From: Oscillospiraceae bacterium | GTDB taxonomy: Bacteria; Bacillota; Clostridia; Oscillospirales; CAG-272 | NCBI GenBank assembly: GCA_015065135.1 | Contig: SVQY01000008.1 | Coordinates: 1,264-65,263, forward strand | Direction of reading: 5' to 3' | Length of the DNA stretch: 64,000 nt | Part shown: positions 1 to 64,000 of the stretch, in pieces | Numbering within the stretch: the first letter of the stretch is position 1 | How the letters are laid out: each line of letters starts with the position of its first letter | Notes under the pieces: model-generated | What the model saw: only the letters and a program-made list of their open reading frames with translations | What the model was told of the DNA's origin: nothing | Database searches by the model: none | Program-made: the position numbers and the translations under genes

Positions 1-180
1 GAGATCCAGGGCAACAAGGTGAACATCGAGTGGGGCTCTCAGATCCGCTCCTACGTGTTTATGCCCTATACGCTGGCAAAGGATACCCGCACCGGCTTTG
101 AAAACGGCAATATCGGCGCCGTGATGGACGGCGATATCGACGGCTTCATCAATGCCTATCTGAAGATGAATGCCCAGTGA
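1..180 (+). CDS. prfB: peptide chain release factor 2, C-terminal fragment (gene starts upstream of window)
   Basis: Frame 1 reads [59 protein letters not shown], matching the conserved RF2 C-terminus ([13 protein letters not shown]); TGA at 178-180. Confidence 0.85.
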
Positions 181-199
181 TCCGAAAGGAGAGAATACT

Positions 200-577
200 A
201 TGAAACTGACCCGCAGACAAAAGGAGACCATCGGCCTTTCCATGGTCTTTTCCGCGATCACCCTGATGATCAGCTTTATCGTGATGGCAGTTCGCCGCCG
301 CAGCATCCTTGCGGCGCTGGCGGCCGTGGCCGCCGCTGAGGGCGTTGCCGGCTATCTGCTGCTGACCGATCCCAAGCCTGCCAAGTCCCGCAAGCGCAGC
401 AAGAGCGGCAAGGGCGCGGACAAGGAAGAGGAGGAGCTGTTTGACGAAGAGGAGTGCCGTGAGGCCGATGCGCATATGCGCCGCGTGCTGGGCGGCAAGC
501 ACGGTGGGGAGGTAGCGCCCCGCGTGCTGCGCGAGATCCCGCGCGATGAGGATGCAACCGAGGCGGATTTTCAGTAA
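200..577 (+). CDS. small membrane protein, one TM segment plus charged Lys/Glu-rich tail, unknown function
   Basis: ATG at 200 preceded by AAGGAGAG RBS; MKLTRRQKETIGLSMVFSAITLMISFIVMAV hydrophobic segment; the ORF-track start at 170 overlaps the prfB stop and lacks an RBS. Confidence 0.55.
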   Translation: MKLTRRQKETIGLSMVFSAITLMISFIVMAVRRRSILAALAAVAAAEGVAGYLLLTDPKPAKSRKRSKSGKGADKEEEELFDEEECREADAHMRRVLGGKHGGEVAPRVLREIPRDEDATEADFQ

Positions 578-614
578 TTGATCCGCTCCGACCCGTCGAA
601 AGGAGAACGTCACC

Positions 615-2000
615 TTGAAAGCCTTTATTCGTGTGGTGGCGGGAGTGCTGCTATCCGTCCTTTTGCTGACCTTCAGTTTGTGGCGCTATGATGCCATTCC
701 GGATTTTTCCGGCTTTGTGGCGTTTCTGGAGGATACCGGCGACAGGATGCAGATGTTGGGCGAGTATCAGCCGCAAAATCTGCTGACCGGCGCGCGCCCT
801 GCCGACCAAAACGGCGAATTTCCGGAATATGAGGTCTCCGAGCCGCTGGATGCCGATCTGGAAACGCTGATCTGCACCGCTTTGCAAAATTGCGAGGAAT
901 CGGTCAGCGTTGCCTCCTTTGAAAAGACCCCGGAGGAGATCAAGCAGGCGATGACCACGGTGCGCTTCAACCACCCGGAGCTGTTTTACGTGGATAAGTC
1001 CTATACCTATTCCCACGAGCTTGGCCGTGTGACCAAGCTGAACTTTCAATATACCGCCTCCAAGGCCGAGGTCGCGGCGATGACGGCGGAGTATAACAGT
1101 ATGCTGCAGACCATTGTGGCAGGTGCGCCGCAGCAGGGCACCGATTTTGATAAGGCGCTCTACATTCACGATTATTTTGTGAAAAACTTTTGCTACGATT
1201 ACACCTATACCATCCGCGATGCCTATACCTTTTTTAAGGAAAAGACCGGCGTTTGCCAGGCCTATATGCTGGCGATGATCGCCGTTGCCGAGGAGCTGGG
1301 GATAGAATCGATCCCGGTGACCAGCAACCGCATGAATCACGCGTGGAATATGGTGGAGCTGGAGGGCGCTTGGTATCACGTGGATATCACCTGGGACGAT
1401 ACCGTTTCTTATCCCACCTATACCTCCTATCGCTATTTCCTGCAAAGCGATGCGGGCATCATTGCCATCGATGCGGAGCAGATCGACGAGAATATGGCGG
1501 TGCCGGATTGGCATTGCGATTGGTCTGCCACCGAGGCGGCCACCGATATCCGCTATGACACGGCGGTGTGGCGCGGCGCGCTGACCCCGATGGTCAAGGG
1601 TGGCGGCGCTTATCATTGCGCGGTCACCAAGTCCGCCGGCCTTAGCGGCGTGGTGGGTGCGGTCTATAGTGGCAGCGATCCTGCCGAAATGACCGAGCGC
1701 TTTACCGTGAACGCCACCTGGCGCTTGCCCGGCGGCACGCAATATTACGTGGATTGCTACACCGCCCTTGCGGTGTGGAAAAACAAGCTGATCTACAGCA
1801 CCCCCAATAGCCTGCGCTCCCACGATCTCACCACCGGTGAGGATCGGCTGCTGGCGCTGCTGGTGGAGGTCGCTCCCGGCTCGATCTACGGCTTCACCGA
1901 CCTTTCCGAGGCGGGTGTGCTCTCCTATCTGGTGGCACCGACCGCCGAGCCGGAGGGGGAGGATAGCACCGTGGAGATCAGGACCTATCAGCTACCGTAA
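615..2000 (+). CDS. transglutaminase-like (papain-fold Cys-His-Asp) domain protein with N-terminal TM anchor
   Basis: TTG start after AAAGGAGAA RBS; GVCQAYMLAMIAVAEELGIE...NHAWNMVELEGAWYHVDITWDD is the transglutaminase-core Cys/His/Asp pattern; N-terminal hydrophobic helix. Confidence 0.7.
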   Translation: MKAFIRVVAGVLLSVLLLTFSLWRYDAIPDFSGFVAFLEDTGDRMQMLGEYQPQNLLTGARPADQNGEFPEYEVSEPLDADLETLICTALQNCEESVSVASFEKTPEEIKQAMTTVRFNHPELFYVDKSYTYSHELGRVTKLNFQYTASKAEVAAMTAEYNSMLQTIVAGAPQQGTDFDKALYIHDYFVKNFCYDYTYTIRDAYTFFKEKTGVCQAYMLAMIAVAEELGIESIPVTSNRMNHAWNMVELEGAWYHVDITWDDTVSYPTYTSYRYFLQSDAGIIAIDAEQIDENMAVPDWHCDWSATEAATDIRYDTAVWRGALTPMVKGGGAYHCAVTKSAGLSGVVGAVYSGSDPAEMTERFTVNATWRLPGGTQYYVDCYTALAVWKNKLIYSTPNSLRSHDLTTGEDRLLALLVEVAPGSIYGFTDLSEAGVLSYLVAPTAEPEGEDSTVEIRTYQLP

Positions 2001-2008
2001 AAAACACC

Positions 2009-2070
2009 CTGCCCGACGATAGCGTGTTATCCTTAACGGAGAACGCACTATTGTCGGGCAGTCGTTTTTT
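2009..2070 (+). terminator. rho-independent terminator after transglutaminase-like gene
   Basis: Long stem CTGCCCGACGATAGCGTG / CGCACTATTGTCGGGCAG followed by TCGTTTTTT. Confidence 0.75.
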
Positions 2071-2101
2071 AACAATATAACAACCAATTGTTAATAAAGT
2101 G

Positions 2102-2130
2102 TTGACAAACTATTTCTTTTTTGCTATAAT
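2102..2130 (+). promoter_or_regulatory. sigma-A type promoter for the lipoprotein pair
   Basis: TTGACA (2102-2107), 17-nt spacer, TATAAT (2125-2130). Confidence 0.6.
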
Positions 2131-2211
2131 GGTGATAGAAGGTAAAAAGGGAAAGGGGTGAGTCCGATGGCAAGTGCGGAAACCGAAACGTTTTTTGGGA
2201 AGGAGCAGCTT

Positions 2212-2356
2212 ATGAAACGCATGTTATGTGTACTATTGATTCTGTGCGCGCTGCCGTTTTGTCTCTTTTCCTGCAAAAGGGAGGATCCCTTTGACTTCCC
2301 CGAAACGGTAGAAACGCTTTATCCCATCGTGGAGGGCAGGCGTGTGCCCTTCAAAT
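2212..2356 (+). repeat. copy 1 of ~145-bp conserved 5' module shared by the two lipoprotein genes
   Basis: About 90% nt identity to 2834-2978, including a 41-nt perfect run CTGCCGTTTTGTCTCTTTTCCTGCAAAAGGGAGGATCCCT. Confidence 0.8.
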
Positions 2357-2814
2357 ACTTGTTCACCGCAAAGCCGAAAAACGTTGGCGAGTGCTTTATT
2401 TTGCGCAGCGCGGATGACGTGCGGCAGGGCTTCAAGCAGGAGTTTTTGTATACCATAGGAATGCGGGAAGAAATAGAGGAGCTCTTGCTTGGCATCGATT
2501 ACGACAAGTATCAGGTGCTGGGGCTTTCGGTATCGACGAAGAGCATGCCCGATCTTGTGGAGCTGATTGATCAGGAGGGAACGATCAGCGCGGTTTATGA
2601 GCATCAAGACCCGGTGTGGGAGGAAGAAAAGCTTCCCGCTACTGATTATAACGACTCATTTGATTTTAGAACCTATACGGTCGTTATTTTGGTGCGCAAG
2701 AGCGATTTTGATCTTTCGCATATCAACAGAACGTTTTCGGCAAATGCGGATCAGTATCTTTGCTATCCCAATGAGCCGGAGCGCGTAGAAAGAATGTATA
2801 TTTGGTTAAGTTGA
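2212..2814 (+). CDS. lipoprotein, unknown function (paralog A)
   Basis: ATG at 2212 after GGGAAGGAG; MKRMLCVLLILCALPFCLFSCKRED has signal peptide plus lipobox LFSC; paralog of next gene. Confidence 0.7.
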   Translation: MKRMLCVLLILCALPFCLFSCKREDPFDFPETVETLYPIVEGRRVPFKYLFTAKPKNVGECFILRSADDVRQGFKQEFLYTIGMREEIEELLLGIDYDKYQVLGLSVSTKSMPDLVELIDQEGTISAVYEHQDPVWEEEKLPATDYNDSFDFRTYTVVILVRKSDFDLSHINRTFSANADQYLCYPNEPERVERMYIWLS

Positions 2815-2833
2815 AATTGATGGGGGGCGGTTT

Positions 2834-2978
2834 ATGAAACGCATTTTATGTATAGTATTGGTTCTATGCGCACTGCCGTTTTGTCTCTTTTCCTGCAAAA
2901 GGGAGGATCCCTTCGACTTTCCCGAAACGGCAGAAACGGTCTATCCCATTGTGGAGGGCAGGCGTATTCCGTTTAAGG
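2834..2978 (+). repeat. copy 2 of ~145-bp conserved 5' module
   Basis: See 2212-2356. Confidence 0.8.
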
Positions 2979-3433
2979 TTTTATTCGTCAGCTCAGCCAG
3001 CGGCGCTTGCGATCATTTTGTGATCCGCAGTCTTTTTGAGGCAAAGAATGCATTGGGATGGGGCGTGATCTCCAGCTGGTGGGGGGAGGATATTCAAATC
3101 AGAGAAGCGCAGCAACAAATGCTGTTGGACGTGGATTACGATATGTATCAGGTGATTGCTGTTTCTGTCGTTGTGAATCCCTGCGGCGAGCCGCGCGGCA
3201 TTCGTCAGGTGGCCGAGCTGATAGAACGGGAGGGGGAGCTGGTTGCCGTATTTGATCGGAGCTATGCGCCCGAATCAGAGGACGTAATTAATAAAATGGA
3301 AGATTATGCCACCGTGATGCTGGTGCGCAAAAGCGATTACGATCTTGAAAATTGTACCGCGCCCTTCGGGCTGCGCGTGACCGGTTATATGTGCGATAAA
3401 AACGATCCTACCTATATTCAACCGTCCGTATAA
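2834..3433 (+). CDS. lipoprotein, unknown function (paralog B)
   Basis: MKRILCIVLVLCALPFCLFSCKRED; the signal peptide, lipobox and next ~25 residues are almost identical to paralog A. Confidence 0.7.
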   Translation: MKRILCIVLVLCALPFCLFSCKREDPFDFPETAETVYPIVEGRRIPFKVLFVSSASGACDHFVIRSLFEAKNALGWGVISSWWGEDIQIREAQQQMLLDVDYDMYQVIAVSVVVNPCGEPRGIRQVAELIEREGELVAVFDRSYAPESEDVINKMEDYATVMLVRKSDYDLENCTAPFGLRVTGYMCDKNDPTYIQPSV

Positions 3434-3440
3434 GCAAAAA

Positions 3441-3470
3441 GCAGACACAAATCGTGTCTGCCTTTTGTTT
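3441..3470 (+). terminator. rho-independent terminator after lipoprotein B
   Basis: GCAGACAC-AAATC-GTGTCTGC followed by CTTTTGTTT. Confidence 0.75.
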
Positions 3471-3667
3471 GGTGATATATTCGATGCGCCATGCGATATC
3501 ATCTCGCGGCTTGCTTTGCAAGCGGTGCTCGGTGCGATATGATATAAATCCCTCACGCTTTTGACATATCTCGCCTATGGCGAGGAATGCAAAAGCATAT
3601 CGCTTGCCGAAGGCAAATATCGCTCCCGAAGGGAATATCGCAAATCCCGCAAGGGATTTATATCGTC
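3471..3667. repeat. array of short hairpins separated by ATATCG(C) cores in a convergent intergenic region
   Basis: ATATCGC at 3597, 3617 and 3635; ATATCGT at 3660; ATATCTC at 3566; more GATAT/ATATC cores at 3474-3550. Interleaved stems: CTCGCC-TAT-GGCGAG, TTGCC-GAA-GGCAA, TCCC-GAA-GGGA, AAATCCC-GCA-AGGGATTT. Confidence 0.6.
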
Positions 3668-3679
3668 GCAAGCCGTCCT

Positions 3680-4378
3680 TTAAGGACGGCTTGCATCCTC
3701 CCCCGGCTCGCCGCCGTACAGGATGCGGTAGCTGCCCTCGGTCAGGATTTTCAGCAGCGTGGCGTTGTCGGTGACGGGCAGATCGGTCAGAATGCCGGAG
3801 ACCGCATCCGCAAAGCCGCGGTGGTTATCCGAGCCGCCGATGCCCTGCAGCGAGTAGCGCTCAGCCCATAGGGCTGCCACGTCGTTGCGGGAGCATTCCC
3901 GGCGCTGCGCGTTGTAAATTTCGATACCGTGTAGCAATTTTGGCTCCACCACCACCATACGGTTGCGGAAGGGATGTGCCTGATAGATACGCATGCCCGC
4001 CTCCCGCACACGCGCCGAGAGGGTGGCTACGTCGGTCTGCAGCAGGTCGGGGTAGGCGCGCAAGAACTCCTCGGTCATACCGAACACCAAAAAGTCGGTG
4101 GCAGAGTAGCAGTCGGGGCAGATCTCAGTGCCCAGCAGCACCGTCATACGGTCGCCTGCCGCCGCCTTCATGCGGTGATAGGCCGAAAGGTAGTGGTCGA
4201 TCTTTTCGTCCCAGGTGGCATCTTTCAGATGCCGCAGCCCCGCGGCATTCAGATGGTTGGTCAGCACCACCGTGTCATAGCCTGCCTCGATGTAGGCGGC
4301 AGCCTGCGCCTCGGGTTCGATATGGGCGCAGATGCTGACCGGCAGATTGTGGCAGTGCAGCTCGATCTTGTAGGCCAT
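3680..4378 (-). CDS. PHP (polymerase/histidinol-phosphatase) family metal-dependent phosphoesterase, paralog 2
   Basis: MAYKIELHCHNLP...TNH...QAHPFRN...GSDNH matches PHP His/Asp metal motifs; ATG at 4378 lies 1 nt after the stop of the upstream paralog. Confidence 0.65.
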   Translation of the reverse strand: MAYKIELHCHNLPVSICAHIEPEAQAAAYIEAGYDTVVLTNHLNAAGLRHLKDATWDEKIDHYLSAYHRMKAAAGDRMTVLLGTEICPDCYSATDFLVFGMTEEFLRAYPDLLQTDVATLSARVREAGMRIYQAHPFRNRMVVVEPKLLHGIEIYNAQRRECSRNDVAALWAERYSLQGIGGSDNHRGFADAVSGILTDLPVTDNATLLKILTEGSYRILYGGEPGEDASRP

Positions 4379-4379
4379 C

Positions 4380-5093
4380 TTATTTATCCAGACTGTCGGC
4401 AAAAAGGCTGTCGTTGCGCAGCAGCTTGTAGTTGCCGCTCCTCAGAGTCGCGACCAGCTCCTCGTTGCAGGTGATGGGGGTGTCGGTCTCAATGCCGCCG
4501 GAAATGAACATTTTTTCGCTGTGCAGATCCGAGCCGGAGGTCTTGATCATGCCGTAATGCTCCGCCCAGAGCATGGCGATCTCATTGCGGAAGGGGGCGT
4601 GGGTATGGGTGCCGTTGTAGACCTCCAGACCGTCCAGCAGCTCGGGTAGGGTGATCACCATATGATTGCGGAAGGGGTGCGCCTGCACAAGCAGTCCGCC
4701 GGCACTGCGCACCGCCTCGGAGAGGGTGTTCACGTGATAGCGCAGAAGGTCCACGTGAGTGCGCAGAAACTCCTCCGAGAGACCGTACACCAGATAGTCG
4801 GTGGCGTGGTGACGGTCAAGGCGGATCTCAAAGCCCTGCATAATGTGCAAGCGCCCCTTTGCCGCCCTTTGCAGGTCGCGGTAGGATCGCATATAAAAAT
4901 CCACCTTGGCATCCCAGTCATCGGGATCGCCGCTGTAATTGCCGTATTGGAAGGTGTCGCGGCTGATGTGATCGGTGATCACCAGAGAGGTATAGCCGGC
5001 CTCCAGATAGCGCTCTACCAGGCGCTCGGGGGAAATGCGCCCACAGGCGCTGACGATGTCGCAATGACAGTGCAGTTCGGTCTTAAAGCTCAT
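4380..5093 (-). CDS. PHP family metal-dependent phosphoesterase, paralog 1
   Basis: MSFKTELHCHCDIVS...ITDH...QAHPFRNHM...GSDLH; same architecture as the downstream paralog. Confidence 0.65.
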   Translation of the reverse strand: MSFKTELHCHCDIVSACGRISPERLVERYLEAGYTSLVITDHISRDTFQYGNYSGDPDDWDAKVDFYMRSYRDLQRAAKGRLHIMQGFEIRLDRHHATDYLVYGLSEEFLRTHVDLLRYHVNTLSEAVRSAGGLLVQAHPFRNHMVITLPELLDGLEVYNGTHTHAPFRNEIAMLWAEHYGMIKTSGSDLHSEKMFISGGIETDTPITCNEELVATLRSGNYKLLRNDSLFADSLDK

Positions 5094-5163
5094 AGGTTCG
5101 CCTCGTTTTTCTTTGATAGTACTATCTTAATACATTTTGCTCCGTTTTGCAAGTGCTTCCGAG

Positions 5164-6009
5164 TCATTTTTCGGTTTTTCTCTCTCGCTTCGGGCTTTCG
5201 CCGAATACGCGCTTGTACTGGCGGTAAAAGGCGGAATAATCCCCAAATCCGCAGCTGGCGGCGGCGATGGCGGCGCTTTTGCCGTCCAGCAGCATTCGTC
5301 TGGCGGCGTGCAGGCGCTTCAGCACCACATATTCCCACACGGTAGAGCCGGTGGAGCTGGAAAAGAGACGGTTCAGCGTGGATTTGCTGAAAAAGAAGCG
5401 CTGCTCCAGCTCGGCAAGCCCCTCGATCTCGGTGAGATGGCGGTTGATGTAGTCGATGATCTCGGGCAGCAGGGTCGCGCTTTCCCCCTTCAGCGCGCTT
5501 TGGGGCAGAGGCGCGTTTTCTCTCATGCTGCAAAGCTCGGTGAGCAGAGCAGGGAGGTTGGCGGTCAGCGAAAGGGCGAAATCTGCCTCGCTTGCGTGGG
5601 GGCGGCAGATGCGGGCAAAGCAGGCGGCAAGGAACTCGGCACTCTCACCCGTTTTGGGGGTGAACAGATTGCCGCAGCCGGGCGAGCGATCCAGAAAAAG
5701 TGAGCGTAACCCCCCGAACGGGGTGTTTTTTTGCAAAATTTCATCCAAAGGGAAGTGGATCGCCATTCGCTCGTAGGGCACGCGGTCGCTGATGTGCAGC
5801 TTGTGGATCTCGCCGTCTCGCGTCAGCAATATGCTACCCGGCGAGAGGGGATAATCTCGCCCCTCGATGGTGTAATAGCCGTCGCCCTGAATGAAATAAA
5901 ATACCTCACAAAAGGGGTGCGCGTGGAGCGGAAAATCCGCTTCATTGGGGTGCGCATCAATAGAATGATGCACCATACAGTCGTTGTATTCCTGCTTGAA
6001 TATTTGCAT
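5164..6009 (-). CDS. AraC family transcriptional regulator (cupin sensor + HTH)
   Basis: ATG at 6009 after GGAAAGGAGGG; N-terminal cupin (HAHPFCEVFYFIQGDGYY), C-terminal AraC HTH (FGDYSAFYRQYKRVFGESP). Confidence 0.8.
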   Translation of the reverse strand: MQIFKQEYNDCMVHHSIDAHPNEADFPLHAHPFCEVFYFIQGDGYYTIEGRDYPLSPGSILLTRDGEIHKLHISDRVPYERMAIHFPLDEILQKNTPFGGLRSLFLDRSPGCGNLFTPKTGESAEFLAACFARICRPHASEADFALSLTANLPALLTELCSMRENAPLPQSALKGESATLLPEIIDYINRHLTEIEGLAELEQRFFFSKSTLNRLFSSSTGSTVWEYVVLKRLHAARRMLLDGKSAAIAAASCGFGDYSAFYRQYKRVFGESPKRERKTEK

Positions 6010-6059
6010 AAAAGCGCCCTCCTTTCCAAGGTTCTTCTTTATTATAACACCTATTGAAG

Positions 6060-6090
6060 ATATTTGCAATATAAATAGATATATTTGCAA
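6060..6090. promoter_or_regulatory. candidate operator: direct repeat ATATTTGCAA x2 with 21-bp phasing in the divergent araC/uxuA region
   Basis: ATATTTGCAA at 6060-6069 and 6081-6090; TATAAT at 6113-6118 without a good -35, as expected for an activator-dependent promoter. Confidence 0.4.
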
Positions 6091-6152
6091 AAATATTGCC
6101 GCTTGGATGCGGTATAATGAAGCTGACAAATAATGAAAGGTAGGAATTTGCC

Positions 6153-7187
6153 ATGAAAATGACATTCCGTTACTACGGCAAAAGCGATCCCGTGACCCTG
6201 ACGGCCATCTCGCAGATCCCCACGGTCCGCTCTATCGTTTCCGCCGTCTATGACGTGCCCGCAGGCGGTGTCTGGAGCCGCGAGAGCATCGCCGCCCTGA
6301 AGGCGGATGCCGAGGCGCACGGGCTTTCCTTTGAGGTGGTGGAGAGCGTACCCGTTCCCGAGGATATCAAGCTGGGCAACGAGAAGGCTGCCGCCCTCAT
6401 CGAGAACTATTGCGAGAACGTGCGCCGTCTCGGCGAGGCAGGCGTGAAGTGCATCTGCTATAACTTTATGCCCGTGTTTGACTGGCTGCGCAGCGAGCTG
6501 CACCGCCCTGCGGCAGACGGCTCCAACTCGCTGGCCTATGACGAGCGGACGGTGCTTGCCATGAACCCTGCCAAGGGCGGACTTTCGCTGCCCGGCTGGG
6601 ATGAAAGCTATACCGTTGAGGGACTGCGCGACCTGCTCTCGCAGTATGCGGATATGACCGAGGAGAAGCTGTGGAAGAACCTGCAGACCTTCCTGGAGGC
6701 GGTCATTCCCGTTGCCCACGAGGCGGGCGTGAATATGGCCATCCACCCCGATGACCCGCCGTGGGGCATTTTCGGGCTGCCCCGTATCATCACCTGCGAG
6801 AAGAACCTGGACAGATTTTTGAAGCTGGTGGATATGAAGGAGAACGGCCTGACCTTCTGCACCGGCTCTCTTGGTGCGGATCCCGCCAACGATCTGGTGG
6901 GAATGGCAGGGAAGTATGCGGATCGCATCCACTTTGCCCACATCCGCAACATCAAGCACACCGGCGAGCGCCAGTTCCACGAGACGGCGCACCCCACCGA
7001 GTACGGCTCGCTGGATATCTACGGCATCATGAAGGCGCTGCACGATCACGGCTTTGACGGCTACATCCGCCCCGACCACGGCCGTATGATCTGGGGCGAG
7101 GACGGCAAGCCCGGCTACGGCCTGTACGACCGCGCCCTTGGCGCCACCTACCTCTCGGGCCTCTGGGAGGCTATTGATAAGGCATAA
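6153..7187 (+). CDS. uxuA: mannonate dehydratase
   Basis: MKMTFRYYGKSDPVTLTAISQIP...CYNFMPVFDW...HPDDPPW...HFAHIRN; full-length UxuA-like sequence of typical ~345 aa. Confidence 0.85.
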   Translation: MKMTFRYYGKSDPVTLTAISQIPTVRSIVSAVYDVPAGGVWSRESIAALKADAEAHGLSFEVVESVPVPEDIKLGNEKAAALIENYCENVRRLGEAGVKCICYNFMPVFDWLRSELHRPAADGSNSLAYDERTVLAMNPAKGGLSLPGWDESYTVEGLRDLLSQYADMTEEKLWKNLQTFLEAVIPVAHEAGVNMAIHPDDPPWGIFGLPRIITCEKNLDRFLKLVDMKENGLTFCTGSLGADPANDLVGMAGKYADRIHFAHIRNIKHTGERQFHETAHPTEYGSLDIYGIMKALHDHGFDGYIRPDHGRMIWGEDGKPGYGLYDRALGATYLSGLWEAIDKA

Positions 7188-7390
7188 GTGCCCGAACGGT
7201 GCGTAAAAATCGCACATTCCCCCCATATAAAAGTTTTGATCCAACTTTTTCAAAAGTTGGCGGGTGTGGGCAGAGCCCACAAAAACGGCATTTCTTTTTG
7301 TTAGCTTTTTCTTTGTGCCTTGCACAGTCAAAGAAAAAGCGGCTATGGAATCCGCAGTTACAGTGCGGCTACACAAGAAAGGAACTACTT

Positions 7391-8215
7391 ATGAAAAAAG
7401 TATGTGTCATCACAGGCGCAGGCGGCGTGCTTTGCTCTGCCTTCGCCAAGGAAATGGCGGCAAACGGCTATGCCGTTGCGCTGCTGGATCTGAACGAGGC
7501 CGCCGCCAAGGCTGTGGCCGATGAGATCACCGCCGCAGGCGGCACCGCCAAGGCGTATGCCACCAACGTGCTGGATAAGGCTGTGCTGGAGAGCGTGCAC
7601 GAGCAGGTGCTGGCCGACCTCGGCCCCTGCGACGTGCTGATCAACGGCGCGGGCGGCAATAATCCCAGAGCCACCACCGCCCACGAGACCTATGAGAAGG
7701 GTGACGAGGCGAGAGAGGACATCGCCACCTTCTTCAATCTGGACAAATCCGGCTTCGAGTTCGTATTCAACCTCAATATTATGGGCACGCTGCTGCCCAC
7801 CCAGGTCTTTGTGAAGGATATGATCGGCCGCGAGGGCTGCTCCATTCTGAACATCTCCTCGATGAACGCCTTTACGCCCCTCACCAAGATCCCTGCGTAT
7901 TCTGCGGCCAAGGCGGGCATCTCCAACTTCACCCAGTGGCTCGCCGTGCATTTTGCACCTGCGGGCATCCGCGTAAACGCCATGGCGCCCGGCTTCTTTG
8001 CCACCAATCAGAATCGCGCCCTCCTTTTTAACGAGGATGGCTCTCTGACCCCTCGCAGCGGCAAGATCCTGGCGGCAACCCCTATGGGTCGCTTTGGTAA
8101 GCCCGAGGAGCTGCTTGGCACCCTCAACTTCCTGACCAACGCAGAGGTCTCCGGCTTTGTCACCGGTGTGGTGATCCCCGTTGACGGCGGCTTCTCTGCC
8201 TACTCGGGTGTATAA
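7391..8215 (+). CDS. uxuB: SDR-family D-mannonate oxidoreductase (fructuronate reductase type)
   Basis: ATG at 7391; TGAGGVLC Rossmann motif, YSAAK catalytic motif, and the insert GGNNPRATT...FFNLD typical of SDR-type UxuB; sits next to uxuA. Confidence 0.65.
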   Translation: MKKVCVITGAGGVLCSAFAKEMAANGYAVALLDLNEAAAKAVADEITAAGGTAKAYATNVLDKAVLESVHEQVLADLGPCDVLINGAGGNNPRATTAHETYEKGDEAREDIATFFNLDKSGFEFVFNLNIMGTLLPTQVFVKDMIGREGCSILNISSMNAFTPLTKIPAYSAAKAGISNFTQWLAVHFAPAGIRVNAMAPGFFATNQNRALLFNEDGSLTPRSGKILAATPMGRFGKPEELLGTLNFLTNAEVSGFVTGVVIPVDGGFSAYSGV

Positions 8216-8259
8216 AATCCATACACGTGACGCGTTTTTTGCGACAAAAGGAGAAAAAT

Positions 8260-9102
8260 ATGGTCAATTATAAGCTTTGTGCCTTTGCTGATGAGGCGGA
8301 TAAGGCCCTTGCGGGTCAGATCCGTGCCATGCAGGAAAACGGCATCGAATATCTGGAAATGCGGGGCGTGAACGGCATCAACGTTGCAAAGCTCACCGCC
8401 GCCGAGGCAAAGAGCGCCGCCGCCGAGCTGAAGGCGGGCGGCATCAAGGTCTGGTCGCTGGGCTCCCCCGCAGGCAAGACCCCCATCACCGATCCCTTTG
8501 ATTTTGAACAGGAGCAGTTCAAGAGACTGCTGGAGACTGCCGATATCACCGGTGCCAAATGCATCCGTCTGTTCAGCTTCTACGGCACCGACGGCAAGGC
8601 GGCGTACCGCGACGAGGTCATGGCGCGCCTTTCCCGCTTCGTGGAGCTTGCCAAGGGCAGCGGTGTGATCCTCTGCCACGAGAACGAGAAGGGCATTTAC
8701 GGCGATAACGCCGCCAGATGCCTGGAGATCCACCGGTTGGTTCCCGAGCTGAAGGGCGTGTTCGACCCTGCCAACTTTGTGCAGTGCGAGCAGGATACCC
8801 TGGAGGCGTGGGATATGCTGGAGCCGTACATCTATTACGGTCATATCAAAGATGCCAACAAGGAGGGCAAGGTGGTGCCCCCCGGTAAGGGCGAGGGCAA
8901 TCTGCCCACCTACCTGAAGCGCTTCTTCGCCAAGGGCTGCGAGGTGCTGACCCTGGAGCCTCACCTGACCAAGTTCGTGGGGCTTGCCGCGCTGGAGAAC
9001 GACGACGTGCCCCAGTCGGTTGCCGATTGGAGCTTCAAGAGCAACCGCGAGGCGTTCGATTTTGCAACCAATACCTTAAAGAAAATGCTGGAGGAGCTGT
9101 AA
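8260..9102 (+). CDS. xylose-isomerase-like TIM-barrel protein (sugar phosphate isomerase/epimerase family) 1
   Basis: ATG at 8260 after AAAGGAGAAAA; the motifs CHENE, DPANF, HIKD and LEPH resemble the AP_endonuc_2/TIM-barrel metal-ligand pattern. Confidence 0.7.
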   Translation: MVNYKLCAFADEADKALAGQIRAMQENGIEYLEMRGVNGINVAKLTAAEAKSAAAELKAGGIKVWSLGSPAGKTPITDPFDFEQEQFKRLLETADITGAKCIRLFSFYGTDGKAAYRDEVMARLSRFVELAKGSGVILCHENEKGIYGDNAARCLEIHRLVPELKGVFDPANFVQCEQDTLEAWDMLEPYIYYGHIKDANKEGKVVPPGKGEGNLPTYLKRFFAKGCEVLTLEPHLTKFVGLAALENDDVPQSVADWSFKSNREAFDFATNTLKKMLEEL

Positions 9103-9103
9103 T

Positions 9104-9901
9104 ATGGGAACTGTTATCGGCGCTCAGCTCTATACGCTGAGAGATTATTGTAAGACCCCCGAGGATCTGGAAAACACCCTCAAACGGGTCGCGAAAATGG
9201 GCTATAAGGCCGTGCAGCTGTCGGGTGTTTGCGCGTGCGACCCCGTTTGGCTGAAGGGCGTGCTGGACCGCCTTGGTCTGGTGGCACCCCTGACCCACAC
9301 CTCTCCCAAGCTGCTGGCCGAAAAGCCGGAGGCCGTGATCGAGGCGCATAAGACGATCGGCGCGAATTATATCGGCATCGGTTCCGCCCCCGGCATTTTC
9401 CAGAAGGAGGAGCCCCGTCGCCCCTTGGACGAGATCTACAACGAGCTGATCGAGAAATTCGCACCCGTGATCGAAAAGATCAAGGCAGCAGGCCTGCAGT
9501 TCGGCTACCATCACCACGACAGGGAATTTGCCAAGCTGGCAAACGGTAAGCTGTTCATCGACGAGCTCTGTGACCGCTTTACCCCTGCCGAGTGTGCCAT
9601 CATCGTGGATACCTACTGGGTGCAGGCGGGCGGCTCGGATCCTGCGGCTTGGCTGCGTAAGCTGAACGGCCGCATCAAGTGCATCCATTTCAAGGATATG
9701 TCCTTCAGCACCGAGGATCAGAAGGTGCGTATGGCCGCCATCGGTGACGGCAACATCAATTGGGATGCTGTCTTTGCTGCCGTGAAGGAAAGCGACATCG
9801 AGTACGCCTTCGTGGAGCAGGATAAGTCCTACGATGAGGATCCCTTTGATTGTATGGAGAGAAGTCTGAAGTTCATCCGCGCACACGGCTTCGCGGACTA
9901 A
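9104..9901 (+). CDS. xylose-isomerase-like TIM-barrel protein (sugar phosphate isomerase/epimerase family) 2
   Basis: Starts 1 nt after the previous stop; YHHHDREF, VDTYW, IHFKD and VEQD resemble the metal-ligand pattern of the same fold. Confidence 0.7.
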   Translation: MGTVIGAQLYTLRDYCKTPEDLENTLKRVAKMGYKAVQLSGVCACDPVWLKGVLDRLGLVAPLTHTSPKLLAEKPEAVIEAHKTIGANYIGIGSAPGIFQKEEPRRPLDEIYNELIEKFAPVIEKIKAAGLQFGYHHHDREFAKLANGKLFIDELCDRFTPAECAIIVDTYWVQAGGSDPAAWLRKLNGRIKCIHFKDMSFSTEDQKVRMAAIGDGNINWDAVFAAVKESDIEYAFVEQDKSYDEDPFDCMERSLKFIRAHGFAD

Positions 9902-9917
9902 AAAGGAGGCAAACGGT

Positions 9918-11126
9918 ATGCAAAAGATCAAGCTTGGTATCATCGGCTTCGGCAATATCGGCTGCGGCAATCACACCAAAAATATCTGGAAGGGCAAGTG
10001 CCCCGAGGTGGAGCTTGCCGCCGTGGCGGATCACGATCCCGCCCGTCTGGAGGCCTGCCGCGAGATGTGCAAGGAGTATCAGAAGGAATATCCCGACAAT
10101 AACATCAGCGAGCCGCTGCTTTTTGAGAGCGCTGAGGCGATGATGGACGCGAAGGTGGTGGATGCGGTGCTGGTCGCCGTGCCGCATTACGATCATCCCG
10201 GCCTCACCATCAAGGCGCTGGAGCGCGGTCTGCACGTGATGTGCGAGAAGCCCGCAGGCGTCTACACCCTGCAGGTGAGGGAGATGATGGCCTGCGCCGA
10301 CAAGCACCCCGAGCTGGTGTTCGGTATGATGTTCAATCAACGCACCAATCCCGTATTCCGCAAGATGCGGGAGATCATTCAGAGCGGTGAGCTTGGCGAG
10401 ATCCGCCGCACCAACTGGCTGATCACCAACTGGTACAGACCCCAGTACTATTACGACTCAGGCGCTTGGCGCGCTACCTGGAGCGGAGAGGGCGGCGGCG
10501 TGCTGCTGAACCAGTGCCCTCATAATCTGGATCTTTGGCAGTGGATCTGCGGTATGCCCAAAAAGATCCACGCGCATATGCATTTCGGCAAGTGGCACGA
10601 CATTGAGGTGGAGGACGACGTGACCGCCTACGCCGAGTACGAAAACGGCGCGACGGGTACCTTTATCACCACCACCGGCGATACCCCCGGCACCAACCGC
10701 TTTGAGGTGGTCTGCGATGGCGGCACCCTGATCTGCGAGGATGCCAAGACCCTGACCTTGAAGAAGCTGGAAATGACCATCGACGAGTATTCCAGAACCA
10801 ATACCACCTCTGCCTTCGGCAAGCCCAAGGCCGAGATCATTACTCCCGAGCTTGAGGGAGAGAATTCTCAGCACGTTGGCGTGCTGAATGCTTTCGCTGC
10901 CGCGATCCTGCGCGGTGAGCCCCTGGTGGCCGACGGCCGTGAGGGCATCAACGGCCTGATGATCTCCAACGCCATGCACCTCTCCGCGTGGGAGGATCGC
11001 ACCGTGGAGCTGCCCTTTGACGAGCAGCGCTTCTACGACCTGCTCATGGAGCGCGTCAAGACCTCCCGCCGCAAGGAGAATGTGGCGAGCGTGGTCAGCG
11101 ATACCGAGGGAAGCTATAACGCATAA
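9918..11126 (+). CDS. Gfo/Idh/MocA family NAD(P)-dependent oxidoreductase
   Basis: IKLGIIGFGNIG Rossmann motif and EKP motif (VMCEKPAG); ~400 aa, typical of the family. Confidence 0.8.
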   Translation: MQKIKLGIIGFGNIGCGNHTKNIWKGKCPEVELAAVADHDPARLEACREMCKEYQKEYPDNNISEPLLFESAEAMMDAKVVDAVLVAVPHYDHPGLTIKALERGLHVMCEKPAGVYTLQVREMMACADKHPELVFGMMFNQRTNPVFRKMREIIQSGELGEIRRTNWLITNWYRPQYYYDSGAWRATWSGEGGGVLLNQCPHNLDLWQWICGMPKKIHAHMHFGKWHDIEVEDDVTAYAEYENGATGTFITTTGDTPGTNRFEVVCDGGTLICEDAKTLTLKKLEMTIDEYSRTNTTSAFGKPKAEIITPELEGENSQHVGVLNAFAAAILRGEPLVADGREGINGLMISNAMHLSAWEDRTVELPFDEQRFYDLLMERVKTSRRKENVASVVSDTEGSYNA

Positions 11127-11134
11127 CGCACCTT

Positions 11135-11193
11135 GCGCACCGTCACTTTTTGCGAGAAAATCGCAAAAAGGGCTTGACGGTGCGCCTTTTTTT
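11135..11193 (+). terminator. nested-stem terminator after the oxidoreductase gene
   Basis: Outer stem GCGCACCGTCA / TGACGGTGCGC, inner stem CTTTTTGCGA / TCGCAAAAAG, then CTTTTTTT. Confidence 0.7.
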
Positions 11194-11201
11194 GATATAA
11201 T
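11174..11201 (+). promoter_or_regulatory. promoter overlapping the 3' arm of the preceding terminator
   Basis: TTGACG (11174-11179), 16-nt spacer, TATAAT (11196-11201). Confidence 0.5.
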
Positions 11202-11250
11202 GAGGGTGAGGCTCGCAAGCCGAAAATACATACCGTTAAGGGGGTAAAAC

Positions 11251-12207
11251 ATGAAAAAGGATATGCTTTGGGGCATTATGATCTATCTGGGCGACCATAT
11301 GTGGGACGATGAGACCACGCCGCCCCGCGGCTGGTATCTGGATCCGCTCTACACCGAGAATATGAGGACCACCGAAAAGGCGTGGGATATGTCTGTGCAG
11401 TTTATGGCCGAGCGGCAGTATAATATGGCGCTGATCGACGTGGGCGACGGCATCAAGTATGAGAGCCACCCCGAGATCTCGGTACCCAACGCCTGGGATA
11501 AGGATTTCCTGCGCAAGAAGTTAAACGAAATGCGCGCTCTTGGCATCGAGCCCATCCCGAAGCTCAATTTCTCCACTGCTCACGATACCTGGATGAAGCA
11601 GTATCGCCGTATGATCTCCACCCCCGCCTATTATCAGTTCTGCGCCGATGTGATCCGCGAGGTCTGTGAGGTGTTCGATCACCCCCGTTTCTTCCACCTG
11701 GGCTGCGACGAGGAGGTGCCCGAGCATCAGAAGAGGTTTGAAATGACGGTGGTGCGCCACGCTGATCTTTGGTGGCACGATTTCTATTTCCTTTGCCGCG
11801 AGTGCGAGAAGAACGGCACCCGCCCCTGGATCTGGTCGGATTACCTCTGGAAAAACGAGGCGCTGTTCCTCCGGAATATGCCCAAGGACGTGCTGCAATC
11901 CAACTGGTTCTACGGCGATTTCAAGGACTACGGCGACGACCATCCGGGCAGCCGCCGTTCTATAGAGTGCTATGAGCTGCTGGATAAGCACGGCTTCGAG
12001 CAGATCCCCACGGGTTCTACCTGGTCCCGCGCCAACAATCTCTATCAAACGGTGGGTCACGGCAAGAATAAGTTGGATCAAAGCCGCCTGCTGGGCTTCC
12101 TCGGTGCCCCCTGGAGCTTCACCGACGAGGAGGGTGTCTACACGCTCTTCAACGAGGCAAACAAGCTCTATCTCGCACGCAAAAAATGGTATCCCGAGAC
12201 CCTGTGA
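11251..12207 (+). CDS. cytoplasmic glycoside-hydrolase-like TIM-barrel protein (GH20-like HxGxDE motif), function uncertain
   Basis: FFHLGCDEE resembles the GH20 H-x-G-x-D-E catalytic motif; no signal peptide; RBS GGGGG before the ATG. Confidence 0.4.
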   Translation: MKKDMLWGIMIYLGDHMWDDETTPPRGWYLDPLYTENMRTTEKAWDMSVQFMAERQYNMALIDVGDGIKYESHPEISVPNAWDKDFLRKKLNEMRALGIEPIPKLNFSTAHDTWMKQYRRMISTPAYYQFCADVIREVCEVFDHPRFFHLGCDEEVPEHQKRFEMTVVRHADLWWHDFYFLCRECEKNGTRPWIWSDYLWKNEALFLRNMPKDVLQSNWFYGDFKDYGDDHPGSRRSIECYELLDKHGFEQIPTGSTWSRANNLYQTVGHGKNKLDQSRLLGFLGAPWSFTDEEGVYTLFNEANKLYLARKKWYPETL

Positions 12208-12232
12208 TGCGCAAAAAACGCAACACGGTATC

Positions 12233-12271
12233 AAAAAAAGCCGAAACGTCGAGGACGTTTCGGCTTTTTTT
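12233..12271. terminator. bidirectional terminator between convergent genes
   Basis: A-tract, then GCCGAAACGTC-GAG-GACGTTTCGGC, then T-tract. Confidence 0.8.
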
Positions 12272-13280
12272 ACTTGCTTTGATTTTTTTGAAGCTCGGCG
12301 TTCTGCCGGCGGAAATTGCGCAGCGTCACGCCCTTGAAAATGGTCAGAAATACGCGCTGCGGCAGCACGACGTACATTGCCTTTTCGATCTTGTGGATCG
12401 GGCCGCCGGCGGAAGGCTTTTTGATCACGTCGGAAAAGATCGAGCCCTTGACGTACTTGTTAAAGAGCTTGTTGGCCGGGTGCAGATTGCGCTTGTGCCA
12501 GGGGAAGTCCCCGAGGTAGCGGTAAACGTGCAGGATCACGGGGTTCTCGCGTGCCTCCTCCAGCTCGGCGGCGGTATAATACACCTTGGGCTTGTAGACC
12601 TTGAAATAGGTTTTGTCGCGAAAGGCCAGGTGATGGGGCTGCAGGTTGTAGCCGGGGGGGAGCAGATAGGCACGCCCCTGCAGCACCAGGTTGAGCAGAT
12701 CCTGATCCGGGTTGCAGTACTGCGCCTGCACGTGCTGGATGTGATCCATCATTTTTTCAGTGATGCCTTGCTTTTTCCATTCGGGCACGTTGATCAGCGA
12801 AACGCCGGCGTTGAAATACAGATCCTCCGGCTTCAGCCCCAGCATCTCCTTGTATTTGATCGAGAGCGAGTCCCGTACCACGCCGATGACCTTGTCCCCC
12901 ATATCCAGCTCGGCCAGCGGCAGCAGCGAGCCGGTGACAAGGGTGTCGCAATCGATATACAGCAGGCGACGGGTGTCCTTTTTGACGAACAGATCAAAGA
13001 ACAGACGGAAATTGGTGGTGTAGGAGCCGCGGTACATGGGAATGCCCAGCGCCTTGATGCGGCGGATGATGGCGGCGGCATCCACAAAGGTCAGCGTGCG
13101 CCCATAGTGCTTGGCCTGCCGCAGCAGCCGCAGCAGCGTCGGGCGACTGACGTTATCCACCACGCAGTAGATGGTCATATCGGTCAGATCCTTGTTGTTT
13201 TCGAACAGAGAATACATCGATACACCCGCCCACGGGGCGTAATTTTCATCAAATGCGTATAAAATGCTCAAATCCTTCAT
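12270..13280 (-). CDS. glycosyltransferase family 8 (retaining hexosyltransferase)
   Basis: ILYAFDENYAPWAGVSMYSLFENN...LLYIDCDTLV (DxD) is GT8-like; start taken at ATG 13280 (AAAGGA RBS), alternative ATG at 13316. Confidence 0.7.
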   Translation of the reverse strand: MKDLSILYAFDENYAPWAGVSMYSLFENNKDLTDMTIYCVVDNVSRPTLLRLLRQAKHYGRTLTFVDAAAIIRRIKALGIPMYRGSYTTNFRLFFDLFVKKDTRRLLYIDCDTLVTGSLLPLAELDMGDKVIGVVRDSLSIKYKEMLGLKPEDLYFNAGVSLINVPEWKKQGITEKMMDHIQHVQAQYCNPDQDLLNLVLQGRAYLLPPGYNLQPHHLAFRDKTYFKVYKPKVYYTAAELEEARENPVILHVYRYLGDFPWHKRNLHPANKLFNKYVKGSIFSDVIKKPSAGGPIHKIEKAMYVVLPQRVFLTIFKGVTLRNFRRQNAELQKNQSK

Positions 13281-13383
13281 AGCTTTGATCCTTTGCGTTT
13301 TATCGTGCTTGTTCATAAGCTCATTATAGCACGGTGAGCGACCTTTGTCAAGAAAGTGCGGTCGCTGCCGCCTCGCGCGCGTG

Positions 13384-13412
13384 TTGACAAGCATTATCTT
13401 TAGTGTTATAAT
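13384..13412 (+). promoter_or_regulatory. promoter of the polysaccharide-locus plus-strand operon
   Basis: TTGACA (13384-13389), 17-nt spacer, TATAAT (13407-13412). Confidence 0.6.
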
Positions 13413-13475
13413 AATTTGTGTGTTTGACGGGTATTGTATCCGTCACAGAACCGTTTTGGGAAGGGGGCATAGACA

Positions 13476-15155
13476 ATGACGGTGACTTATGCAGGCATCC
13501 GGCGCTACGCGTTTTCTTTTCTTGCGCTGCCCGGCATCGTTTTTGCTCTTGGTTTTTTAAGATGGTATATCGGTGTGCCGATGGCGCTGCTGATCCTTTG
13601 TGCCACCGTCTGGATGCTGATGCAGGGAAAGGCGGAGCCCATCCCGTCGGATGCGCCACAGCTGCGGCTGAAGCGCTGGCAATGCCTTGCGCTTCTTGGC
13701 ATTGTCACGCTCTGGTGCTTGCTTTCCGGGCTCGGCAATCTCTATTATCAAAGCAGCGACTGGGGGGCGCGGAACGCCATTTTCCGCGATCTCATCCGCT
13801 TTGACTGGCCGGTGGTCTACGCCTCCAAAAACGCCGCGCTGGTCTACTATATCGGCTTCTGGCTGCCGCCGGCGCTGGTAGGCAAGCTCTTTCTTGCGCT
13901 GGGCTGTGGCATCGGGACGGCCTTTGCCATCGGTAATATCGCTCTGCTGCTCTGGTCGGTCGCGCATCTGTACGTGATCCTCCTATTGGTGATGCTGCTC
14001 ACGCGCGCCGATACCCCTAAGCGCTTTTTTGCGGTCATTCTGATCTTTATCGGCTTTGGCGGCTGGGATATCATAGGTGCCATCGTCAAGCTGATCACGG
14101 TGGGCACACCGATCCCACGGCATCTGGAATGGTGGACGCACTATCAGTTCAGCGCCATGACCACCTGCCTTGGATGGGTGTTCAATCAAGCCATTCCCGC
14201 CTGGCTCACGGTTGCCTGCTTCCTGCACGAGAAAAAGCTTTGCAACTATGCGTTCCTGGTGGTGATGTGTGCCGCCTCCGCGCCCTTGCCCTGTGTGGGG
14301 CTGGCGGCGTATATGCTGGCGGTGCTCGTATGGCGAACCGTTTGCGCCTGCCGTCGTCGGCAGCTGCCGGCACTTTTGCGCGAGATCCTGACACCGCAAA
14401 ATCTGATCGCCGTTTTCCTGGTCTTCCCGATGTGGCTGCTCTATTATATGTCGAATATGGCAGTCGGCGCAGAGCCGACCCTGAAGCAGACGCGGATCGA
14501 TTATCCTGCCGTGGCGATATTGCTGGCGGCGGCTGTGGCAATGATCGTCCTTGCCGTATGGCGTTACCGCCGTGGCGGCAAGGGGCTCTCGCTCCTGCTG
14601 CCGGGCATCGCGCTGCTGACGGTGGGCATATGGGGCTTCTTCAATGCCGACGTGACATGGCTCTATCTGTGGTCTCTCCTGCTGGAGAGCGCCTTGTACC
14701 TTGGCGTTTTGTGGTGGGCGGAGCGCGATACGCTGCTTTACCGCGTGGCACTCTTTTCCGCCGTTCTCCTGCCGCTTTTCAAGATCGGCACCGACTTTGA
14801 TTTCTGCATGCGCGCCTCTATCCCCACCGTGTTCATTCTGGCGGTGCTCTCGATCCGCTTTCTGCTTTGCCACGAGGATGCCGTCACCCGGCGCCGCACG
14901 GTAGCCCCCGAGCAGCGGCTGCCACGGGTGCTTTGCCTTATACTGATCGGCGTGCTGCTGGTCGGATCGGTCACGCTGATGGCCGAGCTGGTGAGCGGCG
15001 TGCGTGGCGTGATCGAGGCCGGCAGGCTGAATGCTGTGAACGACGGCATTTACACCTTTGATCAGATCTTTACCGGCGAGCGCTACGGCGCGGACCGCAA
15101 CTTCATTGCCGAGCGGTATCTGGAGACCTTCTTCTTCCGCTACCTGGCAAAATAA
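13476..15155 (+). CDS. large polytopic membrane protein, possibly a Wzy-like polymerase or GT-C type transferase
   Basis: 559 aa with more than 12 hydrophobic segments; sits between glycosyltransferases and a flippase; I recognise no diagnostic motif. Confidence 0.35.
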   Translation: MTVTYAGIRRYAFSFLALPGIVFALGFLRWYIGVPMALLILCATVWMLMQGKAEPIPSDAPQLRLKRWQCLALLGIVTLWCLLSGLGNLYYQSSDWGARNAIFRDLIRFDWPVVYASKNAALVYYIGFWLPPALVGKLFLALGCGIGTAFAIGNIALLLWSVAHLYVILLLVMLLTRADTPKRFFAVILIFIGFGGWDIIGAIVKLITVGTPIPRHLEWWTHYQFSAMTTCLGWVFNQAIPAWLTVACFLHEKKLCNYAFLVVMCAASAPLPCVGLAAYMLAVLVWRTVCACRRRQLPALLREILTPQNLIAVFLVFPMWLLYYMSNMAVGAEPTLKQTRIDYPAVAILLAAAVAMIVLAVWRYRRGGKGLSLLLPGIALLTVGIWGFFNADVTWLYLWSLLLESALYLGVLWWAERDTLLYRVALFSAVLLPLFKIGTDFDFCMRASIPTVFILAVLSIRFLLCHEDAVTRRRTVAPEQRLPRVLCLILIGVLLVGSVTLMAELVSGVRGVIEAGRLNAVNDGIYTFDQIFTGERYGADRNFIAERYLETFFFRYLAK

Positions 15156-15173
15156 CGAACCGGGAGGGCAATT

Positions 15174-15932
15174 ATGTCGGATATCAAGATATACGTGGCG
15201 GCGCACAAGCGCTTTGAGGTCTCAAAGCGGCTCACGCCGGCCTATCAGCTCCTGCAGGTGGGCAGCGAGGGCAGGGAGCCCCTTGGCTTTCTGCGCGATA
15301 ATGAGGGAGATCATATTTCAGAAAAAAACGCCAGCTATTGTGAGCTGACCGGCCTTTACTGGATCTGGAAGAACACGACCTCGGATGTGGTCGGCCTTTG
15401 CCACTACCGCCGCTACTTCTCCTCGCGACTGCTGGACCGTGAGCTGCATCAGCTGCTCACCGAGCCGCAGATCGAGCGCATTATGAAAAAATACGATGTG
15501 ATCCTGCCGCGCCGTGTGGACCTTGGAAGGCAGACGGTGCGCACCCATTACGCGGCCGCACACTATGAAAAGGATCTGGATACCACCCGTCGCGCCATCG
15601 CGGCGCTCTATCCCGATTACCTGCCTGCCTTTGACGACGTGATGGGGATGCATCGCACCTATCAGTGCAATATGTTCATTATGCCGCGCGAGCTGATGAA
15701 CGCCTACTGCAAATGGCTCTTTGACGTGCTTTCGTACGTGGAGGAGAATACCGATATCAGCGAATACGATGCGGTGCAGCGCCGTGTCTTCGGCTATCTT
15801 GGCGAGAGGCTGCTGCACGTTTGGGTGCATCATCGCCAGCTGCGCGTGTGTGAAAAATGGTTCGCCAGCACCGAAATGACGGTCAAAAAGATCGCGCAGA
15901 CCCTGCTGGATCGGGTGAAAAAGAAAAAGTAA
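15174..15932 (+). CDS. DUF4422 domain protein (putative exopolysaccharide glycosyltransferase)
   Basis: IKIYVAAHKRF...YCELTGLYWIWKN...GLCHYRRYF...NMFIM...RVFGYLGERLL matches the DUF4422 signature. Confidence 0.75.
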   Translation: MSDIKIYVAAHKRFEVSKRLTPAYQLLQVGSEGREPLGFLRDNEGDHISEKNASYCELTGLYWIWKNTTSDVVGLCHYRRYFSSRLLDRELHQLLTEPQIERIMKKYDVILPRRVDLGRQTVRTHYAAAHYEKDLDTTRRAIAALYPDYLPAFDDVMGMHRTYQCNMFIMPRELMNAYCKWLFDVLSYVEENTDISEYDAVQRRVFGYLGERLLHVWVHHRQLRVCEKWFASTEMTVKKIAQTLLDRVKKKK

Positions 15933-15952
15933 GAAAAAAGGAGGTGACCGCG

Positions 15953-17422
15953 GTGAAGGAAAGGTCGTTTGCCAAAAATTACGTCTTCAATCTCATCTAT
16001 CAGATCGTGGCGATCGCGCTGCCGCTGGTCACGACGCCCTATCTTTCCCGCGTTTTGGGGGCGGACGGTATCGGAAAATACTCCTTTGCCCAGTCTATCG
16101 TCTCCTATTTTGCGCTGTTTGCAGCGCTTGGCACCACGCTTTACGGGCAGCGGCAGGTGGCGAAGGTCAAGGATGACCCCGCCGCACGCAGCCGCGTGTT
16201 TTTCGAGGTGCTGATCTTCCGCTTCCTCGGCGTTCTGCTGGCCTGCGCCACCTATTGCTTCGGCGTGATGCTGAACGTCAACGAGCCGCTTTTATATGCG
16301 GTGGCGGCCATCGAGATCCTGACGGTGGCATTGGACATTACCTGGTTCTACCAGGGTGTGGAGGATTTCGGTATTATCGCCGTGGGCACCACGCTGGGGC
16401 GGCTTGCCGCAATGATCTGCGTGTTCTGCTTTGTGAAGCGCAAAGAGGATCTGGTGCTCTACATCTGCCTTTACTGTGCCTCGATCCTGCTGGGCAATCT
16501 GCTCTCCTGGATCGGCCTGCGCCGCTATCTGGTACGCATGAAAGGCATACGGTTGCGGATTTTGGTGCATTTGCTGCCGGCGCTGGCGCTGTTTGCCTCG
16601 CAATTTGCCATGCAGGTCTATACCGTGCTGGATAAGACGATGATCGGTCTGATCACCGGCTCGGATTTTGAAAACGGCTATTACGAGCAAAGTCAGAAGC
16701 TGGTAAAGGTGCTGATCGCGCTGGTGACCTCGCTGGGTGCGGTGATGGCCTCCCGCGTGGCGGTGCTCTGGAATACCGATCGCAAAAAGGAGGTCTATCC
16801 GCTGCTGTACGGCTCCTTCCGCTTGGTCTTCGCGCTGGGGCTGCCGATGGCGGTGGGTGTCACACTGATCCTCTCTCGCTTCGTGCCGGTCTTTTACGGC
16901 GGCGGCTTTGAGCCGGTGATCCCCATCATCACGGTGCTGACGCTCATGTTCCCGATCCTTGGCTGCAGCAACGTCATCGGTATCCAGTATCTGGTACCGA
17001 CCGGCAGAGAAAGGTGGCTGACGGTATCGGTTTTGTGCGGTGCCGCGGCAAACGTGGTGTTGAATTTTTTCTTTATCCATATTTGGCAGGCAATGGGCGC
17101 CGCCATCGCCTCGGTCATTGCCGAGCTGGTGGTCACGGCAGTCCAGTTCATCGTGGTCAGAAAAGAGATCCGCGTGTGGCCGGTCCTGAAGCTGTTTTTG
17201 CGTTATCTGGCCTTTTCTGCCGTAATGGGGGCTGCGGGCTACGGCCTCACCCTGGTGGCGCCGGGCGGTATTCTCGGCATCACGCTGATCGTGCTGCCCT
17301 GCGTGGCACTCTACGGCGTGCTGCTGCTGATCACAAAGGATCCGATCTTCCAATTCTTCCGTTCGCGCAAAATGGCATCCGAGACAGATGAGAAAAAACA
17401 AGAAAGTAGGGAAACGGTATGA
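15953..17422 (+). CDS. polysaccharide flippase (Wzx-like, MOP superfamily)
   Basis: GTG at 15953 after AAGGAGG; NYVFNLIYQIVAIALPLVTTPYLSRVLGADGIGKYSFAQSIVSYF is a typical Wzx N-terminus; about 14 TM segments. Confidence 0.75.
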   Translation: MKERSFAKNYVFNLIYQIVAIALPLVTTPYLSRVLGADGIGKYSFAQSIVSYFALFAALGTTLYGQRQVAKVKDDPAARSRVFFEVLIFRFLGVLLACATYCFGVMLNVNEPLLYAVAAIEILTVALDITWFYQGVEDFGIIAVGTTLGRLAAMICVFCFVKRKEDLVLYICLYCASILLGNLLSWIGLRRYLVRMKGIRLRILVHLLPALALFASQFAMQVYTVLDKTMIGLITGSDFENGYYEQSQKLVKVLIALVTSLGAVMASRVAVLWNTDRKKEVYPLLYGSFRLVFALGLPMAVGVTLILSRFVPVFYGGGFEPVIPIITVLTLMFPILGCSNVIGIQYLVPTGRERWLTVSVLCGAAANVVLNFFFIHIWQAMGAAIASVIAELVVTAVQFIVVRKEIRVWPVLKLFLRYLAFSAVMGAAGYGLTLVAPGGILGITLIVLPCVALYGVLLLITKDPIFQFFRSRKMASETDEKKQESRETV

Positions 17423-18699
17423 GAAAAGTGACGTTTCAGAAGGAACTTGTCGAGAAAAGGCACTACGATCTGATCGTTTGTGGCGGCGGTGTTGCCGGCG
17501 TAGCCGCGGCGGTGACTGCTGCCAATCGCGGTCGCTCGGTGCTGCTGATCGAAAAATCCAATATTCTGGGCGGCCTTGCCACCCTGGGGCGCATCAATCT
17601 GTTTGTGCCGATGTGCAACGGCAGGGGCAAGCAGATCATCTTCGGCCTTTGCGAGAAATGGACGCGGATGAGCGCCAAATACGGCTATGACACCATTCCT
17701 GCCGAATGGCGGGACGGTGAGCCCAAGACGTATACCGAAAAACGCTACACGCAACGCTTTTCTCCGTACATTTTTGCCTTTCAGCTAAACGAGGAGATCA
17801 AGGCAAGCGGCGCGGATATCCTGCTGGACTGTATGGCCTGCGATCCCGTGATGGAGGGGAATGTGTGCCGCGGTGTGATCACCGAGAGCAAGTCGGGCAT
17901 GGAGCTGTACGGCTGCGAGATGCTGATCGATGCCACGGGCGACTGTGACGTGCTGCGCCGCGCAGGCGTGCCTACGGTGGCAGGGCAGAATTTTTATACC
18001 TATGGCGTGACCGCCATCAGTCTTGACAGTATGCGTACCGCGCTGGAGACCGGCGACATCCGCAAGGCCTACACCGGCATCTCGGGCGGCAGCATCAATC
18101 TGTTTGGCGACAATCAGCCTGCGGATGTGCCTCGTTGGTCGGGACTCACCGCCGAGGAGGTCACCGACTACCTGCTGACGATGCAACAGAATGTGTTGGA
18201 TAAGCTGAAGAAGACCGATCGCAGATCCCGCGATGTGGCGGTGATGCCGATGATGCCGCAGTTTCGCACCACGGCGCATATCGTGGGTGACTATTCGCTA
18301 AAGGTGGCGGATGCCTATCGCCATTTTGATGATGCGGTGTGTGCTATCAATGATTTCGAGCATCGCGATCATCTCTTTGAGGTGCCGCTGCGCACTCTTT
18401 GCCGCCGCGATCATCCCAATCTGATGGCGGTGGGACGTGGGGCTGACGGTACCGGCTACGGCTGGGATCTGCTGCGTGTCATTCCGCCGGCGATCCTGAC
18501 GGGCCAGGCTGCTGCGCACGCTGCCTGCCACGCCATAGAGGAAAAGACCGCCGTTGTCGCCGTTGACATCAAAAGACTGCAAACGGTATTGGAAAAGGAC
18601 AATATGATGGTGCATTTCCCGGATGCGTATCTGCCCGAGGATCGCACCGTGGTCATCCACGGCAAGAACGCCGCCGAGATCGAGGGCGGCCACTTATAA
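17419..18699 (+). CDS. FAD-dependent oxidoreductase (GxGxxG flavoprotein, PF12831-like)
   Basis: YDLIVCGGGVAGVAAAVTAANRGRSVLLIEKSNILGG dinucleotide fold; ATG overlaps the flippase stop (ATGA). Confidence 0.65.
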   Translation: MRKVTFQKELVEKRHYDLIVCGGGVAGVAAAVTAANRGRSVLLIEKSNILGGLATLGRINLFVPMCNGRGKQIIFGLCEKWTRMSAKYGYDTIPAEWRDGEPKTYTEKRYTQRFSPYIFAFQLNEEIKASGADILLDCMACDPVMEGNVCRGVITESKSGMELYGCEMLIDATGDCDVLRRAGVPTVAGQNFYTYGVTAISLDSMRTALETGDIRKAYTGISGGSINLFGDNQPADVPRWSGLTAEEVTDYLLTMQQNVLDKLKKTDRRSRDVAVMPMMPQFRTTAHIVGDYSLKVADAYRHFDDAVCAINDFEHRDHLFEVPLRTLCRRDHPNLMAVGRGADGTGYGWDLLRVIPPAILTGQAAAHAACHAIEEKTAVVAVDIKRLQTVLEKDNMMVHFPDAYLPEDRTVVIHGKNAAEIEGGHL

Positions 18700-18707
18700 G
18701 GGACGAG

Positions 18708-18740
18708 GCAGGGGGAGCTTTTGCAAAAAGCTCCCCCTGC
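18708..18740 (+). terminator. terminator after the FAD oxidoreductase gene
   Basis: GCAGGGGGAGC-TTTTGCAAAA-GCTCCCCCTGC; weak T-tract. Confidence 0.55.
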
Positions 18741-18784
18741 CTCCTTTAAAAGCGAAAAAACGCATACCGTTAGTGGGGTAAATA

Positions 18785-18821
18785 TAAAAAAGCGGCTCGC
18801 CCCTTAGGGCGAGCCGCTTTT
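18785..18821. terminator. bidirectional terminator (serves the GH127 gene)
   Basis: AAAAAA + AGCGGCTCGCCC-CTTA-GGGCGAGCCGCT + TTTTG. Confidence 0.75.
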
Positions 18822-18823
18822 GC

Positions 18824-20653
18824 TTAATCTTTATAGCGGCACCAGACCAGCATATCGGTCTCACCGCGGTTGGCGAAGGCATAATAGGGAATCAGCGAAA
18901 TGCGCGTTTTTTCGTACACGTTGTCGACTTTTTGGAACAATCCGCCGGCTTTTGGTGCGGAAATGAGTGCGTCAACGGTGATGCGTGTGAGACCTGTTAG
19001 CGGGTCAAGCTCCTCGGTGGCGTTCATCTCGGGCACCAGCACAAGGCGGTGCAGATTTACGGGATTGTCGATACGCTCAGCGCAATAAACAATGGGGCCA
19101 CGCATCAATGCGACCTTGCCTGCGCTCTCGTCTACCTCAGCGTGAGCGGAATAATAAACGGGCTTCATTTCAAAGTCAAGTTCCACCGTGGTGGGGGCTT
19201 CCATATAGGCGTAGCCGTCCTTCACGGTCACGGGCACGTTGCATTTGTAGCTCTCGCACCAGCCGGGAATGCGCACGGCGGCGCGCTTCACGCCCGCAAA
19301 GGTCAGGGTGACCTTGCCGTTTTGCGGGTATTTGGTCTTTTGTGTCACGGTGGCACCGCCCTCGCTCCAAGTGCTGTCAGCAAACTGATCGACATAGTAA
19401 ACGCCGTTCGCAACGTGATAGAGGTAGCGCTCAAAGCTGGAGAACAAGCGGGTCAGATTGGGTGGGCAGCAGGAGCACTTGAATACCTCCACACGCTGGG
19501 TGATGGGGTATTTCTCCTCCTTGGGATTGAATCTTGTGCGCACGTGATTCTTCACGTTGATCTCAAGAGGGTTCTCATAGAAGAAGCTTTTGCCGTCCAG
19601 CGAAACACCGGAGAGCATACCGTTGTAGAGCTGGCGCTCGATCACGTCGGCAAACACCCCCTTGTGCTCCTGCTCCAGCATACGCTGCGCAAAGAACATC
19701 ATGCCGATCGAAGCACAGGTCTCATTATAGGTGCGTTCAGCAGGCAGGTCGTAGGCAAGGGTGAACGCCTCGCCGACACGGATGGAGCCAAGACCGCCGG
19801 TGATGTGCATTTTCCTGGTGGTGGCATCCTCGAAAAGGGCGTAGCAGGCCTTGCGCAAGGTCTCGTCACCCGTCTCGGCATACAGATCCGCCATTGCGCA
19901 ATAGAGGTACATGGCGCGCACGGCGTGACCGTCAGCCTCAAGCTGCTCGCGCACGGGAATGTGGCTTTGCGCATAAGCGGTAGTGCCGAGATAGTGATAA
20001 GAGCGTCCGTGCACGATGTTCTTGTCGCGCTCGCTGGTGCCGCGGGTGTTGACGAAATAAGCTGCCAGATCCAGATATTTCTTCTTGCCGGTGGCGCGGT
20101 AGAGGCGAACCAGAGCCAGCTCGATCTCCTCATGTCCGGGGGTGTCGAAGACGGCGCTGTGCTCCACGCGGAAGATGCGATCCACCAGCTCCACGTACTT
20201 CTCCATCATACGAAGGAAGCGATCCCTGCCGGTGGCGTAGTAGTAGGCAACGGCGGCCTCGATCAGGTGACCGCAGCAGTAAAGCTCGTGATGGTCACGG
20301 TTGGTGAAGCGATTTTCGGGCTCGACGGCGGTATAATAGCTGTTGAGATAGCCGTCCTCCCATTGGTTTGCTTCCATAGCATCAATGGCACGCTCGATCT
20401 TCTCCTCCAGCGCGGCATCGGGGTGCTTGGCAATGATATAGGCGGCGCCCTCGATCCATTTGGCCACGTCGCTGTCCCAGAAGATGTGGGGCTTGATCTC
20501 ATCCCCCTCCTTCCAGTTGCAATCCAGCGCGGCAAAGCGCCCGGTATCGGCAAAACGGTCGTAGACAGCGTTGATGGTCACCTTTCGGTTTTTCTCCTGC
20601 AGATCGTGCAAAAATCCGCCGGCGATAGTAACCTCATTGAAACGAAAATCCAT
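18824..20653 (-). CDS. glycoside hydrolase family 127 (beta-L-arabinofuranosidase-like, DUF1680)
   Basis: ATG at 20653 after AAAAGGAGGA; MDFRFNEVTIAGGFL...FWDSDVAKWIEG...CSCCPPN (GH127 Cys cluster). Confidence 0.8.
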   Translation of the reverse strand: MDFRFNEVTIAGGFLHDLQEKNRKVTINAVYDRFADTGRFAALDCNWKEGDEIKPHIFWDSDVAKWIEGAAYIIAKHPDAALEEKIERAIDAMEANQWEDGYLNSYYTAVEPENRFTNRDHHELYCCGHLIEAAVAYYYATGRDRFLRMMEKYVELVDRIFRVEHSAVFDTPGHEEIELALVRLYRATGKKKYLDLAAYFVNTRGTSERDKNIVHGRSYHYLGTTAYAQSHIPVREQLEADGHAVRAMYLYCAMADLYAETGDETLRKACYALFEDATTRKMHITGGLGSIRVGEAFTLAYDLPAERTYNETCASIGMMFFAQRMLEQEHKGVFADVIERQLYNGMLSGVSLDGKSFFYENPLEINVKNHVRTRFNPKEEKYPITQRVEVFKCSCCPPNLTRLFSSFERYLYHVANGVYYVDQFADSTWSEGGATVTQKTKYPQNGKVTLTFAGVKRAAVRIPGWCESYKCNVPVTVKDGYAYMEAPTTVELDFEMKPVYYSAHAEVDESAGKVALMRGPIVYCAERIDNPVNLHRLVLVPEMNATEELDPLTGLTRITVDALISAPKAGGLFQKVDNVYEKTRISLIPYYAFANRGETDMLVWCRYKD

Positions 20654-20748
20654 AATGTCCTCCTTTTTCGGTGGTGTGGCTTCAGCTCCATTATACAGAT
20701 TTTTGACGGCGCCGACAATTCCAAAAAACGATATTTGGTGCAAAAAGA

Positions 20749-20784
20749 TGACAAAACCGCCCCGCTGACACGGCGGGGCGGTTT
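20749..20784 (-). terminator. terminator after the GH78-like gene
   Basis: On the minus strand: AAACCGCCCCGCC-GTGTCA-GCGGGGCGGTTT followed by TGTCATCTTTTT. Confidence 0.7.
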
Positions 20785-20787
20785 GAA

Positions 20788-22713
20788 TCATTTCAAAATG
20801 TGATAGTAATAAACAGGCATGGCGCTCCAGCCGTGGCAGAGGCTGCCCGCATTTTGAAAATCGGCCTCGCCCTGCTCGGTCTCCCAGACGGTGCCGAGGC
20901 CAAGCTCCACCATTGGGCGGTAGGTCTGTTCGATCTTTTCTAATACGTATGGCCGAAATCGTGCAAAATCGGTCTGTAGCAGCGCATCAAAGACAAAGCA
21001 TTGCATACTGACCGAAATGGGGGTCAACGACCGGTCAAAGGCAAGCTTTTCGCATACCGTTATGGCATTTTCGCCGCGGATCACGCCGCAAAGCACGGCC
21101 AGCGCGTTGCCAAGAGCGCTATAGGTCTTTTCGGGCACATTGCGGTCAAAGCAAAGCTGCTTTTTGTTGTCAAAAAAGTTATTTGCTATCTGCTCATTCA
21201 AGCGGTCTGCGATCGCGCGGTAGCCGTGAGCAACCTCCAACGCGTCCGAAATATCAGCCATGTGCTGCAGTGCCAGGGATAGCAGCGCGTTCAGCGGCAG
21301 GTCCGGCACCGTGCGGTCGATGCTCTTGCCCCCGTCCAGCCCCGGGCGCCATTCGTAAAAATTCCAATGCTGCGCATCCGGAAAGGGCGGTATCAGAGCG
21401 TTACCGTTGTCGCACCGCCGCAAAAAGACCTGTAGCACGCTTTGCAGCTTCGGGTAGATGCTCCGCAAAAAATCGATGTCGCCGCTATAGTGCAGATACT
21501 CGGCGCATTCGGTAAAATAATGGAGCGAAAAGGAGGGGATTGCCAGTGGCTCACGGGAGGGGCAGCAGATGGAAAGCAGTCCGTCGGGGCGGTCGTCCGC
21601 CGCAATCAGCTCCAGATTGGCACGGGGAAACCCGGTCTCACCAAAGGCAAAGTAGCCGCACAGCATCTGGTTGCGGCTATCCATGCAGTAAAGCGCCTGC
21701 TCCCGCCAGGGGCAGTCCTCATAATGCTCGTGCATACAAAGGCGCAGGGTGTTCACGCAGATGTCGTAGATCTCCTTTGCCTTGGGGGCAAGGGGCGGAG
21801 GCGGCAGCTCGCGCAGAGGATAAGTGGTGGGGCATACCGCGACCTCACAGTGGGCGAGCGGTGCCTCGGCGCTTATCTCCAGATAGCGGCAGCCCAGACG
21901 GCGAAAGGGGTTGAGATAGCAGGTCTCCCCCTCGCGCACAGTGATCTCTGCCGAGAAGTCTCGCTTGCCGATAAGCCGCCGCACCCGTCCGTCGGAGATA
22001 TGCTCCCCCCAGGAAACGGTCAGGCGCTGCGCGGTGGGAGAGGTGACTCTCAGCTGCAAAAATCCGACGGTGTTCTGACCCAGATCGAACAGGAGCGCAC
22101 CGTCCTCCAGCTGCTTTGTGAGAGTGCCGCTGCGCGGCTCTTCCAACCGCAGCTTTTCACAGGGACGGGGCCGCAAGGGGAGGTCTTGCTCTACCACCGT
22201 GCTATCGGCAAAGCCGTGTAGCTCGCCCTGCTTCCATCCATCCTCCTGGGTGGCATCATAGGCAAAGCCAAGCCCCATTTGGGCGGTGATCTTTTTGCGG
22301 CGGTGATTTTCGTATGCAGGGCTGATGCGAGAGCGGATGTGGGTGTCCGATTGGGCAAGCACACCGTCCTTACCAATCAACGCAAAAAGCAAGCCGGCAT
22401 GCCCCGGATAATAGGACATATTGCCGTCGCCGTAGTACCACACCACGATGGCGAGATGATTTTCTCCCTTTTGACAATAGGAGGAAATGTCCACCGTATC
22501 ATAGATCTTATCGTAGGGATAATCGTGATACTGACCAAAGGCACAGAGCGTGCCGTTCAGATACACCGCATAGTCGCTGTCCGCCGAGATGTGGAGCGTG
22601 GCGCTGCCTTCATTATAAGAGAAGGTGGTGTAAAACTCGCCGTACTCGTCGGGCTGCGGTGTCTCGTTGCACCAGATCCATTTTGCGCATTTCAAGGGAT
22701 TTTTCTCACTCAT
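20788..22713 (-). CDS. alpha-L-rhamnosidase-like (GH78-like six-hairpin) glycoside hydrolase
   Basis: ATG at 22713 after GGAGGTG; the N-terminal KWIW...ADSDYAVYLNG beta-sandwich and C-terminal GSLCHGWSAMP resemble bacterial rhamnosidases; no signal peptide. Confidence 0.55.
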   Translation of the reverse strand: MSEKNPLKCAKWIWCNETPQPDEYGEFYTTFSYNEGSATLHISADSDYAVYLNGTLCAFGQYHDYPYDKIYDTVDISSYCQKGENHLAIVVWYYGDGNMSYYPGHAGLLFALIGKDGVLAQSDTHIRSRISPAYENHRRKKITAQMGLGFAYDATQEDGWKQGELHGFADSTVVEQDLPLRPRPCEKLRLEEPRSGTLTKQLEDGALLFDLGQNTVGFLQLRVTSPTAQRLTVSWGEHISDGRVRRLIGKRDFSAEITVREGETCYLNPFRRLGCRYLEISAEAPLAHCEVAVCPTTYPLRELPPPPLAPKAKEIYDICVNTLRLCMHEHYEDCPWREQALYCMDSRNQMLCGYFAFGETGFPRANLELIAADDRPDGLLSICCPSREPLAIPSFSLHYFTECAEYLHYSGDIDFLRSIYPKLQSVLQVFLRRCDNGNALIPPFPDAQHWNFYEWRPGLDGGKSIDRTVPDLPLNALLSLALQHMADISDALEVAHGYRAIADRLNEQIANNFFDNKKQLCFDRNVPEKTYSALGNALAVLCGVIRGENAITVCEKLAFDRSLTPISVSMQCFVFDALLQTDFARFRPYVLEKIEQTYRPMVELGLGTVWETEQGEADFQNAGSLCHGWSAMPVYYYHILK

Positions 22714-22879
22714 TGGGAACACCTCCACCAAAAGTTGGAAAGACTATGGTTCTGTAAATAAAAAATATAGAAACAAATACAAAATATTTGGAAAATACGA
22801 AAATAAATTTAGAAAACGCTTTCTTTGTGCTTGCATAAGGCTTTCGGGAGGGGCAGGTGCATTGTTTTTTGCAAAGGCA

Positions 22880-22926
22880 AAAAACAAGAAGATGGGAACC
22901 CCTTTTGCAAAAGGGGTTCCCATCTT
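22880..22926 (-). terminator. terminator after gpmI
   Basis: AAGATGGGAACCCC-TTTTGCAAA-AGGGGTTCCCATCTT with a T-tract on the minus strand. Confidence 0.75.
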
Positions 22927-22935
22927 CCTATGATC

Positions 22936-24591
22936 TTACTTTACCTCGATGATGCTTTCGTCCCACATAGCGGGTGCGGCATAGCCCATCAGGTTGACCA
23001 TGGTGGCTGCCACGTTGGAAAGACCGAACTTACCCTCGTCAGCCTTGATGCTGTAGGCGTTCTTGGCATCGGTGTTGTCATAGATGATGCAAGGAACCTT
23101 ATTCAGGGTGTGGCTGGTCTTTGCCTTGTAGTTGCCGTTCTTATCCTGCTTGGGAGCGCCCTTCTTGTCTACCTCATACATCTCATCGGCGTTGCCGTGG
23201 TCGGCGGTGATCAGTGCCACGCCGCCCAGACGGTCGATGACGGGCAGCAGTCTGCCCAGCTGCAGGTCCAGCGCCTCCATAGAGCAGCGGGTAGCTGCCA
23301 GAGAGCCGGTGTGGCCCACCATGTCGCCGTTGGGGAAGTTGACGCGCAGGTACTTGTAAGCACCGCTTTCCAGGCACTCGATCAGCTTGTCGGTGATCTC
23401 GGCGCACTTCATCCAGGGGCGCTGCTCAAAGGGAACCACGTCGGAGGGAACCTCGATATAGGTCTCCAGCTTGTCGGAGAACTTGCCCGACTTGTTGCCG
23501 TTCCAGAAGTAGGTCACGTGACCGTATTTCTGGGTCTCGGAAATAGCCAGCTGAGAAACACCGGTGTCGGCAAGGTACTCGCCCATGGTGTTGGTGATCT
23601 CAGGAGGATTGACCAGGAACTTTTTCGGGATGTGCAGGTCGCCGTCATACTCCAACATACCGGCGTAGATCACGTTGGGCACACGCACGCGGTCAAACTT
23701 GTCAAAGTCCGCGCCGCCGTCAAAGGCCTTGGAGATCTCGATGGAGCGGTCACCGCGGAAGTTGTAGAAGATCACGCTGTCGCCGTCCTCAACGGTGCCG
23801 ATGGCCTTGCCGTCCTTGGCGATGACGAAGGGGGGCAGATCCTGGTCGATCACAGAAAGCTCTGCGCGGTAGGTCTTAACAGCCTCTGCGGCAGATGCGA
23901 ACTGACGACCCTCGCCCAGCACGTGGGTTTTCCAGCCAAGGTCGACCATGCTCCAGTCAGCCTCGTAGCGGTCCATGGTGATCTTCATACGGCCGCCGCC
24001 GCTGGCAATGGCAATGTCAAAGCTCTCGTCGCGCAGATCGGCGATGAAGGCCTCGAAGGGCTCGATATAATCCAGAGCGGAGGTCTCGCCCACGTCACGA
24101 CCGTCGATCAGGGTGTGGATGCGAACGGTAGCCACGCCCTCCTTCTTGGCCTGCACCAGCATAGCCTTCAGATGGTCGATGTGAGAATGCACGTTGCCGT
24201 CGGAGAACAGACCGAGGAAATGAAGGGTGCCGCCGGAGGCCTTCACGCCGCCGATCAGCTCCTTCCAGGTTGCGCTTTCAAACATTTTGCCCGACTCGAT
24301 GGAGTTGGAGACCAGCTTGGCGCCCTGTGCGAACACCTGGCCGGCGCCGAGGGCATTGTGACCCACCTCGGAGTTGCCCATATCGTCATCGGAGGGCAGA
24401 CCGACGGCGGTGCCGTGTGCACGGAGTGCAACCATGGGGTATTCAGCCATCAGGCGATCCAGTACGGGGGTATAAGCGGTCTTGACCGCGTTACCGGGGC
24501 CGTCGGGCGCGATGCCGACGCCGTCCATGACGATGGTGACAACGGGGCCCTTAACGCCGGAAAAGTTGGCGAGAGAATTGAGCTTTGCCAT
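22936..24591 (-). CDS. gpmI: 2,3-bisphosphoglycerate-independent phosphoglycerate mutase (long ~550-aa form)
   Basis: ATG at 24591; VMDGVGIAP...MGNSEVGHNALGAG...FSDGNVHSH...TADHGNA are iPGM metal and phosphoserine motifs. Confidence 0.85.
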   Translation of the reverse strand: MAKLNSLANFSGVKGPVVTIVMDGVGIAPDGPGNAVKTAYTPVLDRLMAEYPMVALRAHGTAVGLPSDDDMGNSEVGHNALGAGQVFAQGAKLVSNSIESGKMFESATWKELIGGVKASGGTLHFLGLFSDGNVHSHIDHLKAMLVQAKKEGVATVRIHTLIDGRDVGETSALDYIEPFEAFIADLRDESFDIAIASGGGRMKITMDRYEADWSMVDLGWKTHVLGEGRQFASAAEAVKTYRAELSVIDQDLPPFVIAKDGKAIGTVEDGDSVIFYNFRGDRSIEISKAFDGGADFDKFDRVRVPNVIYAGMLEYDGDLHIPKKFLVNPPEITNTMGEYLADTGVSQLAISETQKYGHVTYFWNGNKSGKFSDKLETYIEVPSDVVPFEQRPWMKCAEITDKLIECLESGAYKYLRVNFPNGDMVGHTGSLAATRCSMEALDLQLGRLLPVIDRLGGVALITADHGNADEMYEVDKKGAPKQDKNGNYKAKTSHTLNKVPCIIYDNTDAKNAYSIKADEGKFGLSNVAATMVNLMGYAAPAMWDESIIEVK

Positions 24592-24769
24592 AATTTTATA
24601 TCCTTCCTTTGGTAAAAATTTCATACATAATTATTATACCGCTTTTTGCGCTCAAATGCAAGAGGGGGAAGGAAAATATTTATAGCGTCAGCCGAAAGTA
24701 ATGTTGCTTGACAAAGTGTGCCATATTATGATAGAATAAAATAAAGATGTGATCAATGGAGGGGGCAAA

Positions 24770-25261
24770 ATGAGGAAAAGCATAGCTTTGCTGATGCCTG
24801 TCGTATTATTGCTTGGTTGCCTATTGATGTCATGCGGGACAGGAAATTTTGTGTACCACATATTTGCGGATATTGAAGAATGCAAAAATTTTGAATTGAA
24901 TAAATCCGAGGGAGCAGAGGTTGTGCAGTATGAATCACCCGCCGCAGATGAGGCATTGCAGGATCTGCCATACAGCAAATTCTGGGCAGGATCATACACA
25001 TCACCTGAGCTTACTTTTGAAATTTTTGCATATGAATTTGCCGACAATGATACGGCAATGACATATTTTGAAAACGAAACGGGCGCTCGCATTGAGAACA
25101 AGGAGACCGTTTGGCGACTTTCGGGAGGCGTGACATCCAGCCGTTTGATCGTGATTGACGGTAAAAATGCGTATATTGCGCACACCGCGACCGCAGAGGT
25201 AGATGCTATGCGCGAATTTTTAAAAAAGAGCTTTACCAAGGAGCTTGATTTCGGCGCATAA
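24770..25261 (+). CDS. lipoprotein, unknown function
   Basis: ATG at 24770 after GGAGGGGG; MRKSIALLMPVVLLLGCLLMSCGTG has signal peptide plus lipobox; region has lower GC than its flanks. Confidence 0.6.
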   Translation: MRKSIALLMPVVLLLGCLLMSCGTGNFVYHIFADIEECKNFELNKSEGAEVVQYESPAADEALQDLPYSKFWAGSYTSPELTFEIFAYEFADNDTAMTYFENETGARIENKETVWRLSGGVTSSRLIVIDGKNAYIAHTATAEVDAMREFLKKSFTKELDFGA

Positions 25262-25280
25262 GAAGGATATTCACAGAAGG

Positions 25281-25311
25281 AAAAGAGCCGCACCGATGCG
25301 GCTCTTTTTTC
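25281..25311. terminator. bidirectional terminator
   Basis: AAAAGAGCCGC-ACCGAT-GCGGCTCTTTTTT. Confidence 0.8.
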
Positions 25312-25325
25312 TGTCGTAAAAATGC

Positions 25326-26786
25326 TTATTCAAAGATATCATTGACCCATTCCTTCGGCGGTGCGACGGAGACGCCTGCATAGCAATCCTTGTCAAAGGT
25401 GGGAATGGGATCGGGCAGATCGGTGCCCGCGTAAAGAAAGGACTGTGCGGGCAAAAACAGGGATACGTGTTCGGAATTTTCGCACAAAACGCGGCGAATG
25501 ACCTCATTTGTGCGCATCGGATCGGTGAGCTGCAGCACCAGATCGGTCCCGCAGCCTGCAAGAGACAGACGCAGGTCAACGGGCTCGATGCCCTGATTGA
25601 CCACCAGCAAGCCGTTGCCGCAGTCGCCCTTGGCGGCAAGAGTATAAATGTCCTTATTGTCGCAGTTTACGGCGACCTCCTCCCCCATGCGGTAAAGGGC
25701 GTTGAAGCTCTTGAAGGCGTAAAAGCCCTTGGTGGGCTCCAGGGTGGCGCCGTTGCGGATGCTCACCCGCATTTCCTTTACGTTAAAGATGCCGCAGAAC
25801 TCCTTGACGGGGGCTGCCTCAAAGTAGGCCGCGCCCGCCATGTCGGTCTCGCTTTGCATGGCACAGAGCATAGCGGCGTAGTAGCAGGCGCCCCGATGGT
25901 CCTTCATGGCGGGGTAATAAAGGGGCTGATTGATCGCATCCCACGCGCCCATGTAATTCCATTCGTCCAGCCAGATCTCGGTGTCGGCGTGACCGATTTT
26001 GCACAACGTGTCACGAAAATGCCGCCAAAGCGCCACAGGATGGGCGGGGGTGGCGGAATAGGTGTGGAAGGAGAAAAAGTCCAGCGGCAGGGCGCGCTCG
26101 CCGACGGCGGCAAGAAAACGATCCACGTTCCCGTGATGAGAACCGGTGAAGCCGCAGCCACCGATCTTCGGATGAGGGAAGCAGGCCTTCAGATGCCGCG
26201 CCGCCACGGTGTAAAACTCAATGAACTGCTGCTGCGTGCCTGCCCAGGTCTTGGTGGACTCGGCGTCCGACTCGTTCCAGATCTCCCAGTATGCGATATT
26301 CCACGTAAATCCGTCCGCCCACCCCTCGTTATAGTGGCGGATGATATGCTCGCAGATCCGTGCCCATTTGGCATAGTCCTTCGGGGGATAAGTATAGAGC
26401 TTTGTGGGGGCGTGCTCGATAGAGACCCCCAGACGGTATATGATCCCGGCATTTACCGACAGGCACTGACGGATGTATTCGTCGGTCTGCGCGAAGCTGT
26501 AATTTGCGGGGTCGTTCTCGTCCGCATCGAAGCTTTTGAAGATGCAGGGCACGTCCACAAATTCCCCCGAGCCGTAGGGGTATTCAATGTCGTGTAGCCG
26601 CACGAAGGGGATGCCTGCTTCGACAAACCGGGAACGGGCATCATAAACGATGGTGTTGCGCGGTCCCGAGTTCATGCCGTGCAGGGGGCGGATGGGGCGC
26701 CCCGTGGGACGGTCAAAATCCACCGAGAGGTTCGCCGTCGGCATAGCGGTCCTCGTTACCCGATTGAATGCAGTGCTTTCGCTCAT
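25326..26786 (-). CDS. clan GH-A glycoside hydrolase, GH39-like
   Basis: YWEIWNESD (acid/base NE) and IWLDEWNY (nucleophile E) spaced as in GH39 TIM barrels; no signal peptide. Confidence 0.5.
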   Translation of the reverse strand: MSESTAFNRVTRTAMPTANLSVDFDRPTGRPIRPLHGMNSGPRNTIVYDARSRFVEAGIPFVRLHDIEYPYGSGEFVDVPCIFKSFDADENDPANYSFAQTDEYIRQCLSVNAGIIYRLGVSIEHAPTKLYTYPPKDYAKWARICEHIIRHYNEGWADGFTWNIAYWEIWNESDAESTKTWAGTQQQFIEFYTVAARHLKACFPHPKIGGCGFTGSHHGNVDRFLAAVGERALPLDFFSFHTYSATPAHPVALWRHFRDTLCKIGHADTEIWLDEWNYMGAWDAINQPLYYPAMKDHRGACYYAAMLCAMQSETDMAGAAYFEAAPVKEFCGIFNVKEMRVSIRNGATLEPTKGFYAFKSFNALYRMGEEVAVNCDNKDIYTLAAKGDCGNGLLVVNQGIEPVDLRLSLAGCGTDLVLQLTDPMRTNEVIRRVLCENSEHVSLFLPAQSFLYAGTDLPDPIPTFDKDCYAGVSVAPPKEWVNDIFE

Positions 26787-26898
26787 AGTATTTCCTTCCT
26801 TATTGCAAAGCTGTTTTTTCTTTATTATACAGGCTTTATTTCACCCCGTCTATCAAAATGTCATTGGATTTTTAGCATAATCTTACGATTTTGAGCGA

Positions 26899-26934
26899 AG
26901 AAAAAACCGCGGCACTTGCGAAAAGTGCCGCGGT
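26899..26934 (-). terminator. terminator after ackA
   Basis: ACCGCGGCACTT-GCGAAA-AGTGCCGCGGT with a T-tract on the minus strand. Confidence 0.75.
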
Positions 26935-26955
26935 GTGTTATACTGAAGGTCGGAA

Positions 26956-28188
26956 TTACTTTGCCGCAGAAACGATGGCAGCGGTGTCTCTTGCGATGAC
27001 CAGCTCCTCGTTGGTGGGGATCAGGTAAACGGCGACCTTGGAGTCGTCGGTGGAGAGCTTCACGATGTTGGGCTGACGCAGGGTCTTGGCATTCAGCTCC
27101 TTGTTGATCTTGATGCCGAAGTACTCCATGTCCTCGCAAACGATCTCGCGCAGGTGGGGGTTGTTCTCACCGATACCGGCGGTAAAGACCACAGCATCCA
27201 GGCCGTTCATGATAGCGGAGTAAGCACCGATGTACTTCTTCAGCTGGAACTTCAGGATGTTCACGGCCAGGTTGGCGCGCTCGTAGTGAGGATCGGAGGG
27301 GCCGTTGGCAATGGCGTTCTCCAGATCGCGGGAGTCGGAGGAGAAGCCGGAGATGCCAAGGAAGCCGGACTTCTTGTTCATCAGGTTGTTGACCTCAGCG
27401 CCGCTCAGGTTCAGCTTTTCCATCATATAGGGAACCAGCGCGGGATCGATATCGCCGCAACGGGTGCCCATTTCCACGCCTGCAAGGGGCGTGAAGCCCA
27501 TGGAGGTATCCATGACCTTGCCGTCCTTTACGGCGGAGATGGAGGAGCCGTTACCGATGTGGCAGGTCACGATCTTGGTGCCCTCGGTGCGGCCCAGGAT
27601 CTTGCACATCTCGCCTGCAACAAAGCGGTGAGAGGTGCCGTGTGCGCCGTAGCGGCGAACGCCGTACTTCTCGTACAGCTCATAGGGCAGAGCGTAGGTG
27701 TAGGCCTCGGGAGCCATGCTCTGATGGAAGGCGGTATCGAATACCAGCACCTGGGGCTTGTCGGGCATAACGGCAAGGCAGCCCTGAATGCCCTGGATGT
27801 GGGCGGGGGTGTGAAGGGGAGCGAAATCGTTGCAAAGCTTCAGCTTCTCCAGAACCTCATCGGTGAGCAGCATCGACTCGGAGAAGAAGGCGCCGCCGTG
27901 CACCACGCGGTGACCGACAGCCTCGATCTCGTCCATACTCTCAATGCAGCCGACCTCCTTGTCAAGCAGCTTCTCAACGACCAGCTTCAAAGCCACGGCA
28001 TGGTTCTCCATGGGGTAGTGCTGATCCTTGATCTTGATGTCCTTGATGACCTGCTGATGGGTGATCATCGAAGCCTCGGTGTTGCCGATGGCCTCACAGA
28101 TGCCCTTTGCAAACAGTGTGCCGGTATCGGGCTCGAGGACCTGATATTTCAGGGAGCTGGAGCCTGCATTCACGACCAAAATTTTCAT
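26956..28188 (-). CDS. ackA: acetate kinase
   Basis: ATG at 28188 after GGAGGA; MKILVVNAGSSSLKYQV...GHRVVHGG...HIGNGSS are canonical AckA motifs. Confidence 0.9.
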   Translation of the reverse strand: MKILVVNAGSSSLKYQVLEPDTGTLFAKGICEAIGNTEASMITHQQVIKDIKIKDQHYPMENHAVALKLVVEKLLDKEVGCIESMDEIEAVGHRVVHGGAFFSESMLLTDEVLEKLKLCNDFAPLHTPAHIQGIQGCLAVMPDKPQVLVFDTAFHQSMAPEAYTYALPYELYEKYGVRRYGAHGTSHRFVAGEMCKILGRTEGTKIVTCHIGNGSSISAVKDGKVMDTSMGFTPLAGVEMGTRCGDIDPALVPYMMEKLNLSGAEVNNLMNKKSGFLGISGFSSDSRDLENAIANGPSDPHYERANLAVNILKFQLKKYIGAYSAIMNGLDAVVFTAGIGENNPHLREIVCEDMEYFGIKINKELNAKTLRQPNIVKLSTDDSKVAVYLIPTNEELVIARDTAAIVSAAK

Positions 28189-28311
28189 AGTGATCCTCCA
28201 AATATATAATAGAATTTTGAATACCAACAGTAAGTATAACACACCCCGCCGTTTTTTTCAATATCCTTTGCGGATTTTTCTGAAATTCGTTGACGGCAGA
28301 AAAGAGGAAGC

Positions 28312-29490
28312 ATGAAGCACACCGGAATCATTTGCGAATACAATCCCTTTCACAGCGGGCATCTGCACCTGCTGGATACCGTTCGCGCCGCCGGCACCAA
28401 AACGGTGATCTGCCTGATGAGCGGCCATTTTACTCAGCGCGGTGAGGCTGCGATCCTGCCGCCCGCTGCCCGTGCCGCCATGGCGATGGCAGCAGGTGCG
28501 GATCTGGTGCTGGAGCTGCCCTTTCCCTATGCCGCCGCCTCCGCGCGGTACTTTGCCACCGCAGGTGTGGATGCCCTGCAGCGGCTTGGCGCAGACACGG
28601 TCGCCTTTGGCAGCGAGTGCGCCGATGCCGCGCGGCTCTCGGCCGCGGCCGCGCGTACTCTGACCGAGGATTTTGAAAAAAAGGTGGCAAACGGGGCGAA
28701 AAACAGGGGAGATGCGGCTGTTTTCTTTGATGCGCTCGGTGAGGAGCGGATCGGCGCCAACGATATTCTTGCGGTAGAATATATCCGCGCAGTCAAGCGC
28801 GGCGGTGACCGCCTGGCGGTCTATCCGGTCCTGCGCGAGGGGGCAGGGTATCACGATCTTTCGGAAAATGTCCTCCACCCCTCAGCGACCGCTCTGCGCG
28901 AGAGCATTTTTGCGGGCGCGGACATTGCCGACAGATTGCCGCCCTGCGTGCAGGGGGTCTGGCGTGAGGCCGCAGAGGCCCGGGGCTTTGCCGATACAGC
29001 CCGTTTGGGGGCGCCGGCTCTGGCGATGTTGCGCGCACTTTGCTTTCAAAAAGACGACACGTATGCAAAAAACAATGCATTTTTGATAGCGGATTGTGGC
29101 GGCGGACTGCTGGAGCGGCTGCAGAATGCGGCGGTGCAGGCGGATGGCTATCATAGTCTTTGCCGTGCCGCTGCCACCAAAAAATATACCGACGGTCGCA
29201 TCCGCCGTGCGCTGCTTTATCTGCTCGCCGGCGTGACCTATGCGGATCTTGAGGCGGCGCCTGCCTATCTGCGGCTGCTTGGCGCCAACGAGCAGGGCAG
29301 AGCATTTCTTTCCGAGACCCGGAAAACGCGCACCGTTCCCGTAGTAACCAAGCCTGCGGATATCACGGCGCTGGGTGAGACCGCCGTGCGGCAGCGTGCC
29401 CTGGAGCTGACTGCAGCGGGCCTCTACGCTCTTTGCCTGCCGTGTCCGACCTCGATGGCCGCGTTGCAGCTGCCGCCTGTCCTGATCTAA
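28312..29490 (+). CDS. tmcAL: tRNA(Met) cytidine acetate ligase (UPF0348/YlbM family nucleotidyltransferase)
   Basis: GIICEYNPFHSGHLHLL...MSGHFTQRGE...LELPFPYA closely parallels B. subtilis YlbM/TmcAL. Confidence 0.75.
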   Translation: MKHTGIICEYNPFHSGHLHLLDTVRAAGTKTVICLMSGHFTQRGEAAILPPAARAAMAMAAGADLVLELPFPYAAASARYFATAGVDALQRLGADTVAFGSECADAARLSAAAARTLTEDFEKKVANGAKNRGDAAVFFDALGEERIGANDILAVEYIRAVKRGGDRLAVYPVLREGAGYHDLSENVLHPSATALRESIFAGADIADRLPPCVQGVWREAAEARGFADTARLGAPALAMLRALCFQKDDTYAKNNAFLIADCGGGLLERLQNAAVQADGYHSLCRAAATKKYTDGRIRRALLYLLAGVTYADLEAAPAYLRLLGANEQGRAFLSETRKTRTVPVVTKPADITALGETAVRQRALELTAAGLYALCLPCPTSMAALQLPPVLI

Positions 29491-30320
29491 TGGCGGTTTT
29501 GCCGGCGGTATACGGTTGGGGAGATCCCGTAGCGGGCCGTAAACAGACGGCAGAAATAGAAGGGGTCCTCAAAGCCGATGACCTCCGCGATCTCGCCGAT
29601 CCGCATATCGGTATGTCGCAGCATGCTTTCCGCGTTGGAAAGGCGCAATCCGTTGCGGTATTCTACCGGGCTTTTGCCGGACCACTCCCGAAAGCAGCGA
29701 TAAAAATAGGTGCTGCTGACACCGCAAAGGGCGGCGTAATGCTCGATCCGCTCATTTTTGCTCCAGTCGGCGCGCAGCGCCTCCACGCCTGCGCGGATAG
29801 AGTAATAGGTGGCGGGAATGCTGCGGTTGGCAGAGACCAATGCGTCCAGCAGCCGGTAGAGGAGGGCCTTGATGGCCATCAAGCTCTCATAGCCACCGTG
29901 TACCGCCTCGTTTAGTTTTTGAAAGTGCAGGCGCAAAAGTCCCTCGCGGTCATTGGAGAGCAGGGCGATCCTGTCGCAAAGAAGCACCGAGCTGCCCGTG
30001 CGATCCCAAAGATCCAGGTTGACGGTGTAGGTGTCGATACCGTTGGGGGTGCCGCCCTCTACGCTGACGCGGTAGCGCGTGCCCTTGGGAATAAAGATCA
30101 CATCTCCGTGCTTGGCGGTCAAAAATCCACCACCGTGTGTCAAAAAATGAACCTTAATGTCGGTACATACCAGAAAAAGGGCAGAAACGGGACGTGGGGT
30201 CTCCTCGTATAGCGAGAAGGCCTTGCGACTGACCCAAGTCTCGGCAAAGACCTCGGGGCGGCCGAAAAGCAGGTCGCTTTCCCCCAACCGCTCGGGTGGA
30301 ACGATCATCATTTCTATCAC
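29487..30320 (-). CDS. AraC family transcriptional regulator (cupin + HTH), divergent from the glycyl-radical operon
   Basis: C-terminal IAEVIGFEDPFYFCRLFTARYGISPTVYR is an AraC HTH; N-terminal cupin-like sensor. Confidence 0.8.
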   Translation of the reverse strand: MIEMMIVPPERLGESDLLFGRPEVFAETWVSRKAFSLYEETPRPVSALFLVCTDIKVHFLTHGGGFLTAKHGDVIFIPKGTRYRVSVEGGTPNGIDTYTVNLDLWDRTGSSVLLCDRIALLSNDREGLLRLHFQKLNEAVHGGYESLMAIKALLYRLLDALVSANRSIPATYYSIRAGVEALRADWSKNERIEHYAALCGVSSTYFYRCFREWSGKSPVEYRNGLRLSNAESMLRHTDMRIGEIAEVIGFEDPFYFCRLFTARYGISPTVYRRQNRH

Positions 30321-30465
30321 CTCCGTGTTACCTTCATTATATCGCGGCCGAAGCGGCTTTTCAATAGCTTTGTTTAGAAAAATCCAGGTTTATACACAAA
30401 AATGTATGGCCGCGCCGCCTTGGCTTTGCTATAATAAGGATGAAAAAATCATGTGAGGTGCTACT

Positions 30466-31422
30466 GTGGCATATCTGTTTTTGTTGTTGGCGCTGCTCTG
30501 CCTGACCGTAAAGGGCTATTGCGGCAAGAAGACCAGCAATTACGTGACCTCGACGGGGGATTCGCTGCTTTTCAACCTGCTGCGCATGCTGTTTTGCATT
30601 TTGATCGGCCTTGTGGTGGTCTTTGCGGAGCGCGCAGGACGCGAGCTTGCCGTAGAGCCTGCTATGCTCTGGATCACGGTGGGGGCAGGCGTTGCCAATG
30701 CGGCATTCCTTGCAGGATGGCTGCTGGCGATCCAAAAAAATCCGTTGGTGACGGTGGACGTATCCCTGACCATCGGCTCGATCCTGCCTGCCATTCTGTG
30801 CTTTTTTATGTTCGGCGATGCCATTTCGCCTTGGAAGATGGGGGGCTTTGCCCTGATACTGGCCGCCACTGCCGTGCTGGCAGGGTACAGCAAGGATACC
30901 GGCAAAAGGCCGGGCTTGCTCGGCGTGCTGCTGGTACTGATCGCCGCCCTCGGTGACGGACTTTCCGGCTTCTTCCAGCAGCTCTACAAGCAGTATTATA
31001 CCGAGGTCGGCACGCGCCACCACGGCGTGTTTTACGCCAAGTCGGTGTATCATTTTTATACCTACGTGTTTGCGGCGCTGGTGCTGCTGCTCTGCTTCGT
31101 CGCCTTTGCGCTCTGGCAGTACCGCAAGCAGTCGAACACCCCGAAAACGCAATACGTCAAGGGGCTTTTTGCAACCTGCAGGGGGCCGCTGGCGCATATC
31201 GTCGTGATGGCGATTTGCCTGTTTGCCGCCAGCTATTTCCAAACCGTTGCCACCAACGATTTCGGTATGGATCCGCAGGTGCTGTACCCCGTCACCAAGG
31301 GCGGGTGTCTGATCACTGTCAACATCACAGCCATGCTCTTTTTTGGAGAAAAGCCGAACTGGCGCAGCGTCATCGGCTCGCTCATTGCCCTTGGCGGTAT
31401 CGTGATGATGAGCGTTCTGTAA
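30466..31422 (+). CDS. drug/metabolite transporter (DMT/EamA-like) superfamily permease, ~10 TM
   Basis: GTG start after GAGGTG; 318 aa, internally duplicated 5+5 hydrophobic segments; TATAAT at 30430-30435. Confidence 0.55.
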   Translation: MAYLFLLLALLCLTVKGYCGKKTSNYVTSTGDSLLFNLLRMLFCILIGLVVVFAERAGRELAVEPAMLWITVGAGVANAAFLAGWLLAIQKNPLVTVDVSLTIGSILPAILCFFMFGDAISPWKMGGFALILAATAVLAGYSKDTGKRPGLLGVLLVLIAALGDGLSGFFQQLYKQYYTEVGTRHHGVFYAKSVYHFYTYVFAALVLLLCFVAFALWQYRKQSNTPKTQYVKGLFATCRGPLAHIVVMAICLFAASYFQTVATNDFGMDPQVLYPVTKGGCLITVNITAMLFFGEKPNWRSVIGSLIALGGIVMMSVL

Positions 31423-31434
31423 GGGAGGAAGCAA

Positions 31435-33654
31435 ATGACCGATCAAGTAAATGTCAGAGAAGCGATCACCGCGTTGACCGAAAAGCCGATGCTCGCTACC
31501 AGCGTAGAGCGCTTGCTTATATTGAATGAAATAAAATCGGAGGGGAAGGAGCTGCCGCGCCCCTTGCGCTTTTCCTCTATGCTCTCAAAGCTGCTTTCCC
31601 GCGTGTCGGTACCGTTGGAGCCCTACGATCTGATCGCAGGGCGCTGCGTGGATCGCCTGCTTACCGACGAGGAGGAGCAGATCTTTCGGGATTTTTGCGT
31701 TCATCCCGACAATCCCAGGCAAACGAGGATCTTCCCCTCCTGCGGACATTGCAGCTACGATTGGGAAAACCTGATCAGTCGGGGCTTGCCCGGGCTGCGC
31801 GAGGCGGCGCTTGCCTCGCTTGCCGAAAAGACGGACGAGGATGAGCGCATCTTCCTGCGCGGCGTGCTGGAGATCTATGATGCGATCCGCGATTTCATGC
31901 TGCGCTATGCCGACGCTGCCGATGAAAAGGGCATGACCCGTGTGGCGAAAAATCTCCGAAAGGCCGCCACCGAGCGCCCCGACGATTTCTACTCCGCTCT
32001 GCAGCTTTTGTGGACGGTCGCCTTTATCAACTGCGCCTATATTACCCTCAATCCCACCCTGACCCTGGGGCGGATGGATCAGCTGCTTTACCCCCTGTAT
32101 GCCGCAGATCTTGCCGCAGGGCGGCTCACACGGGAGGAGGCGGGCGCGCTGATCACCGACTATTATTGCAAGCACAATCTGATCATGGGCAGAGGCGAGC
32201 ATCAGGTGGGAAATGCGAAAAATTCTACCACGTTCGACAGAATTTGTAACTTTGACGCACCCCAGTACCTGCTGCTGGGCGGCACCGTCCGGGGGGAGGA
32301 TGCGGTCAACGACCTGACCTATCTTTTCGTCGAGCGGATCGTTCCCGCCTTCAAAAACCCCGTTATGGTGGTGCGGTATTATCCGGGTATGGATCAAAAG
32401 CATCCGCGGCTCTGGGAAATGCTGGTCGGGCACTCGCTTGCCAGCGCCTCTCTGATGTATTACAACGATGACAATGTGAAAAGGACTCTCCGTCGCATCG
32501 GCTTGCCCGAGGAGGCCATCGAGGATTATGTGCATTTCGGCTGCAACTGGCCGGGGCTCGGCACGATGGGCTCCTGGATGTCGATCGGTCCCTCCGCCGT
32601 GCATTATGAGTGCTTTCGCTCCGAGGAGGAAAAAAAGGCGATCAAAGCGCCCTATATGCGCTACCGCCACAAGGGTGGCTGGCCGATGGTGCTGATGGAG
32701 GTGATGCGTGAGCTGGCCGATCGCCCGGGACTGACCGTGGCGGATCTTTACGAGGGCTTTTTTGCCAAGTGGAGCGATTACGTGGAGCGCAAGCTACAGC
32801 AGCTGGAGCTGGAGCTGACGGTGCGCCGTCGCCGTCCTGCCACCGTGCTGACCTATAACGACTGCTTCTCCGCCCATTCGGTGCGCACCGCCGGCTGCCA
32901 TTCGGCAGGGGCGAAGTACCATTACGAGTTCCAATCCTTTTATATGTTCGGCAGCACCGTGGACTGTATGATCGTGGCGGATCAGCTGGTCTTTTTGCAA
33001 AAAAAGCTGACGCTGAGGCAGCTGCTGGAAGCCGCAGATGCCAATTTTGAGGGCTATCCCGAGGTGCTGGCGCTTTGTCGCAGCGTGGAAAAATACGGCA
33101 GCGACACCCCTCATTCCAATAGCCATGCGAGGCGCATGGCAGAGGGCGCGATGGAGATCGTGATCGAAAAGAGCCGCCCCTATCTGGAAAAATACGGCCT
33201 GTTTCTGGAGCCGTGTCTGCAAAGCGATACCTGGCACTTAAAGGCAGGCCTGCTTGCGGGTGCCACCGTGGACGGGCGCCTTGCGGGCACCCCCTATTCG
33301 CAAAACAGCCGCCCTGCCAACGGCTCCTGCATCAACGGAACCACCGCCATGCTGAATGCCATGCTGCACCTGCCGCACGACGGCGTGCTTTCGGGGGCGC
33401 TCAACCTGGATGTAGACCCGAAGCAGTTCGCGGGGGAGGAGGGGCATCGGCTCTTCGGCACGGTGCTGGCCACCTATTTCAATAACGGCGGCCTGCACGC
33501 GCAGGTCTCCGCGGTTGGTCTCAAGGAGCTGATCGATGCTCAGGAAAACCCTGATCGGCACCGCGATCTGCGCGTGCGCGTGACCGGCTACAGCGGTATT
33601 TTTGTGGATATCTGCAAGGAGCTGCAGGATGACATCATTGAACGCTTTAAATAA
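31435..33654 (+). CDS. glycyl radical enzyme (PFL2/glycerol-dehydratase-like family), atypical active-site loop
   Basis: The C-terminus HRDLRVRVTGYSGIFVDICKELQDDIIERFK matches the glycyl-radical fingerprint (Gly718); GATVDGRLAGTPYSQNSRPANG and GGLHAQVSAV blocks; Cys loop HFGCNWPG (Cys370); RBS GGGAGGAAG. Confidence 0.8.
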   Translation: MTDQVNVREAITALTEKPMLATSVERLLILNEIKSEGKELPRPLRFSSMLSKLLSRVSVPLEPYDLIAGRCVDRLLTDEEEQIFRDFCVHPDNPRQTRIFPSCGHCSYDWENLISRGLPGLREAALASLAEKTDEDERIFLRGVLEIYDAIRDFMLRYADAADEKGMTRVAKNLRKAATERPDDFYSALQLLWTVAFINCAYITLNPTLTLGRMDQLLYPLYAADLAAGRLTREEAGALITDYYCKHNLIMGRGEHQVGNAKNSTTFDRICNFDAPQYLLLGGTVRGEDAVNDLTYLFVERIVPAFKNPVMVVRYYPGMDQKHPRLWEMLVGHSLASASLMYYNDDNVKRTLRRIGLPEEAIEDYVHFGCNWPGLGTMGSWMSIGPSAVHYECFRSEEEKKAIKAPYMRYRHKGGWPMVLMEVMRELADRPGLTVADLYEGFFAKWSDYVERKLQQLELELTVRRRRPATVLTYNDCFSAHSVRTAGCHSAGAKYHYEFQSFYMFGSTVDCMIVADQLVFLQKKLTLRQLLEAADANFEGYPEVLALCRSVEKYGSDTPHSNSHARRMAEGAMEIVIEKSRPYLEKYGLFLEPCLQSDTWHLKAGLLAGATVDGRLAGTPYSQNSRPANGSCINGTTAMLNAMLHLPHDGVLSGALNLDVDPKQFAGEEGHRLFGTVLATYFNNGGLHAQVSAVGLKELIDAQENPDRHRDLRVRVTGYSGIFVDICKELQDDIIERFK

Positions 33655-33672
33655 CAGAAAGTGAGAAACGGT

Positions 33673-34608
33673 ATGAAGAAAATCGTTATTCCCAACGGAC
33701 TTGAGGTCGCTCCCGCCGTGCTGGGCGCTATGAATTTCGGCACCACTACCTCTCGGGCGGATGCCTATCGCGTGCTGGATGCTTATATGGATATGGGGGG
33801 CAATTTTATCGATACCTCCAACAACTATGCCCATTGGGCGGGCAGCGGTGACGAGAGCGAGACGCTGCTTGGCGAGTGGCTTCGTGACCGCGGCTGCCGC
33901 GAAAAGGTGGTGCTGGCCACCAAGGTGGGCTTTGACCGCCACGGCGAGGGCGCCGGATTGAAAAAGGAGCAGATCGAATACTGGATCGACGAGAGCCTGC
34001 GCAAGCTTGGCACAGATCACGTGGATCTCTACTATGCGCACACCGATGATGCCAATACTCCCTTAGAGGAGACCATGGATGCCTTCGACCGCCTTGTAAA
34101 GAAGGGCAAGGTCAGGTGCCTTGGCGGCAGCAATTATGACACCTGGCGCTTTGCCGAGGCCAATGCTATCGCCACCGCAAAGGGGCAGACCCCCTTCACG
34201 GTGATGCAGCAGAAGTTCACCTATTTACACCCAAAATCCGATATAGCACCCAAGTATATCTTCAACGAGGCCGTGAGCAGAGAGCGGCTGCGCTATCTTG
34301 TGGATAAGGATATCCCTCTGGTGGCCTATTCCTGCCTTGCAAAGGGCGGATATGAAAATGATGAGCGCATTCCCGCGGATTATATCGTGGGTGATCGACT
34401 TGCCTTCATCCGCGAGATGGCAAAGGAGAAGGGCGTCGGCACCAGCGCGCTGGTGGTGGCGTGGATGGCCAATCTCCACCGTTTGGCAGGCTTCCCCCGT
34501 GTGCTGCCGCTGTTTGCCTCCTCCCGCGTGGAGCATTTTCTCGAAAATCTGAAGGGTCTGGAGCTGACCCTGACCGACGAGGATATGGAGCGCCTCAACC
34601 GCGCCTGA
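33673..34608 (+). CDS. aldo/keto reductase
   Basis: LGAMNFGTTT...GGNFIDTSNNYA...DLYYAH... is AKR-typical; ATG at 33673 (GTG at 33661 also possible). Confidence 0.8.
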   Translation: MKKIVIPNGLEVAPAVLGAMNFGTTTSRADAYRVLDAYMDMGGNFIDTSNNYAHWAGSGDESETLLGEWLRDRGCREKVVLATKVGFDRHGEGAGLKKEQIEYWIDESLRKLGTDHVDLYYAHTDDANTPLEETMDAFDRLVKKGKVRCLGGSNYDTWRFAEANAIATAKGQTPFTVMQQKFTYLHPKSDIAPKYIFNEAVSRERLRYLVDKDIPLVAYSCLAKGGYENDERIPADYIVGDRLAFIREMAKEKGVGTSALVVAWMANLHRLAGFPRVLPLFASSRVEHFLENLKGLELTLTDEDMERLNRA

Positions 34609-34628
34609 GCCTTCCCCGCAAAAAGGCA

Positions 34629-34657
34629 TTGACTTTTTGCTGCGGCTGTGCTATACT
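34629..34657 (+). promoter_or_regulatory. promoter of the small orphan gene
   Basis: TTGACT (34629-34634), 17-nt spacer, TATACT (34652-34657). Confidence 0.55.
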
Positions 34658-34690
34658 ATATAGGATATTTTAGGAAAGCGAGGCAGAGCA

Positions 34691-34996
34691 ATGGCAGAAA
34701 CCAAGAAAAAGGTAGAAGGCGAATATCTGCAGTATCAGGGCAAGCCTCTGGTCAGAGAAGAGAATACCATCATCTACGGCGACCTGAACAACGATCCCTT
34801 CGTGTTGGTGCTGGAGATCATGTCCTATAAAGAAGAAGCGGGAGAAAAGGTGCCGGATAAGGTGCTGATCCAGATCGTGGATGCAAAGGATCCCAACCGC
34901 TCCACCGTGCAGAGCGGCTCGAAAAGCGGCCTGCACGATGCGTTCTCTCTGGGACTCACCTGGCTTGATCTCAAGCTGAAAAAGAGCGCTCAATAA
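34691..34996 (+). CDS. small soluble protein (101 aa), unknown function
   Basis: Own promoter and terminator; codon usage resembles the neighbours; I recognise no motif. Confidence 0.5.
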   Translation: MAETKKKVEGEYLQYQGKPLVREENTIIYGDLNNDPFVLVLEIMSYKEEAGEKVPDKVLIQIVDAKDPNRSTVQSGSKSGLHDAFSLGLTWLDLKLKKSAQ

Positions 34997-34997
34997 G

Positions 34998-35040
34998 AAA
35001 AGGTGCGCCTGCCCTTGCGGCGGTCGCACCTTTTCTTTTT
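34998..35040 (+). terminator. rho-independent terminator
   Basis: AAAAGGTGCG...CGCACCTTTTCTTTTTT. Confidence 0.75.
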
Positions 35041-35134
35041 TGCTGAATAAATGTCCATAATTCGGTGAAAAAAATACTTGTATTTTCGCGTTGCGTGTGA
35101 TAGGATAAGGGAAAGGAAACAAGGGGGTGCGAAT

Positions 35135-37186
35135 ATGCTGCTTGACTTTTCACAGGGGAATATGACCTTCGTTGTAGAGGTGGATGAGAACGGGCGTGCC
35201 ATGCTGCGTCATTTTTGCAATGGCCCCGCCACCGACGAACGAGAAAAAGAGGCCAAATGGTGCCCGCTCGCCGAAATACACGTAACGGGCGAGAACGCAG
35301 ATGCCCATCACGGCATGAAGCATATAGGCAGCTACGGCTCGCGGGCGCTGAAATACGCGTCTCATGGCACGGAAACGGAGAAAGACGGTAAACGGGTCGT
35401 ATTTTTGCTATCAGACGGACGTATGAACGTGCGGGTCAGCTATCGCTTTTACAACGGCATTCAGGCCGTTCGGGCATGGTGTGAGGTGAAGAACGTCGGA
35501 ACCGATCCCCTCGGGCTGGAGTATGTCAGCAGCTTTTCCTACACGGGTCTTGACGCGGGCGAGCCCGCTCCCCTTTACAAGAGCGTGCGGGTTGCCGTTC
35601 CGCATAACGGAAATGTGCGCGAGTGCAATTGGCAATGGTACGGTATGGAGGAGCTGGGGCTGCGTCGGATATCCTCCTCCTGCACGAAGCACTGTACGGT
35701 ATCCAACACGGGCACCTGGTCGGGCAAGGAGTTTTTGCCCATGGGCGCAGTGGAGAACGGGGATACGGGGTGCTGCTATCTTTGGCAGATCGAGCATCAC
35801 GGCTCCTGGCAGTGGGAGCTTGGCGAGGTCTCTCAAATGCTGTATCTCAAGCTCAGCGGTCCTACCGAGCAGGAGAATCACTGGTACAAGGAGCTGCAGC
35901 CGGGCGAGTCCTTTACTACCGTTCCCGTGGCGCTGACTGTGGCCGGGAATTTTGAGGCAGCCGTTGCGGAAATGACAAAATACCGCCGTGCTTTGTTCCA
36001 AGGCAACGGAGCGGGGGCGGGCATGCCCGTGATCTTTAACGATTACATGAACTGTCTTGGCGGAGATCCTACCGAGGAACGGGAGCTGCCCATGATCGAT
36101 GCGGCAGCTGCCGCGGGAGCGGAGTATTACTGCATAGATGCGGGCTGGTACGCAGACGGCACCTGGTGGGAGACGGTGGGCGAATGGCTTCCCTTCAAGG
36201 GGCGGTTCCCGAACGGCATCAAGCGCGTGTTTGACTATATTCGAGAAAAGGGCATGATCCCCGGCATCTGGCTGGAGATCGAGGTCATGGGTATCGAATG
36301 CCCCTTGGCGAAAGAGTGGGAGGACGAATGCTTCTTTCTGCGCCACGGTAAGCGTGTCATCGACCACGGGCGCTATCAGCTGGATTTTCGCCATCCTCGC
36401 GTGCGTGCTCACGCCACGGCGGTCGTGGACCGCGTGATACGGGAGTACGGCGTGGGATATATCAAAATGGATTACAACATCGAAGCAGGTATCGGTACGG
36501 AGGTGTCGGCGGACAGCTTTGGTGACGGACTGCTGCAGCATAACCGTGCGTATCTCGCGTGGTTGGACGAGACCCTCGCCCGGTATCCCGATCTGGTGTG
36601 GGAAAATTGCAGCAGCGGCGGTATGCGTATGGATTACGCGATGCTGCAACGGGCGCATATCCAGTCGGTGACTGACCAGACCGACTATCGGAAAATGACG
36701 GTCATTGCGGCGGCCGCCCCCACGGCGGTCCTGCCGGAGCAGGCCGCCGTCTGGAGCTATCCCTTGGCAGATGCGGATGCGGATGCTGCAGCCTTCAATA
36801 TGGTCAATGCCATGCTGCAGCGCATCCACCTGTCCGGCAAGCTGACACAGCTGTCCGAGCCTGCTTTTCGCGCCGTGCGAGAGGGGGTGGCGGTCTACAA
36901 GACCTATCGGCATCTGCTGCCTGCTGCCCTGCCGTTCTGGCCCATGGGATTGCCCCAAGTGGGCAGACCGTGGCAAGCCCTTGGGCTGCGTGCCGAGGGA
37001 CGGGCACTGGTGGCTCTTTGGCGCATGGGCGACGAGGAGAGCACCCTTTTGCCTGTAAGGGGTAGGGCGCGGATCCTGTACCCTACCGAGAGCGGTGCCT
37101 GCGTGACGGCGTGCACGGATGGCATACGGATCAGGATGCCTCGCGCGAGTACAGCGGTTTTACTTGAAATCATTGAAACGGTATAA
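35135..37186 (+). CDS. alpha-galactosidase (GH36)
   Basis: ATG at 35135; YYCIDAGWY, IKMDYN and ENCSSGGMRMDY match GH36 catalytic-domain motifs. Confidence 0.8.
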   Translation: MLLDFSQGNMTFVVEVDENGRAMLRHFCNGPATDEREKEAKWCPLAEIHVTGENADAHHGMKHIGSYGSRALKYASHGTETEKDGKRVVFLLSDGRMNVRVSYRFYNGIQAVRAWCEVKNVGTDPLGLEYVSSFSYTGLDAGEPAPLYKSVRVAVPHNGNVRECNWQWYGMEELGLRRISSSCTKHCTVSNTGTWSGKEFLPMGAVENGDTGCCYLWQIEHHGSWQWELGEVSQMLYLKLSGPTEQENHWYKELQPGESFTTVPVALTVAGNFEAAVAEMTKYRRALFQGNGAGAGMPVIFNDYMNCLGGDPTEERELPMIDAAAAAGAEYYCIDAGWYADGTWWETVGEWLPFKGRFPNGIKRVFDYIREKGMIPGIWLEIEVMGIECPLAKEWEDECFFLRHGKRVIDHGRYQLDFRHPRVRAHATAVVDRVIREYGVGYIKMDYNIEAGIGTEVSADSFGDGLLQHNRAYLAWLDETLARYPDLVWENCSSGGMRMDYAMLQRAHIQSVTDQTDYRKMTVIAAAAPTAVLPEQAAVWSYPLADADADAAAFNMVNAMLQRIHLSGKLTQLSEPAFRAVREGVAVYKTYRHLLPAALPFWPMGLPQVGRPWQALGLRAEGRALVALWRMGDEESTLLPVRGRARILYPTESGACVTACTDGIRIRMPRASTAVLLEIIETV

Positions 37187-37202
37187 AAAAAGAGGAAAAA
37201 CG

Positions 37203-38321
37203 ATGTTGATTACGGATCAGCAGGAGCTGAAAAAATACACGGCGGAGAACCGCATCTGGCAGGGCATCCCCAGCATCGAGGTGACCCGAAAGGGAAGGAT
37301 CTTTGTGACCTTTTACAGCGGCGGCATCAAGGAGGAGATCGGTAACTATTGCATGCTGGTGGAAAGCCGTGACGGCATCCGCTACAGCGAGCCCATCGCC
37401 GTGACCTATATGGCGGAGCACCGTTGCTTTGATCCCTGCCTGTGGATCGATCCGCTTGGCAGGCTCTGGTGGACCTGGGCGATCTGCCCCGACGACGGCC
37501 TTTGGGCCACGGTCTGCGAGGACCCGGATGCCGAAACGCTCCAATGGAGCGAGCCCTTCTTTGTGGGCAACGATATTATGATGAATAAGCCCATCGTCAC
37601 CTCGGACGGCGCGTGGCTGTTTCCGTTGGCAGTCTGGGATCACGGCGTGCGTACCACTCTGCCCGCATCCTATGACAGCAAGACCCCCGATAAGGGCGCT
37701 TACGTATATCGGAGCACCGACAGCGGTAAAAGCTTTACCCGTCTTGGTGCCGCGCACGTGCCGGACCGCTCCTTTGACGAGCATATGGTGGCGGAGCTGC
37801 GGGACGGGCGGCTTTGGATGCTGGTGCGCACCCATTACGGTATCGGAGAGTCCTATTCCACGGACGGCGGCAGGACCTGGACGCCGGGCGCGGACAGCGG
37901 CCTTGGCGGCCCCTCCTCCCGTTTTCATCTTCGTCGGCTGAGGTCGGGGCGGCTGCTGCTCATCAATCACGTCAACTTTACCAAGCGCAATAATCTGACT
38001 GTGCTGCTCTCCGAGGACGAGGGCAGGACCTGGTGCGCGCAGCTGCTGCTGGACGGCAGAGATGCCGTTTCCTACCCCGATATGGCAGAGGGGGCGGACG
38101 GCTATCTCTACATCACCTACGACCGCGAGCGGGGCTGCAACAAAAAGAGCCTGGCGGAGGCGCAAGGCTACGCGCGAGAGATCCTGGTCAGCCGCATCAC
38201 CGAGGCGGATATTCTGGCGGGCAAGCCGATCGACAAGGGCAGCTACCTCGGTCGCATCGTCTCCAAGCTGGGAGATTATGAGGGGGAAGACACCGATCCA
38301 TACCGCGGCGTTTTACAATAA
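37203..38321 (+). CDS. BNR/Asp-box repeat protein with sialidase-type beta-propeller fold (specificity unknown)
   Basis: Three Asp-boxes (STDSGKSF, STDGGRTW, SEDEGRTW); no signal peptide; no clear FRIP motif. Confidence 0.55.
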   Translation: MLITDQQELKKYTAENRIWQGIPSIEVTRKGRIFVTFYSGGIKEEIGNYCMLVESRDGIRYSEPIAVTYMAEHRCFDPCLWIDPLGRLWWTWAICPDDGLWATVCEDPDAETLQWSEPFFVGNDIMMNKPIVTSDGAWLFPLAVWDHGVRTTLPASYDSKTPDKGAYVYRSTDSGKSFTRLGAAHVPDRSFDEHMVAELRDGRLWMLVRTHYGIGESYSTDGGRTWTPGADSGLGGPSSRFHLRRLRSGRLLLINHVNFTKRNNLTVLLSEDEGRTWCAQLLLDGRDAVSYPDMAEGADGYLYITYDRERGCNKKSLAEAQGYAREILVSRITEADILAGKPIDKGSYLGRIVSKLGDYEGEDTDPYRGVLQ

Positions 38322-38333
38322 AATGTGCCAAAA

Positions 38334-38371
38334 AAGCACCGGAAAAGCAAGGCTTTTTCGGTGCTTTTTTT
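38334..38371 (+). terminator. terminator after the BNR gene
   Basis: GCACCGGAAAAG...CTTTTTCGGTGC followed by TTTTTTT. Confidence 0.75.
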
Positions 38372-38436
38372 GTCAAAAAAATAACGCATTTTTGTCAAAA
38401 AAATAACGTATTTTTGTCAAAAAAATAACGCATGAA
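38371..38436. repeat. three tandem 22-bp repeats TGTCAAAAAAATAACG(C/T)ATTTT
   Basis: Units start at 38371, 38393 and 38415; they lie immediately upstream of the malic-enzyme promoter. Confidence 0.85.
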
Positions 38437-38453
38437 AAATCTCCGAAACCCCC

Positions 38454-38482
38454 TTGAAATCGGCATTTCGGTGTGCTATAAT
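38454..38482 (+). promoter_or_regulatory. promoter of the malic enzyme gene
   Basis: TTGAAA (38454-38459), 17-nt spacer, TATAAT (38477-38482). Confidence 0.6.
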
Positions 38483-38575
38483 GGGCAAGTAAAATTTAAA
38501 AAAGAGCGTCATGAGGATGCCTCAAAAAAACCGTTATAGGTTGATAAAATAACGGCGCCGAAATGGAGGATCATA

Positions 38576-39748
38576 ATGGACATCAGACAGGAATCTTTGC
38601 AAAAGCACTATGAGTGGAAGGGAAAGATCGAGGTGGTCTCCCGCGTGAGCGTGGAGGATCGCAAATCGCTCTCTCTTGCCTACACTCCGGGCGTGGCCGA
38701 GCCTTGCCTGGAGATCCAGAAGGACGTCAACAAGTCCTGGGAGCTGACCCGCCGCTCCAATCTGGTAGCGGTCGTCACCGACGGCACTGCCGTGCTGGGT
38801 CTTGGGGACATCGGCCCCGAGGCAGGCATGCCCGTGATGGAGGGCAAATGTGCCCTCTTTAAGGAGTTCGCAGGCGTGGATGCCTTCCCCATCTGCATCA
38901 AGAGCAAGGACGTGGACGAGATCGTGCGCACCGTGCAGCTGATCTCCGGCTCCTTTGGCGGCATCAATCTGGAGGATATTGCCGCACCTCGCTGCTTTGA
39001 GGTGGAGCGCCGCCTCAAGGAGGTCTGTGACATTCCCGTATTCCATGACGACCAGCATGGCACCGCCATCGTGGTGGCCGCCGCCATCATCAACGCGCTG
39101 CGCGTGGTAAAGAAGGATATCGGCGAGGCCAAGGTGGTCATCAACGGCGCAGGCTCCGCAGGCACCGCCATCGGCAAGCATCTGCTCAATATCGGTGTCA
39201 AGCACCTGACGATGGTAGATCGCTTCGGCATCATCTGCGAGGGTGACGAGAGCCTCAGCCCCGCTCACCGTGAGCTGTCCCTGATCACCAACCGCTCTCA
39301 TCAGAAGGGCGTGCTGGCCGACGCCATGAAGGGTGCCGACGTGTTCATCGGCGTGAGCGCCCCCAATATCGTCAGCCCCGAAATGGTGCAGAGTATGGCA
39401 AATGACCCCATCGTGTTCCCCATGGCGAACCCCGTTCCCGAGATCGACCCCGTGCTGGCAAAGCAGGCAGGCGCCCGTGTGGTGGGCACCGGCCGCAGCG
39501 ATCTGCCCAACCAGATCAACAACGTGCTGGCGTTCCCCGGCATCTTCCGCGGCGCGCTGGATTGCCGCGCGACCTGCATCAATGAGGAGATGAAGGTGGC
39601 GACCTCCTACGCGCTGGCGTCTCTCATCAGCGACGAGGAGCTCAGTGAAGAGAACATCATCGCCCCCGCCCTGGATAAGCGCGTTGCCGAGGTGGTCGCC
39701 GAGGCGGTCAAGAAGGTGGCACGCGAGACCGGCGTGGCGAGAATTTAA
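38576..39748 (+). CDS. NAD(P)-dependent malic enzyme (oxaloacetate-decarboxylating malate dehydrogenase)
   Basis: LSLAYTPGVAEPC...VVTDGTAVLGLGDIG...FKEFAGVDA...INGAGSAG are canonical short malic-enzyme motifs. Confidence 0.85.
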   Translation: MDIRQESLQKHYEWKGKIEVVSRVSVEDRKSLSLAYTPGVAEPCLEIQKDVNKSWELTRRSNLVAVVTDGTAVLGLGDIGPEAGMPVMEGKCALFKEFAGVDAFPICIKSKDVDEIVRTVQLISGSFGGINLEDIAAPRCFEVERRLKEVCDIPVFHDDQHGTAIVVAAAIINALRVVKKDIGEAKVVINGAGSAGTAIGKHLLNIGVKHLTMVDRFGIICEGDESLSPAHRELSLITNRSHQKGVLADAMKGADVFIGVSAPNIVSPEMVQSMANDPIVFPMANPVPEIDPVLAKQAGARVVGTGRSDLPNQINNVLAFPGIFRGALDCRATCINEEMKVATSYALASLISDEELSEENIIAPALDKRVAEVVAEAVKKVARETGVARI

Positions 39749-39763
39749 CCCCATAACGGTATC

Positions 39764-39800
39764 AAAAAAAGCAGCAGATCGCAAGATCAGCTGCTTTTTT
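39764..39800 (+). terminator. terminator after the malic enzyme gene
   Basis: AAAAAAA + GCAGCAGATC-GCAA-GATCAGCTGC + TTTTTT. Confidence 0.75.
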
Positions 39801-39822
39801 ATTGTAGCCTTTAGGGCGTATA

Positions 39823-39846
39823 AACCACCACTTGCAGTGGTGGAAT
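39823..39846. repeat. left terminal hairpin CCACCAC-TTGCA-GTGGTGG of a ~260-bp intergenic element
   Basis: Near-identical hairpin CCAC-TTGAA-GTGG(TGG) at 40064-40083. Confidence 0.55.
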
Positions 39847-40063
39847 AAAAATGCTTTAGCCATAGGCTCTCCCCTTGGGAGAGCTCCCGCAATAGCGGGT
39901 GAGAGGGCAGGAAATACCCCTCTCCGTCGGCTCCGCCGCCACCTCTCCCCAAGGGCGAGGCTTTGCCGAATTTTCGGCAGCGGGGCGATAATTACTAATG
40001 TTTATTGTTCGGTACGTCTTCAGATGTTGTCAGCACCATTGCCTTGAAGGAACGGTGCATACA

Positions 40064-40083
40064 GCCACTTGAAGTGGTGGTTA
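40064..40083. repeat. right terminal hairpin of the same element (overlaps the stop codon of the DUF1385 gene)
   Basis: See 39823-39846. Confidence 0.55.
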
Positions 40084-41208
40084 TGATTCGGCGTCAGTCT
40101 TTTCCTCGGCCACGGGTGTCTCCTCGGTGAGTGCCTTTGCCTTCTCCTCCTCGGGCAGGACCGCCACAAAGGCCTTGATGGCGCACTCGATCATATCCTC
40201 GGTCGGCTCGTAGACTGTGATGCGCTGCATCCACATACCCGGCGCGGAAATGATACGGGTGAACACGTTATCATATTTGCCTGCCAGCTTCAGCAGCTCG
40301 TAGCCAATGCCCATCGTCAACGGGATGAGTATCAGCTTCAGCGCTGCGCGGATCAGGGTGTAGACCCAGGTGCTTTCAATGCCGATGGCCTCGGCGGGGG
40401 GGATCAGAAATCCGATGCCAATGCTGACCAGCAGCATCAGGATCAGGAAGGAAGTGCCGCAACGGGGGTGAAAACGGCGCTCTTTTTTGACATTCTCTAC
40501 CGTGAGCGGCAGTCCGTGCTCGTAGCAGAAAATGGTCTTATGCTCGGCGCCGTGATACATAAAGGTGCGGCGGATATCCTTCATCAGCGAGACGGATGCC
40601 ATATAGACCACGAGCACCAGGATCTTGAGCAGCCCCTCCACCACCGATTGCAGCCAGCGGTTCTCCTGCGGCCAACCGGGGATATAGGCCTCCAGTACCT
40701 TTTCATAGAGCAGCGAGGGCAGCCAGATGAAAAGTGCCACCGCCAGCGCGACACCAAGTACGGTCGCGATGATCGAAATCGCAGCCATCGTTCCCTTGCC
40801 CACCGTGCTTTTCGACTCCTGCTTCTTTTCCTCCTGCACGGGGGCGCCTTCTACTGCGTCGGGAGCACCTTCTGCGCCCTCCAAGACCGCGTTTTCTACA
40901 CCCGTTTCGGGGGATTTTTCGTTTTCCGGCTCTTCCTCTTCCATCGCGATCTCCGCAGAGCGCATCAGGCATTTATAGCCGGTCACCATCGAATCCACAA
41001 AGCCGAAGACACCGCGCACGATCGGCCAGCGGCAGATGGCGGGGCGCTTCTTTTTTACATTGTCGGATTCCTCGAAAAAGATCTCGCCATTGGGGCGACG
41101 CACCGCCATCGCAGTTCGCTGCGGGCCGCGCATCATAATGCCCTCCATCAGCGCCTGACCGCCGATCGAGCACTTTTTCGCACATTTGCATTTTTCTTTT
41201 TTGCTCAT
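40081..41208 (-). CDS. DUF1385 (YqhQ-like) membrane protein
   Basis: IGGQALMEGIMMRG and YHGAEHKTIFCYE...RFHPRCGTSF are DUF1385 signatures; acidic low-complexity insert (EEEEPENEKSPE...). Confidence 0.75.
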   Translation of the reverse strand: MSKKEKCKCAKKCSIGGQALMEGIMMRGPQRTAMAVRRPNGEIFFEESDNVKKKRPAICRWPIVRGVFGFVDSMVTGYKCLMRSAEIAMEEEEPENEKSPETGVENAVLEGAEGAPDAVEGAPVQEEKKQESKSTVGKGTMAAISIIATVLGVALAVALFIWLPSLLYEKVLEAYIPGWPQENRWLQSVVEGLLKILVLVVYMASVSLMKDIRRTFMYHGAEHKTIFCYEHGLPLTVENVKKERRFHPRCGTSFLILMLLVSIGIGFLIPPAEAIGIESTWVYTLIRAALKLILIPLTMGIGYELLKLAGKYDNVFTRIISAPGMWMQRITVYEPTEDMIECAIKAFVAVLPEEEKAKALTEETPVAEEKTDAES

Positions 41209-41411
41209 CTGTAACTCCTTATTCAGTCCTCCCGGCCGGCAGCGGCAGGCGAGGGTGCTGCCCTTGAAAAGGCAGCGGCACGAAGATGCCGGGGTGAACG
41301 GCAGGGCGCTTGCGCGCGAAGGCAGGTTCCTTCACAAGCAGCTCTCCGCTGATGCACGATTTCTAAAAAGCACGACCGTTCCTCACAAGGTGAAGAACGG
41401 TCATATTGCTG

Positions 41412-42566
41412 TCATTTCTTCTTGGTATCAAAGTTCATCTTCATCTGACCGCCCTGCTCTTTTCTGTGCTTATCAAGCAGGTTGTGGATACGCTTGACGG
41501 GATCCAGCAGGGTGCTGATCGTGTCGTCATGGTTGAGCGTGTCGATGATGTAAGCCACATACTTGCACATATTGACCTCCACATACCACTCGCGGGAGAG
41601 CAGCTCGGGAGTGCGATGCACCAGATTTGTGGTAAAGATGCGGGTAAAGATGCCGTCCTTGTAGGCCTTATCGAACTTCTCAAGACCGTCGGTAAAGAGG
41701 CCGAAGGTGGCGAAGGCGAAGATGCGCTTGGCACCCTTCTCCTTGATCTGCAGCGCCACGTCGATGAGCGACTCGCCGGAGGAGATCATATCGTCGATGA
41801 TGATGGCATCCTTGCCGTGGAGATCGCGGCCCAGATACTCGTGTGCCTCAATGGGATTTTTGCCGTTGACGACCTTGGCATAGTTACGGCGCTTGTAGAA
41901 CATACCGATATCGATACCCATCACAGAGGAGTAATACATACAACGACCCATTGCGCCCTCATCGGGAGAAATGATCATCAGATCATCCTTGTCGATGGAC
42001 AGATCGGGATAGCGGCGGACCAGCGCCTTGATGAACTGGTAGGTGGGGCGAACGTCGTCAAAGCCGCAGAGCGGAACGGCGTTCTGCACACGGGGATCGT
42101 GCGCATCAAAGGTAATGATGTTTTTGACGCCCATCGACTCCAGCTCCTGGAGCATCAGAGCACAGTCCAGAGACTCACGTCTGGAGCGCTTGTGCTGACG
42201 GCCCTCATAAAGCATAGGCATGATGACCGAAACGCGGCGTGCCTTGCCTGCGATGGCAGCGATCACGCGCTTGAGATCGGCAAAATGATCATCGGGGCTC
42301 ATCGGCACCTGCTGACCGTACATCTTATAAGTAACGCTATAGTTGAAGGGATCACAGTAAATATAAACGTCGTGTCCGCGCAAAGACTCATGCAAAAGAG
42401 CCTTCGCCTCGCCGGTGCCGAAGCGGGGGCATTCCACATTCACCAGGAACGAGCCTTCGCCGCCATGGCGCCGCCACTCCTTCAAATAACTGTCAACCTG
42501 CAGGGTGAACTGCTCCGAGCCGGACATACCGATAACGCTCAAATCTCCGTAAAGTGCGTCCTTCAT
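41412..42566 (-). CDS. prs: ribose-phosphate diphosphokinase family protein (long, divergent form)
   Basis: PRPP-synthetase-like blocks (FDAHDP..., IIDDMISSGESL PRPP loop); 384 aa versus ~315 aa for classical Prs. Confidence 0.6.
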   Translation of the reverse strand: MKDALYGDLSVIGMSGSEQFTLQVDSYLKEWRRHGGEGSFLVNVECPRFGTGEAKALLHESLRGHDVYIYCDPFNYSVTYKMYGQQVPMSPDDHFADLKRVIAAIAGKARRVSVIMPMLYEGRQHKRSRRESLDCALMLQELESMGVKNIITFDAHDPRVQNAVPLCGFDDVRPTYQFIKALVRRYPDLSIDKDDLMIISPDEGAMGRCMYYSSVMGIDIGMFYKRRNYAKVVNGKNPIEAHEYLGRDLHGKDAIIIDDMISSGESLIDVALQIKEKGAKRIFAFATFGLFTDGLEKFDKAYKDGIFTRIFTTNLVHRTPELLSREWYVEVNMCKYVAYIIDTLNHDDTISTLLDPVKRIHNLLDKHRKEQGGQMKMNFDTKKK

Positions 42567-42696
42567 TCTCTTCTCCTTTGCGTGCTGTCATTATTCATCG
42601 GATGGGAGGTGATCCCACATACTATGTTATTATATCATAACATTCAAGTTTTGAAAAGTACTTTTCACGGATTTTTAAAAATTTCCGCTTTTTTTA

Positions 42697-44175
42697 TCAC
42701 TTTTCGTCGCAGATGCAGCAAAATCTGCCGTAGGCCTCGTCGTATGCAGCGCGGTCGGCGGTAGGCAGATATATCTTCGGCTCAAAGGAGCGGATGACCA
42801 GCTCTCTTGCCTCGCACAGATCCTTCAGCTCGCCTGCGGCGATGTACTGCATCAGCAGGTTGCCGATGGCGGTGGCCTCAACGGGGCCTGCCGTCACGGG
42901 GATGCCGCAGGCATCGGCTGCCAGCTGGCAAAGGAAGGTATCCTTGGTGCCGCCGCCCACGATGTGAATGCCCTTTACAGGCTTGCCGCGGAGCGCCTCG
43001 ATGCCCTCCTTGACGTAGCGGTAGCGCAGCGCCAGGCTCTCCATGATCACGCGGACGATCTGACCCTCATTCTGAGGCACAGCCTGACCGGTGCGACGGC
43101 AGTACTCCACGATGCGACCGGGCATATCGCCGGGTGCAACGAAGTCGGGCGCGTCGGGGTTGATGAAGGAGACCAGCGGCTTCTCTGCCTCGGCCATCGT
43201 CTGCAGATCGGCAAAGCTGAAATCCTTGCCCTCTCGCTTCCACTGGCGGCGAGTCTCCTGCACCGTCCAAAGACCCATGATGTTCTTCAGGAAGCGGTAG
43301 GTGCCCAGTGCGCCGCCCTCGTTGGCAAAGTTCCAGGCAAGGGTGTCGTCGTTTACCAGAGGCGAGGTCAGCTCGGTGCCCATCAAGGACCATGTGCCGC
43401 TGGAGATGTAGACAAAATCCTCCTCAGTAGCAGGCACGGCCAGCACGGCGCTTGCGGTATCGTGAGAAGCGATATTGTAGACCTTAAAGTTCACGCCGCC
43501 CACCTCATCGCTGACGGCATCGGTGAGCTTGCCCAGGCAGTTGCCCGGCTCCACTACGTCGCCCACCAGCATAGGCAGGCCCAGTTTTTTGAAAATTTCG
43601 GGGGCCACCTTGCGGGTCTTGGCATTCAGAATAGCACCGGTGGAGCAGATGGTGTACTCGTTGGCCATCTCGCCGGTGAGGAAATAGTTCAAGAGGTCGG
43701 GGATGTTCAGCATACGCACCGCATTCTGCACCATTTCGGGATTATCCCGCAGATCGGCGGCAAGCTGATAGACCGTATTGAAATCAATGGTCTGGATGCC
43801 CGTGATGTCGTACAGTTCCTTCACGCCAAGGCGGTCGGCCAGCTGCGCGGGCATACCTGCGGTACGGGTATCGCGGTAATGGAAGGGGTTGGAGAGCATC
43901 TCACCGTGCTTGTCGATGAGGCCGTAGTCCACGCCCCACGTATCAATGCCGAAGCCGGCAATATCATCCCCCGAGAGCTTGGTCTCGCGGATGGATTGCT
44001 TGATCTCGTGCAGGATGCGCATGATATCCCAACGGAAGTGCTTGCCAACGGTGACGGGATCGTTGGAAAAGCGGTGATTTTCACGCAGCTCCAGCTTGCT
44101 GCCGTCAAAGCTGCCGACAATACCGCGTCCGCTGGAGGCGCCCAGGTCGATAGCGAGCATATTGAGGTTTTTCAT
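42697..44175 (-). CDS. FGGY carbohydrate kinase, rhamnulokinase-like
   Basis: AIDLGASSGRGIVG...HRFSN...WDI...GIDTWGVDYGL resembles RhaB; no rhaA or rhaD nearby. Confidence 0.65.
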   Translation of the reverse strand: MKNLNMLAIDLGASSGRGIVGSFDGSKLELRENHRFSNDPVTVGKHFRWDIMRILHEIKQSIRETKLSGDDIAGFGIDTWGVDYGLIDKHGEMLSNPFHYRDTRTAGMPAQLADRLGVKELYDITGIQTIDFNTVYQLAADLRDNPEMVQNAVRMLNIPDLLNYFLTGEMANEYTICSTGAILNAKTRKVAPEIFKKLGLPMLVGDVVEPGNCLGKLTDAVSDEVGGVNFKVYNIASHDTASAVLAVPATEEDFVYISSGTWSLMGTELTSPLVNDDTLAWNFANEGGALGTYRFLKNIMGLWTVQETRRQWKREGKDFSFADLQTMAEAEKPLVSFINPDAPDFVAPGDMPGRIVEYCRRTGQAVPQNEGQIVRVIMESLALRYRYVKEGIEALRGKPVKGIHIVGGGTKDTFLCQLAADACGIPVTAGPVEATAIGNLLMQYIAAGELKDLCEARELVIRSFEPKIYLPTADRAAYDEAYGRFCCICDEK

Positions 44176-44271
44176 AAAGCTTCTCCTTTATGTTATATTT
44201 CTATTTTATTGTATCATAGGAAGGCCGCGAGAAAAAGGACTTTTTTGGCGGTGTTTTGTGTGGGTTTATAA

Positions 44272-45603
44272 TCAATGTAGCTGCCAAATAGCGGGCTGTT
44301 CGTTCGAGTCATAATACCACCAATTTCCCGTTAAGGAAGGACGTATGTCAGAATAATAAAACCATGTTGCAAAATTTGTTAGATTTCCATTGGAACCTCC
44401 AATGGAAATATTTTGCCGAGTATTTTCGGTTCCACCATAATATACCTTGGCCCTATAATCGCAATCACAGAATGCTTCTTCAGCAATATTTGTTACGCTA
44501 TTTGGAATGACTATAGACGCAAGTTTGGTTTTATAAAATGCTCTATAGCCAATGGAAGTTAGTTCACTCTCTTTCCCAAACACCAGTTGCGTCAAGGTGT
44601 CACAACAACTAAATGCAAAAGGATTAATATTTCTCACACTGTCTGGTATAACAATAGTCTCAAAATTGCCACACCCCCAAAAAGCATAATTAGCAATACC
44701 TACACTATTATCACGCAAAGTAACACTCATTACTTCATCATCACAATCTACAATCCATTTATCAACATATGATACGCCATTTTCTTTTTGAATGACACCA
44801 TTACAGCCTTCAAACGCATCTTCTCTAATGTTAACCACACTATTAGGTATGGTAATTGAAACTAAGTTCTCACATCCCTGAAACGCCTTGGCACCGATTT
44901 TTGTGACACCATTAGGGATGGTAATTGAGATCAAATTACGGCAAAGAGAGAACGCACGATCTCCAATGCTTGTAATGCCGTCAGAAAGAACAACAGAAGT
45001 CACATTACTGCACATGTAATTGTTAAAAGCATCTTCATTAATGGCAACAATAGGCGTTCCCTTGTAAGTAGACGGAATTATCACTATATTGTCGCTTCCG
45101 GTATAACGTGTAACAACATAGCCATCATTTATAAGTTTAAATTCCACACCACTGTCCGCATAATCGTAGCCACATTGCACGCAAACATTGTCTAAATTAT
45201 AAGTGTGGGCGGATTCTGATATAATCAACCTACATCCTCCATTAACGCAAACTTTCCAGTGGTTGACCATATCCTTTTTCCACTCTGCAGAAGGCAAATG
45301 TTCCAATTCAGCAACATACTGCGTTTCACTTTGTCCGCACGAGCAAGCGCGTGTTTGAATGCCCTTTGTCACACAGGTGGCAGGGGTGGTTTCGATCCAT
45401 TCGCCATAGGCGTGGGTATGAAGCGACCCACTCGCATCGGTGCCATCGGTGTAGCTCTCGCTGCACTTGTCGCAAAGCGCATTATCGTCGGCGTCGCGGT
45501 GCTGGCAGACGGGAGCAGAGCTCTCGTCGCAAGCCACAAGACACAGAATACACAAAAGGCACAATAGGGCCGCTAACGTGATGAGAAATGCGCGTTTTTT
45601 CAT
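44272..45603 (-). CDS. surface lipoprotein with Cys-rich N-terminal region and BspA-type leucine-rich repeats
   Basis: ATG at 45603; MKKRAFLITLAALLCLLCILCLVAC lipobox; repeated IPNSVTxIxxxAFxxCxxL units; the LRR part has much lower GC. Confidence 0.7.
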   Translation of the reverse strand: MKKRAFLITLAALLCLLCILCLVACDESSAPVCQHRDADDNALCDKCSESYTDGTDASGSLHTHAYGEWIETTPATCVTKGIQTRACSCGQSETQYVAELEHLPSAEWKKDMVNHWKVCVNGGCRLIISESAHTYNLDNVCVQCGYDYADSGVEFKLINDGYVVTRYTGSDNIVIIPSTYKGTPIVAINEDAFNNYMCSNVTSVVLSDGITSIGDRAFSLCRNLISITIPNGVTKIGAKAFQGCENLVSITIPNSVVNIREDAFEGCNGVIQKENGVSYVDKWIVDCDDEVMSVTLRDNSVGIANYAFWGCGNFETIVIPDSVRNINPFAFSCCDTLTQLVFGKESELTSIGYRAFYKTKLASIVIPNSVTNIAEEAFCDCDYRAKVYYGGTENTRQNISIGGSNGNLTNFATWFYYSDIRPSLTGNWWYYDSNEQPAIWQLH

Positions 45604-45676
45604 GGTCGTTCTCCTTTGAGTGTATTTTTTGAAAGCGGGCAAACGGTGTGCAAACAGCACATCTGCAGGCTGCGCG

Positions 45677-48064
45677 TTATTTCAGCTCGACCACCGTCAC
45701 GCCGCCGTCGCCCTCGCCGTACTGTCCGATGCGGAAGGATCTGATGCGCTTATCCGATTTGAGATATTTCCAGAGCGCTACCTTGAGCGCGCCGGTTCCC
45801 TTTCCGTGGATGAGGCGCACGGTGTGGAAGCCTGCAAGGATGGCGGTGTCAAAATACTTGTCCACCATAAACCACGCCTCGTCCCCCGTTTTACCGCGCA
45901 GGTCGATCTCGTCCTTGAAATCGCGGGAAACGCTGGCACGGAAGCTTTTCACCGAGCTTTTCTGCTCGCCGCTCTTTACGGTGGCATCCTCCTCGATCAG
46001 TCGCAGGTTTGCGACCTTGGACTTGGTGCGGATGATGCCTGCCTGCACCATCACGTTGCCGCCGTGGTCGGGGTCGGAGAGCAGCACGCCCTTTTTATCA
46101 ATATCCACCAGATACACCTCGTCACCCTTGCGCAGGGGGCGGGGCAGCTTATATGCCTCGTTGGAGCGCTCCTCCACCGGGTTGAAGCGGCTCTCGTTTT
46201 CTTTGAGATGGGCGCGCACGGCGCGACGGGTGGCATCCAGATGCTCCCCCAGCCGCTCGCTCTCCCTCTCCCTTCTCACCTGCTCCAACTGCTGGAACAC
46301 GAACTCGCTGGAGGCGCGTGCGCTCTCCACAAGGGCGGTCGCCTTGCTTTGGGCATCACTTAGCAGCTTATCGGTCTGCGCCTTGGTGCGATCCAGCAGC
46401 TTTTGCGCATCGGCACGGTTGCTTTCCAGCTCGGCACGAAGCCTTGCCGCCTCGGCGCGGTCACGCTCCATTTGAATGCGCGCCTCCTCCAGCTTTTCGA
46501 TCACGTTCTCAAAGCGGCGGTTGTCGCTGCTGATCAGCTCCTTTGCCTCGGCTACCACGCGCGGGGGCAGCCCCAGCTTTTCGGAAATGGCAAAGGCGTT
46601 GGATTTACCCGGCGTGCCGATGACCAGCTTATAGGTGGGGCGCAGGGTCGCCACGTCAAACTCGCAGGAGGCGTTCTGCACGCCGTCGGTCTCCAGCGCA
46701 TAGGCCTTCAGCTCCGCATAGTGGGTGGTCAGCGCGGCCAATGCCCCTGCACGGCGCACCTCGGAAACGATCGCCACCGCCAGCGCCGCACCCTCCACGG
46801 GGTCGGTGCCGGCACCCAGCTCATCGAAGAGCACAAGGGCGTTCGGGGAAAGGTCGTTCACGATATCCACGATATGCACCATATGCGAGGAAAAGGTGGA
46901 AAGCGATTGCTCGATGCTCTGCTCGTCGCCAAGATCCACCAGCACGCGGTCAAAAAGGCAAAGGGCGGAGCCCTCGTCGGCAGGGATAAAGAGGCCGGAT
47001 TGCGCCATCAGCGCAAAGAGGCCGAGGGTCTTGAGGGTGACCGTCTTACCGCCCGTATTGGGGCCGGTGATGATGAGGGTATCCCACTCCCCACCGAGAG
47101 ACACATTGATCGGTACCACCTTATCCTTATCGATAAGAGGATGCCGCGCGTTGATCAGCCTGATCTGCCGTGCCTCGGTCACCGCGGGACAGCTGGCATT
47201 CATCTGCTCGGCAAGCTTGCCGCAGGCAAAGATAAACGCCAGCTCGGAAATATTCTGATAGTTCAGCATCAGCGCGCTGCCCTCTGCCGAAACAAGGGCG
47301 GAAAGCTCGGCAAGCACACGGTCTATCTCGTGCTGCTCCTTGGCCTCCAGCATGCGCAGCTCGTTATTGGCATCCACCACCGCCATAGGCTCCACGAAAA
47401 TGGTAGCGCCCGAGGAGGAGGTGTCGTGTATGAGGCCCTTGATCTCGTTCTTGCTCTCCACGCGCACCGGCACCACGTAGCGCCCGTTGCGCATGGTCAC
47501 GATATTTTCCTGCAGCGCCTTGGAATAGGTGCTGCTGGTGATATAGTGCTGCAGGGTCTCCTTGATCTTGTTATTGGTCTGACGGATCTTGCGGCGGATA
47601 TCCCCCAGGGCGGGGCTGGCCTCGTCGGCGATCATATCCTCCGATACGATGGCGCGGTAGATGCGATCCTCCAGGCGGCGATCGGGCAAAAGGCGCTCAA
47701 AGATCTCGTCCAGCACGGTATCGAAATGGCGATTGACATGGATATAATCCAGCAGTCCCCGCGCGGTGCGCAGGATATTGCCCACATCCAGCAGATCGCG
47801 GGCCGAAAGCGTTGCGCCCTTCCCCGATCGCTCCACCGCGTCGGTCACGTCAACCACCGAGCCGAAGGAGGGCATGCCCTTGTCGGCCAGCAATCGGCAG
47901 GCATCCCCGGTGCGGGCAAGGCGCGCGCGCACCACGTCGCTGTCGTCATCGGGCAGGAGGGCAAGCGCGCGCTCGGCAGCGCCTGCGGTGGGTGCCAGCG
48001 CGGCCAGCATCCGCAATATCTCGTCATATTCCAGCTTTTTTCTCGTTTTAACGTCTGTTTTCAT
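45677..48064 (-). CDS. mutS2: endonuclease MutS2
   Basis: ITGPNTGGKT Walker A, DELGAGTDP, and a C-terminal Smr domain (RLIHGKGTGALK). Confidence 0.9.
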   Translation of the reverse strand: MKTDVKTRKKLEYDEILRMLAALAPTAGAAERALALLPDDDSDVVRARLARTGDACRLLADKGMPSFGSVVDVTDAVERSGKGATLSARDLLDVGNILRTARGLLDYIHVNRHFDTVLDEIFERLLPDRRLEDRIYRAIVSEDMIADEASPALGDIRRKIRQTNNKIKETLQHYITSSTYSKALQENIVTMRNGRYVVPVRVESKNEIKGLIHDTSSSGATIFVEPMAVVDANNELRMLEAKEQHEIDRVLAELSALVSAEGSALMLNYQNISELAFIFACGKLAEQMNASCPAVTEARQIRLINARHPLIDKDKVVPINVSLGGEWDTLIITGPNTGGKTVTLKTLGLFALMAQSGLFIPADEGSALCLFDRVLVDLGDEQSIEQSLSTFSSHMVHIVDIVNDLSPNALVLFDELGAGTDPVEGAALAVAIVSEVRRAGALAALTTHYAELKAYALETDGVQNASCEFDVATLRPTYKLVIGTPGKSNAFAISEKLGLPPRVVAEAKELISSDNRRFENVIEKLEEARIQMERDRAEAARLRAELESNRADAQKLLDRTKAQTDKLLSDAQSKATALVESARASSEFVFQQLEQVRRERESERLGEHLDATRRAVRAHLKENESRFNPVEERSNEAYKLPRPLRKGDEVYLVDIDKKGVLLSDPDHGGNVMVQAGIIRTKSKVANLRLIEEDATVKSGEQKSSVKSFRASVSRDFKDEIDLRGKTGDEAWFMVDKYFDTAILAGFHTVRLIHGKGTGALKVALWKYLKSDKRIRSFRIGQYGEGDGGVTVVELK

Positions 48065-48074
48065 GCGGTCCTTT

Positions 48075-48893
48075 TCATTGACCCTTTCTTTGCCTTGTGA
48101 TGGCTGCTAATTTTTTCAAATTCTCTAATGTTTGAAAGCTGCGCTCCAGGTGGTGCAGCAGATAGCTCTCCGCCGCACGGGAAAACTCGGAAAGCTCCCT
48201 CTCGTCGGTCACACGGAAGGCGAACACCCGCTTGGCAGGTGCGATGGCTACGTAACGCAGCGCGGCGGCGCTGCCGGGCGACAGGGGGCACAGCACGGTG
48301 CGGCCTCCCAGCTCGTCCACCTCGGGCAGCGGATGCAGCGCGGTGCGCCGCGAGAGGCATTGGCGGCACACGTAGGCACCGTTCATCACGTCCAGAAAGC
48401 CGTCCCGATCGGCAGGACAGCCGCAGTCGCGGCAGTTGGCCAGATCCGGCATAAAGCCGCCGATGCAGGCGGCGCGCATTTCAAAGCCGCCCTTGATGAT
48501 GGCGATCTCCCCCTTGCCCGCATTCAGCATATGCAGGGCGTTGAGGGTAAGGGGCAGGATCTCTCCTGCCGGCTGCTTTTCATCCGAAAGCTCGGCCGCC
48601 ACCTCACACAGATATGCGGCGAGAAAAAGCCGCTCCATATCGTAGCGCAGGCCGGGAAAGCTCTCGATGGCGGTGGCGCTTTTGATCCATTTCACGCCGC
48701 CGCGCTCATAAAACTCCATATTGCTCCAGGTAAAGGGCTCTGTGGCAGCCACCTCGCGGCGGTGCATCGAGTGCGCTCCCTTCAAAATGGCATAGATCCT
48801 GCCGTGCTCAGCTGACAGCAGGGTGAGCAGCTTGTCGTTTTCGCCCCGCTCCTTGGCGGCAAGGATCAGGCAATCGGTGCTGAAGTGCGACAC
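48075..48893 (-). CDS. recO: DNA repair protein RecO
   Basis: OB-fold N-terminus and zinc motif CRDCG...CRQC; position upstream-adjacent to era, as is typical. Confidence 0.8.
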   Translation of the reverse strand: MSHFSTDCLILAAKERGENDKLLTLLSAEHGRIYAILKGAHSMHRREVAATEPFTWSNMEFYERGGVKWIKSATAIESFPGLRYDMERLFLAAYLCEVAAELSDEKQPAGEILPLTLNALHMLNAGKGEIAIIKGGFEMRAACIGGFMPDLANCRDCGCPADRDGFLDVMNGAYVCRQCLSRRTALHPLPEVDELGGRTVLCPLSPGSAAALRYVAIAPAKRVFAFRVTDERELSEFSRAAESYLLHHLERSFQTLENLKKLAAITRQRKGQ

Positions 48894-48896
48894 GGC

Positions 48897-49784
48897 TTAC
48901 TTTTCCTCGCGATAGCCGAAATTGCCCACGGCAGCGCGGCTCTCGCGCCAGTTCTCCTTGACCTTGACCCACAGATTGAGATAGACCTTGGTGCCGAACA
49001 GCTTTTCCAGATCCTCTCTTGCATAGGTGCCCACGCGCTTGAGCTCGGCGCCGTTCTTGCCCACGATGATCCCCTTATGGGATGCCTTTTCGCAGAAGAT
49101 CTCGGCGCGGATGCGGATGAGGGTATCCTCGTCCTTGAACTCCTCGATCACCACCGCCACGCCGTGGGGGATCTCCTTATCCAGCGTGCGCAGCAGCTTC
49201 TCGCGGATGATCTCTGCCGCCATCTGGCGCTCGGGCTGATCGGTGATCATATCCTCCGGGAAGAAGAAGGGGCTCTCCTGCAGCAGCTTTTCGCACTCGG
49301 AGAGCAGCGCATCCACCAGCTTACCGCTCTTGGCCGAGATCGGCACCACGGCGGCAAAATCATGGCGTGCGGCATAGGTCCTGATGCATTCTGCGATCTC
49401 GGGCGCATTGTACAGATCGGTCTTATTCAGCGCCAGCACGGCAGGCACGCCCGACTGCTTTAAGTAGGTGATCACATTCTCCTCCACCTTGCCGATCTCC
49501 TTACCGGGATCCACCATCAAAATGACCGCATCCGCCTCTACCATCGAGCTTTTGGCGGTCTCCATCATAAAGTCGCCAAGGGCGGTCTTGGGGTTGTGCA
49601 TACCGGGGGTATCCACAAAGATGAACTGCGCCTCACCGCGGGTGAGGATACCCACGATGCGGTTACGGGTGGTCTGTGGCTTGGCCGAAACGATGGCGAT
49701 CTTTTCGCCAAGCAGGGCGTTGAGCAGAGTGGATTTGCCCACGTTGGGGCGGCCTACGATCGCAATATATCCCGCTTTTGTCAT
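48897..49784 (-). CDS. era: GTPase Era
   Basis: GRPNVGKST (G1), DTPG (G3), NKTD (G4), and a KH domain tail. Confidence 0.9.
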   Translation of the reverse strand: MTKAGYIAIVGRPNVGKSTLLNALLGEKIAIVSAKPQTTRNRIVGILTRGEAQFIFVDTPGMHNPKTALGDFMMETAKSSMVEADAVILMVDPGKEIGKVEENVITYLKQSGVPAVLALNKTDLYNAPEIAECIRTYAARHDFAAVVPISAKSGKLVDALLSECEKLLQESPFFFPEDMITDQPERQMAAEIIREKLLRTLDKEIPHGVAVVIEEFKDEDTLIRIRAEIFCEKASHKGIIVGKNGAELKRVGTYAREDLEKLFGTKVYLNLWVKVKENWRESRAAVGNFGYREEK

Positions 49785-49785
49785 A

Positions 49786-50247
49786 TTAATCCTCCTTCAC
49801 GGCCAGACCCATACCGTTCACGATGGCGGTCTGCCGCTCTCTCATATCCTGTTCCTCCTCCTCACCGTTTACGTGGTCATAACCCAGCAGATGCAGGGTG
49901 GAATGCACCGTGAGGAAGGCGCACTCACGCTCAAAGCTATGGCCGAACTCCGCCGCCTGGGCGCGGCATTTTTCAAGCGAAAGCACGATGTCGCCCAGCA
50001 TCCGCGTGCCACCCGCCTCCTCAAAGAGCGGAAAGGAAAGCACGTCGGTGGGGGCATCGATCTCGCGGTATTCCCTGTTGATGGCCGCAATGCCCTCGTT
50101 ATCGGTAAAGGTGACCGAGACCTCGCTGTGCCCCTGCTTGTCCTCATAGCGAAGCGTCGCCAGGATCGCCTCGCGGATCAGCATCTTCAGCGCGTAGGTC
50201 ACGCGCTCGGTCTCCTGCATATTTTCAAAATAGATGCGCAACGTCAT
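49786..50247 (-). CDS. ybeY: rRNA maturation endoribonuclease YbeY
   Basis: HSTLHLLGYDH zinc motif. Confidence 0.9.
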   Translation of the reverse strand: MTLRIYFENMQETERVTYALKMLIREAILATLRYEDKQGHSEVSVTFTDNEGIAAINREYREIDAPTDVLSFPLFEEAGGTRMLGDIVLSLEKCRAQAAEFGHSFERECAFLTVHSTLHLLGYDHVNGEEEEQDMRERQTAIVNGMGLAVKED

Positions 50248-51254
50248 TTGCCGTTCCCCTTTCTTTGCACGTGGCTCTTTTGTGCCTGCTCGCGCTCAAA
50301 GCGCTCATAGGCAAGGATGATCTTTTGCACCAGCTTGTGGCGCACCACGTCTCTGTCCGAAAAATGATGGATCACGATATCCGGAATGCCCGCAATGATC
50401 TTGACGGCCATGGCGAGGCCGCTCTTTTGCCCCACGGGCAGGTCGGTCTGGGTCAGGTCACCGGTGACCACCGCCTTGGAGTGGAAGCCGAGACGGGTGA
50501 GGAACATCTTCATCTGCTCGGGGGTGGCGTTCTGCGCCTCGTCCAGAATGATGAAGCTGTCGTCCAGCGTGCGGCCGCGCATATAGGCAAGGGGCGCCAC
50601 CTCGATCACGCCCTTCTCCGCCATTTTGGCGTAATTCTCGGCGCCTAGCATCTCGTAGAGCGCGTCGTAAAGGGGGCGCAGATAAGGGTCGATCTTGCTT
50701 TGCAGGTCGCCGGGCAAAAAGCCCAGCTTTTCGCCTGCCTCGATGGCAGGGCGCGTCAGCACGATGCGATTGACATCGCCGTTGCGCAAAGCCTTGACCG
50801 CCATCGCCACCGCCAGAAAGGTCTTGCCGGTGCCGGCAGGGCCAACACCCAGCACGATGGTGTTCTTGGCGATAGCCTCTACGTACTTCTTCTGTCCCAC
50901 GGTCTTGGCCTTGATGGGCTTGCCGCGGCTGGTGATGCAGATGGTGCTGCCGTCCAGCGCCTCCAGGCTGCCGCCCTCCCCATCCCGGATCATACCGATG
51001 ATATAGGAAACGCGCTGCTCGGGGATCTCCTCGCTCTTTTCCGCCTCCTCACGCAGGCGCTCGATCACGCGCGCGGCAAAAGAAACGCTCTCCTCGCTCT
51101 CCCCCGTGATCAGGATGGCATCACCGCTGCTCTCCGAGCGGTTGCGGATATCCACGCCAAAGGCTGCCTCGACCTCGCGCACATAGGCATCCCCTACGCC
51201 GAAGATACGGGCGGTGATGTCGCTATGTCCGATCTTGATAACTTCCTTGCTCAT
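50244..51254 (-). CDS. phoH: PhoH family ATPase
   Basis: GPAGTGKT Walker A, FIILDEAQN; 4-nt overlap with ybeY. Confidence 0.85.
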   Translation of the reverse strand: MSKEVIKIGHSDITARIFGVGDAYVREVEAAFGVDIRNRSESSGDAILITGESEESVSFAARVIERLREEAEKSEEIPEQRVSYIIGMIRDGEGGSLEALDGSTICITSRGKPIKAKTVGQKKYVEAIAKNTIVLGVGPAGTGKTFLAVAMAVKALRNGDVNRIVLTRPAIEAGEKLGFLPGDLQSKIDPYLRPLYDALYEMLGAENYAKMAEKGVIEVAPLAYMRGRTLDDSFIILDEAQNATPEQMKMFLTRLGFHSKAVVTGDLTQTDLPVGQKSGLAMAVKIIAGIPDIVIHHFSDRDVVRHKLVQKIILAYERFEREQAQKSHVQRKGNGK

Positions 51255-51264
51255 AAAACTCCTT

Positions 51265-52440
51265 TCAGGAAAAAGGATCCTCGCTTTCGAATTCTACCGT
51301 GAGCGCCACGTCCTCCTCGCAGACCACCGTGCAAAACAGGGTGATGCCCTCGGCGTCCACCACCGTCTCCAGATGCTTTTCCAGCATCGTGCGGTCGGCG
51401 CTGTCGGCTGCCAGCAGCTCCGAGAGACGGGATAGCGCCAACGCGCGCGCCGTGGCGGCATCCCTTGTCACAGTCTGCGCGACCAGCGGACGGTATACGG
51501 TCACCCCGATGCCGAAGGGCAGTCGCTGCCCCGACGGCAGAGTGACCCACTTTATATTTTCTATTATATCACAGTTATCATAATGATTTCCAGTACTTTT
51601 GAAAACTTTTCCGCTAAAGTCAAAGAAAAAAAGCGAAACATCCCGCTTCTCATCTCCGGTGGCGAGCTGCACCGTCTCGGTAAAGGGCACGCGCACCGTG
51701 TAGGTGTGCGTGGTCCGCGCCAGCACCTGTCCTGCCGCGCGGGTCACACGGAAGCCGTGCTTCTCGCTTTCCACGATACCGCTTGCCAGCAGCTGACCGG
51801 CGCGCACGACCTGCCCCGCCTCCACAAGGCACTCCCCCTCAAAGATCAGCGGCATGGTGATCACACAGTCGGATTTTGCCACCAGATTAGCCGGGTGCAC
51901 AGCCTCCTCACGGGGCACCACAGCCTCTCTGATCTGCAGCTGCAGCACGGTACCCTTCCGATTGACGGCGGCGTAGGAGATACGCGGATCGGCCTGCCGC
52001 AGCGCTAACGCCAGGGCATCCTCATCGATGCGGGAAAGCCGGGTGCCGCGCCGCACACCGAGCGCCTCCAGCTGCTCCTCCAGCGCGGCGGTGCTGAGCT
52101 GCTCGTTTCCGAGGATCTCGATATCCCACACCACAAGTGAGGAAAGCACCGTCAGCAAAAGGGCCAGCAGCATACCGCACAAGAGCCCCGGACGGCGCAG
52201 CAGCCGCCGCCAAAGGATGGGCAGGCCACCCTCCTCCACGAGGCGCATCGGGATCGGCAGGTCGGTCAGTCGCCGCGCGGCGGTAAGGGTACAGGAAAAG
52301 CAGATATCACCGTTTTTTTCGTACCGTTTCACGTTTTTCGGTGAGATCCTTGCCTCCTGCAGGCAGGAAAAAAGCACGGCGGCATCCTGCTCCGCCACGG
52401 CAAAGCGCCGATAACCCACCGCAAAAAGATCAGGGCGCAT
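51265..52440 (-). CDS. yqfD: sporulation protein YqfD
   Basis: Length, single central TM segment and position after yqfC are typical; the N-terminus resembles YqfD. Confidence 0.7.
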   Translation of the reverse strand: MRPDLFAVGYRRFAVAEQDAAVLFSCLQEARISPKNVKRYEKNGDICFSCTLTAARRLTDLPIPMRLVEEGGLPILWRRLLRRPGLLCGMLLALLLTVLSSLVVWDIEILGNEQLSTAALEEQLEALGVRRGTRLSRIDEDALALALRQADPRISYAAVNRKGTVLQLQIREAVVPREEAVHPANLVAKSDCVITMPLIFEGECLVEAGQVVRAGQLLASGIVESEKHGFRVTRAAGQVLARTTHTYTVRVPFTETVQLATGDEKRDVSLFFFDFSGKVFKSTGNHYDNCDIIENIKWVTLPSGQRLPFGIGVTVYRPLVAQTVTRDAATARALALSRLSELLAADSADRTMLEKHLETVVDAEGITLFCTVVCEEDVALTVEFESEDPFS

Positions 52441-52726
52441 CCCGCTTCACCTCCTCGAAGCCTATGGTCTCGATCAGCCCCTCCACCGTGGCCTGACCAC
52501 CTTCAAAAACAGTACAGACAAGCCCCCGACCGCATATGCTGAGCGCGCGCTTGCCTCCAAGCAGCAGCCGGATACGCTCGGCGCTGTAATGCAGAATGCG
52601 GCGGCAGCCCCGTACCGTCATACTGCTTTGTCCCGAGACCGTGATGCCAAAGCCGCCCGGCAGCGCCTCACGGGGAATATCCAGATATCGTATGGCTCGT
52701 GCCAGCAGATCGCTTTTCTGTCGCAT
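52430..52726 (-). CDS. yqfC: YabP/YqfC family sporulation protein
   Basis: ATG at 52726 after GAGGGAGGG; ~98 aa; overlaps the yqfD start. Confidence 0.65.
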   Translation of the reverse strand: MRQKSDLLARAIRYLDIPREALPGGFGITVSGQSSMTVRGCRRILHYSAERIRLLLGGKRALSICGRGLVCTVFEGGQATVEGLIETIGFEEVKRDAP

Positions 52727-52791
52727 AGACCGACCCTCCCTCACATAGATTGTAGCAGTTCACCATATGCCGTGTAAGGGAGGATTATACC

Positions 52792-53883
52792 ATGCAGATC
52801 TCTCGTCGCTCCTTGGGAGCGCTCGCCCCGTTCTTCGCGGGGCTTTGTCTACTGCTGCTGCTACTGATCAACGCAGAGGCCACCACCGTTGGCGTGCGGC
52901 GCGGCGTTTCGCTCTGTCTGGAAACGCTGCTCCCCTCGCTCTTCCCCTTTCTGGTGGTCTCGGAGTGGTTGGTGCGCAGCAATGTGGGAGAATGGCTGGG
53001 ACGCTACCCCGGCAGGCCGCTTTGCCGCCTGCTCGGCCTTTCGGAGCGCGGCGCCGCCGCGTTACTGCTGGGGCTGCTGTGCGGCTTTCCCGTCGGCACG
53101 GTGGCGGCGGTCTCCTACTGCAAGTGCGGTGAGATGTCCGAGGCCGAGCTGCGCCGCCTGGTGCTTTTCATCAACAACCCCGGCACAGGCTTTTTGATAG
53201 GGGCGGTCGGCAGGTCCCTGTTTGGAAACGAGGCGGCCGGTGTCGTCCTTTTCCTATCGGTATGGCTCTCCTCGCTGCTCATCGGCATTTTTCTGCGCAT
53301 TTTGTGCGGGCCGGTACCCCAAATTCCCGAAAAGCCGTCAAACGGTATGAAAAAAGCCTCTTTTTTTACCGATCTGACCGAAAGTGTTTCCGGGGCGCTG
53401 CCCACCCTATTGCAGATCTTTTCCTTTGTGATCTTCTTCTCCTCGCTCTCGGCTTCGATGGCGGCGCTGCCCCTTATCGCAGGGCTCCCTGCAAAGGGGC
53501 TGGTACTGCTCACAGGGCTGCCGGAAATGACCTCCGGCATCAGCGCCGCGGTCACGCTGCTGCCGCCCGAGGAGGCCTTTCGTGCCGCCGCCCTGCTTGC
53601 GGGCACGGCAGGGCTTTCCATCTGTATGCAGCTCTACGCCATTGCCGGCGCATACGCGCCACGCCTCTCTGCCTATCTTTTGGCCAAGGGCGTGCAGGGC
53701 TGCCTGACGCTATTGCTTGCCTCACTCTATCTGTGGCTGCTGCGGCCGCCGCTGGTCACTGCGCAGAGCATGGCGACCTTTGCGCAGAACACCCTGCAGC
53801 AACTGCTGACGGCGGCCGTGCCGCTGACACTCCTTTTGCTTGGCTTTTTGGTCATTTTTGCGCGGCGAAAAGCAAAAAAATAG
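52792..53883 (+). CDS. ylbJ: sporulation integral membrane protein YlbJ-like (nucleoside-recognition domain)
   Basis: GVRRGVSLCLETLLPSLFPFLVVSEWL is a YlbJ-type N-terminus; multiple TM segments. Confidence 0.65.
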   Translation: MQISRRSLGALAPFFAGLCLLLLLLINAEATTVGVRRGVSLCLETLLPSLFPFLVVSEWLVRSNVGEWLGRYPGRPLCRLLGLSERGAAALLLGLLCGFPVGTVAAVSYCKCGEMSEAELRRLVLFINNPGTGFLIGAVGRSLFGNEAAGVVLFLSVWLSSLLIGIFLRILCGPVPQIPEKPSNGMKKASFFTDLTESVSGALPTLLQIFSFVIFFSSLSASMAALPLIAGLPAKGLVLLTGLPEMTSGISAAVTLLPPEEAFRAAALLAGTAGLSICMQLYAIAGAYAPRLSAYLLAKGVQGCLTLLLASLYLWLLRPPLVTAQSMATFAQNTLQQLLTAAVPLTLLLLGFLVIFARRKAKK

Positions 53884-53929
53884 CCCCGTTACACGAAAAA
53901 GCCGCATAACGGGGCGAGTTTTATTCTTT

Positions 53930-54802
53930 TTACGGTGTCAGGATCCGCTCACCGTCAAAGAGCAGGACACCATAGCCGTTGCCCATGGGTCTCCCCTCCA
54001 GCAGGTATTGCTTGAAGCGGCGACGCATCGAGGTATCCTCGGGTGCCTCGGGCAGAGTCTCCTGACGGTATTCCCTATGAAACAAACGCCAGAAGTCGGG
54101 ATTTTCGGGAGTAGCCTTGCTATCCATGATATGAAACAGATCAAAAAACGCTTGGGTGTTCCTGCCGAAAAGCGCGCGATGAGGCGGATAGAGCAGCCAG
54201 GAGTGACAGACCACCGGCAGCGCTCCCTCGCAGCACAGGTCGCGGTAGAACTCGTAGGCCCTTTTCAGCGATCCCATCACCGCATCGGGGGTCAGCGGCC
54301 CCGACGAGGGAATGTGACAGTTCAACACCGCATCTCCATCCCGCAGCGGGCCGTAGGCAGGATATTGGAAGCTTCGTCTTTCGTATTGCAGCCGCCCCAG
54401 CGCAAAGCGCTCGCAACGGTAGAAGCCGGGATACCAGAAGGTCACGAAGATCCCCCACACGCCGTAAACGCTGCGACATTCCAGCAGCTTATAGCGCAGG
54501 TCTGTCATCGTTTCCACAAAGATGTGATCGGCGATCCCCTTTTGCGCATAGCGCTCACGAAGGGTGGGAGCGGCATGCAGCAAAAAGAGCATATCCACCG
54601 TGCGACGGTCGACGCCGCATTCGTCGGCAAGCAGCTGCAGGGCGCCCTCATAGATCGCTCGTTCCGAACGCAAAAACGGCGCTTCTATTCCCAAAAAACG
54701 GGTACGTATGTCTGTTTTGGCGCACATTTCGGTATAAACAGCGGTCAGATGCGCGGTGGCCTCCTCGGGAAAGCCGAGCAAACGGCAATAGGTCTCGATC
54801 AT
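53930..54802 (-). CDS. conserved hypothetical protein, possibly acyltransferase-like (N-acyltransferase N-terminal + GNAT-like C-terminal domains)
   Basis: Assigned from overall recollection of similar Clostridial proteins; no catalytic motif verified. Confidence 0.35.
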   Translation of the reverse strand: MIETYCRLLGFPEEATAHLTAVYTEMCAKTDIRTRFLGIEAPFLRSERAIYEGALQLLADECGVDRRTVDMLFLLHAAPTLRERYAQKGIADHIFVETMTDLRYKLLECRSVYGVWGIFVTFWYPGFYRCERFALGRLQYERRSFQYPAYGPLRDGDAVLNCHIPSSGPLTPDAVMGSLKRAYEFYRDLCCEGALPVVCHSWLLYPPHRALFGRNTQAFFDLFHIMDSKATPENPDFWRLFHREYRQETLPEAPEDTSMRRRFKQYLLEGRPMGNGYGVLLFDGERILTP

Positions 54803-54814
54803 GGCAATACCCCT

Positions 54815-56245
54815 TTAGCAGTCCTTTAAAAATGCCAGCAGCGTGCGGTAAACACGCTCCAGCGAATCCAACTCCATGCGCTCGGCAGGCGTGTGCAGAT
54901 CGTAAATGTTACAGCCCAGCGACACCACATCCAGCCCCGCGAGCCTTGAGGAGATGAGGCCGCATTCCAACCCCGCGTGGATCACGGTTGTGCTGATCTC
55001 TCTGCCCGTGGTGGCACGGTAAGCCCTCTGCCACAGAGCCGAGACGGGAGAATCGGCGACCCCCTCCCAACCGGGATAGTAGGCGTGGTGACGGGCGGCG
55101 CCCCCCAGCTCGCCTGCCAGCGCGGTCAGCTCGTCGGTGCATTCGCGCAGGCGTGCATCAAAGGGAGAACGGGAGGAAAAGGCCACCGAAACAGCCGTAT
55201 CGGTCATCCGCACACGCGCCAGATTGCGCGAGGTCTCGGGCGGCTGCTTGCCGTCGGCGCGGCGGTAGAATACGCCGTTACGTACCGAAAGCACGCGCAG
55301 CAGCTTCTCGCCGTCAGCAGCGGTCATCGCATCCTTGACGGCGACTTCCTCCACAGTGAGATGAGGATGGTCGTCCGGCGAGGTGAGCCATGCCGCGAGC
55401 AGCGCCTCGGCTTCGGCAAAAAAGTGCTTGGCGGCGGCCATATCCTGCGGTAGGATCTCGGCCACGCAATCGCGCGGAATGGCGTTATCCTTATCACCGC
55501 CCAGGAAAGAAACGACCCGGAACGGGGTGTGTTTTTCCAGTTTTTTCAGCAGCGCGCCAAGGGTGATGAGCGCGTTACCGCGCCCCCGGTGGATATCCTC
55601 TCCGGAATGGCCGCCGCAAAGGCCGCTCAGCGTGAGGCGAAGGCCGATGCCCTCTGCCGGCTCACGGGTGACGGGAAAGCTGAAATCGCTGCGCAGGCCG
55701 CCGCAGCAGCCGGTAATGACCAGATGCTCCTCAGCAGAGTCAAAATTCAGCATACGGCGCGCATGCAGGCGGCTGTAATCAAACTGCCCCGCACCGATGA
55801 GACCCACCTCCTCGGCGGCAGTAAAAAGGCATTCCAGAGGCGGATGGCTCTCGGCGCCTCCGTCCAGCACGGCAAGCATCAGCGCCACGCCAAAGCCGTC
55901 ATCGGCACCCAGCGTGGTGCTATCGGCCGAGAGGATATTCCCTTTTACACAAAGCTTTACACCCTCGGCGGAAAAATCGTGCGTATGACCAAAGACCACC
56001 TCGGTGACCATATCGGTGTGCGCCTGCAGCAAAAGCGGCGGCTCGGCCTCTCTGCCAACGCTGCCCGGCTTACAGATCAGCACGTTATCGGCAGCATCGC
56101 GGTAGCAGGAAAGACCGCGTGCGGCGGCAAAGCGCTCTAAATACGCGGCGATCTGCGCCTCCTGCCCGGAAGCACGGGGAATGGCGGAGATCTCCTCAAA
56201 AAAGCGCGCAGGACGCGCGGAAAGATGCTCGCAAAGGATCGACAT
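54815..56245 (-). CDS. pepD: aminoacyl-histidine dipeptidase (M20 family, PepD-like)
   Basis: ATG at 56245 after GAAAGGAGAAAA; FEEISAIPRASGQE...LQAHTDMV...GADDGFGVA are M20/PepD motifs. Confidence 0.75.
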   Translation of the reverse strand: MSILCEHLSARPARFFEEISAIPRASGQEAQIAAYLERFAAARGLSCYRDAADNVLICKPGSVGREAEPPLLLQAHTDMVTEVVFGHTHDFSAEGVKLCVKGNILSADSTTLGADDGFGVALMLAVLDGGAESHPPLECLFTAAEEVGLIGAGQFDYSRLHARRMLNFDSAEEHLVITGCCGGLRSDFSFPVTREPAEGIGLRLTLSGLCGGHSGEDIHRGRGNALITLGALLKKLEKHTPFRVVSFLGGDKDNAIPRDCVAEILPQDMAAAKHFFAEAEALLAAWLTSPDDHPHLTVEEVAVKDAMTAADGEKLLRVLSVRNGVFYRRADGKQPPETSRNLARVRMTDTAVSVAFSSRSPFDARLRECTDELTALAGELGGAARHHAYYPGWEGVADSPVSALWQRAYRATTGREISTTVIHAGLECGLISSRLAGLDVVSLGCNIYDLHTPAERMELDSLERVYRTLLAFLKDC

Positions 56246-56277
56246 TGTTTTTCTCCTTTCTTGATGGTCGCCGCAGC

Positions 56278-56308
56278 GACAAAGGGGGCGCCGCTTTGCG
56301 GCGCCCCC
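56278..56308 (-). terminator. hairpin after the mreB-like gene
   Basis: GGGGGCGCCGC-TTTG-CGGCGCCCCC; weak T-tract. Confidence 0.5.
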
Positions 56309-56315
56309 TCGGCTT

Positions 56316-57284
56316 TTACAGTCTGGAAAGCGCCACGACCGCGCCCTCGACGGCGGCGGTCTCCGCATTGGCGGCGCGTCGCACGCGCAGCCCCATGACC
56401 TCATCCAAAAATTTATCCATGCCGGCAAGCAAAGCGCCGCCGGTCAGCATCACGCCGGTCTTGGCAATATCGGCGCGCATATCGTCACCTGTCTGCTCGA
56501 TCACCGAAATGATGGCATCCAGAATGGCGGTGAGCGGCTCTGTCAGCGCGCCCAGCATCTCCTTGGAGGAGACCGTGACCACACGCCCCTCCTTGGTCTT
56601 GGTGCAGCGGCCCTTTACATCCAGCGTCTGCTCCTCGGCGGATTTTGACACCGTACCGATGCGGATCTTGATCTGCTCCGCGGTGCGGTTGCCAATGTAG
56701 ATGCCGTGCCGCTTTCGCATATGCTCAATGATGGCAGAATCAAACTGTGTACCGCCAACGGGAATGGTCAGATGGGTGACCATTTCACCGAGAAAGATCA
56801 TCGCGACCTCGGTACGGGAAGCCCCCACGTGTACCACAAGCTGGCCAACGGGTGAAGAAAAATCAAATCCCACACCAAGAGCGGCGCAAAGCGGCGCCTC
56901 TAACAGATGCACACGGGAGGCGCCTGCGGCAAGCACCGCATCCTCCACGGCATCGGTCTGCGCCTCGGTCAGATCACAGGGGATGGCTACCATTACCTGC
57001 GGACGCAGCATCGTTCTGCCCACAGCGCGGCGCAGAAAGATACGCAGCATCTCGGAAAGGATATTGGCACTTTTCACGATCGGATCCCAGACCGGCCAGC
57101 AAAGGCGCAGCCGCGTGGGATTCGTTTCGACCAGACGCAACGCAGAATCGCCGGCGGCGACCACTTCGTCGGTATCGATATCAATGGCAGCCACAGAAGG
57201 CTCGCAGAGCAGAAGGCCATCGTCCAGCGAGCAGATCGAGATCTGTCTTGTACCGATGTCAATGCCCAGATTCTTGCGCAGCAT
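56316..57284 (-). CDS. MreB/Mbl-family actin-like protein (divergent)
   Basis: GIDIGT phosphate-1 motif, VVHVGASRTEVA, GVMLTGGALL; 322 aa. Confidence 0.65.
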   Translation of the reverse strand: MLRKNLGIDIGTRQISICSLDDGLLLCEPSVAAIDIDTDEVVAAGDSALRLVETNPTRLRLCWPVWDPIVKSANILSEMLRIFLRRAVGRTMLRPQVMVAIPCDLTEAQTDAVEDAVLAAGASRVHLLEAPLCAALGVGFDFSSPVGQLVVHVGASRTEVAMIFLGEMVTHLTIPVGGTQFDSAIIEHMRKRHGIYIGNRTAEQIKIRIGTVSKSAEEQTLDVKGRCTKTKEGRVVTVSSKEMLGALTEPLTAILDAIISVIEQTGDDMRADIAKTGVMLTGGALLAGMDKFLDEVMGLRVRRAANAETAAVEGAVVALSRL

Positions 57285-57369
57285 CGTGCTATCTCCTTTC
57301 TTTCAAATAAATTCGCATAGTGATACAACTATAATATTAACATTAAAACGCAAAAATGTCAAGGAAAAT

Positions 57370-58146
57370 TTAAAAAGCTGCGTGGCCGCTCGGTTTCTTT
57401 TTGGGGGTGACGGCAAGCGAAAGGCAGGTCACCTCGGCAGCCTTGCCGCGGCGCAGCAGCGCCACGCCCTCGGCCATACCGACGCCGGTGGTCACCAGAT
57501 CGTCCACCAGCACCACGCGCAGTCCCTTGGGATCTCCGATCAGCGAAAAGGCACCGCGCAGATTGCGCCGACGCTCCTTGACGGTCAGCAGCTTTTGCTG
57601 CTTGCCATCCCGTTTTCGCCGTAGCAGCGGCAGCATCGGATAGCCCGTCCGTCGCGCCAGCTCGGCAGCGAGCGCCCTCGCCTGATCAAAGCCGTACAGG
57701 CACACATTACGACGTGAACGCGGCAAAAACGTGATAACGGTATGCGAAATCGGCGTTTTTGCCTGTAGCGCGGACAGCTCCTCGCGCAGGATCGGCTCCA
57801 GCGCATCGGCGGCGGCACGGATCACACGCTCGCGCGGATGGCGCTTGAGCTGAGTCACAAGACCGGCAATAGCGCCCTTCCCCTCCCCCTGCATCAGATA
57901 AGGGCCCAGCTTTCTGTGCGAGACCGCACCGCGCTGCCGCATCACGGCAGGCTGACAGGTACAGTCGCAAAGGGCGGCAAAGCATTGCGGACACTGGGTC
58001 AGCTGCTCCCGCTCCAGCCGCTGGCGGCAGCTATCGCAAAAGAGCGGCGCCTCCTCCCCTTTCCAGGGCGAAAGCTCCAAAAAACGGTTGCAGGAGCAGC
58101 AGCGCGGCGGATGCAAAAGCCTATGAACGGTATGAGAAAAGCCCAT
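57370..58146 (-). CDS. comFC: ComF family protein (phosphoribosyltransferase-like, ComFC type)
   Basis: N-terminal Cys pairs (CCSC...CDSC...CPQC) and C-terminal VVLVDDLVTTG PRT motif; starts 2 nt after the recD2 stop. Confidence 0.7.
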   Translation of the reverse strand: MGFSHTVHRLLHPPRCCSCNRFLELSPWKGEEAPLFCDSCRQRLEREQLTQCPQCFAALCDCTCQPAVMRQRGAVSHRKLGPYLMQGEGKGAIAGLVTQLKRHPRERVIRAAADALEPILREELSALQAKTPISHTVITFLPRSRRNVCLYGFDQARALAAELARRTGYPMLPLLRRKRDGKQQKLLTVKERRRNLRGAFSLIGDPKGLRVVLVDDLVTTGVGMAEGVALLRRGKAAEVTCLSLAVTPKKKPSGHAAF

Positions 58147-58148
58147 TT

Positions 58149-60380
58149 TTACTCTCCCTTGACCGTGAGCCTTGCACAAAGGCCGGTATAGCGCATCGAC
58201 TGACGATTGTTGCGCACCATCTCGGCGGCGATCTCCTCGCGCCCCACCAGAATGACCATTCTCTGGGCACGGGTGACGGCGGTATAGAGCAGGTTGCGTG
58301 TGAGCAGCATCGGCGGCGCGTTGTACAGCGGCAGGATCACCACCGGATACTCGCTGCCCTGGCTTTTATGCACCGTCACGGCATAGGCCAGCTCCAGCTC
58401 GTCCAGGCCTGTAAAATCATAGGTCACGTGGCGATCGTCAAACAGCACCTCCACGCTATGATCCTTGGGCGAAATGTTTTCAATGATGCCGATATCGCCA
58501 TTGAAAACGCCGCAGCCGGTCTCCTCTCCCCGCTCCCACATCAGATCGTAATTGTTGCGGATCTGCATCACGCGATCCCCTTCTCGAAGCAAAAGATCGC
58601 GTACCTTATGCTCGCGCTTGCCCGGGCGGGGCGGATTGAGCGTTTCCTGCAAAAGGCGGTTCAGATGCTCGGTGCCACCCTCCCCCTTGCGCGAGGGAGA
58701 AATGACCTGGATATTGCCCACGATCTCGGCACCGTAGCTGCGCGGCAGGCGGTTGCGGCAGAGGTCTGCCACGGTAAACGCGATGTCACGATCCGTCTTG
58801 CGTGGCAGGAAGAAAAAGTCGTTATTTTTCACGTCAAGGCGCGGCATTTCGCCCCGATCGATGGCGTGTGCATTGGTCACGATCAAGCTGTTTTGCGCCT
58901 GGCGGAACACCTCTGTCAGCTTCACGGTGGCAAAGCGACCGCAGGCGATAAGATCGCGCAGCACGTTGCCGGCACCCACCGAGGGCAGCTGATCCGCATC
59001 ACCGATCAGAACAAGGCGCGCGCCCGGCTTGATCGCCTTCAGCAGCGCGGCCATCAGCGCGCTATCCATCATAGAGGTCTCGTCCACGATGATGACGTCC
59101 TCCTCCAGCAGGTTGTGCTCGTTTCGGGCAAACTGCGCCCGTTTGCCGTCGCTGTAGTTCATTTCCAGCAAGCGGTGTACGGTCTTGGTCTCGGCACAGG
59201 TAGCCTCCGACATCCGTTTGGCGGCGCGCCCCGTAGGGGCGGCCAGCGCCACGCGGAGATCCATACTGGCAAAAATACGCATCAGCGTGCGCACCACGGT
59301 GGTCTTGCCCGTGCCGGGACCGCCGGTCAGGATCATCACGCCGTTCTCCAGCGCGCCGGCGATCGCCACCTTTTGCAGCTCGGCATAATCAATACCGCTG
59401 CTGCGCTCCTCACGGGCGATAAAATGGTTGACGTCGCGCGTTTCAATGCGCACGCAGGAGCGATCCAGCACCACCAGCTTATCGGCGATGACGCGCTCGC
59501 AATCGTAGGAATAGCGATCGAACAGATAGCTGCGCTCCCCTTCCTCGGTGCGCACGTGGATGCGGCGCAGCTTCTGCGCGCGCAGCAGGGCGTCAACGCC
59601 CTCCTCCACCTCTGCCGGCGTGACCTCCAGCATCGCGGCGGCAGCCTCGATAAGCCGCTCGGAGGGCAGACAGGTATGGCCGTTCAGGGCACCGTTATAG
59701 GAAAGCACGTAGAGGATGCCGCTTTGGACACGGGCAGGACCGTTGCGGTCAAAGCCCAGCTTTTCCGCCATACTGTCGGCCTTTTCAAAGCCGATGCCCT
59801 CGATCTCCTCGCAAAGGCGGTAAGGGTTCTCCCGCGCCATATCCACGGCGGCGTTGCCCCAGGCCTTATAGATGCGCACCGTCAGCGCGGCACCGAAGAA
59901 ATCGCGGAAGAACATCATCGCGGTGCGGATGCCTGCCTGACGGGCAAACTCAGCCGAGATCTCCTCTGCCATACGGCGGCTGATGCCCGGGATCTGCGTC
60001 ATCCAGTCCGGGTGGTTCTGGATCACCTCAAAGGTATCCTCGCCGAACAGCTCTACCAGCTTTTGCGCCTTTTTGGGGCCGATGCCCTTGACGGCGCCGG
60101 AGGAAAGATAGCGCAGGATGGCCGCCTCGTCGGAGGGGAGTCGCTTTTCGAACTGCTCCACCTGAAACTGGCGACCGTATTTGGGATTATGTACCCATTT
60201 GCCAAAGACCGTCAGCTCGTCGCCCTCGGCCACATAGGGCAGCGTGCCTACCACGGTGACCAGCTCGTTCTGATCGGTCCCGAAATCCAGAATGGTATAG
60301 CCGTTCTCCTCATTGGTATAGATCACGCTCTCCACGCTGCCTGTCAATCGCTCGGCACCGTCCGGCTCCCTTTCATCCAT
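58149..60380 (-). CDS. recD2: ATP-dependent RecD-like DNA helicase
   Basis: LTGGPGTGKTT Walker A, IIVDETSM, and YAVTVHKSQGSEYP motifs. Confidence 0.85.
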   Translation of the reverse strand: MDEREPDGAERLTGSVESVIYTNEENGYTILDFGTDQNELVTVVGTLPYVAEGDELTVFGKWVHNPKYGRQFQVEQFEKRLPSDEAAILRYLSSGAVKGIGPKKAQKLVELFGEDTFEVIQNHPDWMTQIPGISRRMAEEISAEFARQAGIRTAMMFFRDFFGAALTVRIYKAWGNAAVDMARENPYRLCEEIEGIGFEKADSMAEKLGFDRNGPARVQSGILYVLSYNGALNGHTCLPSERLIEAAAAMLEVTPAEVEEGVDALLRAQKLRRIHVRTEEGERSYLFDRYSYDCERVIADKLVVLDRSCVRIETRDVNHFIAREERSSGIDYAELQKVAIAGALENGVMILTGGPGTGKTTVVRTLMRIFASMDLRVALAAPTGRAAKRMSEATCAETKTVHRLLEMNYSDGKRAQFARNEHNLLEEDVIIVDETSMMDSALMAALLKAIKPGARLVLIGDADQLPSVGAGNVLRDLIACGRFATVKLTEVFRQAQNSLIVTNAHAIDRGEMPRLDVKNNDFFFLPRKTDRDIAFTVADLCRNRLPRSYGAEIVGNIQVISPSRKGEGGTEHLNRLLQETLNPPRPGKREHKVRDLLLREGDRVMQIRNNYDLMWERGEETGCGVFNGDIGIIENISPKDHSVEVLFDDRHVTYDFTGLDELELAYAVTVHKSQGSEYPVVILPLYNAPPMLLTRNLLYTAVTRAQRMVILVGREEIAAEMVRNNRQSMRYTGLCARLTVKGE

Positions 60381-60401
60381 CGCTTTTTCCTCCCTTCTCG
60401 T

Positions 60402-60701
60402 TTATTTTCCGAAATAATATCGCACGCCCTCGGCGCGCAGGCGACTCAGCAGCGCTTCATTCTGCGCCAGCGCAGGGTCTACCAGGGCTGCCAGCTCGGC
60501 TGTGCCGGAGAACGGCAGACGCTCCCTTGCACGGTCCAGCAGCTGCGGCAGATCATCGGCCTCGGTCCCCTCGCCGATGATCACGGTCAGCATCACCGCC
60601 ACCCGAGACAGCTGCGAGGTCACAAAAAGCCGTATCACGGCATAAAGCCCAAATACGGCAAAAACAGCAAGCAAGATTTCAGCAAGCAAAGAAAGATACA
60701 T
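60402..60701 (-). CDS. small membrane protein, unknown function
   Basis: ATG at 60701 after GAGGGGG; MYLSLLAEILLAVFAVFGLYAVIRLF TM helix; the longer ORF-track version overlaps metK. Confidence 0.45.
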   Translation of the reverse strand: MYLSLLAEILLAVFAVFGLYAVIRLFVTSQLSRVAVMLTVIIGEGTEADDLPQLLDRARERLPFSGTAELAALVDPALAQNEALLSRLRAEGVRYYFGK

Positions 60702-60759
60702 CGTCTCACCCCCTCGGCACATTGTATGCCAAGGGGGCAAGGCGTGCTCCTTGCTCGGA

Positions 60760-61947
60760 TCAGAGCAGCTCGGCGGCAAGAGCCTCGGCCATATCCCGCT
60801 TCTCCCACGGAATATCCAGGTCCTCGCGGCCCATATGTCCGTACGCCGCGATCTGGGCGTAGATGGGACGGCGCAGGCCAAAGCGCTCGATGATAGCGGC
60901 AGGGCGCAGGTCAAAGTGCTTCTGCACGGCTGCGGAGATCTTCTCCTCGTCCACCTTACCGGTGCCGAAGGTATCGATCATCACCGAAACGGGACGTGCC
61001 ACACCGATGGCATAGGCCACCTGCACCTCGCACTGATCCGCGAGTCCGGCCGCGACCACGTTCTTGGCGATATATCTGGCGGCATAGCAGGCAGAGCGGT
61101 CCACCTTGGTGGGATCCTTGCCCGAAAAAGCACCGCCGCCGTGACGGGCATAGCCGCCGTAGGTATCCACGATGATCTTTCTGCCCGTAAGACCGGTATC
61201 GCCGGCAGGGCCACCCACCACAAAGCGACCGGTGGGGTTGACAAAGATCTTGGTATCGGCATCCAGCAGCTCGGCGGGGATCACCACATTGATCACCTCG
61301 CGGATCATATCGGCGCGGATGGTCTCAACCGTCACGTCGGGGGCATGCTGGGTAGAAATGACAACGGTATCCACGCGGACGGGCTTGCCGTCCACATACT
61401 CCACCGTCACCTGGGTCTTGCCGTCGGGGCGAAGATAGGCAAAGGTGCCGTTTTTTCTCACCTCGGTGAGGCGCAGCGCCAGCTTGTGTGCCAGCGAAAT
61501 GGGCAGGGGCATCAGCTCGGGGGTCTCGTTGCAGGCATAGCCGAACATCATACCCTGATCACCCGCACCGGTGTCCAGCGCGTCGGTCATGGTTCCCTCC
61601 TTAGCCTCCAGCGCCTTATCAACGCCCATAGCAATGTCGGGAGACTGCTCGTGGATAGAGTTCAGCACGGCGCAGCTGTCGCAGTCAAAGCCGTACTTGG
61701 CGCGGTCGTAGCCGATCTCGCGCACCGTCTCGCGCACGATGGTGGGAATATCCACGTAGGCCTTGGTGGTGATCTCGCCCATCACGCAGACCATACCGGT
61801 GGTGCAGAAGGTCTCGCAGGCCACACGGGACATCGGGTCGGCCGCCAACATAGCGTCCAGAATAGAATCCGAGATCTTATCCGAGATCTTATCGGGATGA
61901 CCCTCGGTTACAGACTCCGAGGTAAACAGCATTTTGCGTTTTTTCAT
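60760..61947 (-). CDS. metK: S-adenosylmethionine synthase
   Basis: ATG at 61947 after AAGGAG; [22 protein letters not shown] and GGGAFSGKD motifs. Confidence 0.9.
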
Positions 61948-61966
61948 GATCTTCTCCTTTTTTGCG

Positions 61967-62108
61967 AATAAAACTCCCCTCGCGCCACACAGGACCGAGG
62001 GGAGCATAAAGCCAAGCAGCGCATCTCTCGGGATTTAGCACCTTTCCGCGTGCGGTAGGTTGCTGTAGGATCACAGGGCCTGTCCCTCCCCTACTCTTGA
62101 TGACTTAT
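61967..62108 (-). ncRNA. SAM-I (S-box) riboswitch with intrinsic terminator, leader of metK
   Basis: The minus strand reads ...TCATCAAGAGTAGGGGAGGGACAGGCCCTGTGATCCTACAGCAACC...GGTGCTAAATCCCGAGAG..., then terminator CTCCCCTCG...CGAGGGGAG TTTTATT (61967-62004). Confidence 0.85.
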
Positions 62109-62110
62109 CT

Positions 62111-62139
62111 ATTATAGCATATTCGGTATGGAAATACAA
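62111..62139 (-). promoter_or_regulatory. promoter of the SAM riboswitch-metK unit
   Basis: Minus strand: TTGTAT, 17-nt spacer, TATAAT. Confidence 0.5.
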
Positions 62140-62167
62140 GGGGTTTTACGTACTTTGTCGAAATAAA

Positions 62168-63454
62168 TCAAAGCAGCCATTGGAAGGCAGCCAGGCCGCC
62201 GTAGGCAATGGCGGTCACGACGACACCGGCGATCAGCACGCCGATAAAGCAGGAAAGCAGCGCCTTCCAGAACTTCATATTGATCACCGCGGCGACCAGC
62301 GAGCCAGTCCAGGCACCGGTGACGGGCAGCGGCACCGCCACAAAGAGACACACACCCCAGAAGGAGTATTTTTCGATCTTGGCGCGGTTCTTTTCGGCCT
62401 TGGCAAGCAACCAACCGGCAAAGCGGTTAAAGAGCTTTACGCGGCATTTTTCCATCCAGGCAATGATCTTGGTGATAAAGAGCAGGATGAAGGGCACGGG
62501 GATCATATTGCCCAGCACGGCGAACAGAAAGCTCTGCCACCACGGCATCCCCAACGCCATGCCGAGTGGGATCGCGCCGCGCAGCTCGATGATGGGCAGC
62601 ATCGAGCAGATGATCACGCCCAGCTCGCGCCCCAGCTTATCCACAAGGAAGCTTTCAATAGCCGAAACAACGGTACTGAGCGAGAAGCCGCCCTCGTCCT
62701 TGACAAAGCTACCTCCTATGACCTTGAAGATCAGCACCGCAGCGCCGACGATCAGCGCAAGCGCTGCCAGGGTCACCCAAAGGCTGGTGAGCTTTTTCTT
62801 TTTCGGAGCCTCCGCAACGATCGGATTTTCGCACGCTTCGGTCTCGCTGCTCGTTGCGATCGCCGCGGCCTCGAGCTGCGGCTTTTCGCTGCCCGGCAGG
62901 ATGCGAAGCTTGCGCAGCGCACGGGAAAGCGGCTTATAGAGCAGCAGAACGCCGCCCACATTGAACATCGCCTTGAGGCTATTGAAGGGCAGCAGCAGCG
63001 CCGGGATCATACCTCGCACGTCTGCAATACTGACGTTCAGGAACAGAGGGGTGATCACCAGATTGGCCAGCAGCATCACCGCGACCATCAGGCAAGCGCC
63101 GGTGATCAGGCCAAGCACGGCACCCCAGAGCGTTTTTTTCCATTTATAGAACAGGGCTACGGTCACCGAAAAAGAAACCGATCCCAGAATGTTCATGATC
63201 AGACCGTATGCGCCGGTATCGCTGACCGTGATCAGCTCCAGCAAGGGCACCAGCACCGAAATGATCAGCGCCGCCAGCGGCCCCCAGAAGAGACCACAAA
63301 GAGCGATCACCGTATCCTTGACGTCCATCGTCAGCATCGGCGGCACCTTGATGCGGATCAAAAGCGTGGTGACAAAGGCCATCGCCATAAACATGGCGAC
63401 CATCACCATATAGCGGATCCGCTCGCTTTGTGTGCTTTTTCTTCTTGATTGCAT
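62168..63454 (-). CDS. fusion protein: ECF-transporter S component (RibU-like riboflavin binder) + COG2426/small-multidrug-export-like membrane domain
   Basis: ATG at 63454 after AAAGGAGAG. Residues 1-183 look like an ECF S-component; 184-221 form a Pro/Ala/Glu/Lys linker; residues ~275-428 contain LPIIELRGAIPLGMALGMPWW..., typical of PF06695-like proteins. No stop codon between the parts. Confidence 0.65.
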   Translation of the reverse strand: MQSRRKSTQSERIRYMVMVAMFMAMAFVTTLLIRIKVPPMLTMDVKDTVIALCGLFWGPLAALIISVLVPLLELITVSDTGAYGLIMNILGSVSFSVTVALFYKWKKTLWGAVLGLITGACLMVAVMLLANLVITPLFLNVSIADVRGMIPALLLPFNSLKAMFNVGGVLLLYKPLSRALRKLRILPGSEKPQLEAAAIATSSETEACENPIVAEAPKKKKLTSLWVTLAALALIVGAAVLIFKVIGGSFVKDEGGFSLSTVVSAIESFLVDKLGRELGVIICSMLPIIELRGAIPLGMALGMPWWQSFLFAVLGNMIPVPFILLFITKIIAWMEKCRVKLFNRFAGWLLAKAEKNRAKIEKYSFWGVCLFVAVPLPVTGAWTGSLVAAVINMKFWKALLSCFIGVLIAGVVVTAIAYGGLAAFQWLL

Positions 63455-63489
63455 AATACTCTCCTTTCTTGCAAGGAAAGAAGTACCGA

Positions 63490-63716
63490 TAAAAAAATTC
63501 CGACGCTTCCCTGCACGCGCAGAAAAGGGTCGGAGACGACAAAAACACCTTTGTCTTGTCACAAAAGCGGTACATCTTCTCTCATCCGGACTATATGCAA
63601 GGCAAACGCCTCGCGCAACCGTCGGTTCGGGAGTTTCACCCGATCGGCGTCGGTTTTTTTCACCAACGTTCGCAGACTTTACTGCCGGTATGGAATTACA
63701 CCAATCCCCGAAAATG
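63490..63716 (-). ncRNA. FMN riboswitch (RFN element) with terminator
   Basis: The minus strand reads TTCGGGGATTGGTGTAATTCCATACCGGCAGTAAAGTCTGCGA...GATCGGGTGAAACTCCCGAACCGACGGT...ATAGTCCGGATGAGAGAAG, then stem CCGACCCTTTT...GGAAGCGTCGG + AATTTTTTT (63491-63533). Confidence 0.85.
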
Positions 63717-63742
63717 ATATATTGAATTGATTGAATTGTAAA

Positions 63743-63766
63743 ATCCCCGCCGCCGCGAGGGCGACG
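63743..63766. repeat. copy of the 24-nt sequence ATCCCCGCCGCCGCGAGGGCGACG (partial duplicate of the tuf terminator)
   Basis: Identical 24-mer at 63841-63864, 98 bp away. Confidence 0.8.
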
Positions 63767-63835
63767 TACAGGGTCAGACAGCAAGAACACGATATTTGTT
63801 CTTCCTATCCTCAAAAAGTGCGAGCAAAGTTTATG

Positions 63836-63870
63836 GAAAGATCCCCGCCGCCGCGAGGGCGACGGGGATC
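63836..63870 (-). terminator. terminator after tuf
   Basis: Minus strand: GATCCCCGTCGCC-CTCGC-GGCGGCGGGGATC followed by TTTCC. Confidence 0.65.
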
Positions 63871-63904
63871 TTTGTTTATAAGATCAGTTAATTTCGTTCA
63901 GAAA

Positions 63905-64000
63905 TTACTCAATGATCTTAGCAACAGCGCCGGAACCAACGGTACGGCCGCCCTCACGGATTGCGAAACGCAGACCCTCCTCGCAAGCGATGGGGGTGAT
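63905..64000 (-). CDS. tuf: elongation factor Tu, C-terminal fragment (gene continues beyond the window)
   Basis: The minus strand translates to [31 protein letters not shown], the conserved EF-Tu C-terminus. Confidence 0.9.

Follow-up and report, generated by a model that had tools for sequence, protein, structure and literature searches.

A five-gene operon of a gut Oscillospiraceae bacterium, uxuA–uxuB–TIM1–TIM2–Gfo/Idh/MocA, occupies positions 6153-11126 of the plus strand in the window (the whole 64 kb stretch of DNA analysed here), bounded by a divergently oriented AraC gene on one side and a strong terminator on the other. This operon probably encodes an AraC-controlled, cytoplasmic system by which imported glucuronides, alpha or beta and O- or S-linked, lose their aglycone with no glycoside hydrolase involved. 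The operon adds a further case to a known oxidation/elimination mechanism of glucuronide cleavage, already shown biochemically in 2024, and does not represent a new pathway; its novelty lies in joining this chemistry to hexuronate catabolism within one operon, in the AraC regulator and in a minimal form without Oxido2. We infer the activity, the substrate and the respective tasks of TIM1 and TIM2 from homology, from the conservation of catalytic residues and of synteny, and from the structure of the operon.

The relevant precedent is the fosmid P2B11 system of a Collinsella-like gut bacterium, a cluster ordered Iso1-Oxido1-Oxido2-Iso2 that cleaves alpha- and beta-(thio)glucuronides through oxidation at C3 followed by 1,2-elimination and hydration (Nasseri et al. 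2024, bioRxiv 10.1101/2024.03.25.586180). According to the text of this preprint, Oxido1 together with at least one Iso protein suffices to cleave alpha- and beta-glucuronides and Oxido2 is dispensable, the activity depends on Mn2+/Co2+, and supplying NAD(P)(H) makes no difference. Iso1 and Iso2 are described there as eliminases in vitro, Iso1 speeding glucuronide cleavage and eliminating 3-keto-glucosides. The assays tracked fluorophore release; the text does not report the sugar product, describes no regulator or transporter close to the cluster, and leaves uxu genes unmentioned in its main part (bioRxiv 10.1101/2024.03.25.586180). In our comparisons the locus L081 stands in for P2B11, because it carries a 99% copy of PDB 8tdi, the P2B11 glucuronide-3-dehydrogenase, and the ends of its four genes agree with the primers published for the cloning.

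The Gfo/Idh/MocA oxidoreductase (9918..11126, plus strand, 402 aa, three Pfam domains) is the Oxido1 homologue. Its best PDB match is 8tdi (E 1.1e-101, 344 bits; about 45% identity over about 390 aa), the next chain scoring 111 bits, and all six pocket residues named in the preprint are kept in the alignment, as N140, W172, R174, Y178, N198 and H202. The predicted activity is that of a glucuronide 3-dehydrogenase carrying bound NAD. Its score against the BT_2158 family model is 35 bits for a cutoff of 750.

Both TIM-barrel genes belong to PF01261 and each product matches only its own P2B11 counterpart. TIM2 (9104..9901, plus strand, 265 aa) corresponds to Iso2 (23% identity, E 1e-20) and to the AtOGE/AL1/BT1 lyases; AtOGE (8bvk) is its best solved relative (2.6e-20), 8tcs and 8tcd following at about 3e-16. 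In the alignment with AtOGE, H136, D169, H195 and E238 fall on the metal ligands H132, D163, H189 and E233, and H138 on the catalytic H134, so that TIM2 is a putative 3-keto-beta-glucuronide 1,2-lyase. TIM1 (8260..9102, plus strand, 280 aa), a xylose-isomerase-like barrel, has Iso1 as its only strong characterised relative (35.5% identity over 287 aa, E 2e-49), and the structure search returned no close solved relative. Its AF2 model (pLDDT 90.6) adopts the TIM-barrel fold, and none of the residues E141, D169, H195 and E233 varies among 17 homologues. TIM1 would act as a metal-dependent 3-keto-glucuronide 1,2-lyase and/or as a 2-hydroxy-3-keto-glycal hydratase. The identities of 45%, 35% and 23% leave room for a shifted substrate, which could be another uronide or a 6-anionic glycoside.

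Upstream of these genes, uxuA (6153..7187, plus strand, 344 aa) encodes a D-mannonate dehydratase matching the full PF03786 model at 1.2e-140 and scoring above the family cutoff with both NF003027 (469 bits) and TIGR00695 (380 bits). The SDR-type D-mannonate oxidoreductase/fructuronate reductase gene uxuB (7391..8215, plus strand, 274 aa) reaches 425 bits with NF006132 (cutoff 281), and its product shares one orthogroup with the UxuB proteins of complete UxaC-UxuA-UxuB-Eda-KdgK operons. Canonical Ashwell operons (uxaC-uxuA-uxuB-kdgK-eda) thus share UxuA and the SDR-type UxuB, above family cutoffs, with this one, to which a glucuronide-cleaving module is appended; unlike them, the window lacks uxaC, kdgK and eda. 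Their absence, already mentioned in a preliminary description of this DNA, extends to the whole 64 kb in Pfam scans of about 55 ORFs and in tblastn with UxaC, Eda and KdgK queries from related loci. Neither these three genes nor a transporter gene was found in the window or in its roughly 13 kb of flanks, UxaC having been sought over about 7 kb on the left and about 6 kb on the right. The genome presumably encodes uxaC elsewhere. Oxido2 was not found in the 64 kb window.

The gene arrangement is not due to chance, since dozens of species-level genomes share the block. The comparison set comprised 80 related loci from gut Clostridia, 39 of which contain TIM2 (class A). The oxidoreductase gene follows TIM1 in 58 of 60 loci, and in 21 of 35 class A loci the gene immediately upstream is UxuB. 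A string UxaC-UxuA-UxuB-(Eda-KdgK)-TIM1-TIM2-Oxi is found in L043 and L044, where UxaC, Eda and KdgK all belong to the gene string of the triad; the order is similar in L063 and L078, and UxaC stands in the string in L067, L034, L042 and L055 as well.

The operon therefore has one-to-one homologues of three of the four P2B11 proteins, Oxido1 (44-45%), Iso1 (35.5%) and Iso2 (23%), and shares with that system the Oxido1 pocket residues, cytoplasmic proteins, a Gram-positive host and a link to glucuronate catabolism, represented by uxuAB here and by the UxaC and GPH symporter genes adjoining the cluster at L081. It differs in its order (TIM1-TIM2-Oxi versus Iso1-Oxi1-Oxi2-Iso2), in lacking Oxido2, in its co-transcription with uxuA-uxuB under a divergent AraC regulator and in the phylum of its host, an Oscillospiraceae. 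The proteins are considered cytoplasmic because no N-terminal signal peptides were visible in them by inspection. The 3-keto-glucoside pathway of Alistipes (AL1-AL4) and Bacteroides thetaiotaomicron (BT2156-2160) has in common the succession of C3 oxidation, 1,2-elimination, hydration and reduction, and TIM2 is homologous to its AL1/BT1 lyases (8tcd, 8tcs, 8tct); that pathway, however, is periplasmic, acts on neutral glucosides and uses as alpha-lyase and hydratase a DUF1080 protein that has no equivalent here. Agrobacterium tumefaciens combines GlycDH, AtOGE (8bvk), whose metal ligands and catalytic His are kept in TIM2, and AtHYD (8ro4), a TIM-barrel hydratase that provides a precedent for the role proposed for TIM1, but its substrates are 3-keto-O-beta-glucosides of plant phenolics and not uronides (PMC10628242).

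In the proposed mechanism, the Gfo/Idh/MocA enzyme would use its bound NAD+ to oxidise C3 of the glucuronosyl ring, after which the metal-dependent TIM-barrel enzymes, TIM2 as an AtOGE/AL1-type beta-lyase and TIM1 as its Iso1-type partner, would take H2 and eliminate the aglycone. The resulting 2-hydroxy-3-keto-glycal would be hydrated to 3-keto-glucuronate, most likely by TIM1, and the reduced oxidoreductase would convert the latter into D-glucuronate while regenerating NAD+. Glucuronate could then enter the Ashwell pathway, in which UxaC would yield fructuronate, UxuB mannonate and UxuA KDG.

The preliminary description had offered two interpretations of the triad, non-hydrolytic cleavage of a glycoside or glucuronide and an oxidise-then-isomerise route replacing UxaC. 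The former is strongly supported for glucuronides, as the triad matches P2B11 (45% identity to 8tdi with its pocket kept, Iso1 and Iso2 counterparts, eliminase residues in TIM2) and shows conserved synteny with uronate genes. The latter would have the triad turn a 3-keto-uronate intermediate or free glucuronate into fructuronate, by TIM-barrel isomerisation and then reduction, making the five genes a self-contained route to KDG without glucuronate isomerase. The absence of uxaC from the window and its flanks, the presence of UxaC within 10 kb in only 3 of 39 class A loci, the linkage of UxuB to TIM1, tighter than that of any other accessory gene, and an E-D-H-E site in TIM1 such as sugar isomerases and epimerases typically have all point that way, but L043, L044, L063 and L078 keep a canonical uxaC in the string, UxaC also lies beside the P2B11-type cluster, the UxuB proteins of loci with and without UxaC interleave in their orthogroup, and the in vitro eliminase activity described for both Iso proteins argues for cleavage; we regard this route as unsupported and very unlikely. 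Similarly unlikely is an epimerisation as in E. coli YcjS/YcjR, in which a TIM barrel would epimerise C2 or C4 of a 3-keto-uronate or uronide and a later reduction would deliver a gluco-configured acid to UxuB/UxuA, leaving the glycosidic bond intact. The TIM1 model does match ketose 3-epimerases, UlaE and YcjR (6wn6) at TM 0.70-0.77, and TIM1 is without a close solved lyase relative; this fold search does not tell lyases, hydratases and epimerases apart, however, because the AtHYD hydratase scores equally well, itself a fold-level likeness at 14% identity. The activities described for Iso1 and the complete beta-eliminase site of TIM2 further speak against epimerisation.

The pairing of a Gfo/Idh/MocA enzyme with a xylose-isomerase-like TIM barrel is shared with IolG/IolE/IolI at the level of superfamilies. 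A Thermotoga inositol route feeds the fructuronate/mannonate branch, and either this type of route or the classical one could account for the weak matches to the IolG (1.7e-23) and IolE (1.3e-14) models. These scores nevertheless fall far below the equivalog cutoffs (83 versus 355 bits for IolG, 54 versus 290 for IolE), the match to 8tdi exceeds that to any inositol dehydrogenase structure threefold, and no iolB, iolC, iolD or iolJ-type gene was seen in the window, making inositol catabolism very improbable. The DgpA/DgpBC or CarABC type of C-glycoside deglycosylation appears remoter still: DgpA structures do figure among the distant matches of the oxidoreductase (E about 1e-9 to 1e-10), and the alpha subunits of C-glycoside eliminases (CGEs) have a TIM-barrel metal site in common with AtOGE, but the similarity stays at superfamily level. 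Both TIM genes encode full-length barrels and the gene for a small CGE beta subunit is absent, the first metal ligand of TIM2 is His as in AtOGE and not Glu as in CGEs, the BT enzymes are described as oxidising C-glycosides without cleaving them, and the uxuAB linkage points to uronic acids.

The preferred reading, AraC-controlled glucuronide cleavage, also draws on the organisation of the operon, whose bounds are set by a promoter/operator region and a terminator. The regulator gene (5164..6008, minus strand, 281 aa; PF12833, PF02311, PF07883) starts at ATG 6008, preceded by a GGAGG ribosome-binding site, rather than at the longest-ORF start 6165, and a divergent AraC-type gene accompanies TIM1 in 36 of the 80 related loci. 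A direct repeat of ATATTTGCAA at 6060-6069 and 6081-6090, 21 bp apart, forms a candidate AraC operator (6060..6090): copy 2 shares bases with the -35 region of the promoter of uxuA (-10 TATAAT at 6113-6118), and copy 1 provides the -35 element for the minus-strand araC-like promoter (6069-6041). In the alignment with L002, the repeat block stands out as conserved, whereas the rest of the intergenic region has diverged. The 203 nt uxuA-uxuB spacer (7188..7390, plus strand) is structured (MFE -61 kcal/mol, z -2.5), gave no match in an Rfam search, is unique in the window and is absent from L002, where the spacer measures 45 nt.

An independent gene call on the metagenome contig L084, which encodes the same proteins, gave identical lengths (344/274/280/265/402 aa, and 281 aa for AraC), and the five genes lie at the coordinates previously given, Pfam and equivalog models agreeing with the families named there, including the two TIM-barrel genes 1 nt apart and the oxidoreductase gene after them. 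The terminator and promoter noted earlier 3' of the latter are likewise present. The intrinsic terminator (11135-11193, plus strand) consists of a nested stem and a U7 tail (dG -34.8 kcal/mol, z -6.03, a stability that none of 200 shuffles reached), and a TTGACG-16-TATAAT promoter lies at 11174-11201. The next gene (11251-12207, plus strand) encodes a 318-aa protein formerly called GH20-like, a weak label given a Pfam match of 20.8 bits for a cutoff of 22.3 and a top PDB match at E 0.0011. L001 and L002, the closest relatives, are the only loci with this gene 3' of the cluster, and it probably lies outside the system, with the promoter at 11174-11201 and a terminator at 12233-12271 of its own.

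Five closely spaced genes of the forward strand occupy positions 6153-11126: uxuA (6153-7187), an SDR-type uxuB (7391-8215), the two TIM-barrel genes TIM1 (8260-9102) and TIM2 (9104-9901, 1 nt after TIM1), both matching PF01261, and Oxi (9918-11126), which encodes a Gfo/Idh/MocA oxidoreductase with three domains. Their lengths are matched exactly by independent gene calls on a metagenome contig carrying identical proteins, and Oxi is followed by a nested hairpin and a U7 tract (dG -34.8 kcal/mol, z -6.0). Because of this packing, the matching calls and the hairpin, the five genes are considered a single unit, as the preliminary description had it. Their products are consecutive GenBank entries (MBE6690238-42) of an uncultured Ruminococcaceae/Oscillospiraceae MAG. 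UxuA (PF03786, 1.2e-140; NF003027, 469 bits for a cutoff of 191; TIGR00695, 380 bits for a cutoff of 199.55) and UxuB (NF006132, 425 bits for a cutoff of 281) both score above their family cutoffs, which places these two proteins in the glucuronate branch of the Ashwell pathway. The reported absence of uxaC, kdgK and eda was confirmed: UxaC, a PfkB-type KdgK and KDPG aldolase gave no match in the window, either in Pfam scans of about 55 ORFs or in tblastn searches with proteins of related loci, and were not found in some 13 kb of flanking DNA (about 7 kb to the left and 6 kb to the right), the window flank being reached with a RecD2 sequence.

The 203-nt spacer between uxuA and uxuB (7188-7390) folds into several hairpins (MFE -61 kcal/mol, z -2.5); attenuation or transcript processing are possible roles for it. 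It has no second copy elsewhere in the window and is not a repeat. A search of Rfam over positions 5000-13000 returned nothing relevant, its sole match being a sub-threshold sraL on the terminator at 12.2 kb. The structured spacer is absent from the closest relative, the roe-deer caecum locus L002, where uxuA and uxuB are separated by 45 nt.

Among PDB chains, Oxi matches 8tdi, deposited as "P2B11 glucuronide-3-dehydrogenase", with an E-value of 1.1e-101 and 344 bits (45% identity over about 390 residues), the next chain scoring 111 bits. This structure is Oxido1 of the Iso1-Oxido1-Oxido2-Iso2 system encoded by fosmid P2B11, whose source, according to the preprint, is a Collinsella-like Gram-positive gut bacterium (bioRxiv 10.1101/2024.03.25.586180). 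The same text describes the hydrolysis of alpha- and beta-(thio)glucuronides by C3 oxidation, 1,2-elimination and hydration; activity requires Oxido1 and at least one "isomerase", while Oxido2 is dispensable in vitro and boosts the rate, Mn2+ and Co2+ stimulate the reaction, and added NAD(P)(H) is without effect, a non-exchanging NAD being a feature of the system (bioRxiv 10.1101/2024.03.25.586180). It also names six pocket residues of Oxido1, Asn147, Trp179, Arg181, Tyr185, Asn205 and His209 (bioRxiv 10.1101/2024.03.25.586180), which in the deposited chain are numbered N137, W169, R171, Y175, N195 and H199, the paper numbering being the chain index +10 for all six. Oxi N140, W172, R174, Y178, N198 and H202 align with them, and Oxi is thus predicted to be a glucuronide 3-dehydrogenase of the Oxido1 type. 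The window has no Oxido2 homolog: a tblastn search of it with Oxido2 (333 aa) matched the Oxi gene alone, at 34% identity and with partial coverage.

For the TIM barrels, the comparison relied on L081, a contig standing in for P2B11: its oxidoreductase shares 99% identity with 8tdi, and the termini of its four genes fit the published cloning primers. TIM1 aligns with Iso1 (35.5% over 287 aa, E 2e-49) and TIM2 with Iso2 (23%, E 1e-20). Neither barrel cross-hits the partner of the other, and TIM1 counts as an Iso1-type protein and TIM2 as an Iso2-type lyase resembling AL1, BT1 and AtOGE. In the Agrobacterium tumefaciens lyase AtOGE, the metal is held by His132, Asp163, His189 and Glu233, and His134 is catalytic (PMC10628242). 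TIM2 aligns H136, D169, H195 and E238 with these ligands and H138 with the catalytic histidine. In the TIM1 family, E141, D169, H195 and E233 are invariant. Sequence and profile searches of the PDB with TIM1 retrieved no close solved relative, only Art22 and AsbF with weak scores, and a literature search on the Art22 structure (8Z1I) found no relevant paper.

A scan of species-representative genomes with the TIM1 family alignment yielded 80 loci, nearly all from gut Clostridia MAGs (ruminants, horse, chicken, rabbit, mouse and human) and one from Treponema; their genes were found by tblastn and clustering of six-frame ORFs. Of the 60 loci with enough flank, 58 have Oxi downstream of TIM1, at a distance of at most 4 kb, and the smallest conserved core is TIM1 plus Oxi. 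In class A (TIM1-TIM2-Oxi, 39 loci), where a second Oxido1-type paralog is sometimes present, UxuB is directly upstream in 21/35 and UxuA in 9/31. L002 keeps the whole PHP-PHP-AraC-UxuA-UxuB-TIM1-TIM2-Oxi-GH20-like order, its proteins from UxuA to the GH20-like one being 86-92% identical to those of the window, and AraC and the PHP proteins 49-71%. UxaC (PF02614, 8.5e-200), KDPG aldolase and a PfkB kinase adjoin the module in eight, six and six loci, respectively, and two loci, L043 and L044, carry the string UxaC-UxuA-UxuB-(Eda-KdgK)-TIM1-TIM2-Oxi-Oxi. A neighbor-joining tree does not sort the UxuB sequences by the presence of UxaC or UxuA in their loci, all of them interleaving as one orthogroup; the window SDR is therefore an ordinary fructuronate reductase ortholog, and the idea that the UxuB beside TIM1 is a distinct paralog was rejected.

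Class B (AraC<-TIM1-Oxi) comprises 34 loci, with GH26 genes near several of them. In 11 (L028, L033, L035, L038, L041, L053, L058, L061, L064, L065 and L080), Oxi is followed by a gene for a multi-pass membrane protein of about 284 aa (for instance L041:2197-3051) that matches neither Pfam nor NCBIfam; three of these 11 (L028, L041 and L053) have a GH26 gene nearby. It may serve as a dedicated transporter, and the loci that encode it may be aimed at a different substrate.

Taken together, these comparisons suggest the following route, in which all catalytic roles are assigned by homology. A glucuronide would be imported by a transporter encoded outside the window, and Oxi would oxidize its C3 using bound NAD+. 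The aglycone would be eliminated by TIM2, in the manner of AtOGE and of the Alistipes enzyme AL1, and probably by TIM1 as well. Hydration is attributed mainly to TIM1, since it is the universal partner of Oxi and the sole TIM barrel of class B loci, and since, in the preprint, Iso1 is taken to correspond to the bifunctional AL2 (bioRxiv 10.1101/2024.03.25.586180). Reduced Oxi would then turn 3-keto-glucuronate into glucuronate, which UxaC, UxuB and UxuA would convert to KDG. Non-hydrolytic cleavage of a glucuronide had been among the first proposals for this operon, and the homology of the triad (TIM1, TIM2 and Oxi) to P2B11, with pocket and metal-site residues kept, argues that it was right. 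According to the preprint, no transporter is apparent near the P2B11 cluster (bioRxiv 10.1101/2024.03.25.586180). On L081, a GPH-family symporter and UxaC are encoded 3-5 kb downstream of the cluster; a GH3, the symporter (TIGR00792, 224 bits, just under the cutoff) and UxaC come directly after Iso2 (L081:4325-10162).

An oxidation and isomerization that replaces UxaC had also been envisaged. The absence of uxaC from the window agrees with such a bypass, and most class A loci, the window included, have uxuB-TIM1-TIM2-Oxi without uxaC; the proposal is nevertheless weakened by the presence of uxaC in the same gene string in several relatives and beside the P2B11-type cluster. In its fullest form, a shunt from glucuronide to mannonate operating in these uxaC-less lineages, it appears improbable. 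In this reading, the module of uxaC-less loci may yield something other than free glucuronate: the E-D-H-E barrel of TIM1 could isomerize the 3-keto-uronate left by elimination and hydration, and a reduction would give fructuronate or mannonate. The SDR "UxuB" might then also fill the place of the absent Oxido2-type keto-reductase. An epimerization of 3-keto-sugars resembling that of YcjS/YcjR is compatible with the fold search, in which the AF2 model of TIM1 (pLDDT 90.6), a generic xylose-isomerase-fold barrel, retrieved epimerases, the A. tumefaciens hydratase AtHYD, YcjR and IolI at similar scores. Such scores do not separate lyase, hydratase and epimerase, and the fold search was rejected as a guide to the role of TIM1; the characterized Iso1, however, acts as an eliminase.

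Two other settings that had been suggested were discarded. For myo-inositol catabolism, the IolG and IolE equivalog cutoffs are missed by far (TIGR04380, 83 versus 355 bits; TIGR04379, 54 versus 290 bits). For C-glycoside deglycosidases (DgpA with DgpB/C, CarABC), the small beta subunit is absent, the operon holding two full-length TIM barrels, and the first metal ligand, Glu in the C-glycoside eliminases (CGEs), is His in TIM2, aligned with AtOGE His132. The BT2156-2160/AL glucoside 3-keto system of Bacteroides thetaiotaomicron and Alistipes differs in its BT_2158-family dehydrogenase, Oxi reaching just 35 bits on NF058561 (cutoff 750); no DUF1080 lyase/hydratase, another feature of that system, occurs among the scanned window ORFs.

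Regulation of the operon may involve the divergent AraC-family gene (5164-6008), which has a GGAGG site ahead of its ATG at 6008. A direct repeat, ATATTTGCAA, lies between this gene and uxuA, at 6060-6069 and 6081-6090 (21 bp apart). Set against L002, it stands out as the conserved island of this intergenic stretch, and each of the two divergent promoters has its -35 region overlapped by it. It fits a candidate AraC-type operator. Just past the AraC gene lie two tandem genes for PHP-domain metallo-hydrolases (3680-5093, minus strand), and a homolog of PHP1 adjoins the TIM1 cluster in L002, L011, L017, L029 and L059. A ThuA-family gene (PF06283, "trehalose utilisation") is divergent beside the module in five relatives (L005:7086-7829, L006:2354-3103, L015:6960-7706, L011:339-1133 and L017:296-1090); no ThuA homolog was found in the window. 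ThuA has been linked, with ThuB, to 3-keto-sugar formation.

By deconjugating glucuronides, gut bacteria control how drugs, hormones and bile pigments cycle between intestine and liver, an activity usually credited to GH2-type beta-glucuronidases. The module described here occurs widely in uncultured Clostridia from the gut of ruminants, horses, poultry, mice and humans. It is often cotranscribed with hexuronate catabolic genes under an AraC regulator, which assigns it to the acquisition of carbon from glucuronides. Current annotation gives its TIM barrels no name beyond "sugar phosphate isomerase/epimerase" and its oxidoreductase none beyond "Gfo/Idh/MocA oxidoreductase", and no NCBIfam model recognizes the triad proteins; surveys of glucuronidase potential therefore miss it. 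The mechanism itself was already demonstrated in 2024 for homologous proteins, as a non-hydrolytic route on a single fosmid lacking physiological context (bioRxiv 10.1101/2024.03.25.586180). New here are the joining of the module to uxuAB in one transcription unit, its control by AraC, the three-gene form without Oxido2 and the evidence that a generically annotated module is widespread in gut Clostridia. A search for follow-up literature on 3-keto-glucuronides or this module found nothing beyond that preprint (bioRxiv 10.1101/2024.03.25.586180).

Downstream of the operon, the GH20-like gene (11251-12207) does follow a promoter, its own and near consensus, and ends at a strong bidirectional terminator; the GH20 label given at first inspection is below threshold. 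With its own promoter and terminator, and linked in just the two closest relatives, it was rejected as a part of the system. It converges with a GT8 glycosyltransferase gene (12270-13394, minus strand; PF01501, 3.2e-35), with which it shares the terminator (12233-12271, 18-bp stem). A forward ORF opposite the GT8 gene (12186-13262, 358 aa, no Pfam match) was dismissed as spurious. Further on come a polysaccharide-synthesis set (DUF4422, 15174-15932; flippase, 15857-17422; FAD oxidoreductase, 17419-18699) and a cluster of plant-glycan hydrolases (18824-26786): a GH127 beta-L-arabinofuranosidase (18824-20791), a rhamnosidase-like protein (20788-22731) and a GH39-like protein (25326-26786), these three on the minus strand. 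These nearby hydrolases hint at side chains of plant arabinogalactan or pectin as the natural glucuronides. A second sugar locus (29487-38321) comprises an AraC gene (29487-30320, minus strand), a glycyl-radical enzyme (31435-33654, PFL-like and Gly_radical) for which the scanned ORFs revealed no activase, an aldo/keto reductase (33661-34608), GH36 (35078-37186) and a BNR-repeat protein (37119-38321). Finally, a gene for a BspA-type leucine-rich-repeat protein (44272-45660, minus strand) lies in a block of low G+C content (0.457 versus about 0.57-0.60 around it) and may have been acquired horizontally.

Follow-up and report, generated by a model that had tools for sequence, protein, structure and literature searches.

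The locus raises the question of what chemistry is performed by a glycyl-radical enzyme (GRE) whose gene is set between those of a transporter and an aldo-keto reductase (AKR), and for which no activase gene lies in the 64-kb stretch of DNA that we analysed (the window). The plus strand carries, in order, genes for a DMT/EamA-family 10-TM transporter (318 aa, 30466–31422), the GRE (739 aa, 31435–33654) and the AKR (311 aa, 33673–34608), with intergenic gaps of 12 and 18 nt, and an AraC/XylS-family regulator gene (277 aa, 29487–30320) is transcribed divergently from the minus strand. The open reading frame calls agree throughout with the coordinates, strands, gaps and GRE length given by an earlier, sequence-only reading of this DNA. 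The AKR frame could begin as early as a GTG at 33661, and the ATG at 33673 agrees with the 311-aa calls in orthologous loci. We propose, as the best explanation, that the transporter, GRE and AKR genes form a substrate-inducible operon under the divergent AraC-family gene.

Candidate control signals, all assigned solely by consensus matches, lie on either side of these genes. The divergent control region (30321–30465) contains a minus-strand TTGAAA-17-TATAAT element 5′ of the regulator gene (30364–30336; 11 of 12 consensus matches), as well as a plus-strand extended −10 element, TGcTATAAT (30427–30435), and a GAGG ribosome-binding site (30455–30458) ahead of the transporter's GTG start. Directly past the AKR stop, the 82-nt junction (34609–34690) contains TTGACT-17-TATACT at 34629–34657. 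The following gene, orf101, would therefore have its own promoter, marking the 3′ edge of the module.

The partner proteins are assigned to broad families. The regulator matches HTH_18 (1.8e-21) and HTH_AraC (4.8e-21) over residues 195–274, upholding the HTH half of an earlier cupin-plus-HTH assignment, but the cupin half rests on sub-threshold matches of its N-terminal domain to EutQ, Cupin_2 and Cupin_6 (E 0.03–0.15). The transporter has two EamA repeats (PF00892, 2.9e-8; 34.5 bits versus a cut-off of 28.2), with no NCBIfam match and none to sugar-specific DMT families at E ≤ 5. The AKR matches Aldo_ket_red (PF00248, 2.5e-59), reaches no NCBIfam equivalog, and has generic AKRs, including DepB and YghZ-like enzymes, as its nearest solved structures. 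All 64 sequences compared share its catalytic tetrad (Asp47/Tyr52/Lys84/His123), and at 61–87% identity across the family the AKR is better conserved than the GRE.

Catalytic residues of the glycyl-radical enzyme

We found that the glycyl-radical fingerprint reported for the GRE is truly homologous, with matches to PFL-like (PF02901, 3e-52) and Gly_radical (PF01228, 4.2e-16; residues 623–724) that both exceed the gathering scores. The glycyl-radical loop, R715-V-T-G718-Y-S-G721 (33577–33597, plus strand), carries the RVxG[YF] motif. All 76 family sequences that extend over this position have Gly718, and the loop does not differ between loci that carry an activase and those that lack one. An AF2 model of the enzyme (pLDDT 83.7, pTM 0.88) has its lowest confidence precisely in the family-specific active-site loops. 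Foldseek matches this model to about 50 GRE chains with a probability of 1.00 (TM 0.70–0.79), and PFL2-class structures (TM 0.73–0.79, 18–22% identity) are all equidistant from it.

The cysteine loop, G369-C370-N371-W372-P373 (32539–32553, plus strand), retains the thiyl-radical cysteine and has a tryptophan in place of the glutamate two residues later. In phmmer and profile alignments, Cys370 aligns with Cys433 of glycerol dehydratase (GD) and with the cysteine loops of CutC and other solved enzymes; the aligned motifs are GC433vE435P in GD, GCvE in HpzG and GCtE in HpsG. The C, N and W do not vary among the 77 family members, none of which has a C-x-E motif on this loop, and the GRE loop (G-C-N) contains no adjacent Cys-Cys pair. 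A June 2026 review describes the C-x-E glutamate as kept in every characterised GRE eliminase or isomerase, namely GD, propanediol dehydratase (PD), HypD, HpyG/HpzG, CutC, IslA/IseG, HpsG/HpfG, HplG and YbiW/PflD, where it hydrogen-bonds or deprotonates a substrate hydroxyl and is catalytically essential in CutC and IslA (PMC13450708). Since this glutamate is missing here, classical elimination chemistry may not apply.

Other active-site positions point partly in the opposite direction. His105 (codon 31747–31749, plus strand) is invariant in all 77 members and aligns with His164 of GD, which protonates the leaving group, and eliminase-like chemistry is suggested for that reason; the profile-versus-PDB alignment pairs 'sGHctysW' of the family with 'vGHvsvdY' of GD and 'vGHvtvqY' of PD. 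The family has an invariant polar set of its own (E255-H256-Q257, R269, D274, Q596 and D598), and the invariant K246, R269, E255-H256-Q257, D274 and D598 fall in family-specific segments. Asp447 and Tyr640 of GD, which we take to be functional residues of that enzyme, map to the variable position 383 and to Gln596, respectively.

The sequence-only reading had also likened the GRE C-terminus, nearly residue for residue, to PFL2-class dehydratases, a likeness that holds for the glycyl loop and breaks down elsewhere. Because its cysteine loop reads C-N-W and its score against TIGR01774 (PFL2-3) is 193.9 bits where the cut-off is 678.2, the GRE is predicted not to be a canonical PFL2 dehydratase. 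Its scores and cut-offs for the other equivalogs are 189.5 and 1000 (HpsG), 170.9 and 1100 (HypD), 169.4 and 1050 (CutC), and 47.1 and 994.2 (TIGR01255, PFL). Judged by its sequence, it does belong to the glycyl-radical enzymes, in a new, uncharacterised C-N-W subfamily.

Conservation of the module and of its activase

We set the window against 80 related loci from uncultured bacteria of the gut, using those with enough flank to judge GRE–AKR linkage (78 loci), the transporter (72) or the activase (61). The GRE and AKR genes are adjacent in 76 of 78 loci, with a median gap of 19 nt. The transporter gene is immediately upstream of the GRE gene in 26 of 72, mostly with a divergent AraC gene, and a homologous regulator gene is divergent upstream of the transporter–GRE pair in about 22 related loci. 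These data bear out the expectation of a conserved module, whose core is a predicted widespread two-enzyme unit of GRE and AKR. The family comprises at least 445 sequence clusters of about 740 aa from at least 80 species-level genomes, all uncultured, mainly Clostridia of herbivore and human guts with a few Lentisphaerota and Verrucomicrobiota. Among the best 120 of the 445 homologs found (59–96% identity), none has an assigned substrate and the only names are 'hypothetical protein' or an automatic 'formate C-acetyltransferase'. Consistent with the sequence-only reading, the module matches no GRE pathway described in the review or found by literature searches (PMC13450708).

Outside the core, gene context is heterogeneous, and consequently its hints of glycerol or carbohydrate metabolism are weak. 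Glycoside hydrolase genes follow or adjoin the module in independent arrangements, with GH36 in the window and GH42, GH31, GH5 or GH32 elsewhere, and a PTS EIIC gene and a PfkB-like kinase gene are also seen beside some family loci. In one subclade, a Pyr_redox_2 / DUF1667 / DAO+BFD trio, presumably of the clostridial glycerol-3-phosphate dehydrogenase type, lies directly upstream. No downstream pathway genes, kinase or aldolase are conserved across the related loci.

Scanning all six frames for stop-to-stop stretches of 60 aa or longer confirmed that the 64 kb hold no activase; C...C..C occurs only in two short frames near 279–1555, neither of them activase-like. This absence had been taken as a property of the system, which the related loci contradict. 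Of the 61 informative loci, 44 have an activase gene in the flank (36 directly after the AKR gene, 2 after the GRE gene, 4 before it and 2 elsewhere), and 17 (~28%), including the window, have none. The activase-less loci are scattered across the tree, and most members of the AraC–DMT clade carry an activase, including L009, a syntenic relative from the window's own sub-clade (69% identity), which together suggest a loss in the window's lineage. In L009, the activase gene starts 8 nt past the AKR stop. The window holds the unrelated 101-aa orf101 at that position, with no activase remnant in the junction at 34609–34690. The comparison implies that the absence is local to the window's lineage and not a family trait.

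A GRE and its cognate radical-SAM activase normally have neighbouring genes, and GRE activases are generally partner-specific. The family nonetheless contains two unrelated activase lineages (54–68% and 34–38% identity to the L009 activase), indicating that activase exchange has occurred before. Gly718 and Cys370 are unchanged in activase-less members, and the GRE plausibly depends on an activase encoded outside the 64 kb.

Proposed reaction and alternatives

In the best reading, to which we assign a probability somewhat short of even, the new GRE subfamily would make a carbonyl from a carbohydrate-derived hydroxy compound, the AKR would reduce it, and activation would come from an unlinked activase. 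In the activated GRE, Cys370 would take a hydrogen atom from a small substrate that bears hydroxyl groups and probably derives from carbohydrate; candidates include a polyol of the glycerol type and an anionic, for example phosphorylated, derivative. His105 would help to expel the leaving group, water or another, and a residue such as Asp598 or Glu255 could substitute for the missing glutamate as the base. The AKR would then reduce the carbonyl product with NAD(P)H, providing a redox sink for fermenters or detoxifying an aldehyde. With its dedicated activase deleted from this genome, the GRE would be activated by a radical-SAM enzyme encoded beyond the 64 kb. Both the substrate and the type of reaction, as well as which enzyme acts first, are inferred here.

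The simplest alternatives deny the GRE either novelty or function. A known enzyme (pyruvate formate-lyase, glycerol or propanediol dehydratase, CutC, HypD or a sulfonate lyase) would agree with the generic Pfam domains, with top sequence matches that are PFL2-class and with the JGI auto-annotation of some homologs as pyruvate formate-lyase, but equivalog scores 4- to 20-fold under the NCBIfam cut-offs, the lack of both a Cys-Cys pair and C-x-E, and the 18–22% identity to solved structures refute this identity at the sequence level, leaving it barely credible. A non-functional relic, in which the GRE lost its activase and with it any means of activation, would account for the lack of an activase in the 64 kb, for unrelated DNA in the slot of the L009 activase and for the usual partner-specificity of activases. 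It is nevertheless a quite improbable account, as the reading frames are intact, activase-less members keep every catalytic residue, and the activase-less state recurs across the tree, with two such copies in the single assembly SVST01. Moreover, the window and its activase-less ortholog L001 show purifying selection (dS 0.29–1.08), with dN/dS values of 0.08 for the AKR, ~0.10 for the GRE and 0.16 for the transporter.

Two further alternatives accept an active enzyme and differ in its chemistry. The AKR might act first, converting an aldose, keto-sugar or small aldehyde into a polyol or hydroxy compound that the GRE then dehydrates, isomerises or cleaves to a central metabolite. Classical aldose and 1,5-anhydrofructose reductases belong to the AKR superfamily, the glycosidase neighbours could supply free sugars, and no downstream pathway genes are conserved. 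Anhydro-alditol phosphates are moreover the substrates of the GRE isomerases YbiW and PflD (PMC13450708). We regard this reversed order as unlikely, because the known isomerases need the C-x-E glutamate and no conserved kinase or aldolase would use the product; the near-invariant, tightly coupled GRE-then-AKR gene order fits either sequence of steps, weakly. It is likewise doubtful, though conceivable, that the C-N-W enzymes perform a reaction class new to GREs, with the AKR trapping a reactive carbonyl. Speculatively, a phosphorylated sugar or C3 compound could lose its phosphate or a different anionic group (e.g. glycerol-3-phosphate to hydroxyacetone), or a C–C bond could be cleaved. The glycerol-3-phosphate dehydrogenase-like trio of one subclade, the invariant cationic and polar residues in family-specific segments, the equal distance from all solved classes and the alignment of the sulfonate-binding arginine position of HpsG/IslA with Cys/Ser594 would suit such a reaction, as would an invariant C-N-W loop without precedent in the review (PMC13450708). 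Conversely, conservation of His105 favours ordinary dehydratase-like acid catalysis, and a non-glutamate +2 residue already occurs in phenylacetate decarboxylase, if its catalytic cysteine is Cys482.

Much of the difficult anaerobic chemistry of gut microbiomes depends on GREs, among it the metabolism of choline, hydroxyproline, sulfonates and anhydro-sugars, and a further metabolite flux has come to light with every clade newly assigned. If the doubtful reading of a new reaction class is true, with a C-N-W radical reaction that dispenses with the canonical cysteine-loop glutamate and a strictly co-inherited AKR that reduces the reactive carbonyl, the module would define a redox sink or salvage pathway not seen before in Clostridia of herbivore guts, able to operate with a shared activase encoded elsewhere. 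The loop itself departs from a rule to which every characterised eliminase and isomerase conforms. That the linked activase has been lost repeatedly, at ~28% of informative loci, bears on the partner-specificity of GRE activases. The size of the family and its unusual loop make it a good target, as does the availability of an activase from sister loci for reconstitution, and the NAD(P)H-dependent AKR is a built-in reporter for a simple coupled assay.

Comparison with known glycyl-radical systems

Glycerol dehydratase DhaB1 (1R8W/1R9D) and propanediol dehydratase (5I2G, 9RCO) share with the GRE their fold (TM 0.75–0.79), the RVxGYS glycyl loop, the catalytic cysteine and a similar pathway logic, in which a radical enzyme is followed by carbonyl reduction and, in most relatives of the GRE, the activase is in the operon. 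His164 of GD corresponds to His105 and Ser282 maps to Thr208, but Glu435 is replaced by Trp372, Asp447 and Tyr640 are not conserved, and identity is ~20%. GD and PD are also longer (about 790–850 aa versus 739 aa) and are partnered by an iron-type alcohol dehydrogenase instead of an AKR, and the GRE locus, unlike these systems, has no microcompartment.

The N-methyl-hydroxyproline dehydratases HpzG/HpyG (8IOF, 8ID1) have the same PFL2-class architecture, and 8IOF is the GRE's top PDB sequence match (1.8e-53 by phmmer, 2.5e-65 with the family profile). However, HpzG has C-x-E and a glutamate where the family has His105, the substrates of both are amino acids, and their gene contexts include neither an AKR nor a DMT transporter. 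The anhydro-alditol-6-phosphate isomerases YbiW/PflD (8ID7, 8ID0) likewise occur in a carbohydrate context, as do those family members that adjoin PTS or kinase genes, and act on a sugar-derived polyol; they differ in keeping C-x-E, in using downstream aldolases rather than an AKR, and in sequence (~20–22% identity).

Phenylacetate decarboxylase (PAD/PhdB), whose catalytic cysteine we take to be Cys482, making Gln484 the +2 residue, is apparently a characterised PFL-like GRE without glutamate at that position. Gln484 is catalytically essential (PMC13450708). PAD/PhdB is an arylacetate decarboxylase with no AKR partner, and its comparison with the GRE applies at the superfamily level only.

The C–S lyases HpsG/IslA (6LON, 7KQ3) align with the GRE over their full length. 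Their C-x-E motif and sulfonate-binding Arg/Gln/Arg triad are absent from the GRE, in which His105 stands at the glutamine position and Cys594 opposite Arg672. The formation of a ketone (hydroxyacetone) by HpsG, through loss of an anionic group, is a possible mechanistic analogy to the reaction of the GRE.

A glycyl-radical enzyme with a fixed reductase partner

The glycyl-radical enzyme (GRE, 739 aa; 31435-33654, + strand; Pfam PFL-like 3e-52 and Gly_radical 4.2e-16) is encoded between a DMT/EamA transporter (30466-31422, +; EamA 2.9e-8) and an aldo-keto reductase (AKR; 33673-34608, +; Aldo_ket_red 2.5e-59), with intergenic gaps of 12 and 18 nt, next to a divergent AraC-type regulator (29487-30320, -; HTH_18 1.8e-21). 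A sequence-only reading had placed these four ORFs correctly and Pfam backs each of its family calls; for the regulator, the AraC helix-turn-helix is confirmed, while the proposed N-terminal 'cupin' is found only below threshold. The earliest start codon of the AKR ORF is GTG 33661, and the ATG at 33673 agrees with the 311-aa gene calls of orthologous loci. Promoter-like elements, which are consensus matches and not transcription evidence, agree with the divergent arrangement of AraC and DMT-GRE-AKR; a second site, also a consensus match only, lies immediately past the AKR stop and is assigned to the next gene.

The window GRE has at least 445 homologs, each of about 740 aa. The 120 matches listed are 59-96% identical to it and, where named at all, are called 'hypothetical protein' or, automatically, 'formate C-acetyltransferase'. 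Among these matches, none of those above 60% identity has been assigned a substrate; the earlier proposal of an undescribed pathway, which such a homolog would contradict, therefore stands on this point. A search for a GRE and AKR pathway in the literature returned solely an unrelated sulfoquinovose review. The GRE family is a new, large subfamily within a well-known superfamily.

A locus scan in which each species was represented by a single genome yielded 80 loci (81 with the window), all from uncultured gut organisms of roe deer, goat, sheep, cattle, buffalo, rabbit, chicken and Hadza hosts. They belong mainly to Oscillospiraceae and other Clostridia, with a few Lentisphaerota, Victivallales and Verrucomicrobiota; the closest genome is an Oscillospiraceae MAG whose GRE is 93% identical. 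We compared the window's proteins with these loci by tblastn, on which the counts of AKR and activase presence rest. The AKR lies downstream of the GRE in 76 of the 78 loci with enough flank (median gap 19 nt), is better conserved across the family than the GRE (61-87% versus 45-93% identity), and retains an invariant tetrad (Asp47/Tyr52/Lys84/His123, 64/64). The DMT gene is directly 5′ of the GRE in 26 of 72 loci, mostly together with the divergent AraC gene. All-against-all clustering of 918 flanking ORFs revealed nothing conserved besides GRE, AKR, activase, AraC and DMT. Therefore, the core is GRE-AKR, to which an activase, a transporter and a regulator may or may not be added.

Several variants were observed. 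At L083 and L087 (7001-10762), and also at L048, the AKR is missing: a GRE of the same type, which shares 53% identity with that of the window, has the activase gene immediately 3′ and, on its 5′ side, a gene for a predicted membrane protein of 212 aa that matches no Pfam family significantly, in an organism of 43.7% GC. At L029 (3960-13879; Christensenella sp. UBA1259), three GRE/activase pairs stand in tandem, two of them distant GREs (22-25% identity) with their own activases, followed by a GRE-AKR-activase unit of the window's type. Compared with the window's nearest relative, L001, the DMT and GRE genes (30466-33654) have a dS of 0.29-0.36 and 93% amino acid identity, while AraC (29487-30320) and the AKR, a 101-aa gene (orf101) and GH36 (33673-37186) have a dS of 1.0-1.8 and 67-93% identity. 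This mosaic suggests that the DMT-GRE segment was recently replaced by recombination between related species.

Loss of the activase gene

When every stop-to-stop stretch of 60 aa or longer was scanned in all six frames, no activase-like CxxxCxxC protein turned up in the 64-kb window, bearing out what had been read from the sequence. By tblastn with a motif check over the 81 loci, the activase directly follows the AKR in 36, follows the GRE in 2 without an AKR, directly precedes the GRE in 4 (a different lineage, 35-37% identical) and lies elsewhere in the flank in 2. It is absent from 17 loci, including the window, whose flanks cover 3 kb or more downstream and 1 kb or more upstream, and the flank is too short to judge in 20. 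The loci without an activase are dispersed over the family tree.

The relative L005/L006/L009 is syntenic with the window in the order acetate kinase, nucleotidyltransferase, AraC, DMT, GRE and AKR, with a 69% identical GRE, and encodes a radical-SAM activase of 263 aa whose gene begins 8 nt past the AKR stop (Fer4_12 and Radical_SAM domains, motif CNLNCFWC, ferredoxin-like Cys clusters). Within the window's clade, the activase is present in L009 and missing from L007, L010 and the window; none is seen in L008, whose flank is too short to count. The highly conserved orf101, which is unrelated to the activase and has its own promoter-like site, lies 3′ of the AKR in the window, L007, L008 and L010. 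Hence, the window lacks the activase through a loss within its own lineage, and the lack is not a property of the family. The 'orphan' status first ascribed to this GRE is real in the window, but ordinary within the family.

In the window, orf101 (34691-34996, +) occupies the relatives' activase slot, with a promoter-like site ahead of it (34629-34657) and a terminator-like hairpin behind it (35016-35028). Its counterparts in L001, L008 and L010 share 85-93% identity with it (dN/dS 0.04-0.09), and no Pfam family matches it up to E<=5.

We considered whether the GRE is a relic in the window genome. Neither the window nor its 93% ortholog has an activase at this locus, and between the two the dN/dS of the GRE is 0.10, that of the AKR 0.08 and that of the DMT 0.16. 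Values of 0.08-0.16 speak against a relic; judged by these ratios, the three genes are not decaying. Moreover, members that lack the activase keep Gly718, Cys370 and the entire Gly loop (RVTGYSG) without change. The natural reading would be activation by a putative unlinked activase. GRE activases are usually partner-specific, with the Gly-loop sequence as one determinant (PMC13450708); since two activase lineages serve this one GRE family, there is some flexibility.

The L009 activase was used as a query against a protein collection, and one match, P0137, was followed into its contigs (21 among those listed; 17 for another match, P0002). P0137 belongs to a locus that pairs a GRE with an activase but has no AKR, in the same organism as L083 (SIG516). 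That host has 43.7% GC compared with 57.2% for the window and is a different organism, so P0137 was ruled out as the window genome's activase. Separately, one assembly (MAG SVST01, Oscillospiraceae SIG676) carries two paralogous GRE-AKR units (L014 and L022) with no activase within 9-10 kb of either, consistent with a shared, unlinked activase.

Neighbouring genes and candidate substrates

Unrelated glycosidases lie 3′ of the module or flank it in independent arrangements (GH36 in the window; GH42, GH31, GH5 and GH32 elsewhere), and a PTS EIIC gene and a PfkB-like kinase are also among its neighbours. In one subclade, a Pyr_redox_2 / DUF1667 / DAO+BFD trio, which we take to be of the clostridial glycerol-3-phosphate dehydrogenase type, is directly 5′ of the GRE (L055, 6747-9859, same strand as the GRE; also L052, L035 and L033), with UROD-like, GH32, BNR_2 and pectate-lyase-like genes on the 3′ side, opposite strand. 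Together, these neighbours hint at a carbohydrate-derived substrate, and the trio makes glycerol-type compounds one candidate, albeit a weak one. The missing Cys-loop Glu argues against a plain glycerol dehydratase. The DMT transporter has no NCBIfam match, and the Pfam models of sugar-type and triose-phosphate-type DMT families gave no hit to it, even at E<=5.

Elsewhere in the window, a 462-aa ORF with a signal-peptide-like N-terminus (44272-45660, -; GC3 0.38) lies in a 2-kb stretch of 45.7% GC (window 57%) and may be horizontally acquired. Tandem paralogous ORFs (2158-2814 and 2834-3433, +) share a lipoprotein-like N-terminus (...LCVLLILCALPFCLFSCK) and are located in a lower-GC stretch of 50%.

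The Cys loop and a proposed mechanism

In the AF2 model (pLDDT 83.7, pTM 0.88), the predicted GRE fold is unambiguous. Foldseek aligned it with all PFL2-class structures (glycerol dehydratase (GD), propanediol dehydratase, CutC, HypD, HpyG/HpzG, IslA/IseG, HpsG, HplG and YbiW/PflD) at TM 0.73-0.79 and a uniform 18-22% identity; thus, the GRE is equally distant from each of the characterised classes. Its NCBIfam scores fall far under all cut-offs (TIGR01774, 194 versus 678; PFL, 47 versus 994) and, together with the C-N-W motif (Cys370-Asn371-Trp372), exclude a PFL or a known dehydratase.

Residues were mapped from alignments to solved enzymes and conservation over 77 members. The invariant His105 corresponds to GD His164, the leaving-group acid, Thr208 to GD Ser282 and Cys370 to GD Cys433. 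Trp372 takes the position of GD Glu435 in an invariant G-C-N-W loop, and equivalents of GD Asp447 and Tyr640 are not retained; the roles we assign to GD Ser282, Asp447 and Tyr640 follow the GD structure. A family-specific invariant set (K246, N248, E255-H256-Q257, R269, F273-D274, Y278 and Q596-S-D598) sits in the model's lowest-confidence segments, the active-site loops.

We propose that the thiyl radical would abstract a hydrogen from a small hydroxylated substrate, that a leaving group would be lost with the help of His105 and a substitute base (e.g. Asp598 or Glu255), and that the AKR would then reduce the resulting carbonyl. We also considered that the AKR acts before the GRE, or that the GRE chemistry is genuinely new. 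The GRE-AKR unit is directly testable by a coupled NAD(P)H assay with an activase from sister loci, and this unit and its C-N-W active site, rather than orphan status, are the chief points of interest.

According to a 2026 review, the C-x-E motif is retained in all six C-O eliminases, CutC, the C-S lyases and three isomerases, and its Glu hydrogen-bonds the substrate hydroxyl; in phenylacetate decarboxylase, a characterised PFL-like enzyme, Gln484 is catalytically essential (PMC13450708). The GRE family has an unprecedented catalytic-loop signature, C-N-W, and a fixed reductase partner. If Cys482 is the catalytic Cys of phenylacetate decarboxylase, as we assume, then Gln484 is its Cys+2 residue, and that enzyme has a Gln at Cys+2 where this family has a Trp.

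Follow-up and report, generated by a model that had tools for sequence, protein, structure and literature searches.

In many uncultured Clostridia of the gut and rumen, ribU and a PF06695 gene that follows it form a two-gene operon under the control of an FMN riboswitch; at 62168..63454 of the window, as the 64-kb stretch of DNA analyzed here will be called, the two are fused into one gene. No prior description of this ribU–PF06695 pairing was found in the literature searches. The arrangement is probably best explained by the joining of RibU to a transporter-like accessory module that the clade needs when flavin is scarce.

The complete fusion open reading frame lies on the minus strand, begins with ATG and comprises 428 codons plus a stop, with zero internal stops. 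The original prediction, made from the DNA letters, had described such an unbroken frame preceded by an RFN element and a terminator, and both regulatory features were confirmed. The FMN riboswitch aptamer (63570..63719, minus strand) matches the full RF00050 model of Rfam (63719..63570, model positions 1–138) with 91 bits against a gathering score of 66.2 (E = 1.5e-19). The expression platform, of the OFF-switch type, is an intrinsic terminator (63491..63534, minus strand) consisting of the stem TCCGAC...GTCGGA followed by ATTTTTTT; in the minimum-free-energy fold of 63725..63440, the terminator hairpin stands immediately 5' of the U-run, with a z-score of −4.45. A ribosome-binding site, GAAAGGAGAG (GGAG; 63459..63468, minus strand), can be read from the sequence 4 nt 5' of the ATG. 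The single consensus match to a sigma-70 promoter for the leader, at 63742–63714, was rejected, because transcription from it would begin within P1 of the aptamer.

Residues 1–183 (62906..63454, minus strand), which had been likened to an ECF-transporter S-component, can be assigned more specifically to RibU. The Pfam family PF12822 (ECF_trnsprt) matches residues 14–176 with 49.6 bits against a cut-off of 30.7, covering positions 1–168 of the 169-position model, and RibU entries were the sole matches when the PDB was searched with a profile of the domain (3p5n, E = 4.4e-24). The AlphaFold2 (AF2) model, with pLDDT values above 90 throughout this domain, has six transmembrane (TM) helices. When compared by Foldseek, it superimposes on Thermotoga maritima RibU (5kbw) with TM-scores of 0.90–0.91 and an rmsd of 1.7–1.9 Å and on 3p5n with a TM-score of 0.85, as against at most 0.68 for the other S-components ThiT, BioY, FolT, and PanT. 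S-components of group II dock on EcfT via an Ala-x-x-x-Ala motif in TM1, and the lack of adjacent ecf genes is their normal state. In the fusion protein this motif is A20xxxA24, and it is kept in fused and split forms alike: among RibUs with a seventh helix (TM7 type), A20 is found in 55 of 61 and A24 in 60 of 61, and all 17 six-TM-type RibUs carry A/G or A at these positions. Neither an ABC-ATPase pair nor ecfA/A'/T was found within the 64-kb window, in agreement with what had been noted before. Together, the profile matches and the structural model point to a RibU-type S-component, for which high-affinity riboflavin binding and ECF-dependent uptake are predicted.

The C-terminal domain (residues 259–428; 62171..62680, minus strand) belongs to PF06695 (Sm_multidrug_ex), as had been proposed under the names PF06695 and COG2426. 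The Pfam match on residues 290–412 scores 153.3 bits against a cut-off of 30.7 and spans the full model (1–121 of 121), and the domain aligns end-to-end with stand-alone PF06695 proteins of 164–170 residues. The family (PF06695/COG2426) is large and has members in bacteria, archaea, and plant chloroplasts. Two re-entrant-loop motifs, PIIELRGAIP and PLPVTGAWTGS, flank a basic central amphipathic region; they follow the consensus P-x-x-E-L-R-G and P-L-P-x-T-G-x-W-T-G in an inverted-repeat arrangement with an amphipathic connector, and the columns P37, E40, L41, R42, G43, P125, L126, P127, T129, G130, W132, T133, and G134 are invariant among relatives of 37–72% identity. The AF2 model breaks its helices at residues 286–289 and 374–379. 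PF09335 (DedA/VTT) was undetected by hmmscan in the fusion protein, and no solved structure for the PF06695 domain was detectable by sequence. The family is less of an orphan than had been supposed: its fold was already assigned by two in silico studies, which place PF06695 in the DedA superfamily as a fourth family and put it forward as a candidate for H+-coupled transport (Okawa et al. 2020, bioRxiv 10.1101/2020.12.18.423352; Mesdaghi et al. 2021, PMC7818093). The literature searched yielded no experimental function for any PF06695 protein and no experimental support for multidrug export, the activity that the family name suggests; for MucJ of Streptococcus mutans, a role of the multidrug-export type is a prediction.

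The two domains are connected by a low-complexity linker and one further helix. Residues 184–221 (62792..62905, minus strand) form the Pro/Ala/Glu/Lys linker of the original prediction, ending in KKKK; they are predicted to be disordered, with pLDDT values of 46–59 (below 50 at residues 203–215) and no secondary structure in the AF2 model, and the linker differs in length between homologues. Nine lysine and arginine residues over residues 177–221 fit a cytoplasmic location. The helix that follows (TM7; AF2 helix at residues 220–252; 62699..62797, minus strand) would run from inside to outside, as judged from the model, the homologues, and the positive-inside pattern, and the K+R charges along the chain (4, 9, 1, 9, and 0) fit the proposed topology. 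This extra helix had been recognized correctly, but it is not peculiar to the fusion: TM7 is found in every stand-alone relative of RibU subfamily A (about 240 residues), and its interpretation as a fusion-specific spacer was rejected. Among fused proteins, only TM7-type RibUs occur. Signal-peptide or lipobox leaders are found on distant PF06695 proteins and indicate that the N-terminus of the PF06695 core is extracellular; TM7 of the RibU lineage would place it outside the cell in the same way. A fixed RibU–PF06695 interface was not obtained from AlphaFold: with pTM values of 0.60 for a long-linker and 0.63 for a short-linker fusion, no domain–domain interface is predicted with confidence.

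The survey of relatives covered 80 species genomes of uncultured Clostridia, the named records of operon carriers being mostly Oscillospiraceae. ribU adjoins the PF06695 gene in 72 of the 80 species, lying upstream on the same strand in 71 (70 split, 1 fused) and convergent, hence not co-transcribed, in one (L079). An FMN riboswitch occupies the same position as in the window at 69 of these 72 loci; it is absent from L050 and L092. When the search started from RibU instead, PF06695 lay downstream in six of six informative cases. Across 74 split loci, comprising species loci and look-up loci, the gap between the two genes has a median of 37 nt, is 80 nt or less in 66, and gives way to an overlap in 4, which leaves little room for a separate PF06695 promoter. 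TM7-type and six-TM RibUs both stand 5' of PF06695, and the two types are intermingled on the PF06695 tree, with 14 state changes vs 19–23 when shuffled, so one type of ribU has repeatedly replaced the other without change to the arrangement. A conserved third operon gene was rejected, the 547-residue open reading frame at L004 and the downstream frame at L175 being mutually unrelated and devoid of Pfam matches. No ApbE or flavinylation genes adjoin the loci examined.

Fusion proteins were identified at 100% (P0001), 80% (P0002), 64% (P0003), 58% (P0004), and 43 and 41% (P0006 and P0007) identity to that of the window. The window and L001 fusions nest within split forms at distances of 0.2–0.3, and L004 stands about 0.5 from all others; fusion has arisen at least two times independently, and the first group has been retained down to 58% identity.

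These data suggest a model in which plentiful FMN would stabilize the aptamer and allow the terminator to form, switching off the RibU and PF06695 activities together, and in which both would be on when FMN is low. The RibU part would bind riboflavin on the extracellular side and deliver it through a shared EcfAA'T module encoded elsewhere, as expected from group-II behavior and the retained AxxxA motif. The PF06695 part, starting on the extracellular side after TM7, would most likely provide an H+-coupled step that aids flavin acquisition or salvage beside RibU. An OFF-type riboswitch fits uptake or salvage and does not fit the export of surplus. On this view, the family at large would have no general flavin function, and PF06695 would not take the place of the ECF module.

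It is possible, if rather unlikely, that PF06695 performs a flavin-unrelated housekeeping role of the DedA type, such as the translocation of lipids or lipid carriers or H+-coupled envelope homeostasis, and lies beside ribU through ancient synteny, the fusions being tolerated accidents in which a stop codon was lost between neighboring genes for membrane proteins whose termini fall on the same side by chance. Every linked locus sits in one syntenic slot, tuf ... SAM riboswitch–metK–recD2, so that the species counts are not independent, and the ribU–PF06695 counts reflect shared ancestry as much as selection. The adjacency of PF06695 to the SAM riboswitch and metK is conserved at least as well as that of ribU to PF06695, and 8 of the 80 species keep PF06695 without ribU or riboswitch (six of these before SAM–metK), corresponding to about three loss events. 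The family-wide invariant motifs are unaltered in the ribU-linked clade, and the lack of a confident AF2 interface is in keeping with such a bystander. Of the other riboswitches in the vicinity, the SAM riboswitch is that of metK, and a single purine riboswitch has no connection with the pair. PF06695 was not seen with S-components for other vitamins or with other riboswitch classes, all upstream riboswitches being FMN riboswitches.

A distant branch of the family lends this reading further weight. When the 369 kb of DNA that surround 80 distant PF06695 genes were scanned with a covariance model trained on 35 aptamers verified by Rfam, no FMN riboswitch was found; a scan with Rfam of 20 of these loci likewise found none, and an S-component neighbor (ribU) was present at 1 of the 80. 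A family-wide association with FMN riboswitches or ribU was therefore rejected. The earlier suggestion that COG2426 is tied to the flavin regulon holds for the branch of the window, with ribU in 72 of 80 species and the riboswitch in 69, but not for the family as a whole. Recurrent neighbors in the distant branch include a Polysacc_synt/MOP-type flippase (11 of 80 loci).

Several observations nevertheless argue against mere co-location. In 69 species PF06695 stands behind an FMN-dependent terminator, at the short median distance from ribU given above, and would be off when FMN is plentiful, which is odd for a housekeeping gene. The arrangement has outlasted repeated replacement of the ribU subtype; two independent fusions are on record, one of them kept over considerable divergence; and at L175 the riboswitch–ribU–PF06695 unit persists intact beside a different downstream gene. 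The functional lead is clade specific and partly confounded by synteny, and an accessory module serving flavin acquisition beside RibU remains the preferred reading.

A stronger version of the accessory role, in which PF06695 is a dedicated physical partner of RibU in this clade, is doubtful. It would act either as an H+-coupled module for import without or besides the ECF ATPase module or in a coupled second step that translocates a flavin or flavin analogue; if true, a PF06695 protein would for the first time have a biochemical function, and an ECF S-component would for the first time be seen to have a partner from outside the ECF system. More improbable still is a self-sufficient riboflavin importer driven by the proton motive force, in which the DedA-like domain replaces EcfT/EcfAA' as the partner for toppling of the S-component or release of its substrate. 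Such a transporter would account for the zero ECF genes in the window, the covalent linkage would hold the two parts close together in a 1:1 ratio, TM7 carries the RibU C-terminus to the N-terminus of PF06695, and DedA-type cores have been proposed to be H+-coupled transporters. However, distant ecf genes are the rule for group-II S-components and the TM1 docking motif is kept in all forms, for which reasons the original idea of an alternative partner for the S-component is not indicated. Moreover, six-TM RibUs that lack TM7 are also paired with PF06695, PF06695 also occurs without ribU, and no interface between the two is confidently predicted. An artefact confined to one assembly, in which a frameshift from sequencing or assembly, or the loss of a stop codon, merged two neighboring genes, can practically be dismissed: split forms with gaps of 10–70 nt are the norm and fusions are infrequent (1 of 80 species, and 0 of the 150 top-ranked representatives of clusters at 50% identity), but the same in-frame fusion, as originally called, recurs in six clusters defined at 90% identity and has been read on dozens of contigs of independent origin (24 each for P0002 and P0006, from sources that include JGI, ENA, and NCBI), and the junction and linker are conserved as protein over 58–82% identity.

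More generally, a riboswitch-defined regulon and a natural fusion provide a testable link to vitamin B2 uptake for one PF06695 branch, in a superfamily whose members (TMEM41B, VMP1, and undecaprenyl-phosphate translocases) are of wide current interest; the flavin annotation should not be carried over to the whole PF06695 family. For the ECF field, the question is raised whether an S-component can have a conserved non-ECF membrane partner. The carriers are abundant uncultured gut and rumen Clostridia, in whose habitats B-vitamin acquisition shapes cross-feeding.

The RibU part resembles canonical RibU (FmnP/YpaA; S. aureus 3P5N and T. maritima 5KBW) in its PF12822 match, six-helix fold (TM-score 0.85–0.91), TM1 AxxxA motif, upstream OFF-type FMN riboswitch, and lack of adjacent ecf genes. 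Canonical RibUs, such as those of Bacillus subtilis and Lactococcus lactis and the 3P5N and 5KBW proteins, have 180–206 residues and six TM helices and are not known to have a PF06695 partner. In contrast, the RibU described here has a seventh TM helix and a predicted extracellular C-terminus and is fused to PF06695, which in most relatives is the next protein.

The PF06695 part, in turn, shares with typical members of its family the full-length match, both invariant loop motifs, the size of the 164–170-residue proteins, and a predicted helix pattern that fits an inverted repeat of amphipathic helix, re-entrant loop, and TM helix. Whereas those proteins stand alone or bear their own signal or anchor leader and have no flavin context, here TM7 of RibU is the leader and an FMN riboswitch governs expression. 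With DedA-family proteins such as Escherichia coli YqjA/YghB and the undecaprenyl-phosphate translocases (Sit et al. 2022, PMC9876793), it has in common the core of the superfamily, in which two re-entrant loops face each other, and a translocation mechanism proposed to be coupled to H+; the homology is distant, however, with PF09335 below detection, the motifs differ in PF06695, and the ribU-linked loci have no lipid-carrier context.

In Listeria monocytogenes, flavin trafficking uses alternative ECF subunits, with RibU/EcfT for import and EetB/FmnA for export (Rivera-Lugo et al. 2023, PMC9973259). Unlike the pair described here, the Listeria partners are ECF-S-like and ECF-T-like rather than members of the DedA superfamily, and the system is free of riboswitch repression and serves extracytosolic flavinylation by exporting FAD. 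It nonetheless offers a precedent for flavin S-components with accessory or alternative membrane partners, revealed, as here, by gene neighborhood.

The fusion gene on the minus strand is an uninterrupted open reading frame of 428 codons (ATG at 63454, stop at 62170–62168) with a GGAG ribosome-binding site 4 nt 5′ of its start. Its leader contains a full-length FMN riboswitch (Rfam RF00050, 63719–63570 (−); 91 bits with a gathering score of 66.2, E = 1.5e-19) and, by leader folding, a terminator hairpin, TCCGAC...GTCGGA then ATTTTTTT, at ~63534–63491 (−). The leader as a whole folds far below shuffled controls (z = −4.45), and aptamer and hairpin are a classic transcription-terminating OFF arrangement. 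The encoded protein matches PF12822 (ECF_trnsprt; residues 14–176, 49.6 bits) and, completely, PF06695 (Sm_multidrug_ex; residues 290–412, 153.3 bits), both with a curated cut-off of 30.7. Rfam, Pfam, and reading of the frame, which has no internal stop, thus confirmed the original prediction of a riboswitch with terminator ahead of one intact gene, and all its coordinates for riboswitch, frame, and domains. No convincing sigma-70 promoter was found for the leader, the sole consensus match being one that would start transcription inside P1. A 32-nt direct repeat (91% identical; 63735–63766 and 63833–63864) marks a duplication of the GC-rich terminator hairpin 3′ of tuf (full hairpin 63837–63873), whose degenerate second copy lies immediately 5′ of the FMN aptamer.

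The N-terminal domain can be assigned specifically to RibU. A PDB profile search with fused and split homologues (in the latter, ribU and PF06695 are two adjacent genes) matched three RibU sequences only (3p5n, E = 4.4e-24; 5kc0; 5kbw). The AlphaFold model (mean pLDDT 85.8, >90 across this domain) superimposes on T. maritima RibU with a TM-score of 0.90–0.91 and an rmsd of 1.7–1.9 Å, compared with TM-scores of ≤0.68 for ThiT, BioY, FolT, PanT, and other S-components. Together with the PF12822 match, these data bear out the assignment as a RibU-like ECF S-component. The small-xxx-small motif A20xxxA24 in TM1, a surface that in group-II S-components is the EcfT docking face, is kept in fused and split forms and in both RibU subfamilies described below. 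As had been noted, energising genes are missing nearby, with no ABC ATPase pair within the 64-kb window; this is normal beside group-II S-components and does not point to an alternative energiser. It is predicted with good confidence that the RibU domain captures riboflavin and works with a shared ECF module.

The C-terminal domain aligns end to end with stand-alone PF06695 proteins of 164–170 residues and retains two re-entrant-loop motifs that are invariant in the family, PIIELRGAIP and PLPVTGAWTGS; with the complete Pfam match, this upholds its identification as COG2426/PF06695. No solved structure for it was detectable by sequence. Two in silico studies (10.1101/2020.12.18.423352, PMC7818093) place PF06695 as the fourth DedA-superfamily family, beside TMEM41B, VMP1, and DedA, with a core in which a unit of amphipathic helix, re-entrant loop, and TM helix occurs as an inverted repeat, and propose that this core is an H+-coupled secondary transporter. 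An experimental function was not found for any member in the papers searched, S. mutans MucJ being an annotation only. Among PF06695 variants, P0129 and P0249 carry a ~60-residue acidic insertion in the central cytoplasmic connector, and P0144, P0217, and P0229 have a signal-peptide or lipobox leader and an extracytoplasmic stretch ahead of the core.

Lysine and arginine residues number 4 at the N-terminus of the fusion protein, 9 in the linker after TM6, 1 after TM7, 9 in the central amphipathic region of PF06695, and 0 at the C-terminus, in line with the positive-inside rule. This pattern gives a predicted topology with the N-terminus inside, TM1–6, an inside linker, and TM7 running in to out, such that the PF06695 core would start and end outside, with its central connector inside. 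The leaders of the three distant proteins, of signal-peptide or lipoprotein type and followed by a polar stretch and the core, lend independent support to a core that would start outside, and TM7 plays the role of such a leader in the fusion. Fusing a six-TM RibU in frame would invert PF06695; consistent with this, every fusion seen is of the TM7 type.

Among 5.8 billion proteins, the two-domain architecture occurs in six clusters at 90% identity, represented by P0001 (identical to the window protein), P0002, P0003, and P0004 (80%, 64%, and 58% identical), and a short-linker form of 383 residues, P0006 and P0007 (43% and 41%). Because the architecture recurs in this way, with P0002 (from an NCBI Oscillospiraceae/Ruminococcaceae MAG) and P0006 read on 24 contigs each, an assembly artefact was excluded, and the fusion is real rather than a frameshift. 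No fusion was present among the top 150 cluster representatives at 50% identity (4,855 matches, 1.84 billion proteins). The remaining close matches were ~240-residue proteins, some annotated 'riboflavin transporter FmnP', in which the linker and seventh TM helix are already present; in every informative look-up of these (P0008, P0083, P0113, P0116, and P0120), a separate PF06695 gene (167–171 residues) lies 12–72 nt downstream. The window fusion is a rare, fused form of a common ribU–PF06695 operon. In the P0006 lineage (loci L004–L006), a 547-residue ORF lacking a Pfam match (7149–8792) has a 4-nt overlap with the stop of the fused gene and lies ahead of SAM–metK; it is unrelated to the ORF after PF06695 in locus L175.

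A pattern scan with the PF06695 domain over GTDB species, each represented by one genome, yielded at least 586 relatives, of which the best 80 (55–80% identical; all uncultured Clostridia, named records mostly Oscillospiraceae) were analysed. A RibU-type ORF lies directly upstream on the same strand in 71 of the 80 species, fused in only 1 of the 71; in one further species (L079), ribU has its own FMN riboswitch and is convergent to PF06695 (2986–4684), adjoining it without co-transcription, and ribU is absent next to PF06695 in the other 8. By Rfam on 40 loci and a covariance model trained on 35 verified aptamers, 69 of 72 ribU-bearing loci have an FMN riboswitch; L067 is cut by a contig end, and L050 and L092, with TM7-type ribU and PF06695, had none even by unfiltered covariance-model search. 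Across 74 split loci (survey species and look-ups), the ribU–PF06695 gap has a median of 37 nt; 66 loci have a gap of ≤80 nt, and in 4 there is an overlap of 1–4 nt between the genes. Given such gaps behind an FMN riboswitch, PF06695 must be co-transcribed with ribU in most species, both being shut off at plentiful FMN.

Window and relatives share the order tuf, FMN riboswitch, ribU, PF06695, SAM riboswitch, metK, small ORF, recD2. The SAM (S-box) riboswitch (62018–62106 (−), 61.9 bits), directly downstream of the fusion ORF, controls metK (60760–62007 (−)), and the order from PF06695 through it and metK to recD2 is kept in most related loci scanned. So is the small ORF between metK and recD2 (~99–101 residues, no Pfam match; window ~60402–60700 (−), L001 8794–9093 and equivalents). 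In L090 (1244–2212), ribU occupies two adjacent reading frames (1244–1855 and 1856–2212) upstream of PF06695, so that it is a pseudogene or, alternatively, contains a frameshift introduced by sequencing.

The upstream S-components form two groups, both under riboswitch control: a TM7-bearing subfamily (HMM scores ~155–320 bits, C-terminal helix always present) and a canonical six-TM subfamily (57–94 bits, tail of 1–17 residues, n = 17 loci). On a simple NJ tree of the 170-residue PF06695 domain, of limited resolution, loci of the six-TM type are dispersed (TM7-type L029, for instance, is sister to six-TM L031), requiring at least 14 state changes versus 19–23 with shuffled labels. This scatter indicates repeated swaps of the ribU subtype within a riboswitch–ribU–PF06695 arrangement that itself persisted. 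The window and P0002 fusions are nested among split forms (distance 0.20–0.28), whereas short-linker L004 lies ~0.45–0.5 from everything else, which indicates that fusion happened at least twice. In the first lineage, which shares a distinctive 'CENP' linker motif, identity has dropped to 58%, and the fusion has therefore been maintained.

A single transcript under FMN-dependent termination thus specifies both activities, as one covalently joined protein here and from two cistrons in most relatives. With FMN plentiful, the terminator would switch RibU and PF06695 off together; with flavin scarce, PF06695 would work beside RibU as an H+-coupled translocation step. On balance, we favour a need for PF06695 in this clade specifically under flavin limitation, beside RibU, probably in such a step, which is proposed because of the fold-based models for the DedA superfamily. 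An export role, also raised in the original prediction, is disfavoured, since OFF-type regulation speaks against exporting surplus flavin.

The main rival, which we consider rather unlikely, sees PF06695 as a DedA-like housekeeping protein with no relation to flavin that synteny has caught in the transcription unit; the fusions would then be tolerated accidents. Because all linked loci occupy one syntenic slot, their high counts do not come from independent observations. The 8 species without ribU keep PF06695 and lack the FMN riboswitch (approximately three loss events); in 6 of them, PF06695 is still directly upstream of the SAM riboswitch and metK. In a ribU-less clade (L034, L049, L054, L058, L066, and L070), it abuts calcineurin-like phosphoesterase (metallophosphoesterase) and GH20 glycosidase genes, with stops and starts 0–3 nt apart (for example, L054 422–2997). 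A metagenome scan of a distant branch led by P0243 (~39–41% identical to the window domain) yielded 80 loci (L095–L174, 39–53% identical to P0243), around which no FMN riboswitch was found at E ≤ 1 in 369 kb, in agreement with Rfam on 20 loci; only contig-truncated L150 has an S-like neighbour. Recurrent neighbours there are a class I/II aminotransferase (13 of 80; for example, L170 728–1912) and a Polysacc_synt/MOP-type flippase-like protein (11 of 80; L102 1521–2927), and recD2 follows in 5; the flippase possibly points to a role in the envelope or with lipid carriers, like that of DedA proteins. The predicted flavin link therefore holds in the window's clade (69 of 72 ribU loci with riboswitch) and fails in the distant branch (0 of 80).

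That PF06695 is a dedicated non-ECF partner of an S-component appears improbable. AlphaFold predicted no fixed domain–domain interface for the window protein or the short-linker fusion (pTM 0.60 and 0.63), the domains being individually confident. An ECF-independent RibU–PF06695 importer is likewise disfavoured, given the conservation of the AxxxA motif and the pairing of PF06695 also with six-TM RibUs, which have no TM7.

A RibU–PF06695 operon or fusion is not mentioned in a 2015 survey of FMN-riboswitch-linked transporters (PMC4418817), a paper on Listeria ECF flavin trafficking (PMC9973259), or the two PF06695/DedA papers (10.1101/2020.12.18.423352, PMC7818093); targeted full-text searches returned nothing on the pairing, and NCBI names the fused protein just 'ECF transporter S component'. 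The riboswitch–ribU part is textbook; its link to PF06695 gives an uncharacterised family a lead that is specific to this clade and tractable by experiment.
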